Below, in pieces: positions 1-64,000 of a DNA stretch of 64,000 bases. Source of the DNA: Candidatus Magasanikiibacteriota bacterium (lineage in GTDB: Bacteria; Patescibacteriota; Patescibacteriia; Magasanikbacterales; UBA922); the NCBI GenBank assembly GCA_021648085.1, contig JAKITS010000001.1, positions 452,948-516,947 of the forward strand, in the 5' to 3' direction. Below the pieces are notes generated by a model. It worked only from the letters and a program-made list of their open reading frames with translations. It was not told the origin of the DNA and made no database searches. Each line of letters begins with the position of its first letter. Within the stretch, counting starts at the first letter, position 1. Both the position numbers and the translations under genes were made by a program.

Positions 1-176
1 AAACTATAGGAGTTATCAAAACCCTAAAAGCTGTTATTTTGTTTGGTGTCCAAGTTTTTGGCCACTTCTTCATAAAAACTCTATACAAAAATTTATCGTG
101 TGGATGCACCTCTTGTGCCTTTTGAAACCTAAATAAATCTTTGTGAGTTTTTACATAATGGTTGAAAATTCTCATA
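1..176 (-). CDS. partial CDS (N-terminal ~58 codons, continues past window start); hypothetical protein
   Basis: Minus-strand frame open from ATG (rc) at 174-176 (MRIFNHYVKTHKDLFRFQKAQEVHPHDKF...) to the window edge without a stop. An alternative internal start at 72-74 (MKKWPKTW...) would leave a more plausible ~120-nt divergent promoter region. Not in the supplied ORF track because it is truncated at the edge. Confidence 0.3.
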
Positions 177-195
177 ACTCTGCTAAAATATAAAA

Positions 196-2286
196 ATGAA
201 GTATATCAATAATTTAAAGTATATCACTTTTTCACTACTAATTTCAACAGTTGTGTTGTTTTCACTTTGGAAAATAACAAATCCCTATTTAAGCACAGTT
301 ATTTTTTTAATATTTTTAATATTTTTTGGTTATAAATTTGGAAAATTTTTTGTGTTGAAATGCAAACTGTGGCAAACTTTTTTCGGTATAATTTCTGTTT
401 TATTATTACTAATCTCTATTCTCACCATTATTTATTGGTTCTACGAAATAAATATAAACACAGTTTCATTTTCAATTTTATCTATTACCTTAATTTCATT
501 TTTTTTAAATTCTAAAAAAAGTAAATGTCATTTACTAAAAAAATTATCCGAAGTTTCATTTCAAGAAAAGATTAGTTTATTTTCTAAAACACTATTCACA
601 TCATTTGTTATCTTATCTTTTGTACTTTTTTATACACTTCTTACAAAAAATTATGGTGACACACTAAGCTCTCCGTGGACTATTATTGGTCCAAAATTTT
701 TTATAGTTTTCACACTTACCTCTTTTTTACTACTTTTACTTTTGCAAACTGCAAAAAATAAAATTATAAAAATATTTTCAACTACAATTTATTTTGCACT
801 ATTTTTAAGTGTAGCTATAATTATTTTTAAATACGGTTTTGGTTTTGACCCGTTTATTCACCAAGCTGCAGAAAAATTTATCAAAGAAAATGGTGCAATT
901 TATCCAAAACAACCATACTATCTTGGGCAATACTCCTTAGTTTTACTTATTCATTTTCTCACAAATTTCTCTATAGAAATTATAGACAAAGCCTTAGTTC
1001 CAATTTCTTCTGCAATTTTAATTCCACTTTCTACTTATTTTACTTTCAAAAAATTAGAATTTAAAAAATTTACTATCATCTCTATTGCTCTAATTCCACT
1101 TTTTCCACTTTCATTTTTTATACAAACCACACCAAACAGCTTGAGCTTATTACTTTTTTATGTTGTAATTCTCTGGATTTGGAAAGAATTCAAAGAAACT
1201 AATTGGCGTTCAAATTTATTTGGAATTTTAACCAGTCTTACAATCTGCCTAATTCACCCACTTATTGGAATTCCAACTCTAATTATTTATATATTCTCAC
1301 TTTTGGATAAAAATAATAAAATATTTTCAAAAATGTACGGAGTACTTCTTGTGCTCGCTATTCCAACCACACTTATTGCAAGCAGTTTACTTTCTTCAGG
1401 AAAACCAAATATACATTTTAATCCAACCAACTTTTTAGAATTATTCAAACAACCATTTTGGTATATTTTTGAAAACGCACCTATTATTTGGCGACTCTTA
1501 TATTTTGCAAAATCTTTACTAATTCCAACTATTATTTTAATTGCTATTTATGGTTTTTTTATAACAACTCAAAAATACAAATTTACAAAAGCAAACTTTT
1601 TTGCAAAAACAATTGTATATTTATTTATTTCTGCTTTTATAACAAGTTCTGTTTTATTTTTTACAGATGTAATCTCGTACGAACAGGCAAATTATGCAAA
1701 AAGAATTTTAACAATGGTATCTCTAATTTTAATTCCTTTTATTGCAATTTCATTTCGTGAATTTTTTATTAAATTTTCCACAACTATTTTCAAAAAAGTA
1801 ATTATTTCTATTTTAGGATCTATTTTTCTACTTGGCTCATTTTATTTTACATATCCAACTCGCGACAAAGTTTCATTTTATACAGGTTTTACCGTTCGCG
1901 ATGCAGACATAGAAGTTGTAAATTTTATAGAAAACAGAAACAAAGACCAAGACTATATAGTAATCACAAATCAAATAATTTCTGCTGCAGCTATCCATGA
2001 GTTTGGATTTAAAAAATATTACAATACTGTAGAAGGAGAACAGTTTTTTTACTCAATACCTACCGGCGGACCAATGTACAAATTCTTTGGCAAAATGGTT
2101 TACGAGGATGCCAAAAAAGAATGGATGATAGAAGCTATGGATTTTATGGGAGTAGACAAGGCATACTTTGTACACACCAGCTACTGGGCTCCAGCTGGAG
2201 AAATTCGTGACAAAGCAAAACTAGAAGCCGACGCTTGGTGGGAGTTTGGACCAATGCAACTCTGGGTTTATGAGTACACAAGATAA
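196..2286 (+). CDS. polytopic integral membrane protein (>=12 hydrophobic helices) with ~190-aa C-terminal soluble domain; possibly a GT-C-type membrane glycosyltransferase
   Basis: 696-aa ORF. The N-terminal ~500 aa are almost entirely hydrophobic helices; the C-terminal ~190 aa are hydrophilic (…TRDKVSFYTGFTVRDADIEVVNFIENRNKDQDYIVITNQ…). Function inferred only from architecture. Confidence 0.5.
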   Translation: MKYINNLKYITFSLLISTVVLFSLWKITNPYLSTVIFLIFLIFFGYKFGKFFVLKCKLWQTFFGIISVLLLLISILTIIYWFYEININTVSFSILSITLISFFLNSKKSKCHLLKKLSEVSFQEKISLFSKTLFTSFVILSFVLFYTLLTKNYGDTLSSPWTIIGPKFFIVFTLTSFLLLLLLQTAKNKIIKIFSTTIYFALFLSVAIIIFKYGFGFDPFIHQAAEKFIKENGAIYPKQPYYLGQYSLVLLIHFLTNFSIEIIDKALVPISSAILIPLSTYFTFKKLEFKKFTIISIALIPLFPLSFFIQTTPNSLSLLLFYVVILWIWKEFKETNWRSNLFGILTSLTICLIHPLIGIPTLIIYIFSLLDKNNKIFSKMYGVLLVLAIPTTLIASSLLSSGKPNIHFNPTNFLELFKQPFWYIFENAPIIWRLLYFAKSLLIPTIILIAIYGFFITTQKYKFTKANFFAKTIVYLFISAFITSSVLFFTDVISYEQANYAKRILTMVSLILIPFIAISFREFFIKFSTTIFKKVIISILGSIFLLGSFYFTYPTRDKVSFYTGFTVRDADIEVVNFIENRNKDQDYIVITNQIISAAAIHEFGFKKYYNTVEGEQFFYSIPTGGPMYKFFGKMVYEDAKKEWMIEAMDFMGVDKAYFVHTSYWAPAGEIRDKAKLEADAWWEFGPMQLWVYEYTR

Positions 2287-2325
2287 TAACAATTAAAAAA
2301 GTCTTGCATAAAATACAAGACTTTG

Positions 2326-2592
2326 TTATTCACAACAATATTCAGCAAAAATATCAACATACTTATCTATTATTTCCCCACGGTATACAGATTTTCTAAC
2401 CTTACTGCTAAAGTTAGAATAATGCTCCATTATATCAGTTAGACTATCATTGAAACCATACTCATCTAGACCGCTCAACCTCAAAGCTTCGTTCAATAGC
2501 TCTAGTTCAATTTCTAAAAGTCTATCGAAGTTTTGCGTGATTGCCGCATCATGCAACAATTCACTAAGTTCTTCTTTTTTCATCTCAATCAC
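2326..2592 (-). CDS. hypothetical acidic protein (~85 aa), second gene of coupled pair
   Basis: ORF MIEMKKEELSELLHDAAITQNFDRLLEIELELL…, rich in E/D. Its start overlaps the stop of the upstream ORF. Confidence 0.45.
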   Translation of the reverse strand: MIEMKKEELSELLHDAAITQNFDRLLEIELELLNEALRLSGLDEYGFNDSLTDIMEHYSNFSSKVRKSVYRGEIIDKYVDIFAEYCCE

Positions 2593-2908
2593 CGTGCAGT
2601 GGGCGGATCATATAATTCCAATTTTCCAAAAATCTATTCTCTATTTCCTCTCTTTCAGACATTTTTGCAGTTTTATACCTTCTCACCAATCCCCAAAATT
2701 TTACCTTAAAATTTGACCTTCTTATTGCTCTCTCATTTTCTGGAATTCTGTTTGCCAAAAAGTCTACAAAAATACCCTCCAACATTTTATCAAATTTTTC
2801 AACAGCTTCTATATGATTTTTTCTTGATGTTCTTACAATATCTCTAAATTTATTTATTCTTTCCTTATTTACAGAATCAGAGCCTGGATACCTAAAAGAA
2901 TTTTGCAT
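2585..2908 (-). CDS. hypothetical protein (107 aa), first gene of a translationally coupled pair
   Basis: ORF with no recognisable motif. Its stop TGA overlaps the GTG/ATG start region of the downstream ORF (GGTGATTGAGATG). Confidence 0.45.
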   Translation of the reverse strand: MQNSFRYPGSDSVNKERINKFRDIVRTSRKNHIEAVEKFDKMLEGIFVDFLANRIPENERAIRRSNFKVKFWGLVRRYKTAKMSEREEIENRFLENWNYMIRPLHGD

Positions 2909-3046
2909 TACACCACCTCCTATTTTATTTTGTGATTTACTGATGTTTTTTTACTTCTTTTTGCTCTACGAACAGAATGATTGTGTGCCATTTTTTACCT
3001 CCAAATGTAAAGAACCTCTTAAATCTTACCAGATTATACTATTTTT

Positions 3047-4111
3047 TCAAATATTTAAAATTAAATTAGCCAAAGATCTAGCGTCCCCAGGCTTGTACAT
3101 TTTTCCAGTTTTTCTATTCAAAAGCTCGCCAACTCCACCAGTATTTGATGCTATCACACTTAAATTATTTTCCAAAGCTTCCAATATTACATTTGGTTTA
3201 TTTTCCAAACAAACAGAGCAAAAAACAAGTGTATCGCATTTTTTATACATTTTATTCAAATCTTCTTTTCCAAGCTTTCCATATACAAAAACTCTCTTAT
3301 CCTCTTTTTTCAATTTAAAATTATCTTTTACCATTGGTCCATCTCCCACAATATGAAGTTCAACTTTTTTTTCTTTTGAAATCATACGCCAAGCATCCAA
3401 TAAAACTTGAACTCCTTTATTTTTATTCAAAGTACCTACAAATAAAAATTTATTATTTTTAACTTTCTTTTTTAAATTACTAGTTTTTCTAAACTCATTA
3501 TTAGTTTTTCTCCACAAACTCTCTTCAAAAAAACCCCTACTTTTATAAAAATTCTTTATAAATTCAGACGGGTAAAATACAAAATTAGGACTTCCAATTT
3601 TCTTCTTCACAAAAAAACTATAAATTTTTTGATGGATTAAATCTTTTTTATGATTCCATTTCAAAATCCCGCTTGGTTCTACTAATTGAACATCGTGCAA
3701 TGTATGAATATGCTCTATTTTCAAACTATCAATTAACTTTGGAATAAAAAATCCAAGCCCAGTCAAATTGTGAGTATGCACAGTATCTGGATTGGTTTCT
3801 ATAAAAATTCTTTCAATTTCTTTTTTACCCCAAAAACTAAACTTATCAAGAAAATGCCAAACAAATTTATGTAAAAAGTTTTTTGATGATAATTCTTTAT
3901 AACCAAAAATATTAAACTTTGGAATTCTATAAACACTAATTCCATCTTCCTCTATTTTTGTTGTTTTATTATTATCATCACAATTCAAAGTTATAATAAA
4001 AACTTTTCTACCTTTATTTTTATGCTTTTTTGCAATCTTAAAAACAACTGTTTCAGCTCCTCCAACCGAATTTGGTGGATATAAATTGTTTACCAAACAA
4101 ATCTTTTTCAT
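3047..4111 (-). CDS. glycosyltransferase family 1 (GT4-type)
   Basis: N-terminus MKKICLVNNLYPPNSVGGAETVV is typical of the Glyco_transf_4 N-domain. C-terminal GT1 motif …TLVFCSVCLENKPNVILEALENNLSVIASNTGGVGELL. Confidence 0.8.
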   Translation of the reverse strand: MKKICLVNNLYPPNSVGGAETVVFKIAKKHKNKGRKVFIITLNCDDNNKTTKIEEDGISVYRIPKFNIFGYKELSSKNFLHKFVWHFLDKFSFWGKKEIERIFIETNPDTVHTHNLTGLGFFIPKLIDSLKIEHIHTLHDVQLVEPSGILKWNHKKDLIHQKIYSFFVKKKIGSPNFVFYPSEFIKNFYKSRGFFEESLWRKTNNEFRKTSNLKKKVKNNKFLFVGTLNKNKGVQVLLDAWRMISKEKKVELHIVGDGPMVKDNFKLKKEDKRVFVYGKLGKEDLNKMYKKCDTLVFCSVCLENKPNVILEALENNLSVIASNTGGVGELLNRKTGKMYKPGDARSLANLILNI

Positions 4112-4204
4112 ATCTTATATTCTGTCAACACCTATTTATTAACACATTTTACACAGTTTATCAACTTGTGGCAAAACAAAAAGTAGGATACCATACGAAT
4201 TGTT

Positions 4205-5641
4205 ATGATAAAACAAACAGAATTAGGAAGAATTCCACCGCAAAACCTTGATGCCGAAAAATCTTTAATCGGTTCTATTTTGGTTGATCCAAATGCAATG
4301 CTAAAAATTGCAGACATGATTGAGGCAGATGATTTTTACAAAAGAGCTCATGCAAAAATATTTGAATCGATCTCCGAACTATACTCAAAAAATGAGCCCG
4401 TAGACCTACTTGTATTGAGCAATAAGCTCGAAGAGAAGGGAATACTAGAAAACATAGGCGGAAAATCTTATTTAGCTCAACTGTCCAATTCTGTACCCAC
4501 ATCATCACACGCAAAACATTATGCAGAAATAATAAAAAGAAAAGCAACACTTAGGAAACTAAGTGAGGTTAGCGAAAAAATTAGCGACCTAGTTTTTGGA
4601 GAAGAGACTGATGATGTGGAAGCAGTATTAGACAATGCCCAGCAATTGATGTACGGCGTCACAGAAAAACATTTAAAACAAAATTTCTCGCCAATTAGAT
4701 CCATTCTTAGTGACACATTTGAAAGAATAGATGAGCTGCACAGAGATAAAGGTAAAATGCGTGGAGTCCCAACTGGTTTTACAGATTTAGACAAACTATT
4801 GGCAGGACTACAAAAATCTGACCTAATTATTTTGGCAGCCCGCCCTTCTGTCGGAAAGACTTCTTTTGCTTTAGATATTGCCAGAAACGCAGCTGTGCAA
4901 GCCAAAGTTGGAGTTGGTCTTTTTTCATTGGAGATGAGCAAAGAACAACTTGTAGACCGTATGCTATGTGCACAAGCAAATATAAACTTGTGGAAAATGA
5001 GAAATGGAAGTTTGTCCGACAGTCCAGACAGTGATGACTTCAAAAAAATTGGCTCAGCGATGGGAGTTTTGTCCGAAGCTCCAATTTTTATAGACGACAG
5101 TGCTGGCGCAAATATAACTCAAATAAGAACCAAAGCTAGAAGATTAAAAACAGAACACGATATAGGACTTATTGTAATAGACTATTTGCAGTTGATGAGT
5201 AGTGCAGGCAGAAGATCTGACAATCGTGTTCAAGAAGTCGCTGATATGAGTCGTGGATTGAAACTTCTCGCTCGTGAATTAAATATTCCACTTCTTGTGC
5301 TTTCTCAGCTTTCCCGTGCAGCAGAACAAACTAAACCAGCAATACCAAAACTTTCTCATTTGCGTGATTCAGGAAGTATTGAGCAGGATGCTGATGTTGT
5401 TATTTTTTTATATAGAAAAGCAACCGACAGAAACTATAGACCAGAAGACATAACACCGCAAGAAAGATCTATCGCAGAAGTACACATCGCCAAACACAGA
5501 AATGGACCAGTTGGAATGATAAAAACATTTTTTGATGAAACTCAAGCCAGTTTCAAAAACTTAGACACAAGGTTTCAAACCACAGAACCACCCCAACAAC
5601 ATCAAGGAAGTGCACCCGTTCCAGAGGCTCCGCCGTTTTAA
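4205..5641 (+). CDS. dnaB: replicative DNA helicase DnaB
   Basis: N-terminal DnaB domain (PQNLDAEKSLIGSILVDP). Walker A ARPSVGKTSFALDIA. RecA-like motifs IVIDYLQLM and SQLSRAAEQ; H-motif …HRNGP. Confidence 0.95.
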   Translation: MIKQTELGRIPPQNLDAEKSLIGSILVDPNAMLKIADMIEADDFYKRAHAKIFESISELYSKNEPVDLLVLSNKLEEKGILENIGGKSYLAQLSNSVPTSSHAKHYAEIIKRKATLRKLSEVSEKISDLVFGEETDDVEAVLDNAQQLMYGVTEKHLKQNFSPIRSILSDTFERIDELHRDKGKMRGVPTGFTDLDKLLAGLQKSDLIILAARPSVGKTSFALDIARNAAVQAKVGVGLFSLEMSKEQLVDRMLCAQANINLWKMRNGSLSDSPDSDDFKKIGSAMGVLSEAPIFIDDSAGANITQIRTKARRLKTEHDIGLIVIDYLQLMSSAGRRSDNRVQEVADMSRGLKLLARELNIPLLVLSQLSRAAEQTKPAIPKLSHLRDSGSIEQDADVVIFLYRKATDRNYRPEDITPQERSIAEVHIAKHRNGPVGMIKTFFDETQASFKNLDTRFQTTEPPQQHQGSAPVPEAPPF

Positions 5642-5667
5642 AATAACTAATTATAAAAATAAATTAT

Positions 5668-5697
5668 CCCCTGGGCAAAAGCCCCAGGGTATTTTTT
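5668..5697 (+). terminator. Rho-independent terminator after dnaB
   Basis: Hairpin ccctggg-caaaagc-cccaggg followed by tattttttg. A second hairpin (acaccgagg…cctcggtgt, 5713-5734) lacks a T-run. Confidence 0.55.
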
Positions 5698-5856
5698 GTT
5701 TTAATTGTTTCCACACCGAGGCAAGCCTCGGTGTATTACTATGAATTAAACAAGAGATGCACTTCTCTTATTTTTTTTTAATTCCATAAAAAACTAGACA
5801 AAAAGCAGGTTTTTAGCTAAGATAGAGACTATATAACATTTTTAATTATAAATATT

Positions 5857-6159
5857 ATGTTTAACAAACTGAAACAATTCAAAGATTTGAGAGACAAGGC
5901 AAAAGAACTACAAAAAGAATTGGAAAAAGAAACAATTACAGTAAATTCTGCTAGTGGAAAAGTAACACTTGTGATGGACGGAACTATGGCAATGAAAGAT
6001 TTGCAAATAGATGCAGAAATGCTTTCACCAGACAAAAAAGAAAAACTTCAAAACGCTATAAAAGATGCACACAAAGATGCAATGAAAAAAATGCAGCGCA
6101 TAATGGCAATGAAAATGAAAGATATGGGGGGATTACCGAATATTCCAGGTCTGAATTAG
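5857..6159 (+). CDS. ybaB: nucleoid-associated protein YbaB/EbfC
   Basis: 100-aa protein with MFNKLKQFKDLRDKAKELQKELEKE…VTLVMDGTMAMKDLQID, the typical YbaB/EbfC pattern. Sits in the classic position upstream of recR. Confidence 0.9.
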   Translation: MFNKLKQFKDLRDKAKELQKELEKETITVNSASGKVTLVMDGTMAMKDLQIDAEMLSPDKKEKLQNAIKDAHKDAMKKMQRIMAMKMKDMGGLPNIPGLN

Positions 6160-6185
6160 AGCTCTAATTACAGAAAAACGGATCT

Positions 6186-6812
6186 TTGTATGAACAAGGA
6201 TTACGAACGAAAATAATGTATCCTCAACCAATTCACAGACTCAAAAATGCACTAAAAAAATTACCAGGCGTAGGCCATAGAACTGCTGAACGCTATATTT
6301 TTTATTTGTTAAAATCTGGAAAAGGTGAGGTTGCAGAGCTTATAAATGCACTGAACAATGTCATACAAAATGTAAAAAGTTGTCAAATTTGTTGGGATTT
6401 TGGAAATACTGACCCCTGCTCAATCTGTATGAATCCCAAAAAAGATAGGACAAAAATTTGTGTCGTTGCAGAATCGCAACACACAAAAACAATACTAAAC
6501 ACAACTAAATACAATGGGCTTTTTCATGTATTACGAGGAACTCTTAGTTCTGAAGTGGACAATTTAGAGCAGTTAAAAATTGAAAGTCTACTAAAAAGAA
6601 TAATAATGAACCCGCAAGTAAATGAAATAATTCTTGCATTAAACCCAGATTTAGAAGGTGAGACTACAATTTTGTATTTATCCAAAAAAATACACGAAAT
6701 AAGAGAAATTAAAATAACTCGTTTGGCTCGTGGACTTCCAATGGGAAGTGATATGCTTTATGCGGACGACATTACACTATCAAATGCATTAGACAACAGA
6801 ACAGTAAGTTAA
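6186..6812 (+). CDS. recR: recombination protein RecR
   Basis: HhH motif LPGVGHRTAERY. C4 zinc finger CQICWDFGNTDPCSIC. Toprim region ICVVAESQHTKTI. The true start may be the internal ATG at 6216 (MYPQPIHRL…). Confidence 0.9.
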   Translation: MYEQGLRTKIMYPQPIHRLKNALKKLPGVGHRTAERYIFYLLKSGKGEVAELINALNNVIQNVKSCQICWDFGNTDPCSICMNPKKDRTKICVVAESQHTKTILNTTKYNGLFHVLRGTLSSEVDNLEQLKIESLLKRIIMNPQVNEIILALNPDLEGETTILYLSKKIHEIREIKITRLARGLPMGSDMLYADDITLSNALDNRTVS

Positions 6813-6831
6813 AAAAATCAAACCTGTCAAC

Positions 6832-6860
6832 ACAAAAACCCGCATTTCGCGGGTTTTTTT
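6832..6860. terminator. bidirectional Rho-independent terminator (A-run/hairpin/T-run)
   Basis: aaaaa-cccgc-atttc-gcggg-ttttttt lies immediately 3' of both recR (+) and the giant surface protein gene (-). It is also part of duplicated segment copy 1. Confidence 0.65.
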
Positions 6861-6866
6861 ATGTTT

Positions 6867-9800
6867 TTATTTTAACTCTTTTCCTATTTCGTATTCTTCA
6901 TCATTTTTTATCGTCACTATTCTATCCCACCTAAAATTCAATCTACTAAAGGCTTCCTCGTTTTTAATATGTCTTTTTACTTGTTTTGTCTGGTCTGTTA
7001 GGTCTGGCTCTAGCCTAAATACTTCTGGGTTATTTTCATATTTAACAAGTGTGTAGTTTGGATGGCGATTTGTATAATCTATTATCTCACCAATTGTGTA
7101 TTTATTGAGAAGTCTTGGGTCAATATCTTCTATCCAATTCCAACTATAGTTTAGCTTATTAAATACTTCTTCAGAGTCTATCCAATATTTTTGATTACCA
7201 AGAAGTAGGTACACCATTGGATCTGTTGTTATTTTTACGAGAGCACCATATTTTGGATCATATTTTGGACCCCAAGGCATAAAACCTAAAGTGTCATCTT
7301 CTACTGTTTCTAGTCTTTTCTCTTCTACTATCTCCACATTATTCCAAGAGTCAAAGTATGTGTAGAAAACATCTGCCCTACTAAAAGCTCTTTTTTTACA
7401 GTCTGGTGTAACAAGATATACGGCAGAAGAGTTTGGTGTTTTATATACTCCACCTTCTTTTAGACTGCAGTCTGAACCTTGTTTTTCTGTTTGAGTATCA
7501 GTCTCAGTTTCTGTATTTAACTCATTTAACAGAATTGTGTCAAAATATGTTGATGCTGTTCCACCGCTTGAAAGAAATTTAGAATAAACAGTTTTTTCTC
7601 CATTTCCAGAAGGCAGTTTCCAGTTTAATTTTGAGGTAAATGGTGTAAATACTGAACCAGCAAAATCTTTTGAATTTGAAACTGCCATTCTATCTGCATC
7701 TAATATGTTAAAAGTTATAGTTACATCTCTTGACTCTGTTGTATAAGCTCCATAATTTATTACAACTGGATTAGAAATTTCTGATTCATCTGTTAAATTT
7801 ATTAGATTAATTTTCACAGAATCATAATTTAAAAACTCTGCATACTCTATTTCCAAATCTAAAACTCCATCTTTGTTTGTGTCTACTTTTTGACTCACAC
7901 CCTTTATTAGGTTCAATATAATTGGGTCTGACTCAATTGTTACCGTAATACTCTCTTTTGCTATTCTAGAGACAAACACACTATGAAAAGAAGCTCCAAC
8001 TTCTGCAGATTTTTCTTCTTGCAGGAAAAACTCTGTAAATAATAATCCTGACGATACACTTTCCGTAGCTGGAGTTTTGGATGGAGTTGGTGGTGGTGCA
8101 AAGAATCCACCGCCGGTAGACGCAACATCGTCATCTGTAATAGTTGCGGTTACACTTGCGATAGTTAAGCTGTCAAAGTTAGAGTCTGAGCTTGCAGATG
8201 TGTTTGAGATTATAGTTGTAGTCTCGCCATCAACCTCGCTATCATCTGTAGCTGTGACTGTCACAGTTTGTTCTGTATCCCAATTTGCATTTGTAAAGGT
8301 GAGGTCAGAGGAAGAAAGACTAACTTCTGAGTTTGATAGTGCGGCTGACACAGTTACATCGTCCGTAGGTTGTGCGTCTAAAACCGCAGTGTATGTGTCA
8401 GTTGTTGACCCTTCTGTCACAGAAACAGACGAAAGAGAGATTGTAACTCCTGCTGTATCATTGTTTGTAATTGTATATGTGTAAGTTGTAGTAGAACCTA
8501 GCGAACCTCCAACAGGGTTTGATATTGTTATTATTAGAGTTTCATCATTTTCAACCAAGTCATCATCTACTACAACCAAACTCAAAGAAGTTGTTGTGTT
8601 TCCATTTGTAATTGAAGCCGTTCCGCTAGAAAGTGTGTAATCTGTTCCACTTCCTGTTGCTGTTCCTCCTGTTATTGCATAATCTACTGAGACATCACTT
8701 ACTACACTTTGATCTGAAGAAATTAAGACAGAGACTGCTGTTGTTCCCTCATCTCCAGAAGCTGTGGTTGCAGAAAAATTAATCTCATAATCAAACTGCC
8801 AACGAGTATTATTTCCAGAATCACTACAACCGGTTGTACATACTATTTGTGTACTACTTAAGTTATTATTATCTTTTACATCTAGATATTGTGCGCTCGT
8901 TGTACTTTTTGGATCAAACTTTGTCTGTGTTCCAGAGCTACTACTTCTTAGGCTCAAAAGATTTCCAGATGTTCCTGCCAAAGTTAGAGTTCCATTTACT
9001 GTTGTGGTCGTACTAGCTGGAAGTGTAAAAGTGTTTGCAGATGAGTCTGTTTTAGTTAGGTTATAAAAAGTATTTGCACCAGAAATTGTCTGGCTTGCGC
9101 CAACAAAGTCTACCGTACTTGAGTTTGGTGTAAGTGTACCTCCTGTGTTTAGGAAGTCTCCTGTTATATTTAATGTTCCAGTTGCTGAATATATTCCAGA
9201 TGCCAAAGTTATATCATTATTTATATTTGTTGTTGCAACACTCGGAGCCAAACTATCTCCAGAATCTGTAAAATTTATAGAAATATCATAAAAATCCACA
9301 ATAGAAGTAGAATAAGCATCTGAACTTGCATCACCATTTCCAACATATTCTACTGTTCCTGAATCTGTGTCATTTGTAAGTGTTACAGTCTCACCTCCTT
9401 GAATACGAAGTGTTCCATCGTTGCTAAATGTACTTGAAACAGTTAAATTATTTCCATTTAATGCGACTGTTCCAGAGCTAATTGTCATTGTGCTTGTAGC
9501 TACCGTACTCGTATTGAATGTATATGTTCCACCTCCTGTGAAAGAAACATCATAAAAAGTTGAAAAACTTGGAAGAGTGTATGAACTAGCTCCATAAAAT
9601 ATAGCTGAACTTCCAGAGCTAAAACTAGGATAAGTTGCGTTTGTTGTAACAGTCTCACCACCTTGCATTTTTAAAATTCCACCATCTTGTACCACTACTG
9701 TTCCAGAAGATCCATTTACTATTAAAGTATTTCCGTTTAGGTCTAAGGTTCCTTCTATTATGTTTAAATCTGTATTCGCATAATCCATTGTTAAACCAGA

Positions 9801-12248
9801 ATTTAATGTGACAGTTCCTGATGATTTATTTATGTTTATATCTGAATTTATTTTATCTTCCACTCCTGTTAAATCTATTGTCTGATCTTGGGTTCCCGTT
9901 AGGTTGAATGTGGCCACATCTAAATTGTCAAATGTGCTGGCCATTGAAAAGTTTGTTCCAGTAAATTCTAATATATTACCAGGCATCCTACCATCAATAA
10001 GATTTAAAGTAGAAGAAACTACTAATGTATCTCCTGAAGCAATAGTGACTGTTTGACCACTATCTCCTTCTATTGTTAAGTTTGTAAAAGTAAAAGTTGT
10101 TGGTACATCTATAGTTGCTGATGTTGAATGAGTATAATATAATGTAGTTCCATTTTCATAAACAGTAGCACCAGCTCCAATAGTAAGATTGTAAACAAGA
10201 CTTGTTGTTCCGGTTGGGAATGTAAAAGTTCCGCCTGTAATAAAAAGACCCTCGTAAATATATGTGATTGAAAGATCACCTGTTCCACCATCGAAAGTAC
10301 CTCCAGAAACTATTAAAGCCCTATAACTTTCCATTAATGCACTTTGCATATTGAAAGTTCCACCAGAGATATTTATAGCATAGGAGTTAAAATCCAAATA
10401 GTTTGAATTTTGAGCATCAAAAGTTCCTCCTGTCATTGTAAAAGCACCGTTAAACACAATGTCAGTAGAACTTGCGTTTATTGTTCCAGCTTCTAAATTT
10501 AAAGTACTTTCAAAAGTAGTAGAAGCTACACCAGAAAATTCTATTGTTGTATTCGTTGCGTTTAGTGTAAATTTAGGCATATCGACATCTGCTGGAATTA
10601 TTATATTCCTTGTGTCTGTTCCTGTTATTTTGAGAAGTCCTGTTCCACCATCAAATGTAGTGGCCATAGAAAATCCACTTCCAGGACCTATAAATTCAAA
10701 AGTACCTGAACCATCCAAAGCACCATCAACTAAATTTAAAGTAGAAGAAACTACTAATGTATCTCCTGAAGCCATGCTCACTGTTTGATTAGTACTTCCA
10801 TCAATTATAAAGTTTGTAAAAGTAAAAGTTGTTGGTACATCTATAGTTGCTGATATTGAATGAGTATAATATAATGTAGTTCCATTTTCATAAACAGTAG
10901 CAGTTGCACCAATTGTTAAATTTCTTTTTAAAGTTGTTGTTCCTGTTGGGAATGTAAAAGTTCCTCCTGAAATTGTAAGATTTGCATATGTATATTGAAT
11001 TGTAAGATTTCCTGTTCCACCATCGAAAGTTCCTCCAGAAACTGTTAAAGTGTTATAACTTTCCATTAATGCACTTTGTAAACTAAAAATACCACCTGAT
11101 ATAGTGGTAGAGCCATTAATATCCAAATAATTTGAGTTTTGTGCATCAAAAGTTCCTCCTGTCATTATAATAGATTTAAAGCTTATATCCGTAGAGCTTG
11201 CATTTATAGTACCAGCATCCAAATATAAATAACCTTCAAAAGTTGTAGACGCTACTCCAGAAAATTCTATTGTTGTGTTTACTGCGTCCAATCTAAGTAA
11301 AGGAAGCTTAACATTTGCATCAAGTATAATATTTCTTGTTTCTACTCCTGATATCTTAAGCTGTCCAGATGATGCAGAAGATCCGCCATCAAATGTTGTA
11401 GCCAAAGAAAAACCACTCCCAGGACCTGTAAATTCTAAAACTCCAGTGCCATCTAGCTCTCCGTCTATAAGCGTAAGAGTGGAAGAGACTATTACAGTGT
11501 CACCAGTATAAATAGCTAACCGCTGACCGCTTCCACCAGCAATTGTAAGGTTTGTAAAAGTAAAAGTTGTTGGAACATTTAAAACAGCACTAGTTATAAA
11601 AGTCATTATCAAATTTGTGCCATTTTCATATACAGTAGCACCAGCTCCAATAGTTAAATCGTCTGTAATAGTTGTTGTTCCGGTTGGGAATGTAAAAGTT
11701 CCACCTGAAATTGTAAGATCTGCATAACTATACTGGAATATCATAGTTCCTGTTCCACCATCGAAAGTACCTCCTGAGAAAACGAAATTATTATATGGTT
11801 CGAATACTGAAGATTGCATATTAAATGTACCTCCTGAAATTGTAGTAGATCCATTAATATCAATAATCGTATCCCCTGCATTAAATGTGCCATCAGCCTG
11901 TGTAAAATTTCCAGTAGTAAGCGTAACACCTGTTGCAACAGTAATAGTCCCAGAATAACCAGCATCTATTTGAAAAGTTGTGACAGTAGAATCAACATCA
12001 ATAGTTGCATTGTCCACATCTCCACCATCAAAAATAGCTATGTCTCCAGAAATAGGATGAGTAGTATCATTTGCCCCACCGGTTGTGGTGGACCAATTTG
12101 TGTCAGCAGAAAAATTTCCTCCAGAAGTTCCTATCCAATATTTGGTGGCTGCTTGTGACGCCGTAGGAATTAGTGAAAAAAATAAAAATAAAAAAATAAA
12201 AAAGAATAATTTTCTATACAAAAAATTATTTTTAGGTTTAGCTATCAT
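6867..12248 (-). CDS. giant secreted repeat protein (1793 aa): signal peptide, 4x ~190-aa beta-helix-like GGTF repeats, Calx-beta-like domains, Pro-rich linker, ~400-aa C-terminal domain; putative adhesin/surface protein
   Basis: N-terminal signal peptide MIAKPKNNFLYRKLFFFIFLFLFFSLIPTASQA. Repeated blocks ISGGTF(N/D)…GGTG…LTISGGTFTFPTGTT…LTIGAGATVYENGT. Calx-beta-like segment …LVVVDDDLVENDETLIITISNPVGGSLG. Linker GGGFFAPPPTPSKTP. Confidence 0.85.
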   Translation of the reverse strand: MIAKPKNNFLYRKLFFFIFLFLFFSLIPTASQAATKYWIGTSGGNFSADTNWSTTTGGANDTTHPISGDIAIFDGGDVDNATIDVDSTVTTFQIDAGYSGTITVATGVTLTTGNFTQADGTFNAGDTIIDINGSTTISGGTFNMQSSVFEPYNNFVFSGGTFDGGTGTMIFQYSYADLTISGGTFTFPTGTTTITDDLTIGAGATVYENGTNLIMTFITSAVLNVPTTFTFTNLTIAGGSGQRLAIYTGDTVIVSSTLTLIDGELDGTGVLEFTGPGSGFSLATTFDGGSSASSGQLKISGVETRNIILDANVKLPLLRLDAVNTTIEFSGVASTTFEGYLYLDAGTINASSTDISFKSIIMTGGTFDAQNSNYLDINGSTTISGGIFSLQSALMESYNTLTVSGGTFDGGTGNLTIQYTYANLTISGGTFTFPTGTTTLKRNLTIGATATVYENGTTLYYTHSISATIDVPTTFTFTNFIIDGSTNQTVSMASGDTLVVSSTLNLVDGALDGSGTFEFIGPGSGFSMATTFDGGTGLLKITGTDTRNIIIPADVDMPKFTLNATNTTIEFSGVASTTFESTLNLEAGTINASSTDIVFNGAFTMTGGTFDAQNSNYLDFNSYAINISGGTFNMQSALMESYRALIVSGGTFDGGTGDLSITYIYEGLFITGGTFTFPTGTTSLVYNLTIGAGATVYENGTTLYYTHSTSATIDVPTTFTFTNLTIEGDSGQTVTIASGDTLVVSSTLNLIDGRMPGNILEFTGTNFSMASTFDNLDVATFNLTGTQDQTIDLTGVEDKINSDININKSSGTVTLNSGLTMDYANTDLNIIEGTLDLNGNTLIVNGSSGTVVVQDGGILKMQGGETVTTNATYPSFSSGSSAIFYGASSYTLPSFSTFYDVSFTGGGTYTFNTSTVATSTMTISSGTVALNGNNLTVSSTFSNDGTLRIQGGETVTLTNDTDSGTVEYVGNGDASSDAYSTSIVDFYDISINFTDSGDSLAPSVATTNINNDITLASGIYSATGTLNITGDFLNTGGTLTPNSSTVDFVGASQTISGANTFYNLTKTDSSANTFTLPASTTTTVNGTLTLAGTSGNLLSLRSSSSGTQTKFDPKSTTSAQYLDVKDNNNLSSTQIVCTTGCSDSGNNTRWQFDYEINFSATTASGDEGTTAVSVLISSDQSVVSDVSVDYAITGGTATGSGTDYTLSSGTASITNGNTTTSLSLVVVDDDLVENDETLIITISNPVGGSLGSTTTYTYTITNNDTAGVTISLSSVSVTEGSTTDTYTAVLDAQPTDDVTVSAALSNSEVSLSSSDLTFTNANWDTEQTVTVTATDDSEVDGETTTIISNTSASSDSNFDSLTIASVTATITDDDVASTGGGFFAPPPTPSKTPATESVSSGLLFTEFFLQEEKSAEVGASFHSVFVSRIAKESITVTIESDPIILNLIKGVSQKVDTNKDGVLDLEIEYAEFLNYDSVKINLINLTDESEISNPVVINYGAYTTESRDVTITFNILDADRMAVSNSKDFAGSVFTPFTSKLNWKLPSGNGEKTVYSKFLSSGGTASTYFDTILLNELNTETETDTQTEKQGSDCSLKEGGVYKTPNSSAVYLVTPDCKKRAFSRADVFYTYFDSWNNVEIVEEKRLETVEDDTLGFMPWGPKYDPKYGALVKITTDPMVYLLLGNQKYWIDSEEVFNKLNYSWNWIEDIDPRLLNKYTIGEIIDYTNRHPNYTLVKYENNPEVFRLEPDLTDQTKQVKRHIKNEEAFSRLNFRWDRIVTIKNDEEYEIGKELK

Positions 12249-12337
12249 ATATAAAAATCTCTATTAATCTTTTAATTATATCTTTTAATTACAATAATAT
12301 CAAATTGGGAATTGTGAATAAAAAATTATTAAAAATA

Positions 12338-12364
12338 AAAAAAGACGCTCAGCGTCTTTTTTTT
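12338..12364. terminator. Rho-independent terminator of rplU (hairpin gacgc-tca-gcgtc flanked by A- and T-runs)
   Basis: aaaaaaagacgctcagcgtctttttttt, 12 nt 3' of the rplU stop. This is the last element inside duplication copy 1. Confidence 0.6.
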
Positions 12365-12377
12365 AACTGAAATATTT

Positions 12378-12704
12378 TTAAGCGATTTCAGTAATTTTAA
12401 TTTTTGTAAAATGTTGTCTGTGTCCAAAAACTTTTTTATAGCGTATTTTTCTTTTGTATTTTACTACACGAACTTTTTTACTACGACCGTTTTCTTCTAC
12501 TGTAGCTTTTACAATAGCACCTTCAACAATAGGTGTTCCAACTTTTACATCTCCACCCTCTTCGTTTGCAAGCAAGTAAACTTTATCAAAAGTAACTTCC
12601 TCACCTTCATTTATATCTAATTTTTCTACTTTTAGAACGCTTCCCACCTTCACAAGGTATTGCTTTCCACCAGTTTCTATAACTGCAATCATATACGTAA
12701 ACAT
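12378..12704 (-). CDS. rplU: 50S ribosomal protein L21
   Basis: MIAVIETGGKQYLVKVGSVLKVEKL…VRVVKYKRKIRYKKVFGHRQHFTKIKI matches the L21 family throughout. No rpmA (L27) follows it. Confidence 0.9.
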   Translation of the reverse strand: MFTYMIAVIETGGKQYLVKVGSVLKVEKLDINEGEEVTFDKVYLLANEEGGDVKVGTPIVEGAIVKATVEENGRSKKVRVVKYKRKIRYKKVFGHRQHFTKIKITEIA

Positions 12705-12910
12705 TTAATTTAATCCGCCAAATAGGCCATTATGTAATTGCTTTTAGTTAGAATTTAATAAAATTTAAGCGAAAACAATTTTTTATTAATAAACTTTATA
12801 AATATAAGGTGTTTAAGAAAAAATAGTTTGTAGCTAAATTTTATAAATTATGGGCTAAAATGAATTACACAATGGGTCTATAATACATTATTTTTTTATT
12901 TTAGTCAAGC

Positions 12911-13387
12911 CTATTTGTCGGAAACAGTCAAAATATCACCTATTTTAAGATTATTTTGCTCTGCCCAGTTTGCTGGTAATTCCAAAACCATGTTTGAGTC
13001 TTTTCTTGGATAATACACCATAAGCTCAGTGTTTGATATATTTTCAGGTTGCAAATTTGGTGCAATATCTACTACTTTCCCACTATTAAACCAAACAATA
13101 TCTATTGAAAACTCCATATCCCTCATTACAAAACCATGTCTGTCAAAATTATCAAATAAAAACATCATTCCATCGAATTTTCCAAAATCTTTCCGATTAC
13201 TTAGACCTTTATATCTTGTAGATTTTGTATTGGAAACCATTACATTCAGATTTTTATCTTGCAAAACAACTACCGCACTCGGCGTACGCAAGTTCCAAAC
13301 AGATAATACTGAAAATGCTACAAAAAATATACCTAAAAATATTAAATTTATTTTTTTAAATGCACCCTTCTTTTTTTTAATGCCCAT
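12911..13387 (-). CDS. DUF192-family secreted/membrane-anchored protein
   Basis: N-terminal TM/signal. DUF192-like pattern GMMFLFDNF…FVMRDMEFSIDIVWFNSGKVVDI…MVLELPANWAEQNNLKIGD. Confidence 0.55.
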   Translation of the reverse strand: MGIKKKKGAFKKINLIFLGIFFVAFSVLSVWNLRTPSAVVVLQDKNLNVMVSNTKSTRYKGLSNRKDFGKFDGMMFLFDNFDRHGFVMRDMEFSIDIVWFNSGKVVDIAPNLQPENISNTELMVYYPRKDSNMVLELPANWAEQNNLKIGDILTVSDK

Positions 13388-13411
13388 ATTTTTTGTTTTA
13401 TTATTTAAATT

Positions 13412-14479
13412 TTATTTTTTTCCTGCTTCTTGTTTTTTGTTTATTTTTGTAAACCTAAACGCTAACAAAAGCATTAAAATAAACAGTAAGACAAGTGCAA
13501 TTAGTTTCTGACTACTTTGTAAAAACAATGCTGTTAACCCAAACAAAATTGCTATAGTATAAAAAAATAATACTGCCTGTTTTTGTGAAAAACCAGACTC
13601 CAAAAGTTGAAAATGTAAATGCTCCCTATCCCCCAAAAATACCGACTTCTTTTTTTGTATTCTACGAATTATCACCCTACCAATATCTAGCATTGGCACA
13701 CCAACAACCAAAAGTGTGATGGCTATTTTACTTCCAGAAATAATTGCCAAAGATCCAAGAATAAAACCAACAAACAAACTTCCCCCTTCACCCAAAAATA
13801 TTTTTGCCGGTGAAAAATTCCACACCAAAAAACCCAAACAAGCACCAGCAAAAACAATAGATATAACTGCAATCTCAGGCTGAAACCAAATTGTATAAGT
13901 AGAAAAAGAAAATATCATCAAAGCACCAATAAACACCAAGCCAGTGACCAAACCATCTAAACCATCTAAAAGTTTTGTGGTATACATCATTGCCATAAGC
14001 CAAAAAAATACTATAATATCTGCCAAAATAGCCCAATCACCAAAAGAACCAAAAGAAACTTTAAATAAACTTAAATCAAAAACTCCACCAAAAGGATTTG
14101 TGATTATATGTGGCCCAACTCCAAAAAATATCACAACTAAAACCGCAAAAATAGGAAAAACTATTTGGGTTTTTGCTTTTAAATTATACTTATCGTCTAA
14201 AAAACCGCCAATGATTAAAATTAAACTCCCCACAAAAAGCCCAATGAATTTTCTAAAACCTACATTTAGACCTAAAATTCCATTATAATAAAGCGAAAAA
14301 GAAACGATAAAAAAACTAATCATAATCGCCAAACCACCACCAAGTGGAATCTTTTTTTTATGCCTTTTTCTTTTTCCGTGCGGAATATCCATGACATTCA
14401 TTTTCTTCATCAAAACCAAAACAACCTTCGATAAAGAAAGTGACAAAATAAATGTTATAAAAAAATATATTAAAAGCAT
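13412..14479 (-). CDS. polyprenyl-phosphate N-acetylhexosamine-1-phosphate transferase (MraY/WecA glycosyltransferase family 4)
   Basis: ~10 TM helices. Signature LLDGLDGLVTG and DDKYNL loop motif typical of MraY/WecA/WbpL. Confidence 0.8.
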   Translation of the reverse strand: MLLIYFFITFILSLSLSKVVLVLMKKMNVMDIPHGKRKRHKKKIPLGGGLAIMISFFIVSFSLYYNGILGLNVGFRKFIGLFVGSLILIIGGFLDDKYNLKAKTQIVFPIFAVLVVIFFGVGPHIITNPFGGVFDLSLFKVSFGSFGDWAILADIIVFFWLMAMMYTTKLLDGLDGLVTGLVFIGALMIFSFSTYTIWFQPEIAVISIVFAGACLGFLVWNFSPAKIFLGEGGSLFVGFILGSLAIISGSKIAITLLVVGVPMLDIGRVIIRRIQKKKSVFLGDREHLHFQLLESGFSQKQAVLFFYTIAILFGLTALFLQSSQKLIALVLLFILMLLLAFRFTKINKKQEAGKK

Positions 14480-14545
14480 AATTTGGACGGTCTATAATTA
14501 TCTGATAAAATAACATTATGTAAAGAAACAAACAAGGAGGGCATT

Positions 14546-14911
14546 GTGTCTATATCGTTCATTACAAAAACAGCTTGGGTGATAAATCCAGACGACCCAT
14601 CACAAATAGAATATTTTTTGTTTCTAAATGCAGAGAAAATGGAAGCTGACCAAAATTTTAAAGATTTTTTAGGAGAAGAGTATTCTGTTGTGGACTTGGG
14701 AGAATATGTAAATGATTTACTTGATTTTATACTTGTAAATTGCATACAGACTTTTGATTTTATATATAGCAAACAGCAGGAAAATTATGCAATTGCAGCT
14801 TTAGATATAAGTCAAAGAGATGAAAACAATGTATCTACAGACTTTTTATTTATTATAGTTTTAGAAAAAATAGATTCAGATAAAAAAAATCATCTCAAAT
14901 TAGTAGAATAA
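14546..14911 (+). CDS. hypothetical acidic protein (121 aa)
   Basis: Strong RBS acaaggaggg 5-7 nt upstream of a GTG start. No recognisable motif. Confidence 0.5.
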   Translation: MSISFITKTAWVINPDDPSQIEYFLFLNAEKMEADQNFKDFLGEEYSVVDLGEYVNDLLDFILVNCIQTFDFIYSKQQENYAIAALDISQRDENNVSTDFLFIIVLEKIDSDKKNHLKLVE

Positions 14912-14921
14912 GGAGTATAAA

Positions 14922-15224
14922 ATGTCCATCGTCAAAAATATAGTCTTACTAGAATATAAAGACAATTCTTCAGAAATAGATATTATTGTCACTCTAAGTA
15001 AAATATTAATGGCGTTAAGTTCAGAATGTAAAAAAGCTTTAGGAATAAACCCGTCTTTGAGACTTTTGACCATCTTTATTTTGCAAAATTTTCCAGAAGT
15101 ATCAGGTATTTTAAGTGAAAAAATATCAGAAGGTTGTGAGTTGAAACACATAAACATAGAGGTAGGTAGTACAAGCAATCCTTTAATGTTGTTAATTTTT
15201 ACACTGAAAAAACCAACAAGTTAA
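14922..15224 (+). CDS. hypothetical protein (100 aa)
   Basis: Strong RBS aaggag 7 nt upstream of ATG. No recognisable motif. Confidence 0.5.
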   Translation: MSIVKNIVLLEYKDNSSEIDIIVTLSKILMALSSECKKALGINPSLRLLTIFILQNFPEVSGILSEKISEGCELKHINIEVGSTSNPLMLLIFTLKKPTS

Positions 15225-15228
15225 TCTA

Positions 15229-15262
15229 AAACTACACACTTAAGGGTGTAGTTTTTTATTTA
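15229..15262. terminator. bidirectional terminator hairpin (aaactacac…gtgtagtttttt)
   Basis: Inverted repeat ctacacac/gggtgtag with flanking A/T runs, between the convergent genes 14922-15224 (+) and clp (-). Confidence 0.5.
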
Positions 15263-17985
15263 ATCTCTAACTCTAAACCTCTCCCCAAAATCACGACATC
15301 TCCCCTATTTAATTTATCTTCCAAAAACAAATCTGCCAACTTATTTTCTACATTGTCTTGAATAGCTCTTCGCATTGGTCGTGCTCCAAAATCTGGATCA
15401 TAGCCAATATCAGCTAATTCTTCTAGTGCAATACTCTCCACTTTAAACTCAAAACCTTTCTCTTCCAATTGTACACCAACTTGTTTTAACATCAAACTTG
15501 CAATTTGTTTTATCTCTTCTTTTTCTAAAGTTTTGAACAAAACTATAGCATCAAACCTATTTAAAAACTCTGGTGCAAAATATTCACGAAGCTCATTTCG
15601 CATCATTTTTTGCCGAACCTCTTCTACCTCTACACCACTATTTAATTGTTCTTGTGCAAAAGCTGTGCCAGCGTTTGAAGTAGAAATTATAATTGTATTT
15701 GTAAAATCTACCGTTCTACCAACACTATCTGTAAGACGCCCGTCATCAAAAACCTGTAAAAATAAATTTAAAACATCTTTGTGTGCTTTTTCTAATTCGT
15801 CTAGCAAAACAAGTGAGAAAGGTTGTTTCATTACAGCTTCGGTGAGAATTCCTGTTCCTTGTTTTTCTGGTTGCCCAATCAATCTGTAAATACTATTTGG
15901 CTCTTGGTACTCACTCATATCTATTCTTATCATATTGTTTTCTGAGCCAAAATAATTATTTGCAATTGTTTTAGCAAGTTCTGTCTTTCCTACTCCGGTT
16001 GGACCTAAAAATAAAAACACAGAAATTGGCTTTTTCTCACTCCGCATACCAGCTCTTGCGCGCTTTAGTGCGTTTGCAACAAGCTCAACAGCATCGTCCT
16101 GACCAATTACCCTTTTGTGCATTTCATCTCCCAAATTCATCAACTTACTCTTTTCTTCACTTGTTACAGAAACCGCTGGAATTCCAGTCTTGCTTTTTAT
16201 AATATATCCAATATCTTCCTCGGTCACCAGCTGAGAATTTGGTTTTGAGTGAACATAAGAACCAGCTTCATTTACAATTTCTAGCGCACTTCCTGGTAAA
16301 CTCTTGTTGTTTATAAACTTCCTTGCCAAAACTACAGATTGTTCAATTGCAGAATAAGAAAAAAATACTTTATTTTTACTTTCAACTCCCCCAATTTTGG
16401 ATTCTACCACTTGAATTGCCTGATTATTATCCAATTCTTTTATGTCCACAGTTTCAAAAACAGAGCTTAAATTACTTCCAGAAATAAATTTTTTATAGCC
16501 ACTATTTGTACTTGTTGCAAAAGTTAAAATACTTCCACCACTCAAATGTTCGCTTAGGCTATTTGCAACTTCATTTGCCAACTCACTAGCCTCTGTATTC
16601 AATAATTCATCTAAATTTTCTAAAAATAAAATTACATTTCCAGCTCTAGCTACTTCACTCATAATTGTTAGAACCCTTTCTTTTGCCCCACTCGGCGTAG
16701 TGCCAGCGGTTAGTGAGCTCATAGAAATTTTTACCAATCTTTTGTCAAATAATCTTTCTGGAACATTGTTTTCTATCATTTTTCTTGCAAGCCCTTCTAC
16801 TAATGTTCTTTTGCCAACACCATAATCTCCCACAAGTAAAATACTAGACCTACCACTATCCACAACTCTAAAAATTTCTTCGAATTCTTTTTTTCTGCCA
16901 ATACATGGTGCAATTGCCCCATATTTTGCCATTGCAGTGAGATCTTCGCTAAATCTATTTAAATAGGGAGTAGAGACCGCAGTCATAGCTCTATCAATTC
17001 CATGTTTACTACGGAAAGATCCTGCTTTTTTAAGTTCTTTGTACTCTTCTCGCAATTTTTCTCGCAAAGAAAACCAAGCCGTCACATTTTCTAATTTATC
17101 ACTGTCAATTTTTAAATCATACAAAATTTCTTGTAACCTCTCTGATTGTTCCAAAGTACAGACTAACAAATCCAAAACACCAACATATTTTTGACCATTT
17201 TTGAAAGCTAATTCATAAGCTTTGAAAATAATCTGATAAAAATCCTCTCTAAACTCTGGTAAATGCACACTTTTTCCAGGTGTCAGAAGTAAATCCTGAT
17301 ATTGCTCTTTGAAAAATTTTGTCGGTACTTCAAGCCGAAGCATTGAAGAAGAGACAAGTTTAGAGTCTAATAGTCCCATAAATAAATACTCCGAATTTAC
17401 CTCTACTGATTTTTTATTTTTAGCTGTCAAATATACTTTTCCCAAAACATCTAGTGCGTCTTCCGTAAAACTTTTTGATATGTCTTTTTGTTGAGTTTTT
17501 TTAAACTTATCGACAATACTCCAATCTGATGAAGTAAGGTTTGAAAATTCTTGCTTTTCAAACTCTAATTTCTTTTTATAATTATAACTCTCAACTTTTC
17601 CAGCCTTTTTACCAAAAACCATTGTTCTATAAATAAAATAGCAAAAAAAGAAAATAGAAATTAAAAACAAAGCAACCAAATAATTACCAGAACCAAACCA
17701 AAAATCTGAAGTAAAAAAAGAAATAACTTCTAAATCTCTATAAAGAAAAAAAGAGAGTAATCCAAAGAAGATAAACGATAGAAACAAAGAAAGCGTTATT
17801 CTAATTTTATCCAAAACCTTTCTTCCTTTTTTAAGTTTTATATTATATTCAGTTATTTCGCTACCCCAATTTAACAATAAATTTCTACGGACCAAAACAG
17901 CCAAAAATCCACTGCAAGCAGTTTTGAATTTTCCCGGATCAGAACAGATTATAACTGGTAATTGTTCACCTTTTTGAAACTTCAT
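15256..17985 (-). CDS. Clp/Hsp100-family AAA+ ATPase (ClpC/ClpA-like, short M-domain) with N-terminal transmembrane anchor and apparently degenerate D1 ATP site
   Basis: Two hydrophobic helices at aa ~63-83 and ~100-120. Clp_N repeats (EDALDVLGKVYLTAKNKK…, …YQIIFKAYELAFKNGQKYVG). D1 Walker A reads GDYGVGKRT instead of GxPGVGKT, and D1 Walker B reads ILFLENLDEL instead of ILFIDELH. D2 is canonical (GPTGVGKT; LLDELEKAH). Confidence 0.85.
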   Translation of the reverse strand: MKFQKGEQLPVIICSDPGKFKTACSGFLAVLVRRNLLLNWGSEITEYNIKLKKGRKVLDKIRITLSLFLSFIFFGLLSFFLYRDLEVISFFTSDFWFGSGNYLVALFLISIFFFCYFIYRTMVFGKKAGKVESYNYKKKLEFEKQEFSNLTSSDWSIVDKFKKTQQKDISKSFTEDALDVLGKVYLTAKNKKSVEVNSEYLFMGLLDSKLVSSSMLRLEVPTKFFKEQYQDLLLTPGKSVHLPEFREDFYQIIFKAYELAFKNGQKYVGVLDLLVCTLEQSERLQEILYDLKIDSDKLENVTAWFSLREKLREEYKELKKAGSFRSKHGIDRAMTAVSTPYLNRFSEDLTAMAKYGAIAPCIGRKKEFEEIFRVVDSGRSSILLVGDYGVGKRTLVEGLARKMIENNVPERLFDKRLVKISMSSLTAGTTPSGAKERVLTIMSEVARAGNVILFLENLDELLNTEASELANEVANSLSEHLSGGSILTFATSTNSGYKKFISGSNLSSVFETVDIKELDNNQAIQVVESKIGGVESKNKVFFSYSAIEQSVVLARKFINNKSLPGSALEIVNEAGSYVHSKPNSQLVTEEDIGYIIKSKTGIPAVSVTSEEKSKLMNLGDEMHKRVIGQDDAVELVANALKRARAGMRSEKKPISVFLFLGPTGVGKTELAKTIANNYFGSENNMIRIDMSEYQEPNSIYRLIGQPEKQGTGILTEAVMKQPFSLVLLDELEKAHKDVLNLFLQVFDDGRLTDSVGRTVDFTNTIIISTSNAGTAFAQEQLNSGVEVEEVRQKMMRNELREYFAPEFLNRFDAIVLFKTLEKEEIKQIASLMLKQVGVQLEEKGFEFKVESIALEELADIGYDPDFGARPMRRAIQDNVENKLADLFLEDKLNRGDVVILGRGLELEIK

Positions 17986-18341
17986 AATAAACCAATAGAG
18001 CTAATAAAAACTACAAGTAGTACAGATGGGAAACTAATCCAAAACAAAACAAAAACCCCAACAATCCAAATCCAACCGATGACCAAAAATCCACGAACAA
18101 CCCCATTTACAAGTCGCATAAAAAAACTCATAATTCTACCCTGCAAATCATACTGCCCAAACATTGGCACAAAGAGATTTTTAAACCACAAAAGTGGAGC
18201 TAAGCGTAAATTTGCCTGCCCAACCAAATTATAAGAAAAAATCAAAATCTGCTGTAAACCTTTTGTAAACCACCAAACTGGAAAATACAAAAAATCTAGC
18301 AGAAAATCTATAATTAATTTTTGTATAATTGCTATCCACAT
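17982..18341 (-). CDS. small integral membrane protein (119 aa), start overlaps clp gene (ATGA)
   Basis: Hydrophobic ORF. 4-nt overlap with the downstream clp start suggests co-transcription. Confidence 0.5.
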   Translation of the reverse strand: MWIAIIQKLIIDFLLDFLYFPVWWFTKGLQQILIFSYNLVGQANLRLAPLLWFKNLFVPMFGQYDLQGRIMSFFMRLVNGVVRGFLVIGWIWIVGVFVLFWISFPSVLLVVFISSIGLL

Positions 18342-18443
18342 ACATATATAATACCATATTTTTAGAGGTGGAACTAACTTGACCTTTTTATAAAAAATAA
18401 TGTACTATATTTCTATACGATCATTACAATAAGAGGGGTAAAA

Positions 18444-19211
18444 ATGAACAGAGAGGAGAGTGTCTATTCTTGGGAAAATGATTATAATATTTCTTCACAA
18501 AATTTAATAGCACAAAATAAAAGTGGTAAAATTATATCTTTATTAGTAGTGTGCAATAACGAATATGGTAAATATTTTTTAATTAGATTTGTACAACCAA
18601 ATATAGACAAAGAAGTATGGAAAAAAATACAAACAGGTATGCAAAAATATTGTGTAGAGAGTAATGAGGAAATTTCTTTTATTTTTAGTACTTACGAAAA
18701 TGGTAAACAAAAATCTTTGGAGTTGGCAAACAAAATTCTACAAAGTGCTGGTTTTGTTTTAGAAGAAAAATTAAAAGTTCAAAAAGAGTTTAAAACACTT
18801 TATAATACATGTTCAAATATAAGTCCTGAAACATTTGAAAATTTTTTAAAAAAAATTTATTTTTGGAAAATACTTACACCAACAATATATACGGCTTGCC
18901 AAAAAAATGGGGCTCAACTATTGTTTATATGTCAAAACAATAGCGGATACTGGCGAGTATCCCTAAATATAAAATATTTAGAGATACTTTTGCAAAAAAA
19001 TTATACAGAATTATTAGAACTAATTTCAAACTTATTTGAAAATTCTCCGATATCAACCCTATTTCCAGTTTTTCAAATACAAATGAATTATTTATACAAG
19101 GAGTGGAATATCGGCCCTTTTGAAGATCCTGAAAAAGGCTTAAAACAAATTCAAAATGTTTTTGACAAAGTTCTACATAAACTAGGTTTTATTCTTTATC
19201 CTCATAAATAA
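18444..19211 (+). CDS. hypothetical protein (255 aa)
   Basis: ORF with RBS agagggg upstream. No recognisable motifs. Confidence 0.5.
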   Translation: MNREESVYSWENDYNISSQNLIAQNKSGKIISLLVVCNNEYGKYFLIRFVQPNIDKEVWKKIQTGMQKYCVESNEEISFIFSTYENGKQKSLELANKILQSAGFVLEEKLKVQKEFKTLYNTCSNISPETFENFLKKIYFWKILTPTIYTACQKNGAQLLFICQNNSGYWRVSLNIKYLEILLQKNYTELLELISNLFENSPISTLFPVFQIQMNYLYKEWNIGPFEDPEKGLKQIQNVFDKVLHKLGFILYPHK

Positions 19212-19217
19212 AAATAA

Positions 19218-19246
19218 ACCACACTTTTCAAAAGTGTGGTTTTTTA
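19218..19246. terminator. bidirectional terminator (aaccacacttttcaaaagtgtggtttttt)
   Basis: Perfect 9-bp stem ccacacttt/aaagtgtgg between the convergent gene ends. Confidence 0.55.
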
Positions 19247-19264
19247 AATTATATTTTTATTTTT

Positions 19265-19630
19265 CTACCTTCTAGCAAAAACTCCAGCAGTCACATCCAC
19301 ATAATCAATTTTGGAAATAGGAATCATCTCCAATTCTTGTAAACGATCTTGGATACTATGCATAGAACGATATTGTGAAATCTCAAAACTTAATTTATCA
19401 TTTTCACGCTCTAGTGATACTAGTTGTTTTTCCAAATCAGCAATTTGATAACCTTTTGTAGCCACAGAATTAACACTTCCCAAATACATAATCCCAAAAA
19501 AAGCAATCAAACAGAAAAGGAGTGCGCGAGTAGTTTTTGTCATAAACCACTTTCGAGCTTTCAATTTCTCGTCTCGCATTGCATGATTTTTATTGTGATT
19601 GTTTACACGCATATTATATTTTTTCTGCAA
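19265..19630 (-). CDS. ftsL: FtsL-like cell division protein (single TM + coiled coil)
   Basis: Position immediately downstream of rsmH (17-nt overlap). One TM helix (ALLFCLIAFFGIMYLG) followed by a coiled-coil segment (LEKQLVSLERENDKLSFEISQY). Confidence 0.6.
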   Translation of the reverse strand: MQKKYNMRVNNHNKNHAMRDEKLKARKWFMTKTTRALLFCLIAFFGIMYLGSVNSVATKGYQIADLEKQLVSLERENDKLSFEISQYRSMHSIQDRLQELEMIPISKIDYVDVTAGVFARR

Positions 19631-20507
19631 CTCTTAATTTTGCACTTCTAGCTCGCCTATTTTCATTTAATTCTTCTTGTCCTGGCGAAACTGGCTTTTT
19701 TGTAATAATTTTCAACTTATTTTGCTGTGATTTGAAAAAATGTTTTACAACCCTATCTTCCAAAGAATGAAAACTTATAACAGCCAGTCTTCCGCCTGTT
19801 TTCAAATTTTCTACAGCTTGAGGAAGTACATCTTTCAAAATACGGATCTCATCGTTTACAGCAATTCGCAGTGCTTGTAAAATTCTAGTTGCCGGATGTA
19901 TTTTTTCTCTTGAACCCTTCTTTTTGTAAATATCCATTGCAATTTCTACCAACTGACCTGTTTTAGAAAATTTTTCTTTTCTTCTTTTTTCAATTACAAC
20001 TTTTGCAATATCTTTGGCAAATCTCTCTTCACCATATTCACGAAAGATTTTCTCCAATTCTTCAAAACTCGCATTGTTTAATATATCTGCTGCTGTTTCA
20101 GAATTTTCATGATCTTGGGCATTTCCACCAAACCTCATATCTAACAGTTCATCTTTTTGAAAAGAAAATCCACGACCACGCTCTTCAAACTGTGGACTAG
20201 ACCAGCCTAAATCAAACAAGATTGCATCCACTTCTTTAAAAACCTCTTTTTCCAAAATCTTGCTAAAGTTAGAAAAATTATCTCTGACCAATACAACATT
20301 TTCTTCTGAAGATTCTAAAAATTTTTTTGCACGCAAAATTGCCTCGGGATCCATATCTATCCCAAGCAATTTTCCATTTGGTAAAATCTTTTCTAAAATG
20401 AGCTCCGAATGCCCTGCATCGCCAAGCGTCCCATCCACGACCTTCATTCCAGACTTCAAATTTAACAACTCTACCACCTCATTCACTAATACTGGTTTAT
20501 GTCTCAT
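19614..20507 (-). CDS. rsmH: 16S rRNA (cytosine1402-N4)-methyltransferase RsmH
   Basis: MRHKPVLVNEVVELL…VDGTLGDAGHS… matches the conserved RsmH/MraW N-terminus and SAM-binding region. Confidence 0.9.
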   Translation of the reverse strand: MRHKPVLVNEVVELLNLKSGMKVVDGTLGDAGHSELILEKILPNGKLLGIDMDPEAILRAKKFLESSEENVVLVRDNFSNFSKILEKEVFKEVDAILFDLGWSSPQFEERGRGFSFQKDELLDMRFGGNAQDHENSETAADILNNASFEELEKIFREYGEERFAKDIAKVVIEKRRKEKFSKTGQLVEIAMDIYKKKGSREKIHPATRILQALRIAVNDEIRILKDVLPQAVENLKTGGRLAVISFHSLEDRVVKHFFKSQQNKLKIITKKPVSPGQEELNENRRARSAKLRVAEKI

Positions 20508-20518
20508 ACTTCCTTATT

Positions 20519-20950
20519 TTATACCCCCAAATCCGCCATCTGCTCTGCTATTTCACTACTTTCTTGTTCTGCTTTTGTAGTATATTCCACCCACTTTTCC
20601 TGATCCCAAATCTCCAATCTATTGTACAAACCTGCCACAATAGTTGTTTTTTTGAGCCCAGCAAAACTGCGCAAATATTCTGGCAAAACTATTCTTCCCT
20701 GCTTGTCTATATCCACATCCATTGCTCCAGCCAACATAAGTCTAGAAAACGCACGACTCTTGGCCTGACTAAAAGGCAAAGAAGCAAGTTTTTCCGCTAG
20801 CTTTTCCCATTCTTTTTTTGTATAAAGAAATAAACAATTGTCCAATCCACGAGTAATTACTGCACCACCTTTTAGATCTTCTCTAAATTTCTTTGGCACA
20901 GCCATTCTCCCCTTCTCGTCTAAATTGTGCTTGTATTCTCCAATAAACAT
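20519..20950 (-). CDS. mraZ: transcriptional regulator MraZ
   Basis: MFIGEYKHNLDEKGRMAVPKKFRE…; duplicated MraZ domain (DKQGRIVLPEYLR). Confidence 0.9.
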   Translation of the reverse strand: MFIGEYKHNLDEKGRMAVPKKFREDLKGGAVITRGLDNCLFLYTKKEWEKLAEKLASLPFSQAKSRAFSRLMLAGAMDVDIDKQGRIVLPEYLRSFAGLKKTTIVAGLYNRLEIWDQEKWVEYTTKAEQESSEIAEQMADLGV

Positions 20951-20984
20951 AATTTTTTTAATGAGGCAAACCTCTTTGTGGTGT

Positions 20985-21223
20985 CAATCCTAATTTGAGT
21001 GATATAACCTATTGGTTAGTATTTTTTCAAACTAGTGAAAGAGCAAACGCTCAAATTAGGATTGGGGGCTATCACCAAATATTATTTTGTTGGCTAAATC
21101 TTCAAATTTTGAGCGGGACGAAAAGAAAAAATCTTTGCCCTGCCATAGCATCGGAAATATTTTTTCTTAAAGTCGCAGTCAAAATTTGAAGATTTAGGTA
21201 GAAATAGTGTTTGGTGATAGCCC
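20985..21223. other. two adjacent long imperfect palindromes (hairpin 1: 20985-21064 with 16/17-bp stem; hairpin 2: 21066-21223, ~70-bp imperfect arms incl. perfect 13-bp ggctatcaccaaa/tttggtgatagcc) - candidate structured RNA / regulatory element in mraZ leader
   Basis: Seen directly. caatcctaatttgagtg…cgctcaaattaggattg; ggctatcaccaaat…ggctaaatcttcaaattttgagcgg… mirrored by …cgcagtcaaaatttgaagatttaggtag…atttggtgatagcc. The two track ORFs here (20995-21189 + and 21102-21299 -) give mirror-image peptides, as expected for a palindrome. Confidence 0.6.
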
Positions 21224-21350
21224 TATAGTAGGAAGACAAGCATTTTCCCCACTTCTCACCACTTATATCCATTATATACCACTTCCGCACATTTCTCAAC
21301 CATACTTATCCACAGGGTAGAAAATCATGATGCACGATACAGATAACATG

Positions 21351-21557
21351 AGGCAAAAAACACACATCATCCTGAGCGAAATGGAGCAAAGCGGAATGCA
21401 GTCGAATGCCTGCCGGCAGGCAGGGATCTTGAAATAGTTTCACTAAATTAAGAATTAACAAAGAATAAAAAAGACGGGCTAAAGTTTTATTTTAATTATT
21501 TATACTTTGATTATGTTGTACGGGGATCCGTTCGACTCCACTTCGTTTCGCTCAGGA
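21351..21557. repeat. MITE-like element: 21-bp terminal inverted repeats cacacRtcatcctgagcgaaa flanking AT-rich core
   Basis: Left end cacacatcatcctgagcgaaa (21351-21371); right end tttcgctcaggatgacgtgtg (21537-21557). Also contains the perfect 14-bp palindrome gcctgccggcaggc. Confidence 0.6.
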
Positions 21558-21565
21558 TGACGTGT

Positions 21566-21652
21566 GTTAATTTATCATTCTCAGCTTGACTTAGGAATCC
21601 AGAATCTCCAAATAAGAACATTGATTCAAACCTTAAAACCACAATCAAGTTG
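21566..21652. repeat. MITE-like element (~87 bp) with TIRs tcattcYcaRcttgaYt, related to elements at 27399-27424 and 29639-29729
   Basis: atcattctcagcttgacttaggaatcc … caatcaagttgggaatgac (rc gtcattcccaacttgattg). Confidence 0.55.
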
Positions 21653-21682
21653 GGAATGACAAAAAAGGAACACAGGACATTC

Positions 21683-21716
21683 TACAAAAAATAAAAAAAA
21701 CCGTTAGTTTTACCTA
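21683..21716. terminator. bidirectional terminator (A8-ccgttag-ttttac-ctaacgg-ctttt), probably the uvrC terminator
   Basis: Perfect 7-bp stem with an 8-A run on the plus strand (U-run on the minus strand). Confidence 0.5.
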
Positions 21717-21951
21717 ACGGCTTTTAAAAAACCGATGTCTTTTTTCAAAAAAAGTATATGGAATTTTGCTCAATAAAAAAAATAGAAATAAACCAGGTAA
21801 AAATCCTACGACAAATAGAACACTCCCCCTTCACCCCTAAAGCCTTAAATTTTGTAGCCATTACTTCCTCCTTTAGGAAAAGTATTGAAAAATGAACTAA
21901 AAACTACTAACTCAGAATTATATCCTATTTTACTCCTTTTGTCAGCCTTTT

Positions 21952-23211
21952 TTACCTTATTTTCCTCAACTTCCTCTGATAATTTATTGCAAACCTGTGC
22001 GCCTCATCGCGCACTTTTATGAAAGTTTCTTTGTTTTCTTCTACCAACTTATAATTTATCTGATCAAAAATAAATTCATTCTTTTTTCGTTTGGCGCCTT
22101 TTGCGATTCCAACCACAGGAATTTCTACACTAAATTCCTTCAAAATCTTTTTTACTCTGTTTACTTGCGGTTTTCCACCGTCTATTAGAAATACATTCGG
22201 CAAAAGCCACTTGTCATTACTCTGCTCATCTATGTCCACTGCCCCAGAATGGCGAAGCCTTCTTCTTATTACTTCTTCCAAACAAGCTGTATCGTTTTGT
22301 CCTTTTACAGTTCTTATTTTAAATTTTCTATATTTACTTTTGTTTGCTTCACCGTTTTCAAACACAACCATAGAGCCAACTTTGCCAGTTTCACCCAGAT
22401 TAGAAATATCATAACCTTCTATTCTTTTTAATTTTTTCTCATCTTCAATGTTTGCCACAAAACTTTTGTTTATAAGTGCAATATCACGAATTTCTTGAAG
22501 AGAAAAAATCTGATTGCGAAGTCTGCGCGCCTCCTCGAACTCTTCTTTTTTTGCACTCTCTTTCATCCTTATTTTTAGCTGTTTTATCAAAATCTTCTTT
22601 TTTCCATTCAAAAATAATCCAAGCGGATTTACAATTTTTCTTTTATAATCTTTTGCAGAAATTTCACCTACACAAACACCTTCGCACTGATGCATTTGAT
22701 AATACATACAAGATCGTTTTGCGTTTGGTTTGCACACAGAAAAATGAAAGATCCTACGAAGTACTGCTAAAGTTTCCTTAGATTTTAATCCAGGAAAAGG
22801 CCCAAAAATTTTTAAATATTTCTTTTTTATTTCTTTTTCAGAAAATTGCTTGAAAGTGTGCTGACGCAAAGTCAAAACACGCGAAAATTCATCTTTTGTA
22901 AAAATTATATAATTCCAACTTTTATCGTCCTTCCCTTTTACATTATATTTTGGCTCATACTTTTTTATATAAATTGCCTCCAAAATCACTGCTTCCAGTA
23001 CAGAATCAGTTTGCTTGTATTTTATATTTTTTACCTCGTGAATCAACTCTTCTATTGGTCTAGAAGTTCTTTGCCCAGCAAAATAACTACGCACACGACT
23101 TTTGAGCGAAGTCGCCTTTCCTACATATATAAGCTGTTTTTTTACACAATAAAAAAGATAAATTCCTGGTTTATCTGGTAAATTTTGGATTTTTTTCTTT
23201 ATATTCTGCAT
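21952..23211 (-). CDS. uvrC: excinuclease ABC subunit C (short form, 419 aa, lacks C-terminal (HhH)2 domain)
   Basis: GIY-YIG motif GIYLFYCVKKQLIYVGKATSLKSRVRSYF. UVR motif EEFEEARRLRNQIFSLQEI. RNase H-like endonuclease region IEGYDISNLGETGKVGSMVVFENG. The protein ends ~180 aa earlier than canonical UvrC. Confidence 0.9.
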   Translation of the reverse strand: MQNIKKKIQNLPDKPGIYLFYCVKKQLIYVGKATSLKSRVRSYFAGQRTSRPIEELIHEVKNIKYKQTDSVLEAVILEAIYIKKYEPKYNVKGKDDKSWNYIIFTKDEFSRVLTLRQHTFKQFSEKEIKKKYLKIFGPFPGLKSKETLAVLRRIFHFSVCKPNAKRSCMYYQMHQCEGVCVGEISAKDYKRKIVNPLGLFLNGKKKILIKQLKIRMKESAKKEEFEEARRLRNQIFSLQEIRDIALINKSFVANIEDEKKLKRIEGYDISNLGETGKVGSMVVFENGEANKSKYRKFKIRTVKGQNDTACLEEVIRRRLRHSGAVDIDEQSNDKWLLPNVFLIDGGKPQVNRVKKILKEFSVEIPVVGIAKGAKRKKNEFIFDQINYKLVEENKETFIKVRDEAHRFAINYQRKLRKIR

Positions 23212-23248
23212 AACTTAAGACCTCTTCACTTGATTTTTCTATTATAAT

Positions 23249-23926
23249 ATGTTATTATCTTTTATTCAGTTCATTTCAACTCACCGATTAGGAGACATAA
23301 TGGAAAAACGACTTACAGACAGATTAAAAAATACAAATCCTTTTTTTGTTTACACGGCACTATTCATATTATATGAAGTATTATATGTAATTACAAACAG
23401 AATTCCAACTTTTTATGGGCCATTTGAATTGCCAAAAATATTTTACGAAGACCAAATCCCACTTATTCCAGAAACATCTTTGGTTTACATTTCTATCTTT
23501 GGTTTTATGGCTATTACAATTTGGATGTTGCCGAGAAAATACAAAAACCCAACAGCTATAATATTTATGTATTTACTGTTTATTCACACCTTCATATTCT
23601 TATTTTTTCCAACTATTTATCCGCGCGAAGAGATTACTAATAAATATGGAATATTCGATTGGCTTATGCACGATATAATTCAAGAGTTGGATACTCCACG
23701 AAACTGTTTCCCCTCTCTCCATGTTTCACTTCCGTTTACAATGGCTTTTGTCTGGTTAAAATTAAGTAAAAAAATTGGAATTGTTATACTTTTTATTGCG
23801 ACTTTAATTGCACTTTCAACACTCACTACAAAACAGCATTATTTGCTAGATGTGTTTAGTGCAATAGCAGTTTCATTTATTTTAGTACAGCTAAAGTTCA
23901 AAAATCCTCAAACCTCTTTCTATTGA
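23249..23926 (+). CDS. PAP2-superfamily membrane phosphatase-like protein
   Basis: 6 TM helices. PAP2-like motifs …CFPSLHVSL… and …TTKQHYLLDVFSAI (SRxxxxxHxxxD-like). Confidence 0.55.
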   Translation: MLLSFIQFISTHRLGDIMEKRLTDRLKNTNPFFVYTALFILYEVLYVITNRIPTFYGPFELPKIFYEDQIPLIPETSLVYISIFGFMAITIWMLPRKYKNPTAIIFMYLLFIHTFIFLFFPTIYPREEITNKYGIFDWLMHDIIQELDTPRNCFPSLHVSLPFTMAFVWLKLSKKIGIVILFIATLIALSTLTTKQHYLLDVFSAIAVSFILVQLKFKNPQTSFY

Positions 23927-23937
23927 AAGAGGTTTTT

Positions 23938-26517
23938 TTATTTTAAACTTCTTTTCAAATATTTTCCAGTGTGACTAAAACCATTCATCGCCACATCTTC
24001 TGGAGTGCCATATACTACAACTTCTCCACCTTTGTCTCCGCCATCTGGACCCAGATCAATTATCCAATCTGCACATTTTATCAAGTCCAAATTATGCTCT
24101 ATTATCATTACAGTATTTCCTTGAGACACAAGTCTTTGAAGTACAACTATCAATTTTTTTATATCATCATAATGAAGCCCCGTTGTAGGCTCATCTAATA
24201 AATACAAAGTTTTTGTGGTATTTCTTTTTGCCAATTCTTTACTCAATTTTATTCTCTGAGCCTCTCCACCAGAAAGCGTGGTTGCAGATTGCCCCAAAGT
24301 CAAGTAGTCCAAACCAACCTCATTTAAAACTTTTAGTTTGTCATAAATTTGTGGAATATCTTTAAAAAATTCTTCAGCTTCTGCAATTGTCATATTCAAA
24401 ATATCAGAAATATTTTTTCCTTTAAAATAAATTTTTAAAGTTTCATTGTCAAATCTGTGCCCACGACAAACATCACAATCCACCTGAACGCTTGGCAAAA
24501 AATGCATTTCAATAGTCAAAATACCCTTTCCTTCGCAATTTTCACATCTTCCGCCAACAGTATTAAAACTAAACCTTCCTTTTTTATAACCACGCATTCT
24601 AGCCTCTGGCGTAGATGCAAATAAATCACGAACATGGTCGAAAACTTTTGTATAAGTTGCAGGATTACTTCGAGGAGTTCTTCCAATTGCACGCTGATCT
24701 ATTTTAATTATCTTATCTATATATTCTGTATTCAAAACTTGCTTATATTTACCTGTTTTTTTCTTCACATGATTCAGCCTGTTTGCAACAGTTCTGTACA
24801 AAATATCATTCATCAAAGTAGATTTTCCAGATCCAGAAACACCAGTCAAACACACAAATCTGCGAAGTGGAATTTCTACATTTATATCTTTCAGGTTGTG
24901 CTCTTCTGCTCCTTTTATTTTAATTTTTGGAGTTGTTCTATCTACTTTTCTTCTTTTTTCTGGGACTTCTATTTTCAACTCCCCTCTTAAATATTTTCCG
25001 GTTAAACTATCTACTGTTCCACTCGCCGTACAGCCATAATTATTACTAATTTTGTGATTCTTTTTTGCATCCAGCAAATCATCTGTTCTACCAGAATAAA
25101 TTATATTTCCACCTTTTTTTCCTGCTTCTGGACCAATATCCACAACCCAATCACTCGCCAAAATTGTATCTTCATCATGCTCCACTACAATTACAGTATT
25201 CCCAATATCACAAAGCTGACGAAGTGTTGCAACTAGTTGTTCGTTGTCTTTTTGATGAAGCCCAATTGTAGGCTCATCCAAAACATAAAGTGCACCCACA
25301 AGCTTAGTGCCAACCTGTGATGCAAGGCGAATTCTCTGTGCTTCTCCACCACTCAAAGTCCCAGATCTGCGAGCCAAAGTTAGATAATGCAATCCAACAT
25401 TAAGCATAAAACTAAGTCGATTTTTTATTTCATTTAGTGCAGCAGAAACAATTTCAACCTCTTTCTCATTTAAACCATCCAAATTATTAAAAAAATCTGC
25501 CACATCTGCAATAGTCAAACTCACAAGTTCAAAAATATTTTTTCCACCAACTTTTACATTTAAAGCGTCATTATTCAATCTTCTACCTTCACAAACAGGG
25601 CAAACCTCTTCACTAAACAATTCTTTGGTTCCAAGTCCATGACAATATTTACAATAACCATAAGGACTATTGAAACTAAACATTCTAGGCTCAATTTCTG
25701 GAAAACTATAACTATCTACAGGACAAGAATATTCTGTACTATAAAGCGACTCATCTATATCTGGATAAACTACAATACAAAGTCCATTTGATAAATCAAC
25801 TGCATTTTCCACAGCTTCTGCCAAACGCTCTTTTGTTTCTTTATTTTGTACTTTTTCGTCCCCTGCCAAAGGAATTCTATCTACCACCACTTCTATAGTG
25901 TGTTTTTTCTTTTTTTCCAAAATTATTTGATCACGCAAACTTTTTAACCTTCCATCCACACGAACCTCTAAATATCCAGAGTTATATAAATCATAAAGCA
26001 TTTGATAATACTCCCCTTTTCTACCACGAACAACAGGAGAAAATATTACCAATTCCTGAGCTTTTATTTTTACATTTTTCTTTTTTAAAACCTCTACAAT
26101 TTTATCTACCATCTCGTCCACTGTCATCTTTTCTATTTTTGTATTACATTGCGGGCAGTATGGTTTCCCAATTCTTGCATAAATAACACGCAAATAATCA
26201 TAAATTTCTGTAATTGTAGCAACTGTAGAACGAGGATTTGCACTGTGAGTTTTTTGATCAATTGAGATAGCTGGAGAAAGTCCTTCTATTTCATCTACAT
26301 CTGGCTTTTGCATACTCCCCAAAAACTGCCGAGCATAAGAAGACAAACTTTCTATATATCTTCTCTGACCTTCTGCAAAAATAGTATCAAAAGCCAAAGA
26401 AGACTTCCCCGAACCAGAAAGACCTGTAAACACAATCATTTTGTTGCGCGGCAATTCTAAATTTATGTTTTTTAGATTATGCTCTCGTGCACCTTTTATA
26501 ACTATTTTTTCTTGCAT
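23938..26517 (-). CDS. uvrA: excinuclease ABC subunit A
   Basis: Two ABC ATPase modules ([15 protein letters not shown]…; [15 protein letters not shown]…; LSGGEAQRI x2). Zn-finger Cys clusters (CPQC, CPVCEG, CENCEG). 859 aa. Confidence 0.95.
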
Positions 26518-26609
26518 AGAAAACTAATTGTATCAGAAAAGTAGTATTTTGTAAATATAATTGAATTAAAATATACTTTATGCTAGATTTTAAATAAGCT
26601 CTTTCACAA

Positions 26610-27041
26610 ATGGAGGTAAAAATGGACACGCAGGTTGAATCAGTGGATTATATTTCTATTTTTCTAATGACTTTGGTAAATTCTTTAATAGAATCTACAT
26701 ATACAATTGCCATATATTTTTTATGTTTTTCTGTGTTTATCTTTTTTGTAGTATTTTTAGTTAGAGAAATACTCAAAAAAAGACTTAGGGAAGAAGTACT
26801 CATAATACTTTATCTAAACAGATGTTTTATAAATTCAGAAAAAAGTTTTCCTTTTACAAGAATAAGAAGTGAAATGAGTTTCAAAAAAGATATTAAACCA
26901 AAACAAATTGCAAAATTACTAGCAAATTTGATATATCGAGAGCTAATTCAAGAGGTAAAAGATAGAAAAAATAGTTTATATTGGAATGAAAAACACTACG
27001 CACTCACCCAAAAAGGTAGAAATTTGTTCATAAGTACTTGA
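26610..27041 (+). CDS. hypothetical small membrane protein with possible C-terminal winged-helix-like segment
   Basis: ORF with two hydrophobic helices, then …KQIAKLLANLIYRELIQEVKD…YALTQKGRNLF. Weak. Confidence 0.4.
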   Translation: MEVKMDTQVESVDYISIFLMTLVNSLIESTYTIAIYFLCFSVFIFFVVFLVREILKKRLREEVLIILYLNRCFINSEKSFPFTRIRSEMSFKKDIKPKQIAKLLANLIYRELIQEVKDRKNSLYWNEKHYALTQKGRNLFIST

Positions 27042-27219
27042 CAAATATTAAAAAATAGAGTAGTAAAGACTCACTACTTAGAATATCAAGATCATTTGAT
27101 AATTTAAGTAGGTACGAATACAAAAAACCTACAACCGACAGTCTTGTCTCTGGAATCTGTCATGGCTCCAAAGACAAAGCCCCGCTACTTTCTAGGTAGT
27201 GGGGTTCTTTTTTATTGTT

Positions 27220-27424
27220 ATCATATTGAGCGGAGTGAAACGGAGTTGAAAACCCAATGCACGTCATATTGAGTGGAGTGAAACGGAGTCGAAATATCTC
27301 GATTTAATTTCATTAGAACTTTGAATATTTTATGTTTTGGTGATGATACTGTCCCGAGATCCTTCGGCTTCGCTCAGGATGACGTGTGGGATTTTTGTCA
27401 TCCCCAACTTGATTGGGGATCCCC
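27220..27424. repeat. cluster of MITE-like repeats: partial copy 27220-27262, full ~130-bp element 27260-27390 (cacgtcatattgagYggagtgaaacggagtcgaaatatctcg … cgagatccttcggcttcgctcaggatgacgtgtg), solo gtcatccccaacttgattggggatcc 27399-27424
   Basis: Same termini (cacgtcat..tgagcg / cgctcaggatgacgtg) as the elements at 21351-21557 and 29740-29873. Confidence 0.6.
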
Positions 27425-27570
27425 GCCTACCGGCGGACAAACAAAATTTATATAATAGTGTAATTATTATAGTTTATATATTTTTATATAAAAATAATTC
27501 TGATTTGTAGACTCTGGATTCCCGATCGGGGTCGGGAATAACAATACATATCCAGTTTTATTTTCATGTC

Positions 27571-29625
27571 TTATACCTTTTCCTTATTCTTCCTATTTTG
27601 CTGTTTTTTAAGTAATTTTATTTCATCTCTCAAAACAGTTGCCAACTCAAACTGCAATTCTTTTGCAGCTTTTTTCATTTCAAATTCCTTTTCTCTTATT
27701 ATTTTCTCAATTGGCCTGTCATCCCCTTTCAATTCTAATTCCAAAACTTTTTCCTGCAAAGTTAATTTTTTTGTTTTTTTGGAACTCTTCTTTTTCGTTG
27801 TAATTCCAAATTCCTCCAGCAAATTCTTTATTTCTTTTTCAATTGTTTTTGGAGTTATTTTATGTTTTTTATTATAAGCAAGTTGAATTTTTCTTCTTCT
27901 GTCTGTTTCTTTTATTGCTCGCCCCATAGAACCTGTAATTCTATCGGCATAAAGTATTACTTGTCCATCTACATTTCTAGCAGCACGACCAATAGTTTGC
28001 ACCAAGCTTGTTTCACTTCTCAAAAATCCTTCTTTATCTGCATCTAAAATTGCAACCAAAGAAACTTCTGGAATATCCAAACCCTCTCTCAACAAATTTA
28101 TACCAACCAAAACATCAAATTCGCCTCTGCGCAAACCGGTAATTATTTCAATTCGCTCCATAGTTTTTATGTCGCTGTGCAAATATTTTACTTTTATTCC
28201 TTTTTCTTCCAGATATCCACTCAAATCTTCTGCCATTTTTTTTGTAAGTGTTGTCACCAAAATTCTTCCACCACTCTCAACTTTTTTATCAATCATTTTC
28301 ATTAAATCATCTATTTGAGAAATATTTTTTGCAGTTTCTGTGACAGGCTTAATGATAATTTCTGGATCAATTAAACCAGTTGGACGCACAATTTGCTCCA
28401 CTATTTGACCGCTTCTTTCTAATTCATATTCAGCAGGAGTTGCAGAAGAATAGATAACCTTATCAGTCCTTTTTTCAAACTCCTCAAATTTTAATGGTCT
28501 ATTGTCTCGTGCACTCGGAAGTCTAAAACCATATTCCACCAAATTGTCTTTTCTAGCTTTATCACCCATATACATTGCGCGGATTTGTGGCATTGTCACA
28601 TGAGATTCATCTATAATTGTCAAAAAATCCCCAACTCCGTGTGTGAAATAATCCATAAGAGTGGCAGGCGGTTCGCCTGGCGCGCGCCCATCAAAATGCC
28701 TAGAATAATTTTCAATTCCGTTACAATATCCCAAATTTTTGATCAATTCCAAATCATAATTTACCCTTCTCTTCAACCTTTCATATTCCAAAACTTTTCC
28801 TTGTTTTTTAAATTTCTTCAATTGTTCATCTGCTTCTTTTCGAATTGTTTTTAAAGCTCGCGCACGCAAATCTGACCCAACTACATAATGCTTTGCCGGA
28901 AAAAACCAAGAATCTTCTTGCTCGCGAATTATCTTTCGAGTTATAGGGTCAATTATTTCAATTTTATCTATTTTTTCACCAATTTCAAATCTATAAATTT
29001 TCTCCTCGTTTGCTGGCATAATCTCAAAAAACTGCCCACGCATTCGAAAAGTTCCTCTTTTCAGTTCCAAACTTGTTCGCTCAAACTGCATTTCTATAAG
29101 TTGAGCCAACATTCCCCTTCTATCCATTTTTTGCCCACAAGTGAGGTGAAGTACAATCCTCTCATATTCTGCGGGTGAACCCAAACCATAAATAGCCGAA
29201 ACAGACGCAACAATAATTACATCTTTTCTACTCAAAATAGCCTGTGTACAAGCATGGCGAAGTCGCTCTATCTCATCATTTATCTGAGCTTCCTTTTCTA
29301 TATAAGTGTCCGATCCAGAAAGATATGCTTCTGGCTGATAATAATCATAATAACTTACAAAATATTCCACTGCACTGTCTGGAAAAAAACCCCTAAACTC
29401 TGTACAAAGTTGCGCCGCCAAAGTTTTGTTATGCGCAATCACCAAAGTTGGCAAACCTGTTTTTTCTATCACATTTGCCAAAGTAAAAGTCTTTCCAGAA
29501 CCAGTAACACCTAGCAAAGTCTGGTGTTCAATATTTTTGTTCAAACCACTCACCAACTGCTTTATAGCTTTGGGCTGGTCTCCTGCTGGCTTGTATTTAG
29601 ATTTTATTTTAAATCCTTTTTTCAT
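27571..29625 (-). CDS. uvrB: excinuclease ABC subunit B
   Basis: Helicase motifs (GVTGSGKTFTLANVI; DESHVT; …TIGRAARN). C-terminal UVR domain (KELQFELATVLRDEIKLLKK). The longest-ORF start (29646) lies inside a repeat element, so start MKKGFKIKSKYKPAGDQP at 29625 is preferred. Confidence 0.93.
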   Translation of the reverse strand: MKKGFKIKSKYKPAGDQPKAIKQLVSGLNKNIEHQTLLGVTGSGKTFTLANVIEKTGLPTLVIAHNKTLAAQLCTEFRGFFPDSAVEYFVSYYDYYQPEAYLSGSDTYIEKEAQINDEIERLRHACTQAILSRKDVIIVASVSAIYGLGSPAEYERIVLHLTCGQKMDRRGMLAQLIEMQFERTSLELKRGTFRMRGQFFEIMPANEEKIYRFEIGEKIDKIEIIDPITRKIIREQEDSWFFPAKHYVVGSDLRARALKTIRKEADEQLKKFKKQGKVLEYERLKRRVNYDLELIKNLGYCNGIENYSRHFDGRAPGEPPATLMDYFTHGVGDFLTIIDESHVTMPQIRAMYMGDKARKDNLVEYGFRLPSARDNRPLKFEEFEKRTDKVIYSSATPAEYELERSGQIVEQIVRPTGLIDPEIIIKPVTETAKNISQIDDLMKMIDKKVESGGRILVTTLTKKMAEDLSGYLEEKGIKVKYLHSDIKTMERIEIITGLRRGEFDVLVGINLLREGLDIPEVSLVAILDADKEGFLRSETSLVQTIGRAARNVDGQVILYADRITGSMGRAIKETDRRRKIQLAYNKKHKITPKTIEKEIKNLLEEFGITTKKKSSKKTKKLTLQEKVLELELKGDDRPIEKIIREKEFEMKKAAKELQFELATVLRDEIKLLKKQQNRKNKEKV

Positions 29626-29638
29626 AAGGTAATTCTCA

Positions 29639-29939
29639 CACGTCATATTGAGCTTGACTGGGGATCCAGGGTTTATATCACAGTTCTATTTTGTATACTC
29701 TGGATTCCCAGTCAAGCTGAGAATGACAGAAAACTTTTTCATGTCATATTGAGCGGAGTGAAACGGAGTCGAAATATCTTGGGACTATATCATTAGAACT
29801 TTGAATATTCAGTCTTCTAATGTTTTTGTTTCGAGATTCTTCGGCTGTCGCTCAGGATGGCGTGATAGAAAGGTGATATTGTCTCGAGATCCATTCTACT
29901 TCATTCCACTTTGCCTCATTCCGCTCAGGATGACATGTG
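29639..29939. repeat. cluster of three MITE-like repeats: 29639-29729 (~91 bp, TIR cacgtcatattgagcttgactggggatcc / ggattcccagtcaagctgagaatgacag), 29740-29873 (~134 bp, near-identical to 27260-27390 element), partial 29883-29939
   Basis: Direct sequence comparison. These fill the whole uvrB-rnj intergenic region. Confidence 0.6.
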
Positions 29940-30011
29940 TTGAATTTTCTTATTTTCTTTTTTTACTTTTTAATTTATAAACTTTTTAACTTCCTTTCTC
30001 TATCTAATCTG

Positions 30012-31367
30012 CTACCCAATTTCTACTTCCTCCTCATATTCAGGAATAAACACTTTCAAATCATATTTATCTCGAAGTCTGTGTGAAAGCTCGGTTGCAG
30101 AATGCTCTTCACCGTGAACCAAATAAACTTTTTCTGGTTTTTTCTCTCCACTATTTATCCATTCCATCAACTTTTTTTGGTCACCGTGTGCAGAAAGTGA
30201 ACCTATTGCTTTTATTGTTGCTCTTACTTCCATATACTTACCCATTACTTTTACATTTTCTGCGCCTTCATAAAGTTTTCTACCCAAAGTTCCGTGAGCT
30301 TGATAACCCACAAAAATAAGAGTTGAGTTTGGATCATCCAAATAACGCACAGCGTGATGCAAAATTCTTCCACCATTCATCATTCCTGCGCCAGCAATTA
30401 TTATTTTTGCACCTTTTTTACTATTTATTCTTTTTGATTCATCTCTAGTGTGAGTAATTTTCAAATTTGGAAACTGCAAAAAATCACCTTCAGTTTGGTA
30501 TTCTCGCATTGCTTCTTCATCATAATATTCTGGAAAAAGTTTATAAACTTTTGTAGCTTTTATTGCAAGTGGGCTATCCAAATAAATAGGTACTTTTGGC
30601 AAGGTATGATCGTGTTCACTCATTTTATGGAGTTGAAATAAAATCTGCTGAGTTCTTTCCAAAGAAAAGGCTGGAATCATAATTGCACCACCACGCTTTA
30701 CCCCTTCTTGGATCATTTTCAAAAGTTCTGCATACCCCTCTTCCACTGGCTCGTGTATTCTATCTCCATAAGTCGACTCGCAAACCACAACATCTACATT
30801 ACTTAGATTTTGTGTATCTTTTAAAATTGGTACATCGTCATTTCCAACATCTCCAGAAAATGCAATTTTCTTTTTACCATCTGTAATTTCTATAAAAGAA
30901 GACCCATAAATATGTCCCATATCCTTAAAAATTGCAGAAATACCATCTCCCAAATCTACATTATCATTATAATTTACACCCTTACATCTAGCTTTTGCAG
31001 TTTCTATATCTGCCTCAGAATAAAGAATAGGCACTTGAAATTTTCTATTGTTATATTCCATTATTCTAAAAGCATCTTCCCAAATCAAAGTAGCAAAAGC
31101 ACAAGTTGCTTTTGTCATAAAAATATCACCACTAAAACCATCTCTTATCAACTTTGGAATTCTACCAATATGATCTAGATGTGCATGTGTCACCAAAACA
31201 ACATCAATCTCTTTTGGAACAAAAGGAAAATCATCATGATTTCTACCTTCATTGAAATTGGAACCCTGAAACATTCCACAATCTACTAAAATATTCTTTC
31301 CGTTCGCCTCCAAAAGATGTGCCGAACCTGTCACTTGTCTATTTGCTCCACAAAATTTTATTTTCAT
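30012..31367 (-). CDS. beta-CASP metallo-beta-lactamase ribonuclease (RNase J-like)
   Basis: MBL motif VLVTHAHLDHIGRIP. N-terminal MKIKFCGANRQVTGSAHLLEANGKNILVDCGMFQG is typical of RNase J/CPSF-like nucleases. Later His/Asp residues are beta-CASP-like. 451 aa is shorter than canonical RNase J. Confidence 0.75.
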   Translation of the reverse strand: MKIKFCGANRQVTGSAHLLEANGKNILVDCGMFQGSNFNEGRNHDDFPFVPKEIDVVLVTHAHLDHIGRIPKLIRDGFSGDIFMTKATCAFATLIWEDAFRIMEYNNRKFQVPILYSEADIETAKARCKGVNYNDNVDLGDGISAIFKDMGHIYGSSFIEITDGKKKIAFSGDVGNDDVPILKDTQNLSNVDVVVCESTYGDRIHEPVEEGYAELLKMIQEGVKRGGAIMIPAFSLERTQQILFQLHKMSEHDHTLPKVPIYLDSPLAIKATKVYKLFPEYYDEEAMREYQTEGDFLQFPNLKITHTRDESKRINSKKGAKIIIAGAGMMNGGRILHHAVRYLDDPNSTLIFVGYQAHGTLGRKLYEGAENVKVMGKYMEVRATIKAIGSLSAHGDQKKLMEWINSGEKKPEKVYLVHGEEHSATELSHRLRDKYDLKVFIPEYEEEVEIG

Positions 31368-31466
31368 AGCATTTATTAAATATAATATTAGTTTAACATA
31401 TATAAAAAAATATTCTCAAATTTTACTTTATTATTTTCCTACTTTTTGCTATAATTCAAAGAGCTT

Positions 31467-32108
31467 ATGCGACAAAAAATAGACAGTGTAGAAATAAAAC
31501 AACCGCCTATTGGTGGACTAAGAAAAAAACCATCTTGCATAAAGCGTGGCTGTTTTATGAGTTGTGGCTTAATTGTATTATTTTTAATAGCAATTTTAGT
31601 TATTTTAAAATTTACAACAACAGAAAGACCAAGAGAATTAAAAGAACTTCCAGAATTTTTTCCAATAGAAATACCCATTTACGATGCAGACAATGTAGAC
31701 ACAATTACACTTCAGTCTGAGCACAAAAAAAATAAAGAATTAGAATTGGTATTAATGTTACCAAAAATTATTGTTTCTCCTATAGTTATATTAAAATCTG
31801 AAAATAAAGAAAGTTCGTGGAAAACTTTTACAGAATTTATCACGAAACCAATTATTCCCACAAAAGAAAATGTGACGATAGAATGGTTTGATTTATCTGC
31901 AAGTTCAGACTTTTTACAAGAATATTATGCAAAAGAATTCAAGAAAAATAACTTTAAAGTTCTAATCTCCAAAGATAATGGAAATAGAAGGCAATTTAGT
32001 TTTAAAAAAGAAGGTGTAAGCGGATTATTTTTTATAAATGATTCACCAAAAACAGAAGGAACAGACTACCTGTCACTTTCTGTAAAAATAATAAATACTC
32101 CAAAATAA
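31467..32108 (+). CDS. hypothetical membrane-anchored protein (213 aa), likely co-transcribed with corA
   Basis: Single TM (GLIVLFLIAILVILKF). Stop 1 nt before the corA start. Confidence 0.45.
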   Translation: MRQKIDSVEIKQPPIGGLRKKPSCIKRGCFMSCGLIVLFLIAILVILKFTTTERPRELKELPEFFPIEIPIYDADNVDTITLQSEHKKNKELELVLMLPKIIVSPIVILKSENKESSWKTFTEFITKPIIPTKENVTIEWFDLSASSDFLQEYYAKEFKKNNFKVLISKDNGNRRQFSFKKEGVSGLFFINDSPKTEGTDYLSLSVKIINTPK

Positions 32109-32109
32109 T

Positions 32110-33030
32110 ATGGCAATTCGTGTAATAAAACAAAAAAACCTAACATGGATAAATATAGACAAGGTGGATGAAGAAGCTTTGAAATACTTAATGGAAAATC
32201 ATAATTTCCATCATTTGGACTTGGAAGACCTACAGAGTGAAGCACAGACTCCAAAATTAGATGTTTACAAAAACTATCTTTTTGTTGTATTACAATTTCC
32301 AACTTGGCAACCCCATTCAAAGAGTATTTCCACACAAGAAATAGATGTTTTTTTGGGAGATGGATATTTAATAACTATTCAACATACAAAATCCAAAGAA
32401 ATGAAAAACTTCTTCTTTAGATGTATGCGAAACAGAAAAATAAAATCCGACTGGATGAGTAAAAGTTCTGGATATTTATTAAACAAAATACTAGAATCAC
32501 TTTTTTCAAATTCACAACCTATTTTAAACAATATGGGTCGCCAAATTTCTAAACTAGAAGAAGAAATTTTCAGCAAAGAACCAGACGGAAAAATCGTAAA
32601 AGAGTTAGCAATTCACAGAAGAAATATATTAAACTTTCGTAGAATTATAGATCCGCAAAGATATTTAATCTCAAACCTATCACACACAAGAAAATCATTT
32701 TTAGATGAATCGCTTACACTTTATTTTGACAATGTAAATGACTTTTTATCCAAAATCTGGTCCATTATTGAAAACTACAAAGAAACAGTAGATGGATTAC
32801 ATGTTACAGTAGAATCTTTGATAGCTCGTCGCACAAACCGTGTAGTTGCAACTCTTACTGCTATTTCTGTAGCACTACTTCCACTTACTTTACTTTCTGG
32901 AATTTATGGTATGAATATAGACAGCCTCCCTTTTTCACACAATCCATTTTATGTGTGGTTAATGTTCTTAGGTCTTGCAACTTTTATAATTGCAATTCTA
33001 ATTATTCTAAAAAAGAAACGACTAATATAA
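32110..33030 (+). CDS. corA: CorA-family Mg2+/Co2+ transporter
   Basis: Two C-terminal TM helices with YGMNIDSLPF (GMN motif). Confidence 0.85.
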   Translation: MAIRVIKQKNLTWINIDKVDEEALKYLMENHNFHHLDLEDLQSEAQTPKLDVYKNYLFVVLQFPTWQPHSKSISTQEIDVFLGDGYLITIQHTKSKEMKNFFFRCMRNRKIKSDWMSKSSGYLLNKILESLFSNSQPILNNMGRQISKLEEEIFSKEPDGKIVKELAIHRRNILNFRRIIDPQRYLISNLSHTRKSFLDESLTLYFDNVNDFLSKIWSIIENYKETVDGLHVTVESLIARRTNRVVATLTAISVALLPLTLLSGIYGMNIDSLPFSHNPFYVWLMFLGLATFIIAILIILKKKRLI

Positions 33031-33046
33031 CCTATATACCACAAAT

Positions 33047-34660
33047 ATGATTCGCAGGCTTTTTTCTAGTCAAATTAAAAGCATAACTGGGGCTGCCATT
33101 CTACTTGGATCAGCTTCTTTTGTTAGTCGTATTATTGGAGTTTTGCGTGACAGGATTTTTGCACACGAATTTGGAGCAGGCCCAACATTAGACGCATATT
33201 ATGCAGCTTTTAGAATTCCAGACTTAGTTTACAATTTATTAGTTATCGGTGCACTTTCAGCTGGTTTTATTCCAGTATTTTTGAAAGTTTACGAAAAAAA
33301 TAAAAAGAAAGCTTGGGAAGTCACAAACGGAATAATTCATATTCTTGGACTTGGACTAATTATAACCTGCACAATTCTTTTTATTTTTACACCGCAAATA
33401 GTACCACTCTTAGTTCCTGGTTTTAGCGGAGAAAAATTGAAACTAACAATAATACTTACCCGCATAATGTTTTTTAGCCCATTTTTACTTGGGCTTAGTA
33501 GTGTTGTAAGTGGGGTTTTGCAAGCCACAAAATCTTTTTTTATTTATGCTCTAACTCCAATAATGTATAACTTGGGAATTATAGTTGGTGCTTTATTTTT
33601 TGTTCCTATTTTTGGTGAGATTGGCTTGGCATTTGGTGTAATTCTTGGAGCACTTATGCATTTACTTATCCAACTACCCACTTTTTTCAAACAAGGTTAT
33701 AGGTATAAATTTGTCTTCAACTTAAAAGATAAATTTGTACGAGAAATTGCAAAATTAATGGTTCCACGAACTTTAGGACTCGCCACAAGTCAACTTCATA
33801 TTTTAGTAATTACTTATCTTGCTTCCACACTTTCCGAAGGAAGTCTTACTATTTTCAACTTCGCAAATAACTTGCAACACTTCCCTATTGGAATTATCGG
33901 CTACTCTTTTGCAATTGCTGCGTTTCCAACACTTTCATATTTGGCAGCAAAAAATAAAAAAGAAGAAATTTCTCAACATATTTCTTCTACAACTCGACAA
34001 ATATTGTTTTTAATAATTCCACTCACTATTATATTCCTACTTTTGCGTGCTCAGATTGTACGCGTAGTTTTAGGAAGTGGCGCTTTCGATTGGACTGCCA
34101 CAATTTTAACTGCAAACACTTTAGCATTTTTCACACTTTCACTTTTTGCCCAATGTCTAATTCCACTTTTTGCCAGAACTTTTTATGCTTTAGAAGACAC
34201 AATGACGCCGTTTATAATTAGTTTTATTGCAGCTGGCGTAAATATAGCTTTGGGGATTTACCTCAAAGATATTTTAGGAGTTGCCGGTTTGGCCTTAGCC
34301 TTTTCCGCAGCAATGATAATTCAACTTTCATTTTTATGGTTATTTTTAAAATTAAAACTAGGAAGTTTGGGAGAAGTAGTTATTTTAAAATCTTTAAATA
34401 AAATAATCTTTTCCGCTTTTTGGATGGCAATTACAATTCAAGTATTAAAAACTCCTCTATCGAATATGTTTAATATGACTACTTTCAAAGGAATTTTAGC
34501 TCAAGGGTTTTTTGCAGGAATGTCTGGAATATTTGTTTATATTATAATATGCTATTTATTGAAATTACCAGAATTAAAACATATTCTAAGTAGTCTTACC
34601 AAAAAGTGGCTTAAACTTAGAAATGTCCAAGCCGAGATAAATGAGGCTGACGAGGTTTAA
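33047..34660 (+). CDS. murJ: lipid II flippase MurJ (MviN)
   Basis: N-terminus …AAILLGSASFVSRIIGVLRDRIFAHEFGAGPTLDAYYAAFRIPDLVYNLL is a hallmark of MurJ. 14 TM helices. Confidence 0.9.
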   Translation: MIRRLFSSQIKSITGAAILLGSASFVSRIIGVLRDRIFAHEFGAGPTLDAYYAAFRIPDLVYNLLVIGALSAGFIPVFLKVYEKNKKKAWEVTNGIIHILGLGLIITCTILFIFTPQIVPLLVPGFSGEKLKLTIILTRIMFFSPFLLGLSSVVSGVLQATKSFFIYALTPIMYNLGIIVGALFFVPIFGEIGLAFGVILGALMHLLIQLPTFFKQGYRYKFVFNLKDKFVREIAKLMVPRTLGLATSQLHILVITYLASTLSEGSLTIFNFANNLQHFPIGIIGYSFAIAAFPTLSYLAAKNKKEEISQHISSTTRQILFLIIPLTIIFLLLRAQIVRVVLGSGAFDWTATILTANTLAFFTLSLFAQCLIPLFARTFYALEDTMTPFIISFIAAGVNIALGIYLKDILGVAGLALAFSAAMIIQLSFLWLFLKLKLGSLGEVVILKSLNKIIFSAFWMAITIQVLKTPLSNMFNMTTFKGILAQGFFAGMSGIFVYIIICYLLKLPELKHILSSLTKKWLKLRNVQAEINEADEV

Positions 34661-34669
34661 AAAACAAAA

Positions 34670-34700
34670 AAAACCCTTGCAACCTGTTAAAGTCGCAAGG
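34670..34700. terminator. bidirectional terminator hairpin cccttgc…gcaaggg
   Basis: aaaaaaaacccttgcaacctgttaaagtcgcaagggtt lies between convergent genes. Confidence 0.5.
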
Positions 34701-34707
34701 GTTAGAA

Positions 34708-35037
34708 TCAGCACTCGTCCTTCTCCTCTTTGAAAAGCTCCAAAAGATCTTTTAGCTTTTGAGCATAATTACTAAAATTATACTTTTCAGTAAAAACTAG
34801 AAGTGATTCTAGCTCGCTGATAAGCACATCGAAATCTGTTTCATTATCTTGCACATTTGCAAGTAAAACGAAACAAATTTCCACTCTTATGATAAGCGGA
34901 TCAATAGTACATCCACCCTCAATCATTTTCAAAAAACAATAATCTAGAATTCCCAATACCATCTGAAACGCTGGAATTCTGTTATTATTTTTTTTCATTT
35001 TTTCCTCCTTTTTTGTAAAAATAAAAGAACTTATCAA
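34708..35037 (-). CDS. hypothetical protein
   Basis: ORF only. The start is probably the internal MKKNNNRIPAF. Confidence 0.4.
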   Translation of the reverse strand: MISSFIFTKKEEKMKKNNNRIPAFQMVLGILDYCFLKMIEGGCTIDPLIIRVEICFVLLANVQDNETDFDVLISELESLLVFTEKYNFSNYAQKLKDLLELFKEEKDEC

Positions 35038-35183
35038 TAAATCCTATCACAAAAAAACACTTTTGTCAAGTCAAGCCCTTGATTTTTATGTAAAAATAGG
35101 ATAACATAAGGACTACTACTATATACTTTTTTAGTAATAAAATTCCATATTTTTTGTAAAAAAATAGTATTAGTTTAAAATAT

Positions 35184-36974
35184 ATGAATGAGATAAAAAA
35201 CTTTTGCATAATTGCACATATTGACCATGGAAAGTCTACTTTGGCAGACCGTTTTTTGGAGATCACAAATACAATAGATAAAAGAAGGACAGGAACTCAG
35301 ATATTAGACACAATGGAGCTAGAACAAGAGCGTGGAATAACAATCAAACTTCAACCTGTGAGAATGCAATTTAAAAATCACACACTAAATCTAATCGACA
35401 CTCCTGGGCATGTAGACTTCACATACGAAGTCTCTAGGTCTCTTGCTGCGGTAGAGGGTGCAATTCTTTTGGTAGATGCATCGCAAGGCGTGCAGGCTCA
35501 AACTATTGGAAATCTATACCTTGCAATGGAGCAAGATTTGGAAATTATTCCAATTTTAAACAAAATAGACTTGCCAAATGCAGATGTGGAAAAAGTTAGT
35601 GAAGAAATTATACATCTTATTGGTTGCAGAAAAGAAGATATTTTAAAATGTTCAGCAAAAACAGGAGAAGGTGTTGAGCAAATTTTAGATAAAATTATAG
35701 AAAAAGTTCCAAGCCCAAAAACAGAACTAAAAGAAAAAATACTTCGAGCATTGATTTTTGACTCAACTTACGACGATTACCGCGGAGTTATAGCTTCTGT
35801 TAGGGTTGTTGATGGTGAGATGACGAAAGGGGATAAATTGAAATTTATAGGAACAAAAAATGAAGCAGAAGTTTTGGAAACTGGTTTTTATTCTCCAGAG
35901 CTTACACCATCTGAAAAATTAGAAAATGGACAAATTGGTTTTGTGGTCACAGGAATAAAAGATATTGGAAGTGTTCGCGTTGGAGATACAATTACATTCA
36001 AAAAAGAAGGTTCCATTGAAGGACTACCTGGATATAAAGAAGTAAAACCAATGGTTTTTGCTGGAATTTTTCCAAAAGAAGGTGATGACTATTCTACTCT
36101 TCGTGATGCAATGGACAGATTGAAATTGAGTGACTCTGCTTTAAGTTATGAGCCTGAACACTCCCAAGCTTTAGGTTTTGGTTTTCGTTGTGGTTTTTTA
36201 GGAATGCTTCATTTGGATATTTTCCAAGAAAGACTAAAAAGAGAGTTTGGTCTTCATATTATAGTCACGGTTCCAAGTGTTGCGTACGAAGTTTACAAAA
36301 CATCTGGCGATAATATTATTATCAAAAGTCCTCAAGATCTTCCACTCAGAACACAAATAAAATATATAAAAGAACCTTGGATGGTTGTGGATATAATTAC
36401 ACCAAGCAATTATATTGGAAATGTAATGGGTCTTGTTTCTGATAGAAAAGGAAGGTATTTGAATACAGAATACCTAAGTGCAGGAAATCAAAATCGTGCG
36501 ATGCTTCACTATGAAATGCCATTAGCTTCGCTTATCACGGATTTTTATGATAAACTAAAAACAGTGACAAGTGGTTATGCTTCACTAAATTACGAGCTAA
36601 AAAACTACGAAAAAGCAAATGTTGTGAAGCTAGATATTATAGTTTCAGAAGAACCAGTAGAATCACTTTCCACACTTGTGTGGGAAGGAGAAGCACATAA
36701 AATTGGAAAACAAATTGTAAAATCCCTAAGAGACACACTACCAAAACAGCAATTTGTCATAAAAATTCAAGCCGCAATTGGTGGAAAAATAGTTGCAGCA
36801 GAAAGAATTAGTGCACTTCGCAAAGATGTGACAGCAAAACTTTATGGTGGGGATGTCACAAGAAAACGCAAACTACTAGAAAAACAAAAAAAAGGTAAAA
36901 AAAGAATGCTCGCAATGGGAAAAGGTAAAGTAGATATTCCAACAGAAGCATATTTAGCAGTTCTTAAGCGTTAA
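35184..36974 (+). CDS. lepA: elongation factor 4 (LepA)
   Basis: G-domain motifs AHIDHGKST, DTPGHVDF, NKIDL. LepA-specific C-terminal domain. Confidence 0.95.
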   Translation: MNEIKNFCIIAHIDHGKSTLADRFLEITNTIDKRRTGTQILDTMELEQERGITIKLQPVRMQFKNHTLNLIDTPGHVDFTYEVSRSLAAVEGAILLVDASQGVQAQTIGNLYLAMEQDLEIIPILNKIDLPNADVEKVSEEIIHLIGCRKEDILKCSAKTGEGVEQILDKIIEKVPSPKTELKEKILRALIFDSTYDDYRGVIASVRVVDGEMTKGDKLKFIGTKNEAEVLETGFYSPELTPSEKLENGQIGFVVTGIKDIGSVRVGDTITFKKEGSIEGLPGYKEVKPMVFAGIFPKEGDDYSTLRDAMDRLKLSDSALSYEPEHSQALGFGFRCGFLGMLHLDIFQERLKREFGLHIIVTVPSVAYEVYKTSGDNIIIKSPQDLPLRTQIKYIKEPWMVVDIITPSNYIGNVMGLVSDRKGRYLNTEYLSAGNQNRAMLHYEMPLASLITDFYDKLKTVTSGYASLNYELKNYEKANVVKLDIIVSEEPVESLSTLVWEGEAHKIGKQIVKSLRDTLPKQQFVIKIQAAIGGKIVAAERISALRKDVTAKLYGGDVTRKRKLLEKQKKGKKRMLAMGKGKVDIPTEAYLAVLKR

Positions 36975-37444
36975 ATATTCACTTTCCTGTCATTTCGAAC
37001 TAAAGTGAGAAATCCCTTAAATGTTGATTTAAATATATTCTTTTTTAGCGATAACAACAAAATTCTCTTATCTTACATTTTGGCACCAAAAGATAATCAA
37101 AAGTGCCGAACGGTTGAAAATTTTAGGCTTAATTTCTTTTTAAAACTTATTTAACTCACCGCAGTTCGCTAAATTCGTTATTTTCTGTATCCTCAGAAAA
37201 CCATAAGTTTTGAAAATAAATTAGTCCAAAAATTTCAAATGTTCGGGAGGTTTAGAATAGGAAAAGAAAAGAACATTTCGAACAAGCGAAGCGATAGAAC
37301 AACTTTAACTTTAAAAAATATGAAACACAAAAGTAAAACATTTAAAATATTCTGGACAATCGTAAGTATTGTAATGATTGTAAGTATGGTTTTCTTTACT
37401 ATCTTGCCAGTCTTTTACTAATCTGAGTTTTTGTTCTAAAATAG

Positions 37445-37472
37445 ACAGACAATTAAAATTGTCTGTTTTTTA
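37445..37472 (+). terminator. terminator hairpin acagacaatt-aa-aattgtctgt + T6 downstream of a possible small membrane-peptide ORF (37323-37421)
   Basis: Perfect 10-bp stem and a T-run abutting the annotated recJ ATG. Confidence 0.45.
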
Positions 37473-39229
37473 TGGAAACACATTGGGATATAATGCCAAA
37501 AACTCCAGAGGATATTTTTGAGAAGTTAAATGCTTTGCCAAAATTAGTTTCCACACTCCTCTACAATAGAAATATAAAAACTACCAAAGAGGCAGATGAA
37601 TTTTTGAATCCTGTTTACTCCAAAAATGTTCATGATCCTTTCTTGTTTCAAGATATGCAAAAAGCTGTGGATAGAATTTTTATAGCAATAGAAAAAAAGG
37701 AGAACATAATAATATATGGAGACTACGATGCAGATGGAATTTCTAGTGCAATACTTTTAGACTCTATAATTGAAAAATTGGGAGGAGGAGTAAGTGTATT
37801 TTTACCGCACAGACAAAATGACGGATACGGGTTAAATATAAAAAATATTGAGCAATTTGCAAAAGATGAAGTAAACCTAATAATAACTTGCGACTGCGGG
37901 ATAAGTAACAGAAATGAAGTTAAAAAAGCAAAAAAACTAGGAATAGATACAATAATCACAGATCATCACACAGTTCCAGATATTTTACCAGATGCAGTTG
38001 CAGTAATTCATCCCGGTATAAAAAACACAACATATCCAGATAACACTTTGGCTGGTGCGGGTGTTGCTTTTAAACTTCTACAAGGACTTTTAAAACACCA
38101 CAAAAAAACAAACGAAGTCTTACCAGATGGAGAAAAACACGAAGCATTTGAAAAATGGTCACTTGATATGGTCGCGATTGCCACAGTTGCCGATATGGTC
38201 CCTTTGAAAGGAGAATCACGAACTTTAACCAAATATGGACTACTCGTACTAAACAAAACAAGAAGAGCTGGACTTCAAAAATTATATGTAGAAGCAAGGA
38301 TTGCAGAAGTAGATGGAAAACTGAAAAAAAGAATTACAGAAGAAACAATTGGTTTTTATATAGCACCTCGAATAAATGCTGCCGGAAGAATTTCACACCC
38401 AAAAATTGCCTTTGACTTATTAAAAACAAAAAGTAAAACAAATGCTGTAGACTTAGCCTATTTATTGGATACTCACAATAAAAATAGAAGGCAAGAAACA
38501 GAAATTATCTTAAAAGACGCACTTCATATTGTAGAAAAAGAACAATACGACAAAGAAGTTTTATGTGTAATTGGAAAAAATTGGTCTAGCGGACTAGTTG
38601 GGCTTGTTGCAAGCAAATTGAAAGAAAAATACAATAGACCTGCACTCGTTGTATCTCATACTCAATCTCTGGTTGGTTCTGGGAGAAGTATCACAGGCTT
38701 CAATATGATAGAAGCTATGCAAAAAATGCCAGAATTTTTTGTTAAATTTGGCGGACATCCTATGGCTTGTGGATTCACCTTAAAACACATTGATATTGTA
38801 GAAGATTTTCAAAATAGCTTAATAAAATATTTCCTAGAAACAGGAGACAAAGATAGACGAAAAGTAATCAAAATTGACACAGAAGTAGATTTGGAAAAAT
38901 TGGACTGGGATATGTACAATTATGTCCAAAGATTTGAACCTTTTGGAAAAGACAATGAAAAACCAAAATACCTTGCAAACGAACTTACAATTACACACAT
39001 ACAACAAATGGGAAAAGGTGGAAAACATGTTCGACTAATGGTAAAACACAGATCCCAAAGAATTTTTAAAGTAGTTGGTTGGAATTTATGTGGTAGAAAA
39101 GAAAAAGATTGGTGTCAAATTTTACGAATTGGTGATAAAATAGACATAGTTTTTGAACTTGGGATAAATGAGTGGAATGGAACAACAGAACTACAAAGAA
39201 CTATAATCGACATTAGAAAAACTACATAA
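37472..39229 (+). CDS. recJ: single-stranded-DNA-specific exonuclease RecJ
   Basis: DHH motifs (IIIYGDYDADGISS; ITDHH). DHHA1 region (GGHPMACG). C-terminal OB-fold region. Confidence 0.9.
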   Translation: METHWDIMPKTPEDIFEKLNALPKLVSTLLYNRNIKTTKEADEFLNPVYSKNVHDPFLFQDMQKAVDRIFIAIEKKENIIIYGDYDADGISSAILLDSIIEKLGGGVSVFLPHRQNDGYGLNIKNIEQFAKDEVNLIITCDCGISNRNEVKKAKKLGIDTIITDHHTVPDILPDAVAVIHPGIKNTTYPDNTLAGAGVAFKLLQGLLKHHKKTNEVLPDGEKHEAFEKWSLDMVAIATVADMVPLKGESRTLTKYGLLVLNKTRRAGLQKLYVEARIAEVDGKLKKRITEETIGFYIAPRINAAGRISHPKIAFDLLKTKSKTNAVDLAYLLDTHNKNRRQETEIILKDALHIVEKEQYDKEVLCVIGKNWSSGLVGLVASKLKEKYNRPALVVSHTQSLVGSGRSITGFNMIEAMQKMPEFFVKFGGHPMACGFTLKHIDIVEDFQNSLIKYFLETGDKDRRKVIKIDTEVDLEKLDWDMYNYVQRFEPFGKDNEKPKYLANELTITHIQQMGKGGKHVRLMVKHRSQRIFKVVGWNLCGRKEKDWCQILRIGDKIDIVFELGINEWNGTTELQRTIIDIRKTT

Positions 39230-39241
39230 TTATATTATACT

Positions 39242-39643
39242 ATGAAATTAAAAATTTATTCAGACGGTGGAGCAAGAGGAAATCCTGGTCCATCTGCAAC
39301 AGGAGTTGTAATAAAAAATAAAGCAGGGAAAATTGTTGCAGAATATGGTGAATATCTAGGAAAACAAACAAACAACTTTGCTGAGTATTCTGCTTTTATC
39401 TCTGGTCTAAAAAAAGCAAAGATACTCGGAGCAACCGAGGTAGAATCACTTGTGGATAGTCAGCTATTAGAAAAACAAATGAAAAGAGAGTGGAAAGTGA
39501 AAGAACCGACACTACAAAAACTTTTTGTAGAAGGCTGGAATGCAATGCAAGAATTCAAAAAAGTGGAAATAAAACACATTCGAAGAGAATTCAACAAAGA
39601 AGCAGACGCTTGGGTGAATAAAATTCTTGATCAACAAAAATAA
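39242..39643 (+). CDS. rnhA: ribonuclease HI-type (RNase H domain) protein
   Basis: DEDD-type residues in context (YSDGGARGNPGP; NNFAEYSA; LVDSQL; NKEADAW). Resembles compact archaeal/bacterial type 1 RNase H. Confidence 0.75.
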   Translation: MKLKIYSDGGARGNPGPSATGVVIKNKAGKIVAEYGEYLGKQTNNFAEYSAFISGLKKAKILGATEVESLVDSQLLEKQMKREWKVKEPTLQKLFVEGWNAMQEFKKVEIKHIRREFNKEADAWVNKILDQQK

Positions 39644-39649
39644 ACAAAA

Positions 39650-39682
39650 AAACAGTCAAAATTTTGACTGTTTTTTAATAAA
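39650..39682. terminator. bidirectional terminator aacagtcaaaattttgactgtttttt
   Basis: Perfect 8-bp stem cagtcaaa/tttgactg with flanking A/T runs. Confidence 0.55.
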
Positions 39683-39694
39683 AATAAGTTTAAG

Positions 39695-40174
39695 TTAAGA
39701 TAAATTTCCAAAAAATATAATAATAAGAAAAACAACACCAATTACAACTAAAATTTTCTGCAGCCAGTTAAATTTTTTAGGTTTTAATTTTGGATTTTCT
39801 ACTTTATAAAATCTATTCATATTTTTTACCAAAGGTAGTAACGGTATAAAAGTAAAAAATGAAATCATCCAAAAAGGATTTGGTAAGATATATAAAATTG
39901 ACAATATAAAATAAATCATACCTATATTTTTTGAATCGGATTTTTCTATTTTTAAATCTTTATCTTTTAAAAATTCTTGGAAATTCTTTGCAAAATCTCC
40001 AGCATAAAAAGGAGAAAAAAAAGCTCTCCAAAAAGGATTAATATTCATCTTCTTTTTATTTTTTAATAATTTCCAACCCCTATAAAACCAAACTAATTCG
40101 TAAATTCCAAAAGTTATAAGAGAGAGTAGAATAAAATTATTAATAGGAATAATTTTTACTTTTTGTTTTGGCAT
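39695..40174 (-). CDS. hypothetical integral membrane protein (4 TM)
   Basis: Hydrophobic ORF. No recognisable motif. Confidence 0.5.
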   Translation of the reverse strand: MPKQKVKIIPINNFILLSLITFGIYELVWFYRGWKLLKNKKKMNINPFWRAFFSPFYAGDFAKNFQEFLKDKDLKIEKSDSKNIGMIYFILSILYILPNPFWMISFFTFIPLLPLVKNMNRFYKVENPKLKPKKFNWLQKILVVIGVVFLIIIFFGNLS

Positions 40175-40249
40175 ATTTTAAATTATATAAACTACACTTA
40201 CATTATAACAATAAAAAAGATGCAAAAAAAATTGCATCTTATATTTTTA

Positions 40250-40753
40250 CTAAAGCTGTTTAAAACCAGCATCCCTAAACTCTTGCATTAAAACGACTAA
40301 AACAGAATCTAACTCTTTGGGCATATAATAAAAAATTATATCAAATTCATTATCCAAATAATCGAATTTTTTATGTAAAATAAACAAAGAAAACTTTGAA
40401 GCCTCAATTTCAAAATATACCATCTGTTCTTGGTACACATCTTCACTTATAAAATCGTCTGGCACATAATTTGTATGCCCTAAAGCGTGATGCCCCACTT
40501 CATGAAAAAAAACAAACCACTGAAACTCTTTTGGAAATCTTTTCAAATAATCTGGATTTAGAAATAAAAAAGGCACACTAGCCTCCCAATTAAAACTACA
40601 CCCAGCATTTGTATTATGACTATCTACAATTATCAATTTTGTACCTTCATAATTATAAAACTGCTCTTTTGGAATGTCAACCTCATAGTACAAATTTGCG
40701 GACGAACAACCAAATATAAAGATCGCGAACAGAACAAAAGTTACATTTCTCAT
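40250..40753 (-). CDS. putative zinc metallopeptidase lipoprotein (HExxH)
   Basis: Lipoprotein signal …LFAIFIFGCSS. Zincin motif FFHEVGHHALGH. Confidence 0.55.
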   Translation of the reverse strand: MRNVTFVLFAIFIFGCSSANLYYEVDIPKEQFYNYEGTKLIIVDSHNTNAGCSFNWEASVPFLFLNPDYLKRFPKEFQWFVFFHEVGHHALGHTNYVPDDFISEDVYQEQMVYFEIEASKFSLFILHKKFDYLDNEFDIIFYYMPKELDSVLVVLMQEFRDAGFKQL

Positions 40754-40873
40754 CTTTCACCTCCTACAAAACACATTAGCAAAAATCTACTATTTTGTCA
40801 ATCTAAGTTGACAAAACAAAAAAAATATGATACTGTTTTAATGTTCTTTTATACCCAAACTAGGAGAAGATAA

Positions 40874-41161
40874 GTGAAAATTTTACCAATAATCTCACCA
40901 AAAGTGCTTGCTATAAGACTTTTAAAAATTAGCGAGCAGATCTCAAATACAGAAGACAAGTTTGAAAAAATTCAAAAGCTATTAAATACACCCATTAATA
41001 TAACTTTAGAAATTTTATCTTTTTTAATCTTAATCACTATGGTTTTAGGAAATAAACCAAGATTTTTATTAAAATTCATAGAAATGTATGTTGAAAGTAT
41101 TATTTTTAACAAAAAACATGAGTTAGATAAATTTTTCAACAATGAGGTATGTAGACCATAA
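40874..41161 (+). CDS. hypothetical protein (95 aa)
   Basis: GTG start with RBS aggaga 7 nt upstream. Confidence 0.4.
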   Translation: MKILPIISPKVLAIRLLKISEQISNTEDKFEKIQKLLNTPINITLEILSFLILITMVLGNKPRFLLKFIEMYVESIIFNKKHELDKFFNNEVCRP

Positions 41162-41165
41162 AAAA

Positions 41166-41200
41166 TAAACCCTACACAAAAATGTAGGGTTTTTTATTGA
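41166..41200 (+). terminator. terminator aaaccctacacaaaaatgtagggttttttatt
   Basis: 8-bp stem ccctacac/gtgtaggg (with loop) followed by a T-run. Confidence 0.55.
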
Positions 41201-41261
41201 CTAAATCTACTTTTTTAGATACTCTATACTCAGTCGACCTTTACAAACAACGGAGTGAAAG

Positions 41262-41930
41262 ATGGAAAAATTACAAATTCTTATTGCACTTAGCGCAAAA
41301 GATAAAAAAAGTGATCCACTAAATCAATCATTAATTTTTACCGAGGATTTTAAAATTTTTGCTATTTTTAGCCAAGAACAATTCCAAAAACTAACATATT
41401 TGTACGAAATTAGTTTTGATAACACAGAAACACAAAACCTCTTACCTACTCATTCTGAAAAAGAGGTAATTGAGATAAATTGTGATCCAAACACAAACCC
41501 AGCACTATATTTAATGTTTATGGATTTGAGTGATCTGTACACAATAAGAGTAAAGATGGAAAAAGATTTAGGAAAAATATTAGGAATAGAAGCAAAAAAA
41601 ACTTATTTATTCAATACATTGTTCCCCTTAAAAACAGATTTTGACAAAGATGTTTCTGAAAATCCTATTCAAGATACTGAAATTCCAAAAGAAGTAAAGT
41701 TTGAAGAAACTCCATTTTGTAAATCTTGTGATAATTTAGAACCTTTTACACCAACAATAACACTAAATGTTGGAGAATTTTGCCTAAAATGTTGTGACTT
41801 CCCTATTGGAAATAGTATTGCAAAACAAAGAATAAAACTTGCAATAACAAAAAGAAGGGTTCAACTTCAAATGGATTATTACTATCTAAAAGCAGAAGGA
41901 TTAGAAATAGAACTTTCAGACCTTCCATAA
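41262..41930 (+). CDS. hypothetical protein with C-terminal Cys4 cluster (possible zinc ribbon)
   Basis: CKSCDN…(N17)…CLKCCDF near the C-terminus. Confidence 0.45.
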   Translation: MEKLQILIALSAKDKKSDPLNQSLIFTEDFKIFAIFSQEQFQKLTYLYEISFDNTETQNLLPTHSEKEVIEINCDPNTNPALYLMFMDLSDLYTIRVKMEKDLGKILGIEAKKTYLFNTLFPLKTDFDKDVSENPIQDTEIPKEVKFEETPFCKSCDNLEPFTPTITLNVGEFCLKCCDFPIGNSIAKQRIKLAITKRRVQLQMDYYYLKAEGLEIELSDLP

Positions 41931-41983
41931 ATCAAAAACCCTGCACAAATTGCGGGGTCTTTTTATTTTCAAATAAATTAATT

Positions 41984-43063
41984 TTACAATTCACTTTCCA
42001 ATTCTTTCAACAACTTTTTCGCTTTTCTGCTTACTCTTTTTGGAATGTTTACAATTACCTTCAAAAAGTGATCTCCTCTTCCAGATCTATTTAATCTGTG
42101 TGCACCTAAACCTCTCAAACGAATTTGCTGTCCAGACTGAGTTCCAGATGGTACTACCACTTTTTTCTTGCCATCCACTGTGTTTACCTCTACTGTCTCA
42201 CCCAAAACTGCCTGTGGATAATTTACAGTCAAATTAGAATAAATATCTGCCCCACTCCTTTTAAATTCTTTGTGAGATTTAACATGCACAACCACATACA
42301 AATCTCCAGAAGTCGCATTTTTACCTAAGTTCTCCCCTTTTCCAGAGATTCTTATAGTTTCACCGTTACTTATCCCAGCAGGAATTTTGAATTTATAGCT
42401 TGATGCACTTTTTTCAAAACCACGACCATTGCAGTGTTTACATTCTTTTTCTGCCTTATCCCCCACACCATTACAGCTTGAGCAAACTGCATTTGTTTGT
42501 ATGGCACCCAGAATTGTCTGTTGAACTCTAGAAACTTGTCCCTGTCCATTACACTCTCTACAAGTTTTTATATTTGAACCGGGTTCTGCACCACTTCCAG
42601 CACAAACATCACAATTATTATTTTTTGTTAAATTTATTTCTCTTTCAATTCCAAAAACTGCGTCTTCAAAACTAATCTCAATATCAACCTGAATATCTTT
42701 TCCTCTTTTTCCTTTTCTGTTTCTATTTCCTCCAAATCCAAACAAGTCTCCCACTATATCTCCAAAATCAAACTGAAATCCCCCTCCACTTTGTCCGCGA
42801 GAAGCATTCATAAAGTCTTCCCAACCAGCTCCACCACCAAATCCACCTTGCTGATCAAAATTAGACCCAAACTGATCATATTTTTGTCTTTTTTCTGGTT
42901 TACCCAAAACTTGGTAAGCCTCATTTACCTCCTTAAATTTAGCCTCGTCCCCAGTTTTTTTATCCGGATGAAACTTGTGCGCCAACTTACGAAAAGCCTT
43001 TTTCACTTCATCATCCGTTGCACTCTTCTCCACTCCTAGAATTTTATAATAATCTTTTGACAT
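41984..43063 (-). CDS. dnaJ: chaperone DnaJ
   Basis: J-domain with HPD (KLAHKFHPDKK). G/F-rich region. Four CxxCxGxG zinc-finger repeats. Confidence 0.95.
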   Translation of the reverse strand: MSKDYYKILGVEKSATDDEVKKAFRKLAHKFHPDKKTGDEAKFKEVNEAYQVLGKPEKRQKYDQFGSNFDQQGGFGGGAGWEDFMNASRGQSGGGFQFDFGDIVGDLFGFGGNRNRKGKRGKDIQVDIEISFEDAVFGIEREINLTKNNNCDVCAGSGAEPGSNIKTCRECNGQGQVSRVQQTILGAIQTNAVCSSCNGVGDKAEKECKHCNGRGFEKSASSYKFKIPAGISNGETIRISGKGENLGKNATSGDLYVVVHVKSHKEFKRSGADIYSNLTVNYPQAVLGETVEVNTVDGKKKVVVPSGTQSGQQIRLRGLGAHRLNRSGRGDHFLKVIVNIPKRVSRKAKKLLKELESEL

Positions 43064-43122
43064 AATTTATTTTAAAACCACGAACCCCGAGCAGTACTCA
43101 GGGTTCGGATGTTTTATGACGA

Positions 43123-45066
43123 TTATTTCTTTTCGTCTACTACTTCACCCTCAATTGTCTCACCTTCTTCTTTCTTTTCTTCTTTTCCTTCTGTTTTTGA
43201 AGTTTCAGCTTTTGCGTCTGCTTCCGTTTTAGCCTGTTCTTGTTGGTACATTTTTGTTCCAATAGCTTGTCCAGCAGTTGCCAAATCATCAGACGCTTTT
43301 TGAATAGCTTCCAAATCATCGCCATCTTTTACCTCTTTCAACTTCGCAAGTGATGCTTCTACACCTTTTTTCTCATCGTCTGTAAGTTCAATTTTCTTCT
43401 CTTCCACATCTTTCATCATTTTCTCAGTTGTGTACACCATTGTATCAGCTGTATTTTTTGCGTCAATTAGCTCACGCTTCTTTTTGTCGTCGTCTGCGTG
43501 TGCTTCTGCATCCTTTTTCATTCTTTCTATTTCCTCGTCAGAGAGACCGCTGGAAGCCTCAATACGAATTGACTGCTCTTTTCCTGTTGCCTTATCTTTT
43601 GCAGAAACATTCAAAATTCCATTTGCATCTATGTCAAAGTTTACCTCAATTTGTGGTACTCCGCGCGGTGCTGGTGGAATTCCATCCAACATAAACCTTC
43701 CCAAAGTCTTGTTGTCTCCTGCCATTTGTCTTTCACCTTGCAAAACATGAATTTCCACACTTGGCTGACTATCTGCTGCAGTTGAGAAAATCTGACTTTT
43801 TCCTGTAGGAATTGTTGTATTTCTCTCAATAAGTTTTGTCATTACAGAACCCATTGTCTCAATTCCAAGTGAAAGTGGAGTGACATCCAAAAGCAAAATC
43901 TCTTTGCCCAAATCACCTTGAAGCTGTCCAGCCTGAATTGCTGCTCCCAAAGCTACAACTTCATCTGGATTGATACTTACATTTGGTTTTTTACCAAAAA
44001 ATTCTTCTACTTTTTTCTGTACCAACGGCATACGAGTCATACCACCAACCAAAATCACTTCTTCAATATCTTTCTTATCATATCCAGAATCACTCAAAGC
44101 TTTTTTCACTGGCTCAAATGTTTTTTCTACCAACTCCATTACCAACTCTTCCAATTTAGCGCGAGTCAATTTCAATACCAAATGCTTTGGCCCATCTGTC
44201 CCAACTGTAATAAACGGCTCATTGATTTCTGTTTCTTTAGAGCTAGAAAGCTCAATTTTTGCTTTTTCTGCTGAATCCTTTACACGCTGAAGTGAAAGCG
44301 GATCATTTGATAAATCAATTCCCTCATTTTTCTTAAATTCACCTATAATCCAAGCAATAATCTTTTGGTCAAAGTCGTCTCCACCCAAATGAGTATCACC
44401 ACTTGTTGATTTTACCTCCACTGTAGAATTGTTGTCTTCCTTGTCATAAGAAATATCTAGAACTGAAACATCAAATGTTCCACCTCCCAAATCGTACACC
44501 AAAATCTGCTGGTCATTGTTCTTGTCAAAACCATACGCAAAAGCTGCTGCCGTTGGCTCGTTGATAATTCTACTCACCTTCAATCCTGCAATTTCTCCTG
44601 CATCTTTTGTTGCCTGTCTTTGTGAGTCGTCAAAATATGCTGGCACAGTAATAACTGCTTCTGTGATTTTTTCTCCCAATTTTTCTTCTGCGTCTGCTTT
44701 TAACTTTTGCAAAATCATTGCAGAAATTTCCTGTGGAGTATAAGTTTTATCACCCATTTTTACCTTTACTTTTTCACCGTCTGCTGTGATTTCGTAAGGC
44801 ACATGTTTTTTAATTTCATCCACTTCTTTATCTTTGATACTACGCCCAATAAGACGCTTGATAGAATAAAGTGTATTTTGTGGATTTGTGGTTCCTTGAC
44901 GCTTTGCAAGTTGCCCTGCCAAACGCTCACCACTCTTTGATACTGCGACCACAGACGGAGTGGTTCTGTTGCCCTCCTTACTTTCCAAAACTTTTGGCTG
45001 ACCACCTTCCACAATGGCCATACATGAATTAGTTGTTCCAAGGTCTATACCTAGAATTTTTCCCAT
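43123..45066 (-). CDS. dnaK: chaperone DnaK (Hsp70)
   Basis: [21 protein letters not shown], and acidic C-terminal tail. Confidence 0.97.
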
Positions 45067-45123
45067 ATAGTACTTTTACTTAATTTTTAAGGACTTGGCT
45101 GAAAATTTCAACCAAGAGACTTA

Positions 45124-45555
45124 CTAATTAATATTAATATCAATTTTCTTTATTTCTTTTTTTTCCTCCTTTATTGGACAGGTTATTTTCAAAACACCAT
45201 CTTTAAAATCTGCACTTATCTTTTCCTTATTTACAGTAGAAGGTAGAGAAATTTGCCTAAAAAACGAACCCATTCTTACCTCTTTTCTATAATAACTCTT
45301 ATCATCCACTTCATGCTCTTTTTTACTCTCACCTTTTATAGTTAGAACATTATCTTCCACAGAAATACTTACATCTTTTGGATTTATCCCTGCCAAAGGT
45401 GCTTCCACAACCACCCTTCCATTCTCCTCATAGACATCTACAGCTGGTATAAATGACTTTCTATTTATAGGGTTTCTATTTGGCAAAAAACGCTTCATCA
45501 TCTCTTCCATTTCTTCAAATGGATCTAACATTGGTCTCCACTTCATTATTGACAT
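45124..45555 (-). CDS. Hsp20/alpha-crystallin small heat-shock protein
   Basis: Alpha-crystallin domain with …ADFKDGVLKITCPIKEE… Sits inside the hrcA-grpE-dnaK-dnaJ cluster. Confidence 0.8.
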   Translation of the reverse strand: MSIMKWRPMLDPFEEMEEMMKRFLPNRNPINRKSFIPAVDVYEENGRVVVEAPLAGINPKDVSISVEDNVLTIKGESKKEHEVDDKSYYRKEVRMGSFFRQISLPSTVNKEKISADFKDGVLKITCPIKEEKKEIKKIDININ

Positions 45556-45559
45556 ATTT

Positions 45560-46033
45560 TTATTTATTTACTATCACTCTAGCAACTTTCAAAACCTTGT
45601 CGCCAACCTTATAACCAACACCAACTTCTTTCAAAATTTTTCCACTTTCAAACTCTTCTGAATCTTCCTCACTTACAGCCTCGTGAAATTCTGGATTAAA
45701 ATCTTCTCCAACAGTTTTTATTACTTCTATCCCATTTTGAGTCAAAATATCTTCAAACTGTTTCATTATAAATCCAATTCCTTTTGACCAACTCTCCCAA
45801 TTCTTGTCTTCTGGCAAATTGTCTTTATGTGCAAAAGCTGTTGTAAAATTATCAAATACTGGTAAAAAATCTTCTATTACTTGAACCTTACTCATCTTTG
45901 CCCAAACAATTCTTTGCTCAGAAACTTCCTTTTGCAAATTCTGATAATCAGCCTGCGCGCGTAAAGCCATATTTTTATATTCCTGTATTTTACTTTTCTT
46001 TTTTGCAGGTTTTATTATTTTTTCTTTTTTCAT
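45560..46033 (-). CDS. grpE: nucleotide exchange factor GrpE
   Basis: Coiled-coil N-terminal part. C-terminal …FEDILTQNGIEVIKTVGEDFNPEFHEAV…GYKVGDKVLKVARVIV is typical of GrpE. Confidence 0.85.
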   Translation of the reverse strand: MKKEKIIKPAKKKSKIQEYKNMALRAQADYQNLQKEVSEQRIVWAKMSKVQVIEDFLPVFDNFTTAFAHKDNLPEDKNWESWSKGIGFIMKQFEDILTQNGIEVIKTVGEDFNPEFHEAVSEEDSEEFESGKILKEVGVGYKVGDKVLKVARVIVNK

Positions 46034-46707
46034 AATTTACTAATCAAAAATTTTAATATAGCTATATTTTTCTCATAATCCATTCTAGTTGGACCAATCA
46101 ATATAAACAAACCCTCTTCTCCAAATCTTGCAATAATACTAGAGCAAGATGAGCCGAGCGGATTTTCTCTACCTATTAAAACACTCGTTTTATTCTGCTC
46201 TATTTTACCCAAAAGATTATAAACTATTTCTTCACATTTATCAAACATTACAGATGTGTTTAGAGTATTTATATGATTTTTAAATTCTGGCTGTGAAAAT
46301 AAATTGGAAATTCCTGTGTAGTAAACAGAATTACTATTAAAAGCCACAAAAACGGCATTGTTTAAAAATTCTGCAACCTCTTGAGCTATTTTTTTTACCC
46401 TATCGCAACCTTCAAAATTCACTATTTCACTTTTTTCCAACACTTCCTTAAACTCACCAATTCCTACTGGTTTTATTATATTCTCAACATAAAACTTATA
46501 CCCTTTTTCTGTAGGAATTCTTCCTGCAGAAGTATGAGGATGAGTCAAAAATCCTTCAGATTCAAGCTCTCGCATCTCATTTCGAACTGTCGGTGCACTT
46601 ACATCCAAACTCCCGCTGTTTGCTAAGAATTTAGATCCAACTGGCTCTACAGTTTTTATATAATTTTCTATGATAAGTTTTAGTAATTTTTTCTTTCTTT
46701 CTTTCAT
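46030..46707 (-). CDS. hrcA: heat-inducible transcription repressor HrcA (short form)
   Basis: N-terminal wHTH …VEPVGSKFLANSGSLDVSAPTVRNEMRELESEGFLTHPHTSAGRIPTEKGY. Its position upstream of grpE (4-nt overlap). Confidence 0.8.
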   Translation of the reverse strand: MKERKKKLLKLIIENYIKTVEPVGSKFLANSGSLDVSAPTVRNEMRELESEGFLTHPHTSAGRIPTEKGYKFYVENIIKPVGIGEFKEVLEKSEIVNFEGCDRVKKIAQEVAEFLNNAVFVAFNSNSVYYTGISNLFSQPEFKNHINTLNTSVMFDKCEEIVYNLLGKIEQNKTSVLIGRENPLGSSCSSIIARFGEEGLFILIGPTRMDYEKNIAILKFLISKL

Positions 46708-46710
46708 ATA

Positions 46711-46737
46711 TTATCACTCTAACCTATTGAGTGATAA
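46711..46737 (-). promoter_or_regulatory. CIRCE operator variant TTATCACTC-N9-GAGTGATAA (HrcA binding site)
   Basis: Perfect 9-bp inverted repeat with a 9-nt spacer, 3 nt upstream of the hrcA ATG. One substitution per arm relative to canonical TTAGCACTC-N9-GAGTGCTAA. Confidence 0.7.
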
Positions 46738-46764
46738 TATATCACATCTATTTTTTAGTGTCAA
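46736..46764 (-). promoter_or_regulatory. sigma70-type promoter of hrcA operon (TTGACA-17 nt-TATATT) overlapping CIRCE
   Basis: The minus strand reads cTTGACActaaaaaatagatgtgaTATATTatcactc…. The -10 element overlaps the left arm of CIRCE. Confidence 0.5.
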
Positions 46765-46815
46765 GAAAAAATAATAATAGAGTATTTTACAAACTCTATT
46801 ATTAATAAAAACATA

Positions 46816-49800
46816 AAAAAACCCGCATTTCGCGGGTTTTTTATGTTTTTATTTTAACTCTTTTCCTATTTCGTATTCTTCATCATTTTTTATCGTCACT
46901 ATTCTATCCCACCTAAAATTCAATCTACTAAAGGCTTCCTCGTTTTTAATATGTCTTTTTACTTGTTTTGTCTGGTCTGTTAGGTCTGGCTCTAGCCTAA
47001 ATACTTCTGGGTTATTTTCATATTTAACAAGTGTGTAGTTTGGATGGCGATTTGTATAATCTATTATCTCACCAATTGTGTATTTATTGAGAAGTCTTGG
47101 GTCAATATCTTCTATCCAATTCCAACTATAGTTTAGTTTATTAAATACTTCTTCAGAGTCTATCCAATATTTTTGATTACCAAGAAGTAGGTACACCATT
47201 GGATCTGTTGTAATTTTTACAAGAGCACCATATTTTGGATCATATTTTGGACCCCAAGGCATAAAACCTAAAGTGTCATCTTCTACTGTTTCTAGTCTTT
47301 TCTCTTCTACTATCTCCACATTATTCCAAGAGTCAAAGTATGTGTAGAAAACATCTGCCCTACTAAAAGCTCTTTTTTTACAGTCTGGTGTAACAAGATA
47401 TACGGCAGAAGAGTTTGGTGTTTTATATACTCCACCTTCTTTTAGACTGCAGTCTGAACCTTGTTTTTCTGTTTGAGTATCAGTCTCAGTTTCTGTATTT
47501 AACTCATTTAACAGAATTGTGTCAAAATATGTTGATGCTGTTCCACCGCTTGAAAGAAATTTAGAATAAACAGTTTTTTCTCCATTTCCAGAAGGCAGTT
47601 TCCAGTTTAATTTTGAGGTAAATGGTGTAAATACTGAACCAGCAAAATCTTTTGAATTTGAAACTGCCATTCTATCTGCATCTAATATGTTAAAAGTTAT
47701 AGTTACATCTCTTGACTCTGTTGTATAAGCTCCATAATTTATTACAACTGGATTAGAAATTTCTGATTCATCTGTTAAATTTATTAGATTAATTTTCACA
47801 GAATCATAATTTAAAAACTCTGCATACTCTATTTCCAAATCTAAAACTCCATCTTTGTTTGTGTCTACTTTTTGACTCACACCCTTTATTAGGTTCAATA
47901 TAATTGGGTCTGACTCAATTGTTACCGTAATACTCTCTTTTGCTATTCTAGAGACAAACACACTATGAAAAGAAGCTCCAACTTCTGCAGATTTTTCTTC
48001 TTGCAGGAAAAACTCTGTAAATAATAATCCTGACGATACACTTTCCGTAGCTGGAGTTTTGGATGGAGTTGGTGGTGGTGCAAAGAATCCACCGCCGGTA
48101 GACGCAACATCGTCATCTGTAATAGTTGCGGTTACACTTGCGATAGTTAAGCTGTCAAAGTTAGAGTCTGAGCTTGCAGATGTGTTTGAGATTATAGTTG
48201 TAGTCTCGCCATCAACCTCGCTATCATCTGTAGCTGTGACTGTCACAGTTTGTTCTGTATCCCAATTTGCATTTGTAAAGGTGAGGTCAGAGGAAGAAAG
48301 ACTAACTTCTGAGTTTGATAGTGCGGCTGACACAGTTACATCGTCCGTAGGTTGTGCGTCTAAAACCGCAGTGTATGTGTCAGTTGTTGACCCTTCTGTC
48401 ACAGAAACAGACGAAAGAGAGATTGTAACTCCTGCTGTATCATTGTTTGTAATTGTATATGTGTAAGTTGTAGTAGAACCTAGCGAACCTCCAACAGGGT
48501 TTGATATTGTTATTATTAGAGTTTCATCATTTTCAACCAAGTCATCATCTACTACAACCAAACTCAAAGAAGTTGTTGTGTTTCCATTTGTAATTGAAGC
48601 CGTTCCGCTAGAAAGTGTGTAATCTGTTCCACTTCCTGTTGCTGTTCCTCCTGTTATTGCATAATCTACTGAGACATCACTTACTACACTTTGATCTGAA
48701 GAAATTAAGACAGAGACTGCTGTTGTTCCCTCATCTCCAGAAGCTGTGGTTGCAGAAAAATTAATCTCATAATCAAACTGCCAACGAGTATTATTTCCAG
48801 AATCACTACAACCGGTTGTACATACTATTTGTGTACTACTTAAGTTATTATTATCTTTTACATCTAGATATTGTGCGCTCGTTGTACTTTTTGGATCAAA
48901 CTTTGTCTGTGTTCCAGAGCTACTACTTCTTAGGCTCAAAAGATTTCCAGATGTTCCTGCCAAAGTTAGAGTTCCATTTACTGTTGTGGTCGTACTAGCT
49001 GGAAGTGTAAAAGTGTTTGCAGATGAGTCTGTTTTAGTTAGGTTATAAAAAGTATTTGCACCAGAAATTGTCTGGCTTGCGCCAACAAAGTCTACCGTAC
49101 TTGAGTTTGGTGTAAGTGTACCTCCTGTGTTTAGGAAGTCTCCTGTTATATTTAATGTTCCAGTTGCTGAATATATTCCAGATGCCAAAGTTATATCATT
49201 ATTTATATTTGTTGTTGCAACACTCGGAGCCAAACTATCTCCAGAATCTGTAAAATTTATAGAAATATCATAAAAATCCACAATAGAAGTAGAATAAGCA
49301 TCTGAACTTGCATCACCATTTCCAACATATTCTACTGTTCCTGAATCTGTGTCATTTGTAAGTGTTACAGTCTCACCTCCTTGAATACGAAGTGTTCCAT
49401 CGTTGCTAAATGTACTTGAAACAGTTAAATTATTTCCATTTAATGCGACTGTTCCAGAGCTAATTGTCATTGTGCTTGTAGCTACCGTACTCGTATTGAA
49501 TGTATATGTTCCACCTCCTGTGAAAGAAACATCATAAAAAGTTGAAAAACTTGGAAGAGTGTATGAACTAGCTCCATAAAATATAGCTGAACTTCCAGAG
49601 CTAAAACTAGGATAAGTTGCGTTTGTTGTAACAGTCTCACCACCTTGCATTTTTAAAATTCCACCATCTTGTACCACTACTGTTCCAGAAGATCCATTTA
49701 CTATTAAAGTATTTCCGTTTAGGTCTAAGGTTCCTTCTATTATGTTTAAATCTGTATTCGCATAATCCATTGTTAAACCAGAATTTAATGTGACAGTTCC

Positions 49801-52357
49801 TGATGATTTATTTATGTTTATATCTGAATTTATTTTATCTTCCACTCCTGTTAAATCTATTGTCTGATCTTGGGTTCCCGTTAGGTTGAATGTGGCCACA
49901 TCTAAATTGTCAAATGTGCTGGCCATTGAAAAGTTTGTTCCAGTAAATTCTAATATATTACCAGGCATCCTACCATCAATAAGATTTAAAGTAGAAGAAA
50001 CTACTAATGTATCTCCTGAAGCAATAGTGACTGTTTGACCACTATCTCCTTCTATTGTTAAGTTTGTAAAAGTAAAAGTTGTTGGTACATCTATAGTTGC
50101 TGATGTTGAATGAGTATAATATAATGTAGTTCCATTTTCATAAACAGTAGCACCAGCTCCAATAGTAAGATTGTAAACAAGACTTGTTGTTCCGGTTGGG
50201 AATGTAAAAGTTCCGCCTGTAATAAAAAGACCCTCGTAAATATATGTGATTGAAAGATCACCTGTTCCACCATCGAAAGTACCTCCAGAAACTATTAAAG
50301 CCCTATAACTTTCCATTAATGCACTTTGCATATTGAAAGTTCCACCAGAGATATTTATAGCATAGGAGTTAAAATCCAAATAGTTTGAATTTTGAGCATC
50401 AAAAGTTCCTCCTGTCATTGTAAAAGCACCGTTAAACACAATGTCAGTAGAACTTGCGTTTATTGTTCCAGCTTCTAAATTTAAAGTACTTTCAAAAGTA
50501 GTAGAAGCTACACCAGAAAATTCTATTGTTGTATTCGTTGCGTTTAGTGTAAATTTAGGCATATCGACATCTGCTGGAATTATTATATTCCTTGTGTCTG
50601 TTCCTGTTATTTTGAGAAGTCCTGTTCCACCATCAAATGTAGTGGCCATAGAAAATCCACTTCCAGGACCTATAAATTCAAAAGTACCTGAACCATCCAA
50701 AGCACCATCAACTAAATTTAAAGTAGAAGAAACTACTAATGTATCTCCTGAAGCCATGCTCACTGTTTGATTAGTACTTCCATCAATTATAAAGTTTGTA
50801 AAAGTAAAAGTTGTTGGTACATCTATAGTTGCTGATATTGAATGAGTATAATATAATGTAGTTCCATTTTCATAAACAGTAGCAGTTGCACCAATTGTTA
50901 AATTTCTTTTTAAAGTTGTTGTTCCTGTTGGGAATGTAAAAGTTCCTCCTGAAATTGTAAGATTTGCATATGTATATTGAATTGTAAGATTTCCTGTTCC
51001 ACCATCGAAAGTTCCTCCAGAAACTGTTAAAGTGTTATAACTTTCCATTAATGCACTTTGTAAACTAAAAATACCACCTGATATAGTGGTAGAGCCATTA
51101 ATATCCAAATAATTTGAGTTTTGTGCATCAAAAGTTCCTCCTGTCATTATAATAGATTTAAAGCTTATATCCGTAGAGCTTGCATTTATAGTACCAGCAT
51201 CCAAATATAAATAACCTTCAAAAGTTGTAGACGCTACTCCAGAAAATTCTATTGTTGTGTTTACTGCGTCCAATCTAAGTAAAGGAAGCTTAACATTTGC
51301 ATCAAGTATAATATTTCTTGTTTCTACTCCTGATATCTTAAGCTGTCCAGATGATGCAGAAGATCCGCCATCAAATGTTGTAGCCAAAGAAAAACCACTC
51401 CCAGGACCTGTAAATTCTAAAACTCCAGTGCCATCTAGCTCTCCGTCTATAAGCGTAAGAGTGGAAGAGACTATTACAGTGTCACCAGTATAAATAGCTA
51501 ACCGCTGACCGCTTCCACCAGCAATTGTAAGGTTTGTAAAAGTAAAAGTTGTTGGAACATTTAAAACAGCACTAGTTATAAAAGTCATTATCAAATTTGT
51601 GCCATTTTCATATACAGTAGCACCAGCTCCAATAGTTAAATCGTCTGTAATAGTTGTTGTTCCGGTTGGGAATGTAAAAGTTCCACCTGAAATTGTAAGA
51701 TCTGCATAACTATACTGGAATATCATAGTTCCTGTTCCACCATCGAAAGTACCTCCTGAGAAAACGAAATTATTATATGGTTCGAATACTGAAGATTGCA
51801 TATTAAATGTACCTCCTGAAATTGTAGTAGATCCATTAATATCAATAATCGTATCCCCTGCATTAAATGTGCCATCAGCTTGTGTAAAATTTCCAGTAGT
51901 AAGCGTAACACCTGTTGCAACAGTAATAGTCCCAGAATAACCAGCATCTATTTGAAAAGTTGTAACAGTAGAATCAACATCAATAGTTGCATTGTCCACA
52001 TCTCCACCATCAAAAATAGCTGTGTCTCCAGAAACAGGATGAGTAGTATCATTTGCCCCACCGGTTGTGGTGGACCAATTTGTGTCAGCAGAAAAATTTC
52101 CTCCAGAAGTTCCTATCCAATATTTGGTGGCTGCTTGTGACGCCGTAGGAATTAGTGAAAAAAATAAAAATAAAAAAATAAAAAAGAATAATTTTCTATA
52201 CAAAAAATTATTTTTAGGTTTAGCTATCATATATAAAAATAAATAAAAATCTCTATTAATCTTTTAATTATATCTTTTAATTACAATAATATCAAATTGG
52301 GAATTGTGAATAAAAAATTATTAAAAACAAAAAAAGACGCTCAGCGTCTTTTTTTTA
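46816..52357. repeat. segmental duplication copy 2 (~5.54 kb) of 6834-12364
   Basis: Same as copy 1. Includes a second copy of the rplU-type terminator hairpin (52336-52357) although no rplU is nearby. Confidence 0.9.
46849..52230 (-). CDS. giant secreted repeat protein, paralog 2 (1793 aa; 2 aa substitutions vs copy 1)
   Basis: Identical architecture to 6867-12248. The differences I could find are I66V and I70T plus synonymous changes. Confidence 0.85.
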   Translation of the reverse strand: MIAKPKNNFLYRKLFFFIFLFLFFSLIPTASQAATKYWIGTSGGNFSADTNWSTTTGGANDTTHPVSGDTAIFDGGDVDNATIDVDSTVTTFQIDAGYSGTITVATGVTLTTGNFTQADGTFNAGDTIIDINGSTTISGGTFNMQSSVFEPYNNFVFSGGTFDGGTGTMIFQYSYADLTISGGTFTFPTGTTTITDDLTIGAGATVYENGTNLIMTFITSAVLNVPTTFTFTNLTIAGGSGQRLAIYTGDTVIVSSTLTLIDGELDGTGVLEFTGPGSGFSLATTFDGGSSASSGQLKISGVETRNIILDANVKLPLLRLDAVNTTIEFSGVASTTFEGYLYLDAGTINASSTDISFKSIIMTGGTFDAQNSNYLDINGSTTISGGIFSLQSALMESYNTLTVSGGTFDGGTGNLTIQYTYANLTISGGTFTFPTGTTTLKRNLTIGATATVYENGTTLYYTHSISATIDVPTTFTFTNFIIDGSTNQTVSMASGDTLVVSSTLNLVDGALDGSGTFEFIGPGSGFSMATTFDGGTGLLKITGTDTRNIIIPADVDMPKFTLNATNTTIEFSGVASTTFESTLNLEAGTINASSTDIVFNGAFTMTGGTFDAQNSNYLDFNSYAINISGGTFNMQSALMESYRALIVSGGTFDGGTGDLSITYIYEGLFITGGTFTFPTGTTSLVYNLTIGAGATVYENGTTLYYTHSTSATIDVPTTFTFTNLTIEGDSGQTVTIASGDTLVVSSTLNLIDGRMPGNILEFTGTNFSMASTFDNLDVATFNLTGTQDQTIDLTGVEDKINSDININKSSGTVTLNSGLTMDYANTDLNIIEGTLDLNGNTLIVNGSSGTVVVQDGGILKMQGGETVTTNATYPSFSSGSSAIFYGASSYTLPSFSTFYDVSFTGGGTYTFNTSTVATSTMTISSGTVALNGNNLTVSSTFSNDGTLRIQGGETVTLTNDTDSGTVEYVGNGDASSDAYSTSIVDFYDISINFTDSGDSLAPSVATTNINNDITLASGIYSATGTLNITGDFLNTGGTLTPNSSTVDFVGASQTISGANTFYNLTKTDSSANTFTLPASTTTTVNGTLTLAGTSGNLLSLRSSSSGTQTKFDPKSTTSAQYLDVKDNNNLSSTQIVCTTGCSDSGNNTRWQFDYEINFSATTASGDEGTTAVSVLISSDQSVVSDVSVDYAITGGTATGSGTDYTLSSGTASITNGNTTTSLSLVVVDDDLVENDETLIITISNPVGGSLGSTTTYTYTITNNDTAGVTISLSSVSVTEGSTTDTYTAVLDAQPTDDVTVSAALSNSEVSLSSSDLTFTNANWDTEQTVTVTATDDSEVDGETTTIISNTSASSDSNFDSLTIASVTATITDDDVASTGGGFFAPPPTPSKTPATESVSSGLLFTEFFLQEEKSAEVGASFHSVFVSRIAKESITVTIESDPIILNLIKGVSQKVDTNKDGVLDLEIEYAEFLNYDSVKINLINLTDESEISNPVVINYGAYTTESRDVTITFNILDADRMAVSNSKDFAGSVFTPFTSKLNWKLPSGNGEKTVYSKFLSSGGTASTYFDTILLNELNTETETDTQTEKQGSDCSLKEGGVYKTPNSSAVYLVTPDCKKRAFSRADVFYTYFDSWNNVEIVEEKRLETVEDDTLGFMPWGPKYDPKYGALVKITTDPMVYLLLGNQKYWIDSEEVFNKLNYSWNWIEDIDPRLLNKYTIGEIIDYTNRHPNYTLVKYENNPEVFRLEPDLTDQTKQVKRHIKNEEAFSRLNFRWDRIVTIKNDEEYEIGKELK

Positions 52358-52369
52358 TTTTTGTGTGTT

Positions 52370-52963
52370 TTATTCTGCTATTTTTTTGTATTCATTTACA
52401 CTTCCAATTTCACTTAAAAGTATATTTTCCACAAAAATTCCACGAGGGTAAAAAATTCTTTCTATTTCATTTTTTAATTCTGTCTCAACCTCATCTCTTT
52501 TTACACCTACTATTTCTTCTTGTGTAAATTTACTTGCAACCATTCGAATACGACTTCTTACAGTTGGACGAATTATTTTTATTACAAAATCTTCTCCTAT
52601 TGTTTGCCACAAAGATGGGATTTGTTGAATATCCAAACGAAGTAGAATTGTTCCCTCAAAAGCAATGCGTTTTGCATCTTTTGTGACAGCCGATATTGGA
52701 ATATCTCCCATTGCTTTTTCATGCTCTGGGTTAAATTTACGAGAAATTCCATACTCCAAAGTTTGTGTATTAAAAAGCTTGGCTTTTTGCCAAAATGGTA
52801 TTTTGAAATGTAATCCTGGAGTCAAAACCTTTTTCAATACTCCACGACCAAGATCATAAACACATGCAACATATCCAGGTGGTACATAAATAAAGAAGCC
52901 TTTTAGGACATCTTCCATTACAAATGAGTACATTAATTTATCTAGTGACTCTTCTTGAGACAT
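52370..52963 (-). CDS. SPFH/band-7 (prohibitin/stomatin-like) domain protein, possibly C-terminally truncated
   Basis: …VPPGYVACVYDLGRGVLKKVLTPGLHFKIPFWQKAKLFNTQTLE… is typical of the SPFH domain. The protein ends (…NEYKKIAE*) where the coiled-coil region normally begins. The stop lies 13 nt from the duplication boundary. Confidence 0.65.
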   Translation of the reverse strand: MSQEESLDKLMYSFVMEDVLKGFFIYVPPGYVACVYDLGRGVLKKVLTPGLHFKIPFWQKAKLFNTQTLEYGISRKFNPEHEKAMGDIPISAVTKDAKRIAFEGTILLRLDIQQIPSLWQTIGEDFVIKIIRPTVRSRIRMVASKFTQEEIVGVKRDEVETELKNEIERIFYPRGIFVENILLSEIGSVNEYKKIAE

Positions 52964-52997
52964 AATATTATTTTAAACTATTTTTCTAACAAATTTA

Positions 52998-53705
52998 CTA
53001 ACTGTCCTCCATCTTTTTTGGTGTAAAAACTACTTTAGTAAACTGGTGTACAATAACAGAAAATAGCAGAGATGTCAAGACAAAAAGTGCTTTCACCATT
53101 GGTAAAAACCATAAAATTAGAAATACTGAAAATGGAAACAAGAAGAAGTAAGCTAAATCTTTTTTTCTAACTTTTAGTTTTAATTTTTTATATTTCCTAT
53201 AAATTTCAAAAAATAACAACATTCCAACTAGTGCAGACCAAAAAAAACTATGGTTCATACCCAACTCAAAACCAAAAAAAATAGTATTTATATCTCCTGG
53301 TAACTCCACAGAAGGATACAAAAACTTTGCAATTTTATCTCCTGTAATACCACGCAGAAAAACCTGATAAATCAAAATTAAAACTACTGCTTGTATACCC
53401 AAAACAACGGCCTTTGCCCACGGCTGAACTCTGCGAAGTTTAAGCATTTTTCTTATCTCTTGCTTTTTTGTAATAGAATCCATGTGAACATTTTTCTGTA
53501 CAGCCTTCACATCTTTTATTAAAACCTCGTTTCTAACTCTATTTCTTTCGCTAACAAGAGTAAATGGTAATAATGCTATACGCAGCAAAATTGTCACATT
53601 TACAACCGCCCATCCAAGATTTTGGTTTGTCCAATTGTTATAAACCCAAATCAAAAAATTAAACAATGGTTTATATAGTAGGTCGTTCCAAATGGAAATT
53701 AACAT
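52998..53705 (-). CDS. yidC: membrane protein insertase YidC/Oxa1 (short form)
   Basis: 235 aa with 5 TM helices. Conserved …LLPFTLVSERNRVRNEV… (60KD_IMP-like) region. Confidence 0.7.
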   Translation of the reverse strand: MLISIWNDLLYKPLFNFLIWVYNNWTNQNLGWAVVNVTILLRIALLPFTLVSERNRVRNEVLIKDVKAVQKNVHMDSITKKQEIRKMLKLRRVQPWAKAVVLGIQAVVLILIYQVFLRGITGDKIAKFLYPSVELPGDINTIFFGFELGMNHSFFWSALVGMLLFFEIYRKYKKLKLKVRKKDLAYFFLFPFSVFLILWFLPMVKALFVLTSLLFSVIVHQFTKVVFTPKKMEDS

Positions 53706-53745
53706 ATTTTATAAAGCTTTTATTTTTAAAGTATACCACAAAAGT

Positions 53746-55185
53746 TTAAGTTTTTTCCCAATCTTCAACATCTTTTAAATATTCGTCTTTTATACTTAAA
53801 AAATACTTTTGTGCTGGCTCGTGTTCGTTTGGGATAACCCCATCCAAAATAGCTGTCTCTATCGCCTCTTTTATCTTACCGACCGTTGGACCTGGTTTTA
53901 ATGAACACAGCTCCATAATTTCCTCTCCACGAACTGGAGACTGAAAAGCTCTCAACTTATCTCTTTCTAACACCTCTTCAATTCTCTCTTCCAAGAAATC
54001 GTAGTTTTTAAGTCTGCGCTCTTTTTTTGATGGATTTCCTGTGGTAATATCACTTCTTCCTAATTTCAATAAATCCTCCAACTCTTCACCTGCATTTACA
54101 ATAAGACGACGCACCGCGCTGTCTGTAATTTTGTCATCCATAAGGCTTATTGGGTGTTGATGCCAACGCACAAGTTTTGCAGTATAAGCAATGTCTGTTT
54201 TTTTCATTCTAAGTCGCCTCCCTATGTTCCACACCATTTTTCTACCAAGCATTTCATGCCCATCAAATGTCCAACCTCTACCTTTTGTAAATCTTTTTGT
54301 TCCTGGCTTACCAATATCGTGCATAAGTGCCGAAAAACGCAACATTACATTATCAGTATATTTAGAGATGTTATCCACAACCTTAAATGTATGTGCTAAA
54401 TTATTTTTGTGGGTTTGCCCATAAACTTCTTCGACACCATACAAATCATTTATTTCTGGTAAAAAATAATTAAAAAGTTTTGTATTATAAAGAGCCCAAA
54501 GACCAACTGAAGGTTCTTTTGTTTTAAGAAGCTTAAAAAGCTCTTCATTTATCCTTTCTTTTGAAATTATTTTTAACCTTTCTGCATTTTTTTCTATCGC
54601 TCTATAAGTTCCTTCTTCAATCTCAAAATCAAGCTGCGCAGAAAATCGAACAGCTCGCATCATACGAAGTGGATCATCAAAAAAAGTTTTATTTGGATCT
54701 ATTGGTGTTTTTAAAATTCCACCTTCTAAGTCTGCAATTCCATTAAAATTATCAACTACATTTTCAATCTTTCCAACCAACAAATCTGCAACACCTAAAG
54801 CCATAGCGTTTACTGTAAAATCTCGTCTAGACAGATCGCTTTCTAAAGTTGCAGATACAACTTTTGGCTTGCGTGTATCCTCTTTGTATTCTTCGCTTCG
54901 AGCCCCAGCAAACTCCAACTCCAAACCATTATCAAATACATATCTAGCAGTATCAAAATCTTCAAACAAAACCAAAGACCCAACCTCACCCATAACTTTA
55001 TCTACTTTTTTTGCAAACTCAACACCACTTCCCAAAACAACAAAATCCACATCTTTTGTTTTAAGTTGTGTAAAATTACCATTTGGATTATCTTTTAAGA
55101 AACGAAGTAGATCACGAACAAACCCGCCAACAACATAAACCTTCCCCACTTTCTGAATTTCCTGTAAAACTTTCTTCAATTCCAT
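53746..55185 (-). CDS. cca: CCA-adding tRNA nucleotidyltransferase with HD domain
   Basis: Pol-beta-like NTase motif YVVGGFVRDLL…DVDFVV. HD motif …ALMHDIGKP…. Confidence 0.85.
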   Translation of the reverse strand: MELKKVLQEIQKVGKVYVVGGFVRDLLRFLKDNPNGNFTQLKTKDVDFVVLGSGVEFAKKVDKVMGEVGSLVLFEDFDTARYVFDNGLELEFAGARSEEYKEDTRKPKVVSATLESDLSRRDFTVNAMALGVADLLVGKIENVVDNFNGIADLEGGILKTPIDPNKTFFDDPLRMMRAVRFSAQLDFEIEEGTYRAIEKNAERLKIISKERINEELFKLLKTKEPSVGLWALYNTKLFNYFLPEINDLYGVEEVYGQTHKNNLAHTFKVVDNISKYTDNVMLRFSALMHDIGKPGTKRFTKGRGWTFDGHEMLGRKMVWNIGRRLRMKKTDIAYTAKLVRWHQHPISLMDDKITDSAVRRLIVNAGEELEDLLKLGRSDITTGNPSKKERRLKNYDFLEERIEEVLERDKLRAFQSPVRGEEIMELCSLKPGPTVGKIKEAIETAILDGVIPNEHEPAQKYFLSIKDEYLKDVEDWEKT

Positions 55186-55186
55186 A

Positions 55187-56200
55187 CTAAATCTTTTTTA
55201 AAAACATGTCTATCAGTTTTTTTTGTTTTATCTTTCCTGTAGTTTTTACACACTTTGAAACCAATTTTGCCAGAGGTAATTCTATTTTTTTTGTTTTTGT
55301 AATACTCAAAAGTGCTTTTACTGCAGAAACACCTTCCACAGTTTGTCCAACTTTTTTTATAGCATACTTTGGAGACATACCTTTTCCAAGTGCTTCACCA
55401 AAACTTCTATTTCTACCTTCTTTTGAAAATCCTGTAGTTATTAAATCTCCAATTCCTGCAAAACTGTAAACACTATCATCTTTTCCAAAAAATACCTTAT
55501 TTAATATACTCATCTCTTCTAAAGCTAACACAACAAAAACAGCTTTGGTATTTTCACTAAATCCAAGACCATCGCAAATACCCAGAATTATTGAATACAC
55601 ATTTTTTGTAAAACCACCCAACTCCACACCAACAATATCAGAAGTTGGATATAGTTTTAAAAAATCATTTTGCAAAACTGAACTCACCACTTTTATAGCT
55701 TTTTCATCTTTAGATGCGATATTCATAAAAGTATAATTTCTTGTTGCCATCTGCCTTGCGATAGCTGGACCAGAAATTGCAACGACACTTCCTTTAAACT
55801 CTTTATTTTTTTTCATTAACTCTGGAATAAATCCAAAAGTGTCAGGGCATACACCTTTCGAACTATCAACCACAATAGAATTTTTATTTAAAAATGGTAT
55901 TGTTTTTTTAAAATTACTCAATATAACATTTGTGGGTAGTGCAAAAATAACTATACTCGCACCACTTACTGCTTTTTCTAAGTCTTTTTCAGCTTTTATT
56001 TTTTTTGACAATTTTACACCTTTTAGATACTTTCTATTTTCCTGAAAACTAGCTATTTGAGTCAAAGGCTCAATATCCCCTTCCCAATTCCATATTTTTA
56101 CATTAAATCCATTTTCTGCAACTACCTGGGCCAATGCTGTACCCATATTTCCTGCACCTATTACTGTTACTGTTTTGTTAGACATAAATATTTTAAACAA
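55187..56200 (-). CDS. gpsA: NAD(P)H-dependent glycerol-3-phosphate dehydrogenase
   Basis: Rossmann motif VTVIGAGNMGTALAQV. GpsA-type C-terminal domain. Confidence 0.85.
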   Translation of the reverse strand: MFKIFMSNKTVTVIGAGNMGTALAQVVAENGFNVKIWNWEGDIEPLTQIASFQENRKYLKGVKLSKKIKAEKDLEKAVSGASIVIFALPTNVILSNFKKTIPFLNKNSIVVDSSKGVCPDTFGFIPELMKKNKEFKGSVVAISGPAIARQMATRNYTFMNIASKDEKAIKVVSSVLQNDFLKLYPTSDIVGVELGGFTKNVYSIILGICDGLGFSENTKAVFVVLALEEMSILNKVFFGKDDSVYSFAGIGDLITTGFSKEGRNRSFGEALGKGMSPKYAIKKVGQTVEGVSAVKALLSITKTKKIELPLAKLVSKCVKTTGKIKQKKLIDMFLKKI

Positions 56201-57017
56201 AATATAAAATTAAAATTAAAGCACCCAATACAAATCTATAAATTGCAAAATCTTTGAAAGTTCTTTTTTGTATAAACCGCATCAAAAAGCAAATAGCAAA
56301 AAAACCACTTACAAATGCTGATATAAATCCTACAAAAAGATGAGAGACAGAAATGGTTTCTAAACTAGATTTGGTAATATCTAAAAAAGTCAAAAGCCCT
56401 GCGCCAAAAATTACAGGAATACTCATCAAAAAAGAAAAACTCGCCGCATCCTTCCTATTCATTCCTTTTAAAAGTCCCGCACTTATCGTAATTCCAGACC
56501 TGCTCGTACCTGGAATTAAAGCTATTGCTTGGGCAAAACCTATGAACAATGTATCTTTCCAGTTTAAGTCATTGTGTGTTTTTTGTGTTTTATGATGTCT
56601 GGATTTCCAATCTGCAAACCACAATACCCCACCCCAAAAAATAAGACCAAAAGCAACAACCAAAACAGATCTTAGACTATTTTCCACAAAATCTTTTATT
56701 AAAAAACCTACCAATACTGCTGGTAAAGTAGAAATAGCGAGCAGAAAAATAAACCTCCTTTCTTCTTTGTTATCTTCTGTTTTTCCAAAAATAGAAAATA
56801 ACAATGATAAAAGTTTTTTACGAAAATAAAATACAACAGCTAGTAAACTTCCTAAATGCAGGACAACATCGAAAAACAACCCCTGATCAGACCAGTTAAG
56901 CCAATTAGAGAGTAATATTAGATGTCCTGAAGATGAAATTGGCAAAAATTCAGCAACACCTTGCAGTATTCCTAAAAAAAATGCCTGAAAAAATGTAGTC
57001 ATAAAATCTAAAACCAC
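56193..57017 (-). CDS. uppP: undecaprenyl-diphosphatase UppP/BacA
   Basis: Motifs …LPISSSGHLIL… and …IPGTSRSGITI…. Confidence 0.9.
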   Translation of the reverse strand: MVLDFMTTFFQAFFLGILQGVAEFLPISSSGHLILLSNWLNWSDQGLFFDVVLHLGSLLAVVFYFRKKLLSLLFSIFGKTEDNKEERRFIFLLAISTLPAVLVGFLIKDFVENSLRSVLVVAFGLIFWGGVLWFADWKSRHHKTQKTHNDLNWKDTLFIGFAQAIALIPGTSRSGITISAGLLKGMNRKDAASFSFLMSIPVIFGAGLLTFLDITKSSLETISVSHLFVGFISAFVSGFFAICFLMRFIQKRTFKDFAIYRFVLGALILILYFV

Positions 57018-58150
57018 TTTAAAATACTATAGACAATACCACCAGAAAGAGTTAAAAGAAGTATTATAATTAAAAATAAGACATGATGCAACTTAAATCT
57101 ACCAGTTTTAAGATCTCCGAGTTGTTTTGCACGCCAATAAATCAACAAAACCAAAAGCATTTGTGAACTCAAAAATACACCTCCTATTACATCTATTGTC
57201 TGAATAAACCCCCTTATTCCAGCCAAAAATAATATAATTGGTAATACGGAGACAATAATGGAAGCTAGTAATTTAGGCATTTTAAAATCCCACATAAACG
57301 AATCTTTGAGAGCAAGACCGGTAAGCAAAAAACTATTTCCCATAGCAGTAACCGCAAAAACATTACCCAAAATCAACATTATTGGACCAACTTTATACCC
57401 CAAACCAATTGTTGCAATTTCTGTAGTGTCTGCACCAGTCACACCCACTACCACAAGAGTAAAAAGAGAGTAAATCAAGATATTTATTAATCCTGCTAAA
57501 ATTATAGATTTTTTAAAAATTCTTTTATCTCCTTTTATAATACTCTTTGCTTCTGGAATTGTAGCTAAACCACTATAAGCAAAAAGTAGCACACCGTAAG
57601 GCACAAATAAAAACTTCCAATTTACATATACTAAATTTTGAACTTCAAAATGAGAAAAATTTAAAAAAACTATTAAAACTACAATTAAAATTAAACCCAA
57701 ACTTGTAATAAGTTCAACTTTTTTAATAACGCCCATTCCAACAAAAATTAAAGCTGTTGCAAAAACAAAAAATAAAATACTCCAAATAAAAATACTACCA
57801 CCAAACAAAGTTGCAAGAGCTTGCCCTTCTCCTATTATATATACAACTAGCACCCCAAAAGCCATAGAATAAACCAACGACATCATTAAAAATTCACCAA
57901 ATCTTCCCAAATACTTTCGTGCCAAACCAACGAGTTGTAAATTAGTTTTCAACTTAGACAAAACCTCTCCAATTAAAAGATTTAACCCTGTCATAAGCAC
58001 ACCAAACACAACTATATAGACTAGACCAACCATAAGACCAACTTTTGCAACAACAAAAGGTATCCCCAAAACTCCAGCACCAACAGTACCACTAACTATC
58101 AAAGCCGTGGACTCATACAGGTTTAGTTGTTTTCTATTTTTATCTTTCAT
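57008..58150 (-). CDS. amino-acid transporter-like permease (APC/AAAP-type, ~11 TM)
   Basis: MKDKNRKQLNLYESTALIVSGTVGAGVLGIPF resembles the N-terminus of Trp/Tyr and other amino-acid permeases. Start chosen at the internal MKDKNRK; the ORF extends to 58189. Confidence 0.55.
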   Translation of the reverse strand: MKDKNRKQLNLYESTALIVSGTVGAGVLGIPFVVAKVGLMVGLVYIVVFGVLMTGLNLLIGEVLSKLKTNLQLVGLARKYLGRFGEFLMMSLVYSMAFGVLVVYIIGEGQALATLFGGSIFIWSILFFVFATALIFVGMGVIKKVELITSLGLILIVVLIVFLNFSHFEVQNLVYVNWKFLFVPYGVLLFAYSGLATIPEAKSIIKGDKRIFKKSIILAGLINILIYSLFTLVVVGVTGADTTEIATIGLGYKVGPIMLILGNVFAVTAMGNSFLLTGLALKDSFMWDFKMPKLLASIIVSVLPIILFLAGIRGFIQTIDVIGGVFLSSQMLLVLLIYWRAKQLGDLKTGRFKLHHVLFLIIILLLTLSGGIVYSILKWF

Positions 58151-58213
58151 ATTTACTCTTAAATTATAACACAAAAAAAACAAACGCAACCTACGCTTGT
58201 TTTTTGTTTTTAC

Positions 58214-58729
58214 CTATCTACTCAGCTCTACCTCTGCGCTAAGCTCGTGCTCACAAGCACGAATAGTCACAAGATCTGCAGATGATTTTTCCAGAGTATA
58301 ACCTGTAATAGATGCAGACCAAGCACCGTCTCCATTTGGACTAATAGGGATTGAGCCCAAGTATCCCTGTGTCACCATATCTGAAATATCCACACAGACA
58401 GACTGTGTTGGATCTGTAGTACAAAAACTTGTCACATTTGAAGCTGTAGCCCCAGTCACACAAGTTCCGATAAGATAAACCTGCCCAACAGTTGTGTTTG
58501 TAATTGTAGTAAGGTATGTACCGCCGTTGTCAATTTGATCCACCTTAACAGCCTGAAGAATGTTATTTACATCTGAAAATCTTCTTGCATCTCTTGCATC
58601 TTTAAAACGCTTTGCAGGATTTAGAGCTACAAAAATTAAAAGAGCCAGAATTGCAATAATTGCAATAACTAAAAGTAATTCGATTAAAGTAAAACCTTTT
58701 CTTTTTTCTAAGTACTCTTTAATTTTCAT
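58214..58729 (-). CDS. type IV pilin-like protein (class III signal peptide)
   Basis: MKIKEYLEKRKGFTLIELLLVIAIIAILALLIFVAL is a prepilin cleavage/methylation motif G|FTLIELL. C-terminal Cys pair. Confidence 0.8.
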   Translation of the reverse strand: MKIKEYLEKRKGFTLIELLLVIAIIAILALLIFVALNPAKRFKDARDARRFSDVNNILQAVKVDQIDNGGTYLTTITNTTVGQVYLIGTCVTGATASNVTSFCTTDPTQSVCVDISDMVTQGYLGSIPISPNGDGAWSASITGYTLEKSSADLVTIRACEHELSAEVELSR

Positions 58730-58849
58730 AAAAAAATAACGAAATAATAATACATACATTATACCACAAAATAAAAAATATTTAAATTTATAAGACAAAA
58801 CAAAAAACAAGCCTTATGCTTGTTTTTTGTTTTTGAAGTTTTTTGAAAA

Positions 58850-59365
58850 CTAACGAGTTAAAGTAATCTCTGTTGTGTTCTCATCTTCACAAGCTCTAAT
58901 AGTTACAGACCCATTTGCAGCTTTTGCAATAGTGTATCCTGTGTTTGCAGCTGACCATGTTGCGGTACCATCAGGACTTATAGGAATAGATCCTAAATAA
59001 CCATCTGTCACAAGTCCGGTTAAGTCTGCACAAGCATCTTGAGTTGGTTCTGTTGTACAAAGATAATTTGTTACTGTGGTTGTTGCTCCAGTAGTACAAG
59101 TACCGACCATATAAACCTCGGAAGCTGTCGCACTAGTAATACTAGCTAGGTACGGACCTTTATTATCCACCTGGTCAACCTTAATTGCGGTCAAAATATT
59201 ATTTACATCCGAGAACCTTCTTGAATCACGAGCGTCTGCAAACCTAGTTGCAGGATCTAACGCTACAAAAATTAAAAGAGCCAAAATCGCAATAATTGCG
59301 ATTACCAAAAGCAATTCGATTAAAGTGAAACCTTTTGCTTTTGCCAAAGTTTTTTTCATTTGCAT
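58850..59365 (-). CDS. type IV pilin-like protein, paralog of 58214-58729
   Basis: MQMKKTLAKAKGFTLIELLLVIAIIAILALLIFVAL. Same N-terminal 40 aa as its neighbour but a divergent C-terminal domain. Confidence 0.8.
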   Translation of the reverse strand: MQMKKTLAKAKGFTLIELLLVIAIIAILALLIFVALDPATRFADARDSRRFSDVNNILTAIKVDQVDNKGPYLASITSATASEVYMVGTCTTGATTTVTNYLCTTEPTQDACADLTGLVTDGYLGSIPISPDGTATWSAANTGYTIAKAANGSVTIRACEDENTTEITLTR

Positions 59366-59684
59366 ATGCTATGAATTATATAAATAATAATTAATAAATA
59401 ATCTTACGAATTTAATTATACCATATTTATTAATTTTTTTTATATTAGACTTGTGTATAACTTACAAATTCTCCTCGTATAGATGCATTTCTAGACTATT
59501 AAAATAAACTGATTTTTTAGTATGTTTTTATATTATAATTGTGCATTTCATAAACATAGATAATACATATAATTTATAAAATTTTATTTATAAGTTCTAT
59601 TCAAGAAACTATCAAAAAAATATCCTGTTGGATATTTTTGTACACTCCAAAAGAATCTCACTACTCACCTCTTCGGGTTGCGCT

Positions 59685-59824
59685 CCTAAGAACCTTCAGG
59701 TTCTTAGGAAAACCTCCTCTACAAGTAGGGGAAAGTTTTCCCCTACCACCCCTTAGTTCGAATCCCTTGGCGTCAAAAAAATACCATTTCAGGTATTTTG
59801 TTTGTACACGCCAAGGGATTCGAA
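59685..59824. other. hairpin-rich non-coding element with inverted 17-bp tRNA T-arm/acceptor-like repeats (ttcgaatcccttggcgt / acgccaagggattcgaa); degenerate tRNA-derived sequence or att-like site
   Basis: Perfect hairpins cctaagaacc-ttca-ggttcttagg (59685-59708), gtagggg-N8-cccctac (59725-59746) and aaatacc-N5-ggtattt (59779-59799). GGTTCGAATCC-like T-loop strings occur in both orientations. No cloverleaf can be completed (see rejected). Confidence 0.35.
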
Positions 59825-59972
59825 CCCGAATATGCAGGTTTTGAAATGTCACTTAACCTAGCAAAATTGCTAAAATAAGCGAAATTTACGACTTCGCTAA
59901 AATCTCAATTTTCGCTGAAAAACGACAAAAACTGAATTTTTGGGCAGATTTTGGGCAGATTGATCTCAAAAC

Positions 59973-60003
59973 AAAACACCACTCTATTTTGAAGTGGTGT
60001 TTT
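59973..60003 (-). terminator. terminator for 60039-60578 gene (aacaccact…agtggtgtt + A/T runs)
   Basis: Perfect 9-bp stem with a U-run on the minus strand. Confidence 0.5.
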
Positions 60004-60038
60004 GTTTTTGTTTGAATATCGAGATAGCTTCCGAGCTT

Positions 60039-60578
60039 TTATTTTGTGATTTGTTTAAAACTTTCAAGCATTGTTTTTGCAAATTCTTTTGGATTTTCTA
60101 CTTCTCTACTAATATTAAACTCAAAATATTCATTTGTGTTTTCTGGAGTAAAGATTAGAATTGTACCTAAACCATGTGTAATTACTGAAGCGTTCCATGC
60201 AAGATCTTCTTTTTCTTCTACAAGAACAGGATCTCCTTTGTGGTAATCTTCAAACTTTTCAAACACACCAGCGTTATAAGAATCTACATGGAAAATAAAC
60301 ACACCTCTTTTATCATCTTTTTCAAAGTAAATACTATCTCCGACAGGTCCACCCTCAGAATATAACTTCACGTCATTTCTTTCTTCTTTAAATTCAAAAT
60401 TCTTAGGAATGTTTACAGTAAACCCAATTTTGTTATTTGTGTATTCACCATTATCAACTACCACGTCATTTGGCACTTCATCCATTTGTTGGTTATCCAA
60501 AGAATTGAAGTATAGAAAACCTCCAACAGCAGTTACAGCCACAATAAATGCAATAATAATTTTTATTTTTTTATTCAT
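60039..60578 (-). CDS. hypothetical secreted/membrane-anchored protein (179 aa)
   Basis: N-terminal hydrophobic anchor KIKIIIAFIVAVTAVGGFLYF. No recognisable motif. Confidence 0.5.
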   Translation of the reverse strand: MNKKIKIIIAFIVAVTAVGGFLYFNSLDNQQMDEVPNDVVVDNGEYTNNKIGFTVNIPKNFEFKEERNDVKLYSEGGPVGDSIYFEKDDKRGVFIFHVDSYNAGVFEKFEDYHKGDPVLVEEKEDLAWNASVITHGLGTILIFTPENTNEYFEFNISREVENPKEFAKTMLESFKQITK

Positions 60579-60669
60579 AATTTTTTATTAGTTTCATAAT
60601 TTGTTAAAAGATACACTAAAGCATAAAAAAAGTCAACAAAAAACCCGCCTTTTTAAGACCGGTTACAGT

Positions 60670-61583
60670 TTAGTAAGGTACATTTATGGGTACATAATCT
60701 AAATATTCCCAATCATCATCGTCATCATCTATAGTATCAACGTAAACATCTGCTTGGTATGTTCCTGCTTGACTTAGATGTAAAGAATGCCATGTATACC
60801 CATGCTCCCAAACATAAGGGCTGACGGAATTCCATCCAGAAGTTTGGGTCGCATATACTTCGTCATTACGGTAAAAAATTGTCTTAAATCTATGTTCTTC
60901 TCGGATATTATGAATACCTGATAAAACATAAACTGTTTGACCTGTATAATAAGTATATGTTTCTGTTGTACAAGAGTAAACCCAGTTTGTTGATGAGCTT
61001 CCAGTTATACCTCTACAGGCTTTGGTACTCCAATCACTTTCCAACTGCCTATATTCATTAAAAACATATTCGTTTTCAGTTGTGGAGCCTAGTCTATACA
61101 CGTGAAGGTATAAAGTTGAATAAGTGTCCATCCAAGAATCTATATCCCAGTCATGCACACCAACCGTATTGCTAGAAACAAAATTAGCATCTACTACTCT
61201 GATAACGCCACTACCAAGGTCTTCCAAAAAAAAATGGCTGTGTGCATGCCTGTTACAAAAGTCGTGTTATTATATGCACTACAAGATTCATAACCTGAAG
61301 ATGTATTAATTTGAATCACATCGCCTAGTTGGGCGTTTGTAATTCCACCAGACACTTCAGAACCAAGATCAAGATAAGCTTGGCAATATCCTGTACCAAG
61401 AGTAGCACCTAATTCTTGGTTGATTACTTGTTGAACAAACCCCTTACACTCAAAAGGGTAAACATTTTCAGTGTCATAGCTAAGAGCAGTGCCAGCTAAT
61501 TCATCATTGGTAAAAGCATATACACTTGAAACACAAAAAAACATAACACAAAATAAAATAAAGATTTGTGCGTACTTTCTCAT
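60670..61583 (-). pseudogene. secreted protein gene split by frameshift at T9 homopolymer (coding strand) - pseudogene or phase-variable gene
   Basis: ORFs 61194-61583 (signal peptide MRKYAQIFILFCVMFFCVSSVYA…) and 60670-61227 overlap at A9/T9 (61226-61234). Adding one T joins them in frame (…TGMHTAIFFLEDLGSGVIRVVDANF…) to give a ~305-aa protein. Confidence 0.6.
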
Positions 61584-61746
61584 TTTCTCTCTCCTCTGCT
61601 CGGTTTTGGGTTGTTGTGAAGGAACATTTTTTCCGAGCGTTGGCAGCAGTTTAAACTATTTTTTATTAGTTGTCAAGTCTTTTTTAACAAATAGTATTTT
61701 TTTGTTTTTAATTTATAAGAATTCTATTTGAATTATTTAATACATT

Positions 61747-62337
61747 TTATTTTAAAGGCAATTCAATTGTACGTAAACTTAAATTTTTATCATTACACTC
61801 TGTGCCTAATTTCAAACTGTCTGGATTTTTTACACATTCACTTTCTAAGAAAACTGCCTTTGTTCCATCATTTGAGATTATGATAAGTTTACCTCTGGTT
61901 GGCAATTCTTCTGTCTTTCTAGTGTTAAAATCTAAATGATAATTGAAAAATGGCCCATTATTTAATTTGGAATCTTTTGGCCATTGCCAAGCAGATCCAA
62001 TTAAAGTATTTTCAGTTAAAGATGTAAGAATAGGATCAATATGCCTAGTATAAAACCCTAGAGAATCTTTTATTTCATTATTTTTCATAATTCTAGTCCA
62101 ACCTACATCTCCTTCCTTACCAAACCCTATATGATCAAAGGTAAATATGTTTTTATTATCATCTAACGTTGAGGTACACGGCACATTTTTACTATTCATC
62201 CAGTCCAACAAGCGATTTAATTGACGATTTGTTTCAATAAATTTACGCTGAATAAAATAATTGTATGAAAGGGCTATAAAAAATACTAATATTATTGCTG
62301 ATATAACTACTACTTTTTGTTTTTTGTTGTTTAACAT
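61747..62337 (-). CDS. hypothetical membrane-anchored protein (196 aa), third gene of accessory operon
   Basis: N-terminal TM VVVISAIILVFFIALSYNYFI. 1-nt gap from the upstream gene. Confidence 0.5.
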   Translation of the reverse strand: MLNNKKQKVVVISAIILVFFIALSYNYFIQRKFIETNRQLNRLLDWMNSKNVPCTSTLDDNKNIFTFDHIGFGKEGDVGWTRIMKNNEIKDSLGFYTRHIDPILTSLTENTLIGSAWQWPKDSKLNNGPFFNYHLDFNTRKTEELPTRGKLIIISNDGTKAVFLESECVKNPDSLKLGTECNDKNLSLRTIELPLK

Positions 62338-62338
62338 A

Positions 62339-62833
62339 TTAAAATAATTTTTTATTTAATTTTGTAATAGAAGAAATTTTTTCAATTAAAGTATTATGTA
62401 TTATTACAGGAATTTCTTTTTCACCTAAATGAAAAGCTACTATTGTTCTATGGCGTCCATCATTAAAAGAAATATTAGGTAAATTATTTATGAAAATTTC
62501 TGGTGGATCAATAAATCCCCCATCACCCCAATGTTCTAACAATTTTGCGATTCTAAAATCACGTTCGTCGATACCATTAAATAATATATCGGGTTTTAAC
62601 TTTGTATGACCCATTTCTCCAAAATCTGCTTTATTGATTAATTCTTTTGTATTTACAAGATATATAGAATAATCTTTTAAACCAATAAGCTTGTAATACT
62701 TAGATAAATATTTTTTATTAGTCCCATAAGCCCACTTAACAATGATTTTATTAATTTCAAATAAACTTTTATTTTTATATGAATCAATATAATTTATGAT
62801 TTCTTTTGACAACTTCACTTTTGTGTTTTGCAT
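62339..62833 (-). CDS. ParB/sulfiredoxin-like nuclease-domain protein (164 aa)
   Basis: C-terminal motif FNDGRHRTIVAFHLGEKEIPVIIHN matches the ParB N-terminal domain signature (DGxHRxxAxxxLGxxxIPVxI). No parA nearby. Confidence 0.55.
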   Translation of the reverse strand: MQNTKVKLSKEIINYIDSYKNKSLFEINKIIVKWAYGTNKKYLSKYYKLIGLKDYSIYLVNTKELINKADFGEMGHTKLKPDILFNGIDERDFRIAKLLEHWGDGGFIDPPEIFINNLPNISFNDGRHRTIVAFHLGEKEIPVIIHNTLIEKISSITKLNKKLF

Positions 62834-62870
62834 ACAAAAATAACAATAAAATCTTTTTGACTAATTTTAG

Positions 62871-63710
62871 TTAAATTTTTTCATAATTGGAAAAATAATT
62901 TAATAAATTATTTTCTTCATCTTCTTTAATTAATTTTATACAAATTAAATTTTTAACGGCTCTTGAACAGGCAACATAAAACAATTTCTGATTTTTAAGT
63001 TTTTTCTCTAATTCTTCATCGCTAAAAATAATTTGAAAATCATATTGATTCCAAAAAAATTCGTCTAAGACAATCATTACATTTTCAATTTCTCCACCTT
63101 TTGTTTTATGCATGGTTATATATTCAGATTTGATATTTTCATCTATATATTCTTGATAATTAATAATTTCTTTAAAAGACACCTTTTTATTTTTAAATAA
63201 ATCAAAATAAAATAGTTCCTTGTTATATTTTCGCAAAAATTCATTAAATAATTCTTTATCAACTTTCATTTGTTTTGCTGTTGTGTTACCGCTTTTATAA
63301 GAAGTTTTACGATCATGATAATCTTTATCTATACTTAATTCTCTTAAAAATTCATCTTTATTCTCAATGTAATAATTATAAGAACTAGTTTTTTTTACAA
63401 ACTTATTTTCAAAAGCTTTTCCAACTGCTTTTATACAATCTATTTCACCTATAATCAATTCATTAAAAAAATTGGACACTGTTTCTTGATCTTCGATTTT
63501 TATTAACTTGAATCCTGACTTATTTATTGTTGTTAATACTTTATTATAATTTCTATTTTTAAAATCAATACATAATTTAGCTAAGTCATTAATGCCTAGT
63601 CTATCAAAATCTTTTTTTATAAGTTCATTAATTTCCCAGGTTCTTAAGCTATACAAATTATATAAATTACTAAAACCTAATTCATTCGCAATAGATTTAT
63701 TAGTAAGCAT
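62871..63710 (-). CDS. protein with UvrD/PcrA-helicase C-terminal-like domain (motifs V-VI) and novel N-terminal region (279 aa)
   Basis: TMHKTKGGEIENVMIVLDEF (motif V-like TxHKSKGLEFxxVxL) and LFYVACSRAVKNLICI (motif VI-like LLYVAxTRAKxxL). No Walker A/B in the N-terminal 200 aa. Confidence 0.5.
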   Translation of the reverse strand: MLTNKSIANELGFSNLYNLYSLRTWEINELIKKDFDRLGINDLAKLCIDFKNRNYNKVLTTINKSGFKLIKIEDQETVSNFFNELIIGEIDCIKAVGKAFENKFVKKTSSYNYYIENKDEFLRELSIDKDYHDRKTSYKSGNTTAKQMKVDKELFNEFLRKYNKELFYFDLFKNKKVSFKEIINYQEYIDENIKSEYITMHKTKGGEIENVMIVLDEFFWNQYDFQIIFSDEELEKKLKNQKLFYVACSRAVKNLICIKLIKEDEENNLLNYFSNYEKI

Positions 63711-63952
63711 TAATTTTGTATATTTCTGCTCTTCTCTATCTTCGGCTTTTTTTATTAGTTCAGATAACTTTAATAAATATTGATCTTTTTCTTCCTGAGG
63801 ACTAAAAACGTTAGGTTTATTTTTACTATAAATTGAATAATATAATTTAACAATTCCTTTTCTATCATCTACAGTCTGTCCATCTTTTAACGCAACTTTT
63901 TGTTTTTATTTATGCTAGTCATGAAAGTCGCTGTATTCTTTAGATTTTAAAT

Positions 63953-64000
63953 ATGATTACCATAATTACAGGAAAACCTGGAGCTGGAAAAACCTTGTTC
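63953..64000 (+). CDS. partial CDS (N-terminus): P-loop NTPase, Walker A GKPGAGKT; continues past window end
   Basis: ATG at 63953 followed by MITIITGKPGAGKTLF. Divergent from the accessory operon. Confidence 0.45.
   Translation, partial: MITIITGKPGAGKTLF

Follow-up and report, generated by a model that had tools for sequence, protein, structure and literature searches.

The gene under study lies on the minus strand at positions 6867..12248 of the window, by which we mean the whole 64-kb stretch of DNA that was analysed. It is a genuine ORF with an ATG start, and its 1793-residue product is identical to the 'hypothetical protein' L3J07_02505 (MCF6276700.1) that NCBI lists for a Candidatus Magasanikbacteria MAG. 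The initial annotation had announced two copies, and the second was indeed found at 46849..52230 of the same strand (L3J07_02335, MCF6276666.1, 1793 aa), with 7 nucleotide and two amino acid changes (I66V, I70T). In tblastn searches of the 64-kb window, we found no third copy of the terminal module or the repeat cassette described below beyond these two genes. Apart from the duplicated unit and the hairpin at 6834..6858, which are given without a strand, the features of copy 1 described hereafter are on the minus strand.

The duplicated DNA (6834..12365, partner 46817-52357, 99.66% identical) has a hairpin at either edge and takes in the promoter, the CDS and the terminator. Upstream of the gene, a terminator-like hairpin with a T-run (12337..12363) follows rplU and is also found 5' of copy 2. 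A near-consensus sigma-70-like promoter, identified by consensus match only (12275..12303, TTGATA-17-TATAAT, 11/12), is located approximately 27 nt 5' of the ATG, within the duplicated unit. Between the stop codon and recR, a GC hairpin lying between A- and T-runs (6834..6858) resembles a bidirectional terminator. Each of the near-identical copies would thus make up a self-contained transcription unit, with hairpin, near-consensus promoter, CDS and terminator. The two-copy layout probably raises expression, and recombination would keep the copies alike.

Such high identity over 5.5 kb within a MAG might indicate that there is a single gene, whose apparent duplication arose during assembly. Nevertheless, the flanks are different and sensible, namely recR and rplU for copy 1, and hrcA-grpE-hsp20-dnaK and SPFH/YidC for copy 2. 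The edges of the duplication are sharp and coincide with the hairpins, both copies are annotated on a single 984-kb contig, and in addition to the 7 substitutions in the CDS there are indels in the untranslated flanks. Based on the distinct flanks and the sequence differences, we rejected this explanation as extremely improbable.

The protein starts with a putative Sec-type signal peptide (aa 1-33, 12150..12248), recognized by sequence inspection and hydropathy as in the initial annotation (MIAKPKNNFLYRKLFFFIFLFLFFSLIPTASQA/ATKYW, with a K/R n-region, an F/L core and a cleavage site placed by eye at SQA/A). A hydropathy scan showed this to be the sole hydrophobic segment of the protein. The reported lack of anchors was borne out as well, as no LPxTG motif was found by regular-expression search, no C-terminal transmembrane segment by hydropathy, and no beta-barrel translocator or PATR domain by Pfam and NCBIfam searches of sub-segments, even at E<=10. 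Pfam searches did not detect SLH (PF00395), Por_Secre_tail (PF18962) or TPS (PF05860) domains in the protein either. We therefore rejected several affiliations: a sortase-anchored LPXTG protein (no support for the motif or for a hydrophobic segment with a charged tail), an SLH-anchored protein, a T9SS cargo, a classical autotransporter (T5aSS), and a two-partner secretion exoprotein (TpsA/FHA), which would call for a TpsB partner gene, whereas the neighbours are housekeeping genes.

The signal peptide is followed by a large repeat cassette (aa 34-1152), for which no Pfam, NCBIfam or PDB profile match was found. Internal repeats are highly significant, with BLASTP E values of 1e-35 to 1e-45 and a DNA period of 732 nt at 77%, in keeping with the repeats described initially. 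However, their borders, which we established by segment-versus-whole BLAST, differ from the four units of ~190 residues proposed at first, as the alignment yields ~2.7 copies of a unit of 244-245 residues. The units are 47-66% identical over their whole lengths and 62-74% over 170 conserved columns, rather than 70-80%. They correspond to U1 (aa 120-364, 11157..11891), U2 (aa 365-608, 10425..11156) and a truncated U3 (aa 609-775, 9924..10424) that diverges after residue ~775. U3 is continued by a degenerate region rich in Thr, Gly, Ser and Asn, delimited by segment BLAST (aa 776-999, 9252..9923), with an internal repeat at a 96-residue shift (811-868 versus 907-956).

Conserved caps enclose the repeats. 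For the N-cap (aa 34-119, 11892..12149; ATKYWIGTSGGNFSADTNWS...), homologues match residues ~34-170, overlapping the start of U1. Most homologues have this stretch at their N-termini, and in multi-cassette proteins it recurs behind every end-cap. The C-cap (aa 1000-1152, 8793..9251; ...LLSLRSS..GTQ...YLDVKDNNN...CTTGCSDSGNNTRWQF) harbours two Cys residues, C1137 and C1141. PDB profile searches with alignments of the C-cap and of the repeat unit returned nothing or noise.

Several features of the cassette are repetitive at a finer scale. GGTF motifs are spaced by 20-23 residues, and self-alignment of the unit profile revealed a sub-repeat shifted by 41 columns, at a probability of 97.9%. We also counted the composition (18.6% Thr, 12.2% Gly and 10.9% Ser) and the TPS- or PATR-bearing homologues described below toward a solenoid, and a beta-helix or beta-solenoid rod is a plausible fold that we infer for the cassette. 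Against it, residue-lag autocorrelation showed no more than a weak periodicity of ~20 residues (z about 3 at lag 20), and Pfam and PDB profile searches matched no known helix. Glycan lyases and hydrolases are frequent among right-handed beta-helices, and the repeat region might be a surface-displayed, polysaccharide-degrading enzyme of the pectate-lyase or tailspike type; some of the sequences in the C-cap alignment matched phage spike families below threshold. Nevertheless, no lyase or hydrolase family was matched significantly, and the duplication of the unit as a repeat is unusual for catalytic helices, which makes such an activity very improbable.

The cassette, with its N-cap, variable units and C-cap, represents a widespread module outside Pfam. 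It is common to giant proteins of Patescibacteria, Omnitrophota and Planctomycetota, and homologues include proteins with TPS (PF05860) or PATR (PF12951) domains. The number of cassettes and the tails vary, with protein sizes from 1000 to 3000 residues. In some homologues from other lineages, SLH domains are found ~20-65 residues from the C-terminal end (P0023, P0049, P0084) or ~210 residues from it (P0047), and another one has a T9SS CTD (P0074). In the literature, we found nothing specific on CPR beta-helix surface proteins; a preprint on giant genes of Omnitrophota treats adhesion roles of giant proteins without this family.

In Peregrinibacteria and others, homologous cassettes bear SLH domains, and the source record of one such protein calls it an 'S-layer-like protein'. 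Our protein might then be the main S-layer or coat protein, forming a structural lattice rather than serving as an adhesin, with its C-terminal module still acting as the wall anchor. The two near-identical copies with near-consensus promoters and strong terminators, suggestive of high expression, are in line with this role. In contrast, there is no sign of self-assembly, and the very variable architecture of the family is more adhesin-like than lattice-like. We thus consider a lattice role rather unlikely.

Between the cassette and the C-terminal part, the Calx-beta modules of the initial annotation were retained for one domain only. The first domain (aa 1156-1262, 8463..8783) matches Calx-beta (PF03160) with E values of 7e-12 to 7e-14 and 45.9-52.2 bits, against a Pfam gathering cut-off of 27, and phmmer matched it to the NCX1 CBD1 and CBD2 structures. 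Its acidic DDDLVENDE segment is part of VVVDDDLVENDE, which aligns with IIDDDIFEEDK/E of NCX1 CBD1 and fits the acidic Ca2+-coordinating DDDxxExDE segment. The domain probably binds Ca2+. The second, Ig-like domain (aa 1265-1378, 8115..8456) appears to be a degenerate Calx-beta or LapA-like domain, whose LapA match in Pfam (E 3.6e-4) is below the cut-off. Searches of Pfam and NCBIfam at E<=10 with the whole protein and six sub-segments gave nothing significant except Calx-beta. Similarly, PDB sequence and profile searches with the whole protein and the C-terminal alignment yielded nothing beyond the NCX Calx-beta domains.

A Gly-, Pro- and Thr-rich linker (aa 1379-1401, 8046..8114) follows, whose Pro-rich part GGGFFAPPPTPSKTP (aa 1379-1393) is the hinge that had been noted. 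The region beyond it had been described as a single 400-residue domain with two Cys pairs. However, the AlphaFold2 model of the C-terminal 402 residues (pLDDT 88.8) resolves two Ig-like beta-sandwich domains (aa ~1402-1577, 7518..8045) and a separate module of 200 residues (aa 1592-1793, 6870..7475). Furthermore, the entire protein has four Cys residues, of which only C1594 and C1617 belong to this part, the other two being those of the C-cap. Foldseek matched the sandwich domains to other Ig-like domains (SiiE, BT4673, SoxY, PKD). As such generic Ig-like matches swamped the search with the 402-residue model, we modelled the terminal module alone.

The isolated module gave an AlphaFold2 model with a pLDDT of 94.8 and a pTM of 0.85, which predicts a well-folded, independent domain. 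It is composed of a divergent first unit, containing the conserved C1594/C1617 pair, and two clear repeats of ~60 residues with a beta-beta-beta-alpha arrangement (aa 1668-1724 and 1732-1793); sequence-profile kinship was detected between two of the three units only. The module matched no family of Pfam or NCBIfam and no PDB sequence, nor did we find a specific description of it in the literature. It represents a previously undescribed family. More than 110 proteins share 50-64% identity in the module; their Cys pair is near-invariant, many Trp, Tyr and Phe residues are conserved, and there are invariant Lys, Glu and His residues.

The sole structural relatives of the module are the periplasmic repeat domains of EccB, which occupy ranks 1 to 11 among the PDB hits, with E values from 3e-4 to 3e-2. 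The next fold matches have E values above 0.2, and no enzyme fold was matched. Both EccB and the module are built from units of ~55-60 residues with a small beta-sheet and helices (PMC4769845). The likeness is local, with TM-scores of ~0.24 and an rmsd of ~20 A, such that the repeat fold alone is alike and the global arrangement is not. Unlike EccB, the module has no transmembrane helix or EccB central domain, and there is no match at the sequence level. EccB proteins (PF05108) combine an N-terminal transmembrane helix and a central beta-sheet domain with four repeat domains; we rejected membership in this family, given the lack of Pfam or PDB sequence matches and a fold likeness confined to the repeats. 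No T7SS genes were found in the window. The EccB repeats have been likened to the wall-binding protein PlyCB, although peptidoglycan binding by EccB itself was never demonstrated (PMC4769845); PlyCB was not among the Foldseek matches of the terminal module. Should the link with EccB hold, it would bear on the function of the EccB extracytoplasmic domain in type VII secretion.

An exhaustive profile search collected 389 cluster representatives at E<=1e-30, a lower bound of the family size, and 1339 at E<=1e-10. The proteins concerned are 228-4666 residues long. We confirmed 487 loci in species-representative genomes, with several loci per genome, nearly all of them in Magasanikbacteria plus Uhrbacteria, Falkowbacteria and Paceibacter, all CPR. 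Among 226 proteins with a near-complete module, 139 have it within 15 residues of the C-terminus and 54 directly behind the N-terminal signal region; 32 of the remainder have a short tail after the module, and in one it is internal. As the module occurs at N-termini as well, we rejected a C-terminal sorting signal. Of the 214 members whose sequence begins with Met, a crude heuristic assigned 175 an N-terminus resembling a signal peptide. The passengers are unrelated to one another and include CAP, GHL15, BNR propeller, fn3, Big_13 and CarboxypepD_reg domains as well as the repeat cassette. In our protein, the module occupies the C-terminal position held by SLH or T9SS domains in cassette homologues.

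Thus, the module probably holds secreted proteins on the cell wall. By its position and reuse, it is a candidate answer to the question, raised by the initial annotation, of how the protein is retained at the surface. In keeping with this role, the tail behind the module can be a known wall binder, PG_binding_1, and matches of single repeats in phage proteins, both detailed below, are weak hints in its favour. The window encodes MurJ, UppP and an MraY-like GT4, which indicates that the organism makes peptidoglycan. More broadly, we tentatively propose, with somewhat less than even confidence, that residues 1592-1793 represent a CPR-restricted wall-retention module of EccB-like repeats, used as a general display route that replaces SLH, LPXTG or T9SS tags in Magasanikbacteria and their neighbours.

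The module could nevertheless be the working end of the protein, either a lectin binding host cells or glycans or an enzyme acting on the wall, with the protein released or held otherwise. Judging from conservation, the invariant Lys, Glu and His would equally suit a catalytic or metal site, and the many conserved aromatic residues are also compatible with such a role. In all four proteins checked for it (P0139, P0241, P0242, P0259), the C-terminal end beyond the module is formed by a PG_binding_1 domain; this domain usually targets enzymes to the wall, and its occasional presence could mean that the module has a role other than wall binding. Weak fold matches of single repeats were also found within lysin-type proteins of phages (CHAP, lysozyme and amidase). 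On the other hand, the passengers (CAP, GHL15, BNR propellers) are themselves enzymes or binding domains, the module is almost always terminal, no enzyme fold was matched, and the protein has no other retention signal. A working end at this position is accordingly improbable in our view.

Our best reading is that of a surface fibre, an adhesin or a coat, that is exported by Sec and retained non-covalently on the wall of this Candidatus Magasanikbacteria organism, a monoderm member of the CPR. We favour it by a modest measure, and all findings fit the secreted, cell-surface or host-interaction protein of the initial annotation. The signal peptide would be cut off after export, and the C-terminal module of 200 residues would tether the protein by binding the cell's own wall, through peptidoglycan or a wall-associated polymer. 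The four Ig-like domains, among them one or more Calx-beta domains that probably bind Ca2+, would form a stalk with Pro- and Thr-rich linkers in between. The cassette of ~1100 residues, with its N-cap, 2.7 units of 244 residues, degenerate coils and C-cap, would project outward, and this probable beta-solenoid rod would contact host cells, surfaces or glycans.

CPR bacteria, or Patescibacteria, presumably live in attachment to other cells, and how they build and decorate their envelopes is little understood. If the module is a wall-retention tag, it provides a sequence handle with which genome data would suffice to list the proteins that Magasanikbacteria display at their surface, and fusions of the module to GFP would be a simple reagent to label cells and find the wall component that it binds. 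If it is also a general display route, it would mark the whole surface proteome of these uncultured episymbionts and point to its wall ligand.

The protein resembles several known systems in part. Like the giant Ca2+-dependent adhesins with Ig-like stalks (SiiE and the RTX adhesins of the LapA/MpIBP type), it has Ig-like and Calx-beta-type domains in tandem that separate the putative anchor from the distal region, and the BIg domains of SiiE are among the Foldseek matches of its Ig-like domains. However, it has no RTX repeats, T1SS signal or LapA-type retention module, and we rejected RTX membership for lack of these features. With the beta-helical adhesins of diderms (TpsA/FHA, HMW1, EtpA and the passengers of PATR-bearing autotransporters), it shares long repeats rich in Thr, Gly, Ser and Asn and a sub-periodicity of ~20 residues. 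In contrast with these adhesins, it has no TPS, PATR or barrel domain, and in this CPR bacterium export presumably relies on Sec alone. The SLH-anchored surface and S-layer proteins of monoderms have an SLH domain, to which the terminal module is unrelated in sequence. Their organization is similar, in that a signal peptide precedes a long passenger and a domain for non-covalent wall binding lies close to or at the C-terminus, and the SLH-bearing CPR homologues P0023, P0047, P0049 and P0084 have the N-terminal repeat cassette in common with our protein.

The gene at 6867..12248 (-) is an ATG-start ORF coding for a protein of 1793 residues, identical to MCF6276700.1, annotated in NCBI as 'hypothetical protein L3J07_02505' from a MAG assigned to Candidatus Magasanikbacteria, whose contig is 984 kb long. 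Its N-terminus, MIAKPKNNFLYRKLFFFIFLFLFFSLIPTASQA followed by ATKYW, resembles a Sec signal peptide and represents the only hydrophobic segment of the protein, which harbours neither an LPxTG motif nor a hydrophobic C-terminal stretch. The general interpretation of the initial annotation, a large secreted surface protein present in two copies, holds, and the feature is real; several of its details proved incorrect. Taken as a whole, the protein would belong to a well-known class, that of fibres tethered to the wall, as an adhesin or as a coat, and its distinctive part is the terminal module (aa 1592-1793).

The window is AT-rich (~32% G+C), and its other genes have housekeeping functions (dnaB, recR, rplU, uvrABC, clpB, murJ, lepA, recJ, the dnaK operon, yidC and uppP). 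The organism has genes of the peptidoglycan pathway, coding for MurJ, UppP and a MraY-like GT4 protein. Searches of the 64 kb for tRNA and tmRNA genes and for Rfam families at the gathering threshold were negative, and four ORFs coding for 222-696 residues, 196..2286 (+), 18444..19211 (+), 41262..41930 (+) and 62871..63710 (-), lack Pfam matches at E<=1e-5. Two tandem paralogous genes, 58214..58810 (-) and 58850..59365 (-), code for type-IV-pilin-like proteins with the prepilin N-terminal motif KGFTLIELLLVIAIIAILA; their 5' parts form a DNA repeat (58559-58730 and 59195-59366, 80.6%), and they likely provide this CPR bacterium with a further structure at its surface or for contact with a host. 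The uvrB gene is flanked on both sides by a ~125-nt intergenic element (27260-27386 and 29740-29864, 81% identical) without a match in Rfam. Either copy folds as a single long hairpin with imperfect pairing, the + strand giving the higher stability (-42.6 and -49.0 kcal/mol; z of -4.0 and -6.3), and its central stem differs between copies while pairing is kept; REP/MITE-like elements and small RNAs are both candidates for its identity. An imperfect palindrome of ~160 bp is found at 21066-21223 (self-match on the opposite strand, 77.5%).

The second copy of the gene, 46849..52230 (-), is annotated on the same public contig. The duplicated DNA (6834-12365 and 46817-52357) is 99.66% identical, in direct orientation and 40 kb apart. 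As it ends at hairpin-plus-T-run elements and contains a promoter-like match, a complete transcription unit appears to have been copied; the promoter-like sequence is a sigma-70 consensus match only (11/12), ~27 nt upstream of the ATG. The flanks of the two copies are unrelated housekeeping genes, recR/rplU for one and the hrcA-grpE-hsp20-dnaK operon and SPFH/yidC for the other. Besides a 10-bp indel in the 5' untranslated region, the copies have seven differences in the CDS, two of them non-synonymous (I66V and I70T). All seven lie in nt 196-351 and 5010-5094, with the central 4.66 kb identical (P ~8e-7 for a uniform spread), and this clustering at both ends of the CDS suggests that ongoing gene conversion keeps the copies alike.

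Segment-versus-whole BLASTP analyses of the protein revealed, within its N-terminal repeat cassette (aa 34-1152), shifts of 242-246 and 488-490 residues (E 1e-35 to 1e-45), with a period of 732 nt at 77% identity in the DNA. Three units are delineated, U1 (aa 120-364), U2 (aa 365-608) and U3 (aa 609 to ~775), the last one giving way past residue ~775 to non-repeated sequence of similar composition. Whole-unit identities are 65.6% (U1/U2), 57% (U2/U3) and 47% (U1/U3); restricted to the first 170 columns, they are 62-74%. The four units of ~190 residues at 70-80% identity initially proposed are therefore replaced by ~2.7 units of 244 residues at ~60-74%; the earlier count probably came from a tally of GGTF motifs, of which there are ten, 20-23 residues apart. 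The unit profile built with homologues matches itself with a 41-column shift (probability 97.9%, E 6e-13), indicating that the unit is made of shorter coils. Neither the unit nor the C-cap has a match among Pfam and PDB profiles. The most natural reading is that the cassette would be a beta-solenoid, based on its composition (T 18.6%, G 12.2%, S 10.9%), the coil-length sub-repeat, and the presence in some relatives of two-partner secretion (TPS) or PATR domains.

At E<=1e-3, 224 relatives were collected from Patescibacteria, Omnitrophota, Planctomycetota and other lineages, mostly of 1500-3000 residues and most without annotation. Their matches, placed along our protein, outline a recurrent layout of an N-cap at the mature N-terminus (matching aa ~34-170), a variable number of units and a strongly conserved C-cap (aa ~1000-1152), which ends with ...YLDVKDNNN...C..GC.DSGNNTNW.F in our protein, follows the pattern ...LRSS..G.QW.I.P.G...V.YLDVKDSNN...SGNNTNW.F across relatives and is covered by no Pfam model. 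Some giant proteins from Planctomycetota and Omnitrophota (P0015, P0031, P0036 and P0041) each contain the whole cassette, from N-cap to C-cap, two or three times in tandem; the cassette hence behaves as one folding unit.

The stalk starts with a bona fide Calx-beta domain (aa 1156-1262), the one such module that was borne out, whose acidic DDDLVENDE segment aligns to the equivalent segment of NCX1 CBD1. A second Ig-like domain (aa 1265-1378), with sub-threshold matches only, is directly followed by a Gly/Pro/Thr linker. The ~400 C-terminal residues, first described as a single domain with two Cys pairs, are split in the AlphaFold2 model (110-sequence alignment, pLDDT 88.8) into two beta-sandwiches (~aa 1402-1485 and ~aa 1495-1577), a Thr/Glu-rich linker and the compact module. 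Only C1594/C1617 are located there, C1137 and C1141 being in the cassette C-cap. Foldseek matches of the sandwiches are generic Ig-like domains (SiiE, BT4673, SoxY, PKD).

The module represents a family that is restricted to CPR and has so far escaped annotation, with repeats similar to those of EccB and no match in Pfam, NCBIfam and PDB sequence searches. Modelled alone (pLDDT 94.8, pTM 0.85), it comprises a more divergent first unit with the near-invariant C1594/C1617, followed by two clear ~60-residue repeats (aa 1668-1724 and 1732-1793; probability 97%, E 1e-11 in sequence-profile self-alignment). A word-indexed search yielded 139 proteins with 50-64% identity over the module. When 1.84 billion representatives were searched exhaustively with a profile, the number of matches was 389 for E<=1e-30, 1339 for E<=1e-10 and 3612 for E<=1e-3 (proteins of 228-4666 residues), and the weaker tiers may hold matches to other profile columns. 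In species-representative genomes, 487 module loci were confirmed; the best 80 are almost all from Candidatus Magasanikbacteria, with Uhrbacteria, Falkowbacteria, Paceibacter and other Patescibacteria, and already in this subset a genome has up to three loci. The Magasanikbacteria-type module is also found, at 55-64% identity, in many GTDB MAG records that bear the title 'uncultured Gammaproteobacteria bacterium' (loci L002, L005, L007, L008, L018, L025, L027, L036 and others), one being the 1.23-Mb 'chromosome' OZ246405.1; these are probably mislabelled Patescibacteria.

In 226 proteins with a near-complete module, it lies within 15 residues of the C-terminus (139), directly behind the N-terminal signal region (54), before a tail of 16-110 residues (32) or internally (1). 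Its passengers are mutually unrelated (CAP, GHL15, BNR propeller with Big_13, fn3, CarboxypepD_reg and the cassette), and in the four proteins checked (P0139, P0241, P0242 and P0259) PG_binding_1 follows it at the extreme C-terminus. Among cassette homologues, P0023, P0049 and P0084 have SLH domains within ~20-65 residues of their C-terminal end and P0047 ~210 residues from it, and P0074 closes with a T9SS C-terminal domain; others have TPS domains, used in two-partner secretion. In Magasanikbacteria, the module sits where cassette homologues of other lineages have anchoring or sorting domains. Because of this anchor-equivalent position, the lack of any other retention signal found in the 1793-residue protein and the terminal location of the family with unrelated passengers, we consider the module a candidate non-covalent wall-retention domain, on balance a probable assignment, and probably a general surface-display tag. 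As the main alternative, the module would be the working end of the protein, with a binding or catalytic function, which its invariant Lys, Glu and His residues would fit.

Among predicted viral structures, the best matches of the putative wall-retention module are uncharacterized actinophage proteins (E 4e-6 and 6e-4), and phage CHAP, lysozyme and amidase proteins match a single repeat more weakly; these matches are hints only. The top 11 PDB matches in Foldseek are all extracytoplasmic domains of EccB from ESX-1, ESX-3 and ESX-5 (E 3e-4 to 3e-2, probabilities up to 0.98), the following ones having E>0.2. EccB1 consists of four ~55-residue repeats, each with a four-stranded sheet and two helices. 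The first of these bears a weak resemblance to PlyCB, a phage protein that binds the wall, and peptidoglycan binding has been suggested on this basis (PMC4769845). Given the low TM-scores (~0.24, rmsd ~20 A), the module is like EccB in the fold of its repeats but unlike it in their arrangement.

Follow-up and report, generated by a model that had tools for sequence, protein, structure and literature searches.

A membrane-anchored Clp/Hsp100-related ATPase with one predicted motor ring and a small membrane partner in candidate phyla radiation bacteria

The window analyzed here, a 64,000-nucleotide stretch of a Candidatus Magasanikiibacteriota genome, encodes on its minus strand a large Clp/Hsp100-family ATPase that lies among genes of a division/cell-wall cluster. 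The genes and signals at the locus are the following:

12911..13387, minus strand: gene of a DUF192 protein, conserved in the cluster beyond the GT4 gene (Pfam PF02643)
13412..14479, minus strand: gene of a Glycos_transf_4 polyprenyl-phosphate sugar-phosphate transferase (GT4), the downstream neighbor (Pfam PF00953)
15228..15255, no strand assigned: G+C-poor terminator-like hairpin just past the ATPase stop, shared with convergent plus-strand ORFs (terminator scan)
15256..17985, minus strand: membrane-anchored Clp/Hsp100-family ATPase gene, 909 aa, ATG start (ORF list; Pfam; exact database match, P0001; AF2; Foldseek)
17982..18341, minus strand: gene of a 119-aa partner membrane protein, small119 (sequence; AF2; synteny)
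19265..19630, minus strand: FtsL-like bitopic protein gene, an upstream cluster member (NCBIfam FtsL_Actino, E 2.2e-6, below cut-off)
19614-20507, minus strand: rsmH, at the head of the division/cell-wall cluster (Methyltransf_5 on equivalent genes of related loci)
20519-20950, minus strand: mraZ, likewise at the head of the cluster (Pfam MraZ on equivalent genes of related loci)

The 909-aa protein matches the Pfam families AAA_2, ClpB_D2-small, AAA and AAA_lid_9, and its AF2 model (mean pLDDT 86.6) was matched by Foldseek to ClpC, ClpB and ClpA protomers with target TM-scores of 0.82-0.88, the D1-D2 body superposing at ~4 A rmsd across ~580 residues. The best PDB sequence match in the HMMER search was Bacillus subtilis ClpC (3j3t, E 8e-129), which is also the best match by fold, and the public names at NCBI and JGI are 'ATP-dependent Clp protease ATP-binding subunit (ClpC)'. 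The NCBIfam scores are far under the cut-offs: 468 against 993 for ClpA (TIGR02639) and, as the highest score, 515 bits over the D2 region against 1232 for ClpB. There is also a weak Pfam Torsin match at residues 613-684. We placed the D1 and D2 motifs by HMMER alignment to B. subtilis ClpC (3j3t/3j3s) and followed them through 144 close relatives and a superfamily set of at least 139 full-length clusters at 50% identity, with one representative each (279 unique sequences for D1). Within the protein, the following elements were delineated:

17806..17985, minus strand: cytoplasmic N-terminal segment, residues 1-60, with a degenerate CxxCxGxG...CxxCxGxG zinc ribbon remnant and, after it, a conserved basic stretch next to the membrane
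17740..17799, minus strand: transmembrane helix 1, residues 63-82 (Kyte-Doolittle 2.37 over residues 63-81; AF2 helix 46-83; translation-checked coordinates)
17626..17685, minus strand: transmembrane helix 2, residues 101-120 (Kyte-Doolittle 2.11 over residues 100-118; AF2 helix 102-124; translation-checked coordinates)
17026..17475, minus strand: divergent Clp_N-like N-domain and long connecting helix, residues 171-320 (TIGR02639 alignment; AF2 helices 169-290 and 295-323)
16936..17013, minus strand: family-specific conserved N-D1 linker motif, RSKHGIDRAMTAVSTPYLNRFSEDLT (column conservation)
16231..16950, minus strand: D1 AAA+ module, residues 346-585, catalytically degenerate (alignment to ClpC; column statistics; dN/dS 0.14)
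16804..16830, minus strand: D1 Walker A GDYGVGKRT (ClpC, GEPGVGKTA), Lys kept, Mg-binding Thr replaced by Arg (ClpC alignment; translation)
16675..16707, minus strand: D1 pore loop AGTTPSGAKER replacing AGxKYRGEFEER, Tyr gone, one residue shorter (ClpC alignment; family columns)
16612..16632, minus strand: D1 Walker B ILFLENL (ClpC, ILFIDEL), Asp replaced by Glu, catalytic Glu by Asn (ClpC alignment; translation)
16453..16473, minus strand: D1 Arg-finger site NLSSVFE replacing ALERRFQ, both Arg gone (ClpC alignment; family columns; translation)
15286..16128, minus strand: D2 AAA+ module and D2-small domain, residues 620-900, the sole catalytically complete ring (Pfam AAA_2 2.9e-54, ClpB_D2-small 1.9e-23)
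15838..15882, minus strand: D2 pore loop LIGQPEKQGTGILTE replacing L(I/V)GxPPGYVGYxxGGxLTE, GYVG gone, four residues shorter (HMMER alignment to ClpC; family columns)
15586..15672, minus strand: segment from which the ClpP-docking loop is missing, shorter by 8 residues than its ClpC equivalent (ClpC alignment; family columns)

The first-pass annotation of this sequence had proposed a membrane anchor ahead of the Clp_N region, and two hydrophobic helices are indeed found there by both Kyte-Doolittle analysis and AF2. The mean number of Lys and Arg residues around the hairpin is 5.1 on the N side and 3.7 on the C side, against 1.4 in the loop and 0.2 inside helix 1, and these basic flanks on both sides of a loop with few positive charges indicate an N-in/C-in topology. 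That the hydrophobic N-terminus is genuinely coding, rather than lying upstream of the real start codon, is supported by the dN/dS values relative to the closest relative (0.15 over residues 1-60, 0.29 across the hairpin), by the 8 and 12 stops that interrupt the two alternative frames of the initial 366 nt, and by conservation of the anchor region in 78/82 relatives but in none of 37 canonical ClpC proteins. The protein is a genuine two-ring Clp/Hsp100 AAA+ ATPase, which a helical hairpin is predicted to tether to the membrane on its cytoplasmic side. Ahead of the hairpin, 110 of the 144 relatives carry the CxxC..CxxC pattern, of which the window protein, with a 9-residue deletion, retains only C14 and C24; the zinc ribbon of the homologs resembles DnaJ_CXXCXGXG at a below-threshold E of about 2e-3.

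The Clp_N repeats claimed in the same annotation are weak when Pfam is scanned directly, at 16.6 bits with a cut-off of 20.7 (the database entry of the identical protein lists PF02861), but gain support from the predicted fold and from the ClpA model TIGR02639, which spans residues 181-899 in a single stretch; the dN/dS of this domain is 0.10. Only the D2 large domain is more strongly conserved than the linker between this domain and D1 (mean pairwise identity 0.65), with W304, T335 and T339 conserved at >=86% across the superfamily; AF2 confidence drops in the linker, where the block means are 68 and 65. A short, ClpC/ClpA-like M-domain had also been suggested; nothing in the window protein aligns with residues 405-466 of B. 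subtilis ClpC, so that the M-domain is absent altogether.

The degeneration of D1 was read correctly at the outset: all three substitutions (Thr to Arg, Asp to Glu and Glu to Asn) are in place in the ClpC alignment. Among the 144 relatives, the Walker A Lys is kept in 135, a Thr or Ser next to it in only 21, and the position of the catalytic Glu is occupied by Asn in 124 and by Glu in a single one; not one of the 279 unique sequences of the subfamily combines GK[ST], DE and RR in D1. Lacking the catalytic Glu and the Arg fingers, and here also the Walker A Thr and the Walker B Asp, D1 is predicted to be incapable of ATP hydrolysis. The P-loop Lys and the fold are retained, D1 is under purifying selection, and its pore loop, with an aromatic residue in just 2/144 relatives, is still conserved (mean top-residue fraction 0.74).

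D2, which had been described as fully canonical, is so only in its catalytic set. Canonical residues occupy Walker A and B, sensors 1 and 2 and the Arg finger, unchanged in 144/144 relatives, dN/dS is 0.05, and the invariance of the trans-acting Arg finger implies an oligomeric ring. However, the GYVG of the pore loop is lost and the ClpP-docking loop is deleted. QPEKQGT stands where ClpC has PPGYVGY, an aromatic residue is found at the loop in 3/144 relatives, and the family pattern is [QA]PG[QE][QK]G[TS]G[ILV], with an aliphatic I, L or V after the loop. In the wider superfamily, 23 of the 139 representatives (~17%) keep the aromatic residue and 10 have PPG[YF]; the ancestor of the superfamily was probably a threader. 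The first-pass annotation had advised a search for an IGF/IGL loop; the docking segment contains no IGF, VGF or IGL tripeptide, and a tripeptide of the form [ILVM]G[FLIM] occurs there in 3/144 close relatives and in 1/139 superfamily representatives.

The start codon of the ATPase gene overlaps the stop codon of small119 as ATGA (...TTATGAAG...), as initially observed. The AF2 model of small119 (pLDDT 90) consists of two long helices, and its invariant motifs are YFPxWW and LAPxLWxxNxxVPMFGQxDxQGRxxSFxxR; no match was found in Pfam, the PDB or Foldseek. The gene lies directly upstream of the ATPase gene in 76/76 close-clade loci with upstream DNA (median gap 3 nt) and in 8/9 further, more distant contexts looked up, including members with a different wider context (L087, L088 and L089). 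Furthermore, in four representative clusters (P0268, P0279, P0293 and, weakly, P0278), small119 is fused to the N-terminus of the ATPase. The early suggestion of a functional pair is thereby strongly supported, and the ATPase is predicted to be co-translated with small119, its constant neighbor and the N-terminal domain of some relatives.

Around this pair, the gene order of the window clade is mraZ-rsmH-ftsL-small-Clp-GT4(WecA/TagO-like)-DUF192-L21 in about 65-76 loci, and the same order is found in Uhrbacteria- and Falkowbacteria-type relatives. Phmmer searches with the window rsmH and mraZ proteins recovered >65 loci with the order unchanged; the FtsL-like gene comes after rsmH in 68 loci, GT4 adjoins the ATPase gene in 67 (median gap 15 nt), and the DUF192 gene overlaps or abuts GT4 in 54/63. 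GT4 scores 90 bits with wecA, 79 bits with archaeal MraY and 70.5 bits with mraY in NCBIfam, all under the cut-offs, and from these sub-threshold scores and its motifs we tentatively take it to be of the WecA/TagO rather than the MraY type. In one relative (P0151), the Clp protein and GT4 are fused, in a single MAG in which an assembly or frameshift artifact could produce the same arrangement. In the window itself, inserted plus-strand ORFs and hairpins part the small119-ATPase pair from ftsL and from GT4; the hairpin at 15228..15255 was called on the plus strand only, so that the minus-strand transcript is presumed to use it. The dcw/GT4 neighborhood is not universal: GT4 is not beside the pair in L086, L087, L088 and L089, and in L087 yidC is located upstream of the pair. 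None of these neighbors lends support to the pilus or secretion role that had been entertained. In a related genome (L084), a canonical ClpB (M-domain, KFRGEFE, RRF, PPGYIGH) adjoins the membrane form, which accordingly appears to be an extra paralog beside canonical ClpB. No clpP was found in the window or in ~90 related loci, a negative result of little weight since the DNA covered is just a minor fraction of each genome. The window also contains a dnaK operon (41984-46707).

Both the anchor and the degenerate D1 are family-wide and under purifying selection. The close clade comprises at least 133 species-level genomes, and 138 of the 139 superfamily clusters have the membrane anchor, with the ClpP loop missing likewise in 138/139; all subfamily members that have a name are labeled Patescibacteria. 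We found no earlier description of a membrane-anchored one-motor Clp subfamily in the literature. The window ATPase thus appears to stand for a large, apparently undescribed Clp/Hsp100-related family of the tiny bacteria of the candidate phyla radiation.

Compared with ClpC (B. subtilis, Staphylococcus aureus and Mycobacterium tuberculosis ClpC1), the protein shares the order Clp_N, D1, D2, D2-small and the canonical D2 ATPase site but is set apart by its membrane hairpin and its obligate small membrane partner, and lacks the M-domain, the VGF/IGF ClpP loop, the Walker A, Walker B and Arg-finger residues of D1 and both pore tyrosines. Escherichia coli ClpA is likewise without an M-domain, and its D1 mainly supports assembly while D2 is the main motor; unlike the window protein, it is a soluble protein with an active D1, pore loops of the KYR and GYVG types and a ClpP loop with IGL. 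ClpB/Hsp104 shares the missing ClpP loop and gives the highest D2 score, whereas its long M-domain, two active rings, pore tyrosines and solubility set it apart. In Pex1/Pex6, p97 and NSF, one non- or weakly hydrolyzing ring is a scaffold and the other the motor; these proteins, however, belong to another AAA+ clade, are not integral to the membrane and have aromatic loops in the active ring. FtsH and Msp1/ATAD1 also carry an N-terminal transmembrane anchor that places a ring, hexameric in their case and acting on membrane proteins, at the membrane surface; theirs is a single classical-clade AAA ring with aromatic pore loops, and FtsH has its own protease domain. Torsins are Clp/Hsp100-related, membrane-associated, devoid of aromatic pore loops and dependent on membrane cofactors (PMC5425593). 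They thus resemble the window protein in D2 kinship, N-terminal hydrophobic membrane association, non-aromatic pore loops and membrane-protein cofactors; unlike it, they are single-ring, luminal proteins whose missing Arg finger is supplied by the cofactor, whereas the window protein has an invariant D2 Arg finger and a second, dead ring. We regard the torsin resemblance as analogy, not membership.

Collectively, these features suggest, with about an even chance of the reading being right, a ClpP-independent, D2-driven membrane machine with an obligate small membrane subunit that engages envelope or division components in a non-canonical manner. D1 would be a static scaffold, possibly nucleotide-bound, D2 the only motor, and small119 an integral membrane subunit with its conserved cytoplasmic motif beside the ATPase N-domain. 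Operating without a protease, the machine would use ATP turnover in D2 to remodel or release a membrane-embedded envelope or division client, engaged by short, polar, conserved pore loops as opposed to classic processive threading by tyrosine paddles. Judging from gene context, the target is probably the cell-envelope machinery, and the best candidate client or partner would be the pathway of the neighboring WecA/TagO-type polyprenyl-phosphate GlcNAc-1-P transferase. The first-pass interpretation thus fares well as regards tethering, the dead D1 and the pairing, whereas its unfoldase is doubtful because both pore loops lack the aromatic residue of threading AAA+ proteins and the ClpP loop is missing.

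A membrane-protein extractase or unfoldase of the Msp1 type or resembling FtsH without its protease, in essence the first-pass interpretation, is a possible although less probable alternative. Such an enzyme would thread clients out of the membrane and through its central pore via its short polar/aliphatic loops for refolding or hand-over to another protease, so that the membrane-protein quality control envisaged at first would be viable. Threading by D2 with a weak or inactive D1 ring is known from other double-ring AAA+ proteins, among them Pex1/Pex6 and p97. The anchored ATPase with its rings on the cytoplasmic side, the constrained Clp_N-like substrate or adaptor domain, the conserved pore-loop sequences, the PPG[YF] kept in D2 of some relatives and the yidC gene adjoining the pair in L087 are all consistent with extraction, and with pore loops that are conserved rather than decayed, and an aliphatic residue after that of D2, such a machine may still be able to thread by means of its non-aromatic loops. 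However, the clade is without an aromatic pore-loop residue in both rings, the D2 loop is shortened, and no ClpP loop is present for degradation. In Clp/Hsp100 proteins, processive unfolding is considered to depend critically on this aromatic residue (PMC5425593).

A membrane-tethered ClpB-type disaggregase working with DnaK is very unlikely: the top NCBIfam score, the missing ClpP loop and the dnaK operon of the window would fit, but the DnaK-docking coiled coil of the M-domain is absent, D1 is inactive, both pore tyrosines are gone, the score is far under the ClpB cut-off, and L084 has a canonical ClpB beside the membrane form. Even less credible, given the deleted docking loop, the lack of an M-domain or UVR motif for MecA-type control, the low NCBIfam scores, the dead D1 and, weakly, the loci without clpP, is the reading implied by the public names and by the best PDB sequence and fold matches, in which the protein would be an ordinary ClpC/ClpA-type subunit that binds ATP for the ClpP protease. 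Finally, a decaying paralog or pure scaffold without motor function, which the stepwise loss of canonical D1 and pore-loop motifs across the superfamily might suggest, is improbable in the extreme in view of the invariant D2 catalytic residues, purifying selection on every domain, the spread of the family over at least 133 species-level genomes and at least 139 clusters, and its tight, conserved synteny.

In a window of about 32% G+C, the gene for the membrane Clp (hereafter the ATPase) lies among the following features:

12911-13387, minus strand, DUF192 gene
13412-14479, minus strand, Glycos_transf_4 gene (GT4)
14546-15224, plus strand, two ORFs of 121 and 100 aa
15228-15255, hairpin
15256-17985, minus strand, Clp/Hsp100 ATPase of 909 aa, ATG start
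17982-18341, minus strand, membrane protein of 119 aa (small119), directly upstream of the ATPase
18444-19211, plus strand, ORF of 255 aa
19216-19242, bidirectional terminator-like hairpin

A protein of exactly the same sequence is known from a Candidatus Magasanikbacteria MAG (database entry P0001). The ATG of the ATPase overlaps the TGA of the small119 ORF, the junction reading TTATGAAG, as the first-pass annotation had noted. The membrane anchor proposed in the same annotation proved to be a genuine part of the protein by several lines of evidence. Kyte-Doolittle windows delineate two hydrophobic segments, residues 63-81 (2.37) and 100-118 (2.11), and the AlphaFold2 model, made with a 77-sequence alignment (mean pLDDT 86.6), contains helices at residues 46-83 and 102-124, followed by a helical N-domain (169-290), a long helix (295-323) and two AAA+ modules, D1 and D2. 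Lysine and arginine residues are clustered before the first transmembrane segment (TM1) and after the second (TM2) and are sparse in the loop of about 19 residues between them; because the basic residues flank the hairpin rather than occupy its loop, the ATPase is predicted to be an integral membrane hairpin protein of N-in/C-in topology, with its rings in the cytoplasm. In comparison with the closest relative (locus L003; protein 82% identical), residues 1-60 have a dN/dS of 0.15 and the hairpin one of 0.29, and the other two frames of the N-terminal stretch contain 8 and 12 stop codons. Of 82 relatives, 78 have an N-terminal extension of some 170 residues that includes hydrophobic segments, and the remaining four are fragments or marginally under the threshold; the 37 canonical ClpC-like proteins all lack it. 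A wrongly assigned start codon is thus ruled out by the hydrophobic segments, the N-terminal conservation across relatives and the dN/dS values. In 110 of 144 relatives TM1 is preceded by a zinc ribbon, CxxC...CxxC, similar in type to the CxxCxGxG ribbon of DnaJ, which has been lost in the window protein (residues 1-60, 17806-17985), where C14 and C24 remain and nine residues are deleted.

By sequence and fold, the closest proteins are ClpC, ClpA and ClpB. Pfam profiles match D2 strongly (AAA_2, 2.9e-54; ClpB_D2-small, 1.9e-23) and D1 only weakly (AAA_16, residues 361-407; AAA_lid_9, residues 521-592), an order of tandem AAA+ modules followed by ClpB_D2-small that is the mark of two-ring class 1 Clp/Hsp100 proteins, and Foldseek yields target TM-scores of 0.82-0.88 to ClpC, ClpB and ClpA protomers. 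In a direct Pfam scan Clp_N reaches 16.6 bits, below the cut-off of 20.7 and over one repeat only, and BLAST did not match the N-domain to canonical N-domains; PF02861 (Clp_N) is recorded for the identical database protein, and the ClpA model aligns from residue 181. The ATPase lacks the defining traits of all three classes, namely the M-domain, the ClpP loop, scores above the curated cut-offs, an active D1 and the pore tyrosines. It scores 515 bits against a ClpB/Hsp104 cut-off of 1232 (TIGR03346) and has no long M-domain; for ClpA the values are 468 against 993 (TIGR02639) and 377 against 1350 (PRK11034), and for the NCBIfam models of ClpV/TssH, ClpK and ClpG they are 420 against 885, 416 against 1900 and 403 against 1900, respectively. 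The UVR-like coiled-coil M-domain of ClpC is absent between D1 and D2, and no IGF, IGL, VGF or LGF loop of the kind found in ClpP-partner unfoldases follows sensor 1 of the last module. Torsins offer a functional analogy, being likewise Hsp100-related, membrane-associated, devoid of aromatic pore loops and in need of membrane cofactors; unlike Torsins, the window protein has its own Arg finger in D2 (R810) and two rings, and it scores 20.3 bits against the PF06309 cut-off of 27. Further functional analogues are Pex1/Pex6, p97 and NSF, double-ring AAA+ proteins with one silent ring, and the membrane-anchored AAA+ proteins FtsH and Msp1.

The motifs, whose coordinates were checked by translation, were compared with those of ClpC by HMMER alignment to the Bacillus subtilis structures. 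The alignment agrees residue by residue with the Walker substitutions that had been mapped in D1 beforehand.

Motifs of the window ATPase and of ClpC
D1 Walker A: window LLVGDYGVGKRTLVEGLA; ClpC VLIGEPGVGKTAIAEGLA
D1 Walker B: window VILFLENLDELL; ClpC IILFIDELHTLI
D1 pore loop: window AGTTPSGA-KER; ClpC AGTKYRGEFEDR
D1 Arg fingers: window NLSSVFE; ClpC ALERRFQ
D2 pore loop: window QPEK----QGTGILTE; ClpC SPPGYVGYDEGGQLTE
ClpP-docking segment: window LNSGVEVEE (8 residues shorter); ClpC ...KYVGFNVQDE...

At the Walker A, Walker B and Arg-finger sites of D1 the window protein thus has K-R, E-N and S-V, respectively, and D1 is predicted to be unable to hydrolyse ATP. D2 had been called canonical, which holds for Walker A (GK[ST]), Walker B (DE), the sensor 1 Asn, the invariant Arg finger R810 and the sensor 2 Arg, all present here and in 144 of 144 relatives, but not for its pore loop, which is altered, nor for the ClpP segment, which is shortened; the IGF/IGL docking loop that the first-pass annotation proposed to look for in D2 is missing. 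The M-domain, described earlier as short, has no counterpart at all: ClpC residues 405-466 are missing, residue 581 joins the two alignment blocks, and PF02151 is absent from the family and present in the outgroup. Neither of the threading pore-loop motifs is found, AGTTPSGAKER standing in place of KYR in D1 and QPEKQGTG in place of GYVG in D2. An aromatic residue at position 713 (GYLTE, in 45 of 139 representatives) was considered as a relocated pore paddle and rejected, given that canonical Escherichia coli ClpB presumably also carries GGYLTE beside an intact GYVG. Among the most conserved parts of the ATPase are W304 and the linker between the N-domain and D1 (residues 325-350, 16936-17013), (R/K)(S/P)KxG(M/I)(D/N)RAMTAxATPxL(N/D)xFSxDLT, where the AlphaFold2 confidence is lower and which may be a docking or regulatory motif.

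Conservation was assessed at two depths. The close clade comprises 144 unique sequences from a homologue search and 80 genome loci; these loci were found with an alignment of 7 close sequences and cover just the close Magasanikbacteria-type clade. For the wider superfamily, a full-length profile was run against 1.84 billion representative proteins and the best 150 matches were taken, all above 738 bits and 139 of them full length.

Conservation of ATPase features in the close clade and among the full-length representatives
Close clade, every D2 catalytic residue: 144/144
Close clade, D1 catalytic Glu position is Asn: 124/144
Close clade, D1 catalytic Glu position is Glu: 1/144
Close clade, D1 Walker A Thr/Ser retained: 21/144
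Close clade, D1 pore loop with aromatic: 2/144
Close clade, D2 pore loop with aromatic: 3/144
Close clade, IGF-like ClpP tripeptide: 3/144
Representatives, at least one N-terminal hydrophobic segment: 138/139
Representatives, without ClpP loop: 138/139
Representatives, D2 Walker B is DE: 138/139
Representatives, D1 Walker B is DE: 5/139
Representatives, D1 GK[ST] retained: 70/139
Representatives, D1 RR retained: 12/139
Representatives, D2 pore loop with aromatic: 23/139

Not a single D1 among 279 unique sequences combines GK[ST], DE and RR, so that a dead D1 is a defining trait of the family; the question raised earlier, whether orthologues share the anchor and the degenerate D1, is answered in the affirmative. 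Degeneration is graded across the family, and the clade of the window protein occupies its far extreme. In half of the superfamily D1 probably still binds nucleotide, because the Walker A Lys is kept and the Glu-to-Asn replacement resembles the classical Glu-to-Gln trap mutation. The losses are not those of a gene decaying into a pseudogene, given the dN/dS values against L003 (0.14 for D1 and 0.05 for D2) and the conservation of the non-aromatic pore loops themselves, AG[TS]T.[SA]GA.ER in D1 and [QA]PG[QE][QK]G[TS]G[ILV]LTE in D2.

Matches to two family-specific peptides occur in at least 133 species-level genomes, and a homologue search with the D1 profile, which returned 13 proteins, mainly fragments, added nothing. 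The named sources of family members are, without exception, Magasanikbacteria, Uhrbacteria, Falkowbacteria or the 'Patescibacteria group'. Many species-representative MAGs with the Patescibacteria-type cluster, among them those of L003, L004 and L006, are titled 'uncultured Gammaproteobacteria bacterium' and encode proteins 50-78% identical; the title is evidently a placeholder or wrong taxonomy. On a Falkowbacteria-type contig (L084), a canonical ClpB of 881 aa (2226-4868, minus strand), with a full M-domain, KFRGEFE, RRF, PPGYIGH and also an SIGF tripeptide, is encoded a few kb from the membrane form; there, at least, the membrane form is thus a paralogue additional to ClpB. A tblastn search with E. 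coli ClpP and a ClpX core fragment found no clpP or clpX match in the window or in any of the fetched loci, which together cover a small share of each genome.

The gene pair formed by small119 and the ATPase, for which the first-pass annotation had suggested a functional link, is conserved. The small protein has no NCBIfam or PDB sequence match and no Pfam family beyond three single-member noise matches, and Foldseek returned nothing significant from the PDB (best E-value 1.9), with the long hairpins of PspA, ESCRT-III and BAR proteins at noise level. Its AlphaFold2 model (pLDDT 90) consists of long helices at residues 2-47 and 66-115, the last 35 or so residues being highly hydrophobic. A homologue search recovered at least 14 proteins. 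The sequence is strongly conserved, with the invariant motifs D16, YFP, WW, G28, LAPxLWxxNxxVPMFGQxDxQGRxxSFxxR, R83, W90 and P105. All 76 loci with upstream DNA have a small119 homologue as the gene immediately before the ATPase, at a median distance of 3 nt (at most 20 nt in 65 of the 76), and the pair is also intact in distant members of differing context (L002, L083, L084, L085, L087, L088, L089 and L090). Furthermore, in four representative clusters, P0268 (with member P0299), P0279, P0293 and, weakly, P0278, small119 and ATPase form a single protein with the small119 domain at its N-terminus (profile E-values 1e-10 to 1e-14 over residues ~2-105), and there the transmembrane segment of the small protein, together with one further hydrophobic segment, takes the place of zinc ribbon and hairpin. 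These Rosetta-stone fusions argue that small119 is an integral part of the ATPase machine. The sole locus looked up that has no separate small gene, L086, carries such a fusion (6001-8583). The fusion proteins are deep-branching and have Walker A GK[T] and Walker B DE in D1, with the Arg fingers absent.

In the close clade the pair is embedded in a nearly invariant order on one strand, mraZ-rsmH-ftsL(-like)-small119-ATPase-GT4-DUF192-rplU, with median gaps of 15 nt between ATPase and GT4 and -4 nt between GT4 and DUF192. GT4 is a polyprenyl-phosphate sugar-phosphate transferase that scores 90 bits with WecA and 70.5 bits with MraY, both below the cut-off; its ...HLH(F/H)... motif is one that we take to be more like WecA/TagO than the HHH motif of MraY. 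For DUF192, full-text literature yielded no description of a function. One protein, P0151 (1231 aa; L090, 4240-7935), is an in-frame fusion of ATPase and GT4 followed by DUF192 and rplU, its residues 914-1227 aligning at 41% identity with residues 28-350 of GT4 from the window; coming from a single MAG, it could be a frameshift artefact. The window operon itself is interrupted at two places by inserts common to the closest relative L003 only. The 255-aa ORF, without a Pfam or NCBIfam match, and the terminator-like hairpin next to it split ftsL from the pair, and the ORFs of 121 and 100 aa, assigned to no convincing family, together with the other hairpin split the ATPase from GT4, which are at most 20 nt apart in most relatives; the 121-aa ORF is common to L003. 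Elsewhere the pair is found after rpmH-rnpA-yidD-yidC (L087), after tgt (L083, L089 and L090) or near dsbA (L088). As neighbours differ among superfamily members, small119 is the only universal association, and the envelope, division and membrane-biogenesis context of the pair is consistent but lineage-dependent.

Clp/Hsp100 proteins are textbook soluble threading machines. The structural description of the present ATPase is solid; its function we infer from context and fusions alone. An Arg finger has a role only within an oligomer, and the D1-D2 body can be superposed on protomers from the hexamers of ClpC, ClpB and ClpA, which suggests that the ATPase forms a ring. D1 would be a static scaffold and D2 the sole motor. 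Small119 would be an obligatory membrane subunit of a complex that feeds no protease, and the D2 motor may act on membrane-embedded envelope or division components, the GT4 pathway being the best candidate. Processive unfolding by Clp/Hsp100 proteins is considered to depend critically on aromatic pore loops (PMC5425593), and their absence here leads us to regard short-range remodelling or release as more likely than processive threading. It is quite possible that the protein is instead a threading extractase working through polar or aliphatic pore loops, as these loops are conserved and some relatives retain PPG[YF].

A bolder reading, of fairly low probability, is that Patescibacteria have undescribed Hsp100-derived membrane machines that have abandoned threading, with a D2-only motor, polar Thr/Ser/Gly/Gln pore loops and a dedicated, sometimes fused, small subunit. 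Such a machine would be mechanistically coupled, and is sometimes fused, to the polyprenyl-phosphate GlcNAc-1-P transferase with which the synthesis of envelope glycopolymers begins. It would use ATP to regulate or remodel the making of these glycopolymers or of their lipid carriers during division, and would be the functional counterpart in bacteria of Torsins and their cofactors. In its extreme version, the D2-only-motor reading would make the protein a translocase for a non-protein polymer. A large conserved membrane-integrated Hsp100 branch with one apparently dead ring, both tyrosine paddles gone, the protease dock deleted and a putatively obligatory small subunit would be a natural experiment, showing what remains possible for an Hsp100 ring once these features are lost. 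To our knowledge, the envelope biology and division of CPR bacteria are almost unknown, and the location of this branch in a division/cell-wall cluster would offer a concrete, testable handle on them. The family is undescribed in the full-text literature searched (Patescibacteria, Magasanikbacteria or Saccharibacteria Clp or AAA+ proteins, membrane-anchored Hsp100, the CPR dcw cluster) and is annotated publicly as ClpC or 'AAA family ATPase'; hundreds of entries go by the name 'ATP-dependent Clp protease ATP-binding subunit ClpC', although the proteins almost certainly do not partner ClpP.

Several other features of the window are worth recording:

196-2286, plus strand, ORF of 696 aa
6834-12365 and 46817-52357, two copies of a 5.5-kb duplication
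6867-12248 and 46849-52230, minus strand, repeat-rich ORF of 1793 aa with a signal peptide, one in each copy
21952-23211, minus strand, uvrC
23938-26517, minus strand, uvrA
27571-29646, minus strand, uvrB
41984-46707, minus strand, heat-shock operon hrcA-grpE-hsp20-dnaK-dnaJ, without clpB
33047-34660, 52998-53705, 56193-57017 and 58214-58810, regions containing the envelope genes for MurJ, a YidC-like insertase, UppP/BacA and a type IV pilin-like protein (N_methyl motif)

The 696-aa ORF was considered as a possible FtsH, a reading rejected for want of a Pfam match. The two copies of the duplication are 99.66% identical, with 8 mismatches and 2 gaps, and each also carries the same terminator hairpin AAAAACCCGCATTTCGCGGGTTTTTT; the C-terminal 510 residues of the duplicated ORF have no Pfam match. 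The uvr cluster, in which a plus-strand PAP2 gene lies between uvrC and uvrA, adjoins mraZ, and the adjacency of uvrC and mraZ recurs in many related loci. Finally, on a related Magasanikbacteria contig (L001, 17418-18760), the DnaB helicase gene is split by an intein with a LAGLIDADG endonuclease.

Follow-up and report, generated by a model that had tools for sequence, protein, structure and literature searches.

The long uvrC-mraZ spacer of a Magasanikbacteria genome is probably a mosaic of a conserved control region, a subclade-specific leader hairpin, and a MITE-like insertion

To our knowledge, Candidate Phyla Radiation (CPR) bacteria are uncultured, and the regulation of their cell division is almost entirely unexplored. 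The mraZ locus of a Magasanikbacteria genome raises the question of what occupies an exceptionally long noncoding stretch in front of a division operon in such an organism. In the window, by which we mean the whole 64,000-nt stretch of DNA analyzed here (from contig JAKITS010000001.1), the spacer between uvrC and mraZ measures 1001 nt (positions 20951-21951). Among the window's 54 gaps, which have a median of 53 nt, it ranks first in length, followed by one of 673 nt, and the preliminary description of this DNA was right to call it unusual. That description drew attention to two large hairpins, here H1 and H2, and proposed that they were attenuators, processing or stability elements, or mobile elements. 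Our comparison with orthologous loci favors a reading of the spacer as a mosaic rather than a single functional unit, to which we give a probability of roughly 0.75. The features that we distinguish are listed in Table 1.

Table 1. Features of the uvrC-mraZ spacer and its flanking genes, in window coordinates
Feature	Position	Strand	Evidence or detail
mraZ	20519-20950	-	N-terminus MFIGEYKHNLDEKGR; Pfam MraZ match
Window-specific 15-nt insertion (AAAGAGGTTTGCCTC) between H1 and mraZ start	20963-20977	-	Alignment A4; fold
H1, 80-nt hairpin, 15-17-bp closing stem, ~46-nt loop	20985-21064	-	Inverted repeat; fold; orthologues
H2, imperfect palindrome, 158 nt	21066-21223	+	Inverted repeats; folds; family copies
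mraZ-leader hairpin, 8-bp stem, 11-nt loop AAAUGCUUGUC	21227-21253	-	Covariation; covariance model
Four direct repeats AAGTGG, TAATGG, AAGTGG, AAGTGG	21249-21284	-	Exact 10-nt period
Predicted mraZ promoter TTGAGA, 17 nt, TATAAT	21271-21299	-	11/12 consensus matches
Predicted DnaA box, perfect consensus TTATCCACA	21306-21314	+	Just upstream of -35 hexamer
Palindromic repeat B, 28-nt terminal inverted repeats (AACACACATCATCCTGAGCGAAATGGAG) 154 nt apart	21359-21568	.	Inverted repeat; comparison
Palindromic repeat A (TGTCATTCCCAACTTGA ... TCAAGCTGAGAATGA)	21575-21661	.	Comparison with relatives
Intrinsic terminator, 12-bp stem then T-run	21696-21725	-	Terminator scan; conserved in relatives
38-aa ORF	21745-21861	-	Perfect AGGAGG RBS, 21867-21872; promoter-like site, 21917-21945
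uvrC	21952-23211	-	

The gap had been described as lacking any credible ORF, a statement that needs qualifying in view of the 38-aa frame with its perfect ribosome-binding site, promoter-like site, and terminator. At the position of this frame, relatives carry a Cys-rich gene of 78-79 aa. A tblastn search with the 79-aa protein, or with a 206-aa protein also found in relatives, revealed no homology anywhere in the gap, and we rejected the idea that the frame or the gap is a remnant of either. The 38-aa ORF is probably a decayed small gene, the coding part of which is no longer recognizably homologous; the terminator that follows it is predicted to end the uvrC/small-gene transcript. Beyond the terminator lie two palindromic repeats, both of variable occurrence. 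Repeat A is shared at this site by four relatives (L003, L005, L007, and L008) and absent in L001 and L009. Repeat B, which belongs to the other repeat family of the window (related copies at 29642-29941 and 27234-27422), is absent at the site in L003 and L009. The preliminary description had seen no motifs of RNase P, tmRNA, SRP, or 6S RNA, and known RNA families do not account for the region: Rfam gave no match at gathering scores across the whole window, a relaxed search (E <= 10) over 20700-22200 returned plant miRNA-precursor models and scattered weak matches far below gathering scores, and ARAGORN found neither a tRNA nor a tmRNA in the window.

Closer to mraZ, the spacer contains a predicted sigma-70-like promoter (-35 at 21294-21299 and -10 at 21271-21276), the arrangement of which is conserved in relatives. 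An array of four hexamers extends across its -10 box and the site where transcription is predicted to start. The 10-nt periodic pattern of the array is unique in the window (0 expected by chance) and conserved in most relatives. In Mollicutes, the MraZ site is AAAGTG[T/G] in direct repeats (Fisunov 2016, as quoted in PMC8475190), and "MraZ boxes" lie upstream of the dcw cluster of Escherichia coli (Eraso 2014, as quoted in the same article). Like these operators, as far as they are described there, the array consists of (A)AAGTGG or TAATGG repeats with a 10-nt period that overlap the mraZ promoter, and it is a probable MraZ operator. Where this predicted site departs from the known operators is in the dual use of two repeats: one also contributes to the -10 region, and the last also forms the 5' arm of an RNA hairpin. 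We infer transcription from this promoter, as well as binding of MraZ and DnaA at their respective sites.

The DnaA box TTATCCACA is invariant in alignment A4, and most of ~80 loci have a box, in one or the other orientation, on the upstream side of the mraZ promoter. Together with AT-rich, cruciform-capable palindromes, a perfect and conserved box might suggest a function at the level of DNA, for instance as a replication origin. Against this, there is a single box, GC skew does not switch near 21 kb, the genes on both flanking sides are on the same strand, and the G·U-only pairing in H1 and in the small hairpin described below indicates RNA rather than DNA. We rejected an origin at this locus for want of a skew switch and consider any such DNA-level role extremely unlikely.

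How much of the spacer this control region requires is illustrated by one relative (L113) with a uvrC-mraZ spacer of just 159 nt, in which promoter, boxes, and small hairpin are all retained. The 1-kb length is not that of a designed long leader but reflects accumulated insertions plus a decayed gene. The widely conserved controls of the Magasanikbacteria leader are the promoter with its MraZ boxes and a tiny hairpin of 27 nt.

This 27-nt hairpin, the 5' arm of which overlaps the fourth MraZ box, went unnoticed in the preliminary description, as did the MraZ-box array and the DnaA box. The 9-mer RTGCYTGTM that marks this hairpin occurs once in the window and in 38 distinct Magasanikbacteria mraZ leaders. 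All eight stem pairs show compensatory changes, and 93.4% of alignment cells are paired, compared with 45-61% in slid controls. A covariance model run over 407 kb matched 42 times, in each case upstream of mraZ and on the sense strand (42/42). Three explanations of the loop were tried and rejected. Pairing of AUGCUUGUC with mraZ codons 6-8 (ACAAGCA in the window) fails in that codon 7 varies (K, S, N, A, and others) while the loop is constant. Use of the loop AUG/GUG as an upstream-ORF start is unlikely, given the lack of a ribosome-binding site, downstream frames of unrelated sequence and length, and substitutions that are not codon-like. Mimicry of the RsmH methylation site in 16S rRNA (GCCCGUCA versus GCUUGUCU) amounts to 5/8 positions and is too weak.

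A comparable structure is known from the same operon: the mraW RNA motif (RF01746), a structure conserved among Actinobacteria ahead of mraW/mraZ, is listed for Corynebacterium glutamicum (PMC3890552). H1 and especially the AAAUGCUUGUC hairpin resemble it in being conserved structures at an equivalent place in the 5' leader, but they do not match RF01746 even at E <= 10, and phylum, size, and architecture differ. We tentatively suggest, while holding it to be rather unlikely, that the AAAUGCUUGUC-loop hairpin represents a new class of cis-regulatory RNA of the CPR division/cell-wall operon, perhaps with H1 as a second part in one subclade, and that a trans-acting factor reads the loop. Candidate readers may include an operon product (RsmH or MraZ), a ribonuclease, or a small RNA. 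If this were true, a posttranscriptional layer would lie on top of MraZ autorepression. The mraZ gene of the window has no Shine-Dalgarno sequence, and hence a leader element could also govern mraZ translation.

H1 and H2 lie at the positions reported for them, and in our analysis they fold far better than shuffled sequence. The preliminary description had assigned them to the mraZ leader. We agree: both sit between the conserved predicted promoter and the mraZ start and are most likely part of the leader, as judged from that placement. The two differ in conservation. The arms of H1 (20985-20999 and 21050-21064) are 15 nt long, 100% complementary, and 50 nt apart; the fold adds one extra pair past a bulge, and the loop contains two small subhairpins. 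On the mraZ strand, H1 folds at -23.6 kcal/mol (z = -5.5; 0/200 shuffles as good); the antisense strand of the window copy folds slightly better (-30.3 versus -23.6 kcal/mol). The window-specific insertion between H1 and mraZ folds as a small GAGG/CCTC hairpin of its own. Orthologues of H1 occur upstream of mraZ only (L001/L002/L004/L006, L003/L005/L007/L008, L009, and L110) and are limited to the subclade of the window (MraZ >=84% identical). Relatives with MraZ of <=83% identity (L111-L113 and L116-L118) lack H1 and retain the other elements of the control region.

Across the H1 orthologues, the pairing is maintained. In six sequences representing 4-5 lineages, all 17 of the 17 stem pairs are 100% paired, seven of them with compensatory changes; the slid controls are 24-53% paired. 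The covariation score for the six sequences is 0.545, compared with 0.30 for shuffles and <=0.18 for slid controls. Read on the sense (mraZ) strand, the stem includes eight G·U cells, distributed over three lineages, and no A·C cells. These patterns indicate that H1 is probably an RNA structure of the mraZ 5' untranslated region (UTR).

H1 could alternatively be the functionless remains of a small palindromic element that inserted at an earlier time, with arms kept complementary by quasi-palindrome template-switch correction at replication rather than by selection on RNA. In shape it matches a small MITE (80 nt with a 15-17-bp terminal inverted repeat), and it is confined to one subclade and sits exactly at the later insertion point of H2, which suggests a permissive site. 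Template switching predicts perfect Watson-Crick arms, however, and three lineages show sense-only G·U pairs, with A·C pairs in none. H1 is also single copy, without a second occurrence in the 64-kb window or in ~127 kb of the sister MAG, and a part of its loop (TTTGCTCTTTCA) is conserved as well. We regard a relic as unlikely, if still worth entertaining, and keep to the interpretation of H1 as a leader RNA structure.

H2 has a different character. Its outer arms (21066-21087 and 21202-21223) are 91% complementary and its inner arms (21094-21143 and 21148-21197; center, 21145) are 80% complementary. It folds at -64.4 kcal/mol on the mraZ strand (z = -12.5) and at -78.9 kcal/mol on the plus strand (z = -13.3). 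Arm pairing spans almost the full length, and the only ORFs are the spurious mirror-image pair that the preliminary description had recognized as the signature of a palindrome. We define its forward orientation by the GAGCGRGACGAAAAG arm at the 5' end, which corresponds to the plus strand of the window, antisense to mraZ.

At the orthologous site, H2 is absent in L001, L004, L009, L110, and L113, where the flanks align base for base. Every relative examined thus has an empty site, and it follows that the mraZ operon does not need H2; the preliminary description had listed such a lack of the hairpins in relatives among the findings that would refute it, and the idea of H1 and H2 as a regulatory pair falls with this observation. 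A copy 80% identical to H2 lies elsewhere in L007, downstream of ftsL, and the sister MAG CAZHUL01 contains at least 25 copies or arms of the family on 19 contigs, including 21 matches to the core motif on 19 contigs, further solo arms, and 73-nt internal-deletion derivatives. The window holds one copy in its 64 kb. All copies of the family are intergenic and occur in either orientation; between codirectional gene pairs, seven are antisense and three are sense, a bias relative to transcription that is not significant. Perfect 5-bp TSDs flank three copies (TTGTA in L098, ATTAT in L099, and AAAAG in L106), and the flanks of three more (L090, L101, and L105) match at 4/5 positions. The alignment with relatives reveals no recognizable TSD around the window's own copy.

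The family search in the genome collection worked with the conserved core motif. A scan for the terminal repeat GGGCTATCACCAAAYAYTATTT returned 0 matches in that collection because H2 termini are too variable and because the genome of the window is outside the collection. Core-motif matches in L091 and in a giant-virus contig (L115) lack flanking similarity and were dismissed as chance. Among the loci examined, we saw no autonomous transposon with ends matching those of H2.

Since H2 belongs to a multicopy, palindromic family that is intergenic, inserted in both orientations, and accompanied in several copies by 5-bp TSDs, we think it likely that H2 is a lineage-specific insertion, namely a MITE copy. 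The earlier suggestion of a hairpin-type mobile element holds for H2, with its empty sites and dispersed family. The kinship that had been proposed with the MITE family of the window does not extend beyond a short TGAGCG string.

Bacterial MITEs such as Correia (Neisseria), ERIC/IRU (enterobacteria), RUP (pneumococcus), and the Tn3-derived TIMEs are long imperfect palindromes that are intergenic and often transcribed. H2 is like them in being 158 nt long, noncoding, folded end to end, multicopy, intergenic, and polymorphic among close relatives, in belonging to a family with short direct duplications, and in sitting in a predicted 5' UTR. It differs from described families in that it has no Rfam match, that its host is a CPR bacterium, that conservation between copies is highest in an internal asymmetric core, with termini that vary yet stay complementary, and that the TSD of the family is 5 bp rather than the TA of Correia and ERIC. 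The 5-bp TSD and GGG(G/A)C termini suggest a possible resemblance to Tn3-derived elements.

Within the H2 family, 25 of the 59 pairs show compensatory changes between copies, G·U cells outnumber A·C cells by 41 to 12 in one orientation, and the asymmetric core (GAGCGAGACGAAAAG versus CTTGAAGTCGTAGCC) is conserved while the termini vary. These properties would suit a multicopy structured RNA gene or cis-element (an mRNA stabilizer or terminator-like element) that was spread by recombination and is not a transposon relic. Yet the perfect 5-bp TSDs, the insertion in both orientations relative to neighboring genes, the internal-deletion derivatives and solo arms, the variable presence among close relatives, and the lack of an Rfam family all speak against an RNA family, and hairpins that tolerate G·T pairs on one strand of the DNA might also yield the bias. 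We consider this alternative quite unlikely and retain the MITE interpretation. As an observation apart, the G·U excess and the conserved asymmetric core are not obviously needed by a purely DNA-level parasite.

The proposal that both hairpins are dedicated leader regulators of the dcw operon, acting as attenuators or as processing or stability elements, has in its favor their placement between promoter and mraZ, their great stability, and the conserved pairing of H1. The terminator scan, however, detected only the site at 21696-21725 on the minus strand and sites inside uvrC. The sequence directly after H1 is ACACCAC, and that after H2 is CCAATCC; with no U-run 3' of either, they are unlike intrinsic attenuators, and that part of the proposal is not borne out. 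H2 is, moreover, absent from all orthologous leaders examined while occurring more than 25 times elsewhere in the sister genome, and the more distant relatives do without H1. A dedicated role for the pair is very unlikely, and for H2, on the alignments, it is already refuted by the empty orthologous sites.

A history consistent with these observations would begin with a compact control region (~160 nt in L113) comprising terminator, DnaA box, sigma-70-type promoter, MraZ boxes, and short hairpin. The four boxes with 10-nt period over the promoter would mediate MraZ autorepression, by analogy with E. coli and Mollicutes, and the AAAUGCUUGUC-loop hairpin would lie close to where the mRNA is predicted to begin. 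In the lineage of the window, a small gene that has since decayed and two palindromic repeats would have driven this core and uvrC apart, and the leader would have been lengthened twice. H1 would have come first and become fixed in the subclade. Since the sense RNA preserves its pairing, it is probably an independent structural unit within the 5' UTR, for which we infer an effect on expression through mRNA stability, processing, or translation. H2 would have transposed later, in the genome of the window only, to a position immediately 5' of H1; because its arms pair with each other (-64 kcal/mol for the strand of the mRNA), it probably spares the neighboring elements and is tolerated. Other bacterial MITEs provide RNase III-type processing or stability sites, and H2 may give the transcript such a site.

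The locus offers a readable dcw control region from a CPR bacterium, with a conserved DnaA box, a Mollicutes-like MraZ-box array, and a strongly covarying hairpin with an invariant loop, and it reveals in Magasanikbacteria a MITE family that looks active. For annotation, long leader palindromes should be compared with orthologous empty sites before they are named regulators, as repeats of the H2 type can be mistaken for regulatory RNAs. Such repeats also break assemblies: many copies of the H2 family are located at contig ends.

Spanning 1001 nt, the uvrC-mraZ spacer (20951-21951), whose unusual length the preliminary description had noted, is the longest gap in the window (median gap, 53 nt; G+C content of the window, 32.5%). 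The MraZ encoded next to it is 100% identical to a protein assigned by NCBI to a Candidatus Magasanikbacteria MAG. Inverted-repeat searching and folding show that both palindromes it had placed in the mraZ leader, here H1 and H2, are real. On the minus strand, uvrA is followed by a PAP2-family gene, which lies on the opposite strand, and then by uvrC, mraZ, rsmH, and an ftsL-like gene. An Rfam search of the whole window gave no match at the gathering score and, at E <= 10, just far-sub-threshold plant miRNA-precursor models and scattered weak matches, none near the gathering score; no tRNA or tmRNA genes were found in the window, in agreement with the earlier view that no RNase P, tmRNA, SRP, or 6S motifs are visible. 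Two other window gaps, 36975-37471 (497 nt) and 59366-60038 (673 nt), likewise lack Rfam and tRNA matches.

Features of the uvrC-mraZ spacer and adjoining genes in the window
Feature	Position	Strand	Basis or placement
ftsL-like gene	19265-19630	-	gene annotation
rsmH	19614-20507	-	gene annotation
mraZ	20519-20950	-	gene annotation
H1	20985-21064		mraZ leader
H2	21066-21223		mraZ leader
27-nt hairpin, 11-nt loop AAAUGCUUGUC	21227-21253	-	directly after box array
Direct repeats AAGTGG, TAATGG, AAGTGG, AAGTGG	21249-21284	-	exact 10-nt spacing
Promoter-like site TTGAGA-17-TATAAT	21271-21299	-	promoter scan
Perfect DnaA box TGTGGATAA (minus-strand reading; other orientation TTATCCACA)	21306-21314	+	just upstream of -35 hexamer
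Palindromic repeat B	21359-21568		between terminator and promoter region
Palindromic repeat A	21575-21661		between terminator and promoter region
Terminator 3' of 38-aa ORF	21696-21725	-	terminator scan
38-aa ORF (MATKFKALGVKGECSICRR...)	21745-21861	-	downstream of uvrC, between promoter-like site and terminator
Perfect AGGAGG ribosome-binding site of 38-aa ORF	21867-21872	-	sequence
Promoter-like site of 38-aa ORF	21917-21945	-	promoter scan
uvrC	21952-23211	-	gene annotation

We compared the locus with contigs whose MraZ is 79 to 94% identical to that of the window and with 80 more distant metagenome loci (fetched loci are prefixed L). The synteny uvrA, PAP2, uvrC, ..., mraZ, rsmH, ftsL is preserved in relatives, and the uvrC-mraZ spacer is highly variable: 159 nt in L113 (control region alone), ~613 nt in the L001 group (one 79-aa Cys-rich gene), 854 nt in L009 (small genes of 78 and 70 aa), and 1476 nt in the L003 group (a palindromic repeat in addition to the 79-aa gene and a gene of 206 aa).

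The arms of H2 are 80 to 91% complementary around a center near 21145; its folding energies are -64.4 (mraZ strand) and -78.9 kcal/mol (+ strand), with z of about -12 to -13. In a base-level alignment of mraZ leaders, the window and its relatives agree across the promoter region as far as ...CTTCCTAC; the window then has ~160 extra nt that are exactly H2, and the match resumes with H1. H2 is thus a lineage-specific insertion. Among the fetched loci, BLAST picked out a copy in L007 with 80% identity and the same polarity, interrupted by the contig end and located downstream of ftsL beyond a terminator, thus at a nonhomologous site. With the H2 terminal repeat as the query, scanning one genome per species returned no matches; the core common to the window and L007 copies, GAGCGRGACGAAAAGAAAAAA, returned 21 matches that were spread over 19 contigs of one MAG, CAZHUL01. 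One further core match, outside this MAG, was a chance hit. CAZHUL01 (GCA_964535435.1; L090 and L092-L109) also supplied L005 and is labeled "uncultured Gammaproteobacteria bacterium," which looks wrong because the uvrC-mraZ-rsmH locus of L005 encodes a MraZ 94% identical to that of the Magasanikbacteria window.

Fuzzy arm searches recovered more full H2 copies, solo arms, and two 73-nt derivatives with an internal deletion. Every family copy is intergenic, mostly within tens of nucleotides of neighboring genes, and those between co-directional genes are antisense in seven cases and sense in three. Many lie at contig ends, as expected because repeats break assemblies. Perfect 5-bp direct duplications flank three copies (TTGTA in L098, ATTAT in L099, and AAAAG in L106), with a chance of ~0.002 per copy as estimated from window base composition; three further copies have flanking duplications matching at 4/5 positions, and the leader alignment shows no recognizable duplication around the window copy. 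Judged by these sequence features (lineage-specific insertion, dispersed copies, and 5-bp duplications around some of those copies), H2 is a MITE, a small mobile palindromic repeat, and the earlier suggestion of a hairpin-type mobile element holds for it. Of 59 consensus pairs in the family alignment, 25 show compensation from one copy to another. An unusual trait is that the termini are variable yet still complementary, with a nearly invariant internal asymmetric core. In the orientation of the window + strand, in which H2 is antisense to mraZ, G·U cells exceed A·C cells (41 versus 12), which leaves some room for constraint on the family at the level of RNA or single-stranded DNA, taken here as a rival reading. 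In L002, transposase-like HTH_Tnp_2 and rve-integrase genes (4393-5685) lie directly 3' of the ftsL-like gene.

H1 has perfect 15-nt arms (20985-20999 and 21050-21064) and folds at -23.6 kcal/mol (z = -5.5). Neither the window nor ~127 kb of the sister MAG CAZHUL01 contains another copy; H1 occurs solely at the orthologous mraZ-leader position, in the L001/L004 group, the L003/L009 group, and L110 (MraZ 84% identical), and was not found in L111-L113 or L116-L118 (MraZ 79 to 83% identical). The closing stem has 17 pairs, and 101/101 cells are paired over the six distinct sequences; seven pairs have changed on both sides, and the covariation score is 0.545 versus 0.30 for shuffles and <=0.18 with slid partners. 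H1 may represent an old palindromic insertion, with template-switch correction keeping its arms alike. On the mraZ-sense strand, however, the stem has eight G·U or U·G cells versus no A·C, so the structure survives in sense RNA only. H1 is probably a 5' UTR RNA structure under selection in the window's subclade, of which few lineages are sampled. Its loop has a conserved portion, TTTGCTCTTTCA. The stem lacks a following U-run, so H1 is no intrinsic attenuator, one of the roles suggested earlier for the hairpins.

A shorter hairpin of 27 nt directly follows the box array. In 38 distinct sequences, its 9-mer RTGCYTGTM lies upstream of mraZ, usually 27 to 60 nt 5' of the start codon; in the window, the presence of H1 and H2 in between increases the distance to 293 nt. 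Stem sequences differ wholly between lineages (GUGGGGAA/UUCCUAC, GAUAAAUA/UAUUUAUC, CACC/GGUG, and others), yet covariation extends to all eight pairs. The share of paired cells is 93.4%, versus 45 to 61% with slid partners, no shuffle reached the observed values, and G·U pairs are numerous on the sense strand. In 407 kb searched on both strands, a covariance model built from these sequences matched only upstream of mraZ; nearly all matches are training sequences, so this shows specificity rather than independent discovery. The hairpin also occurs at L001 3872-3904, L038 1456-1488, L113 1456-1488, and 38 other loci and matches no Rfam family. We propose it, with its invariant loop, as a candidate new mraZ-leader motif of many Magasanikbacteria.

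In L019, L025, L111, and L116, a PDDEXK_3-family gene directly upstream of mraZ replaces the promoter/MraZ-box block, and the AUGCUUGUC hairpin and ATTCGTG repeats are retained. Three direct repeats ATT(A/C/T)GTG, spaced ~10 and 13 nt apart within the last ~45 nt 5' of the mraZ ATG, adjoin the start in these loci and in L014, L018, L055, L073, and L118; they may be a second operator or RNA element. Inverted copies in L014, L016, L033, and L064 form a long hairpin enclosing the AUGCUUGUC hairpin.

The 10-nt-period box pattern over the mraZ promoter is the single instance in the window, against a chance expectation of none. The DnaA box recurs, in either orientation, in most of ~80 loci (L010-L089), no more than ~150 nt from mraZ on its upstream side, just upstream of the promoter or adjoining the upstream terminator, which suggests a link between DnaA and division-operon transcription. 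In the best-supported picture, MraZ would repress its own transcription at the promoter-embedded boxes, possibly with DnaA input, and the conserved 5' hairpin downstream would be a putative partner-binding element. In the window lineage, two self-folding insertions would lie in the predicted 5' UTR: the older, H1, would have become constrained, and the younger, H2, would be a tolerated MITE that may alter transcript stability or processing. The transcription, protein-binding, and expression-effect steps here are our inference. No Shine-Dalgarno sequence lies near the start in any mraZ leader examined; translation could thus be sensitive to leader structure. Leader MITEs and MraZ operators are already-known kinds, and the unusual leader is largely ordinary in explanation. 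Three elements appear to lack a previous description: the H2 family, as it occurs in a Candidate Phyla Radiation lineage; H1, which is clade specific; and, most notably, the covarying AAAUGCUUGUC hairpin. A literature search found only the actinobacterial mraW motif.

In relatives, a 78- to 79-aa Cys-rich gene (CCVCETTQP...) downstream of uvrC is framed by the same signals as the 38-aa ORF; no protein similarity to it remains in the window gap. Repeats A and B have related copies in other long window gaps (27234-27422 and 29642-29941); at this site, the L003 group shares A and not B. Palindromic repeats of the GTCATCCTGAGCGAA.../GTCATATTGAGCGGAGTGAAACGGAGTCGAA type lie in the gaps 27042-27570 and 29647-30011 and at 21359-21661, with copies common to all three and to relatives. 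The window also holds a 5.5-kb direct duplication (6834-12365 and 46817-52357; 99.66% identical, 40 kb apart), each copy with a 1793-aa ORF containing ~1.1-kb internal repeats that are ~77% identical.
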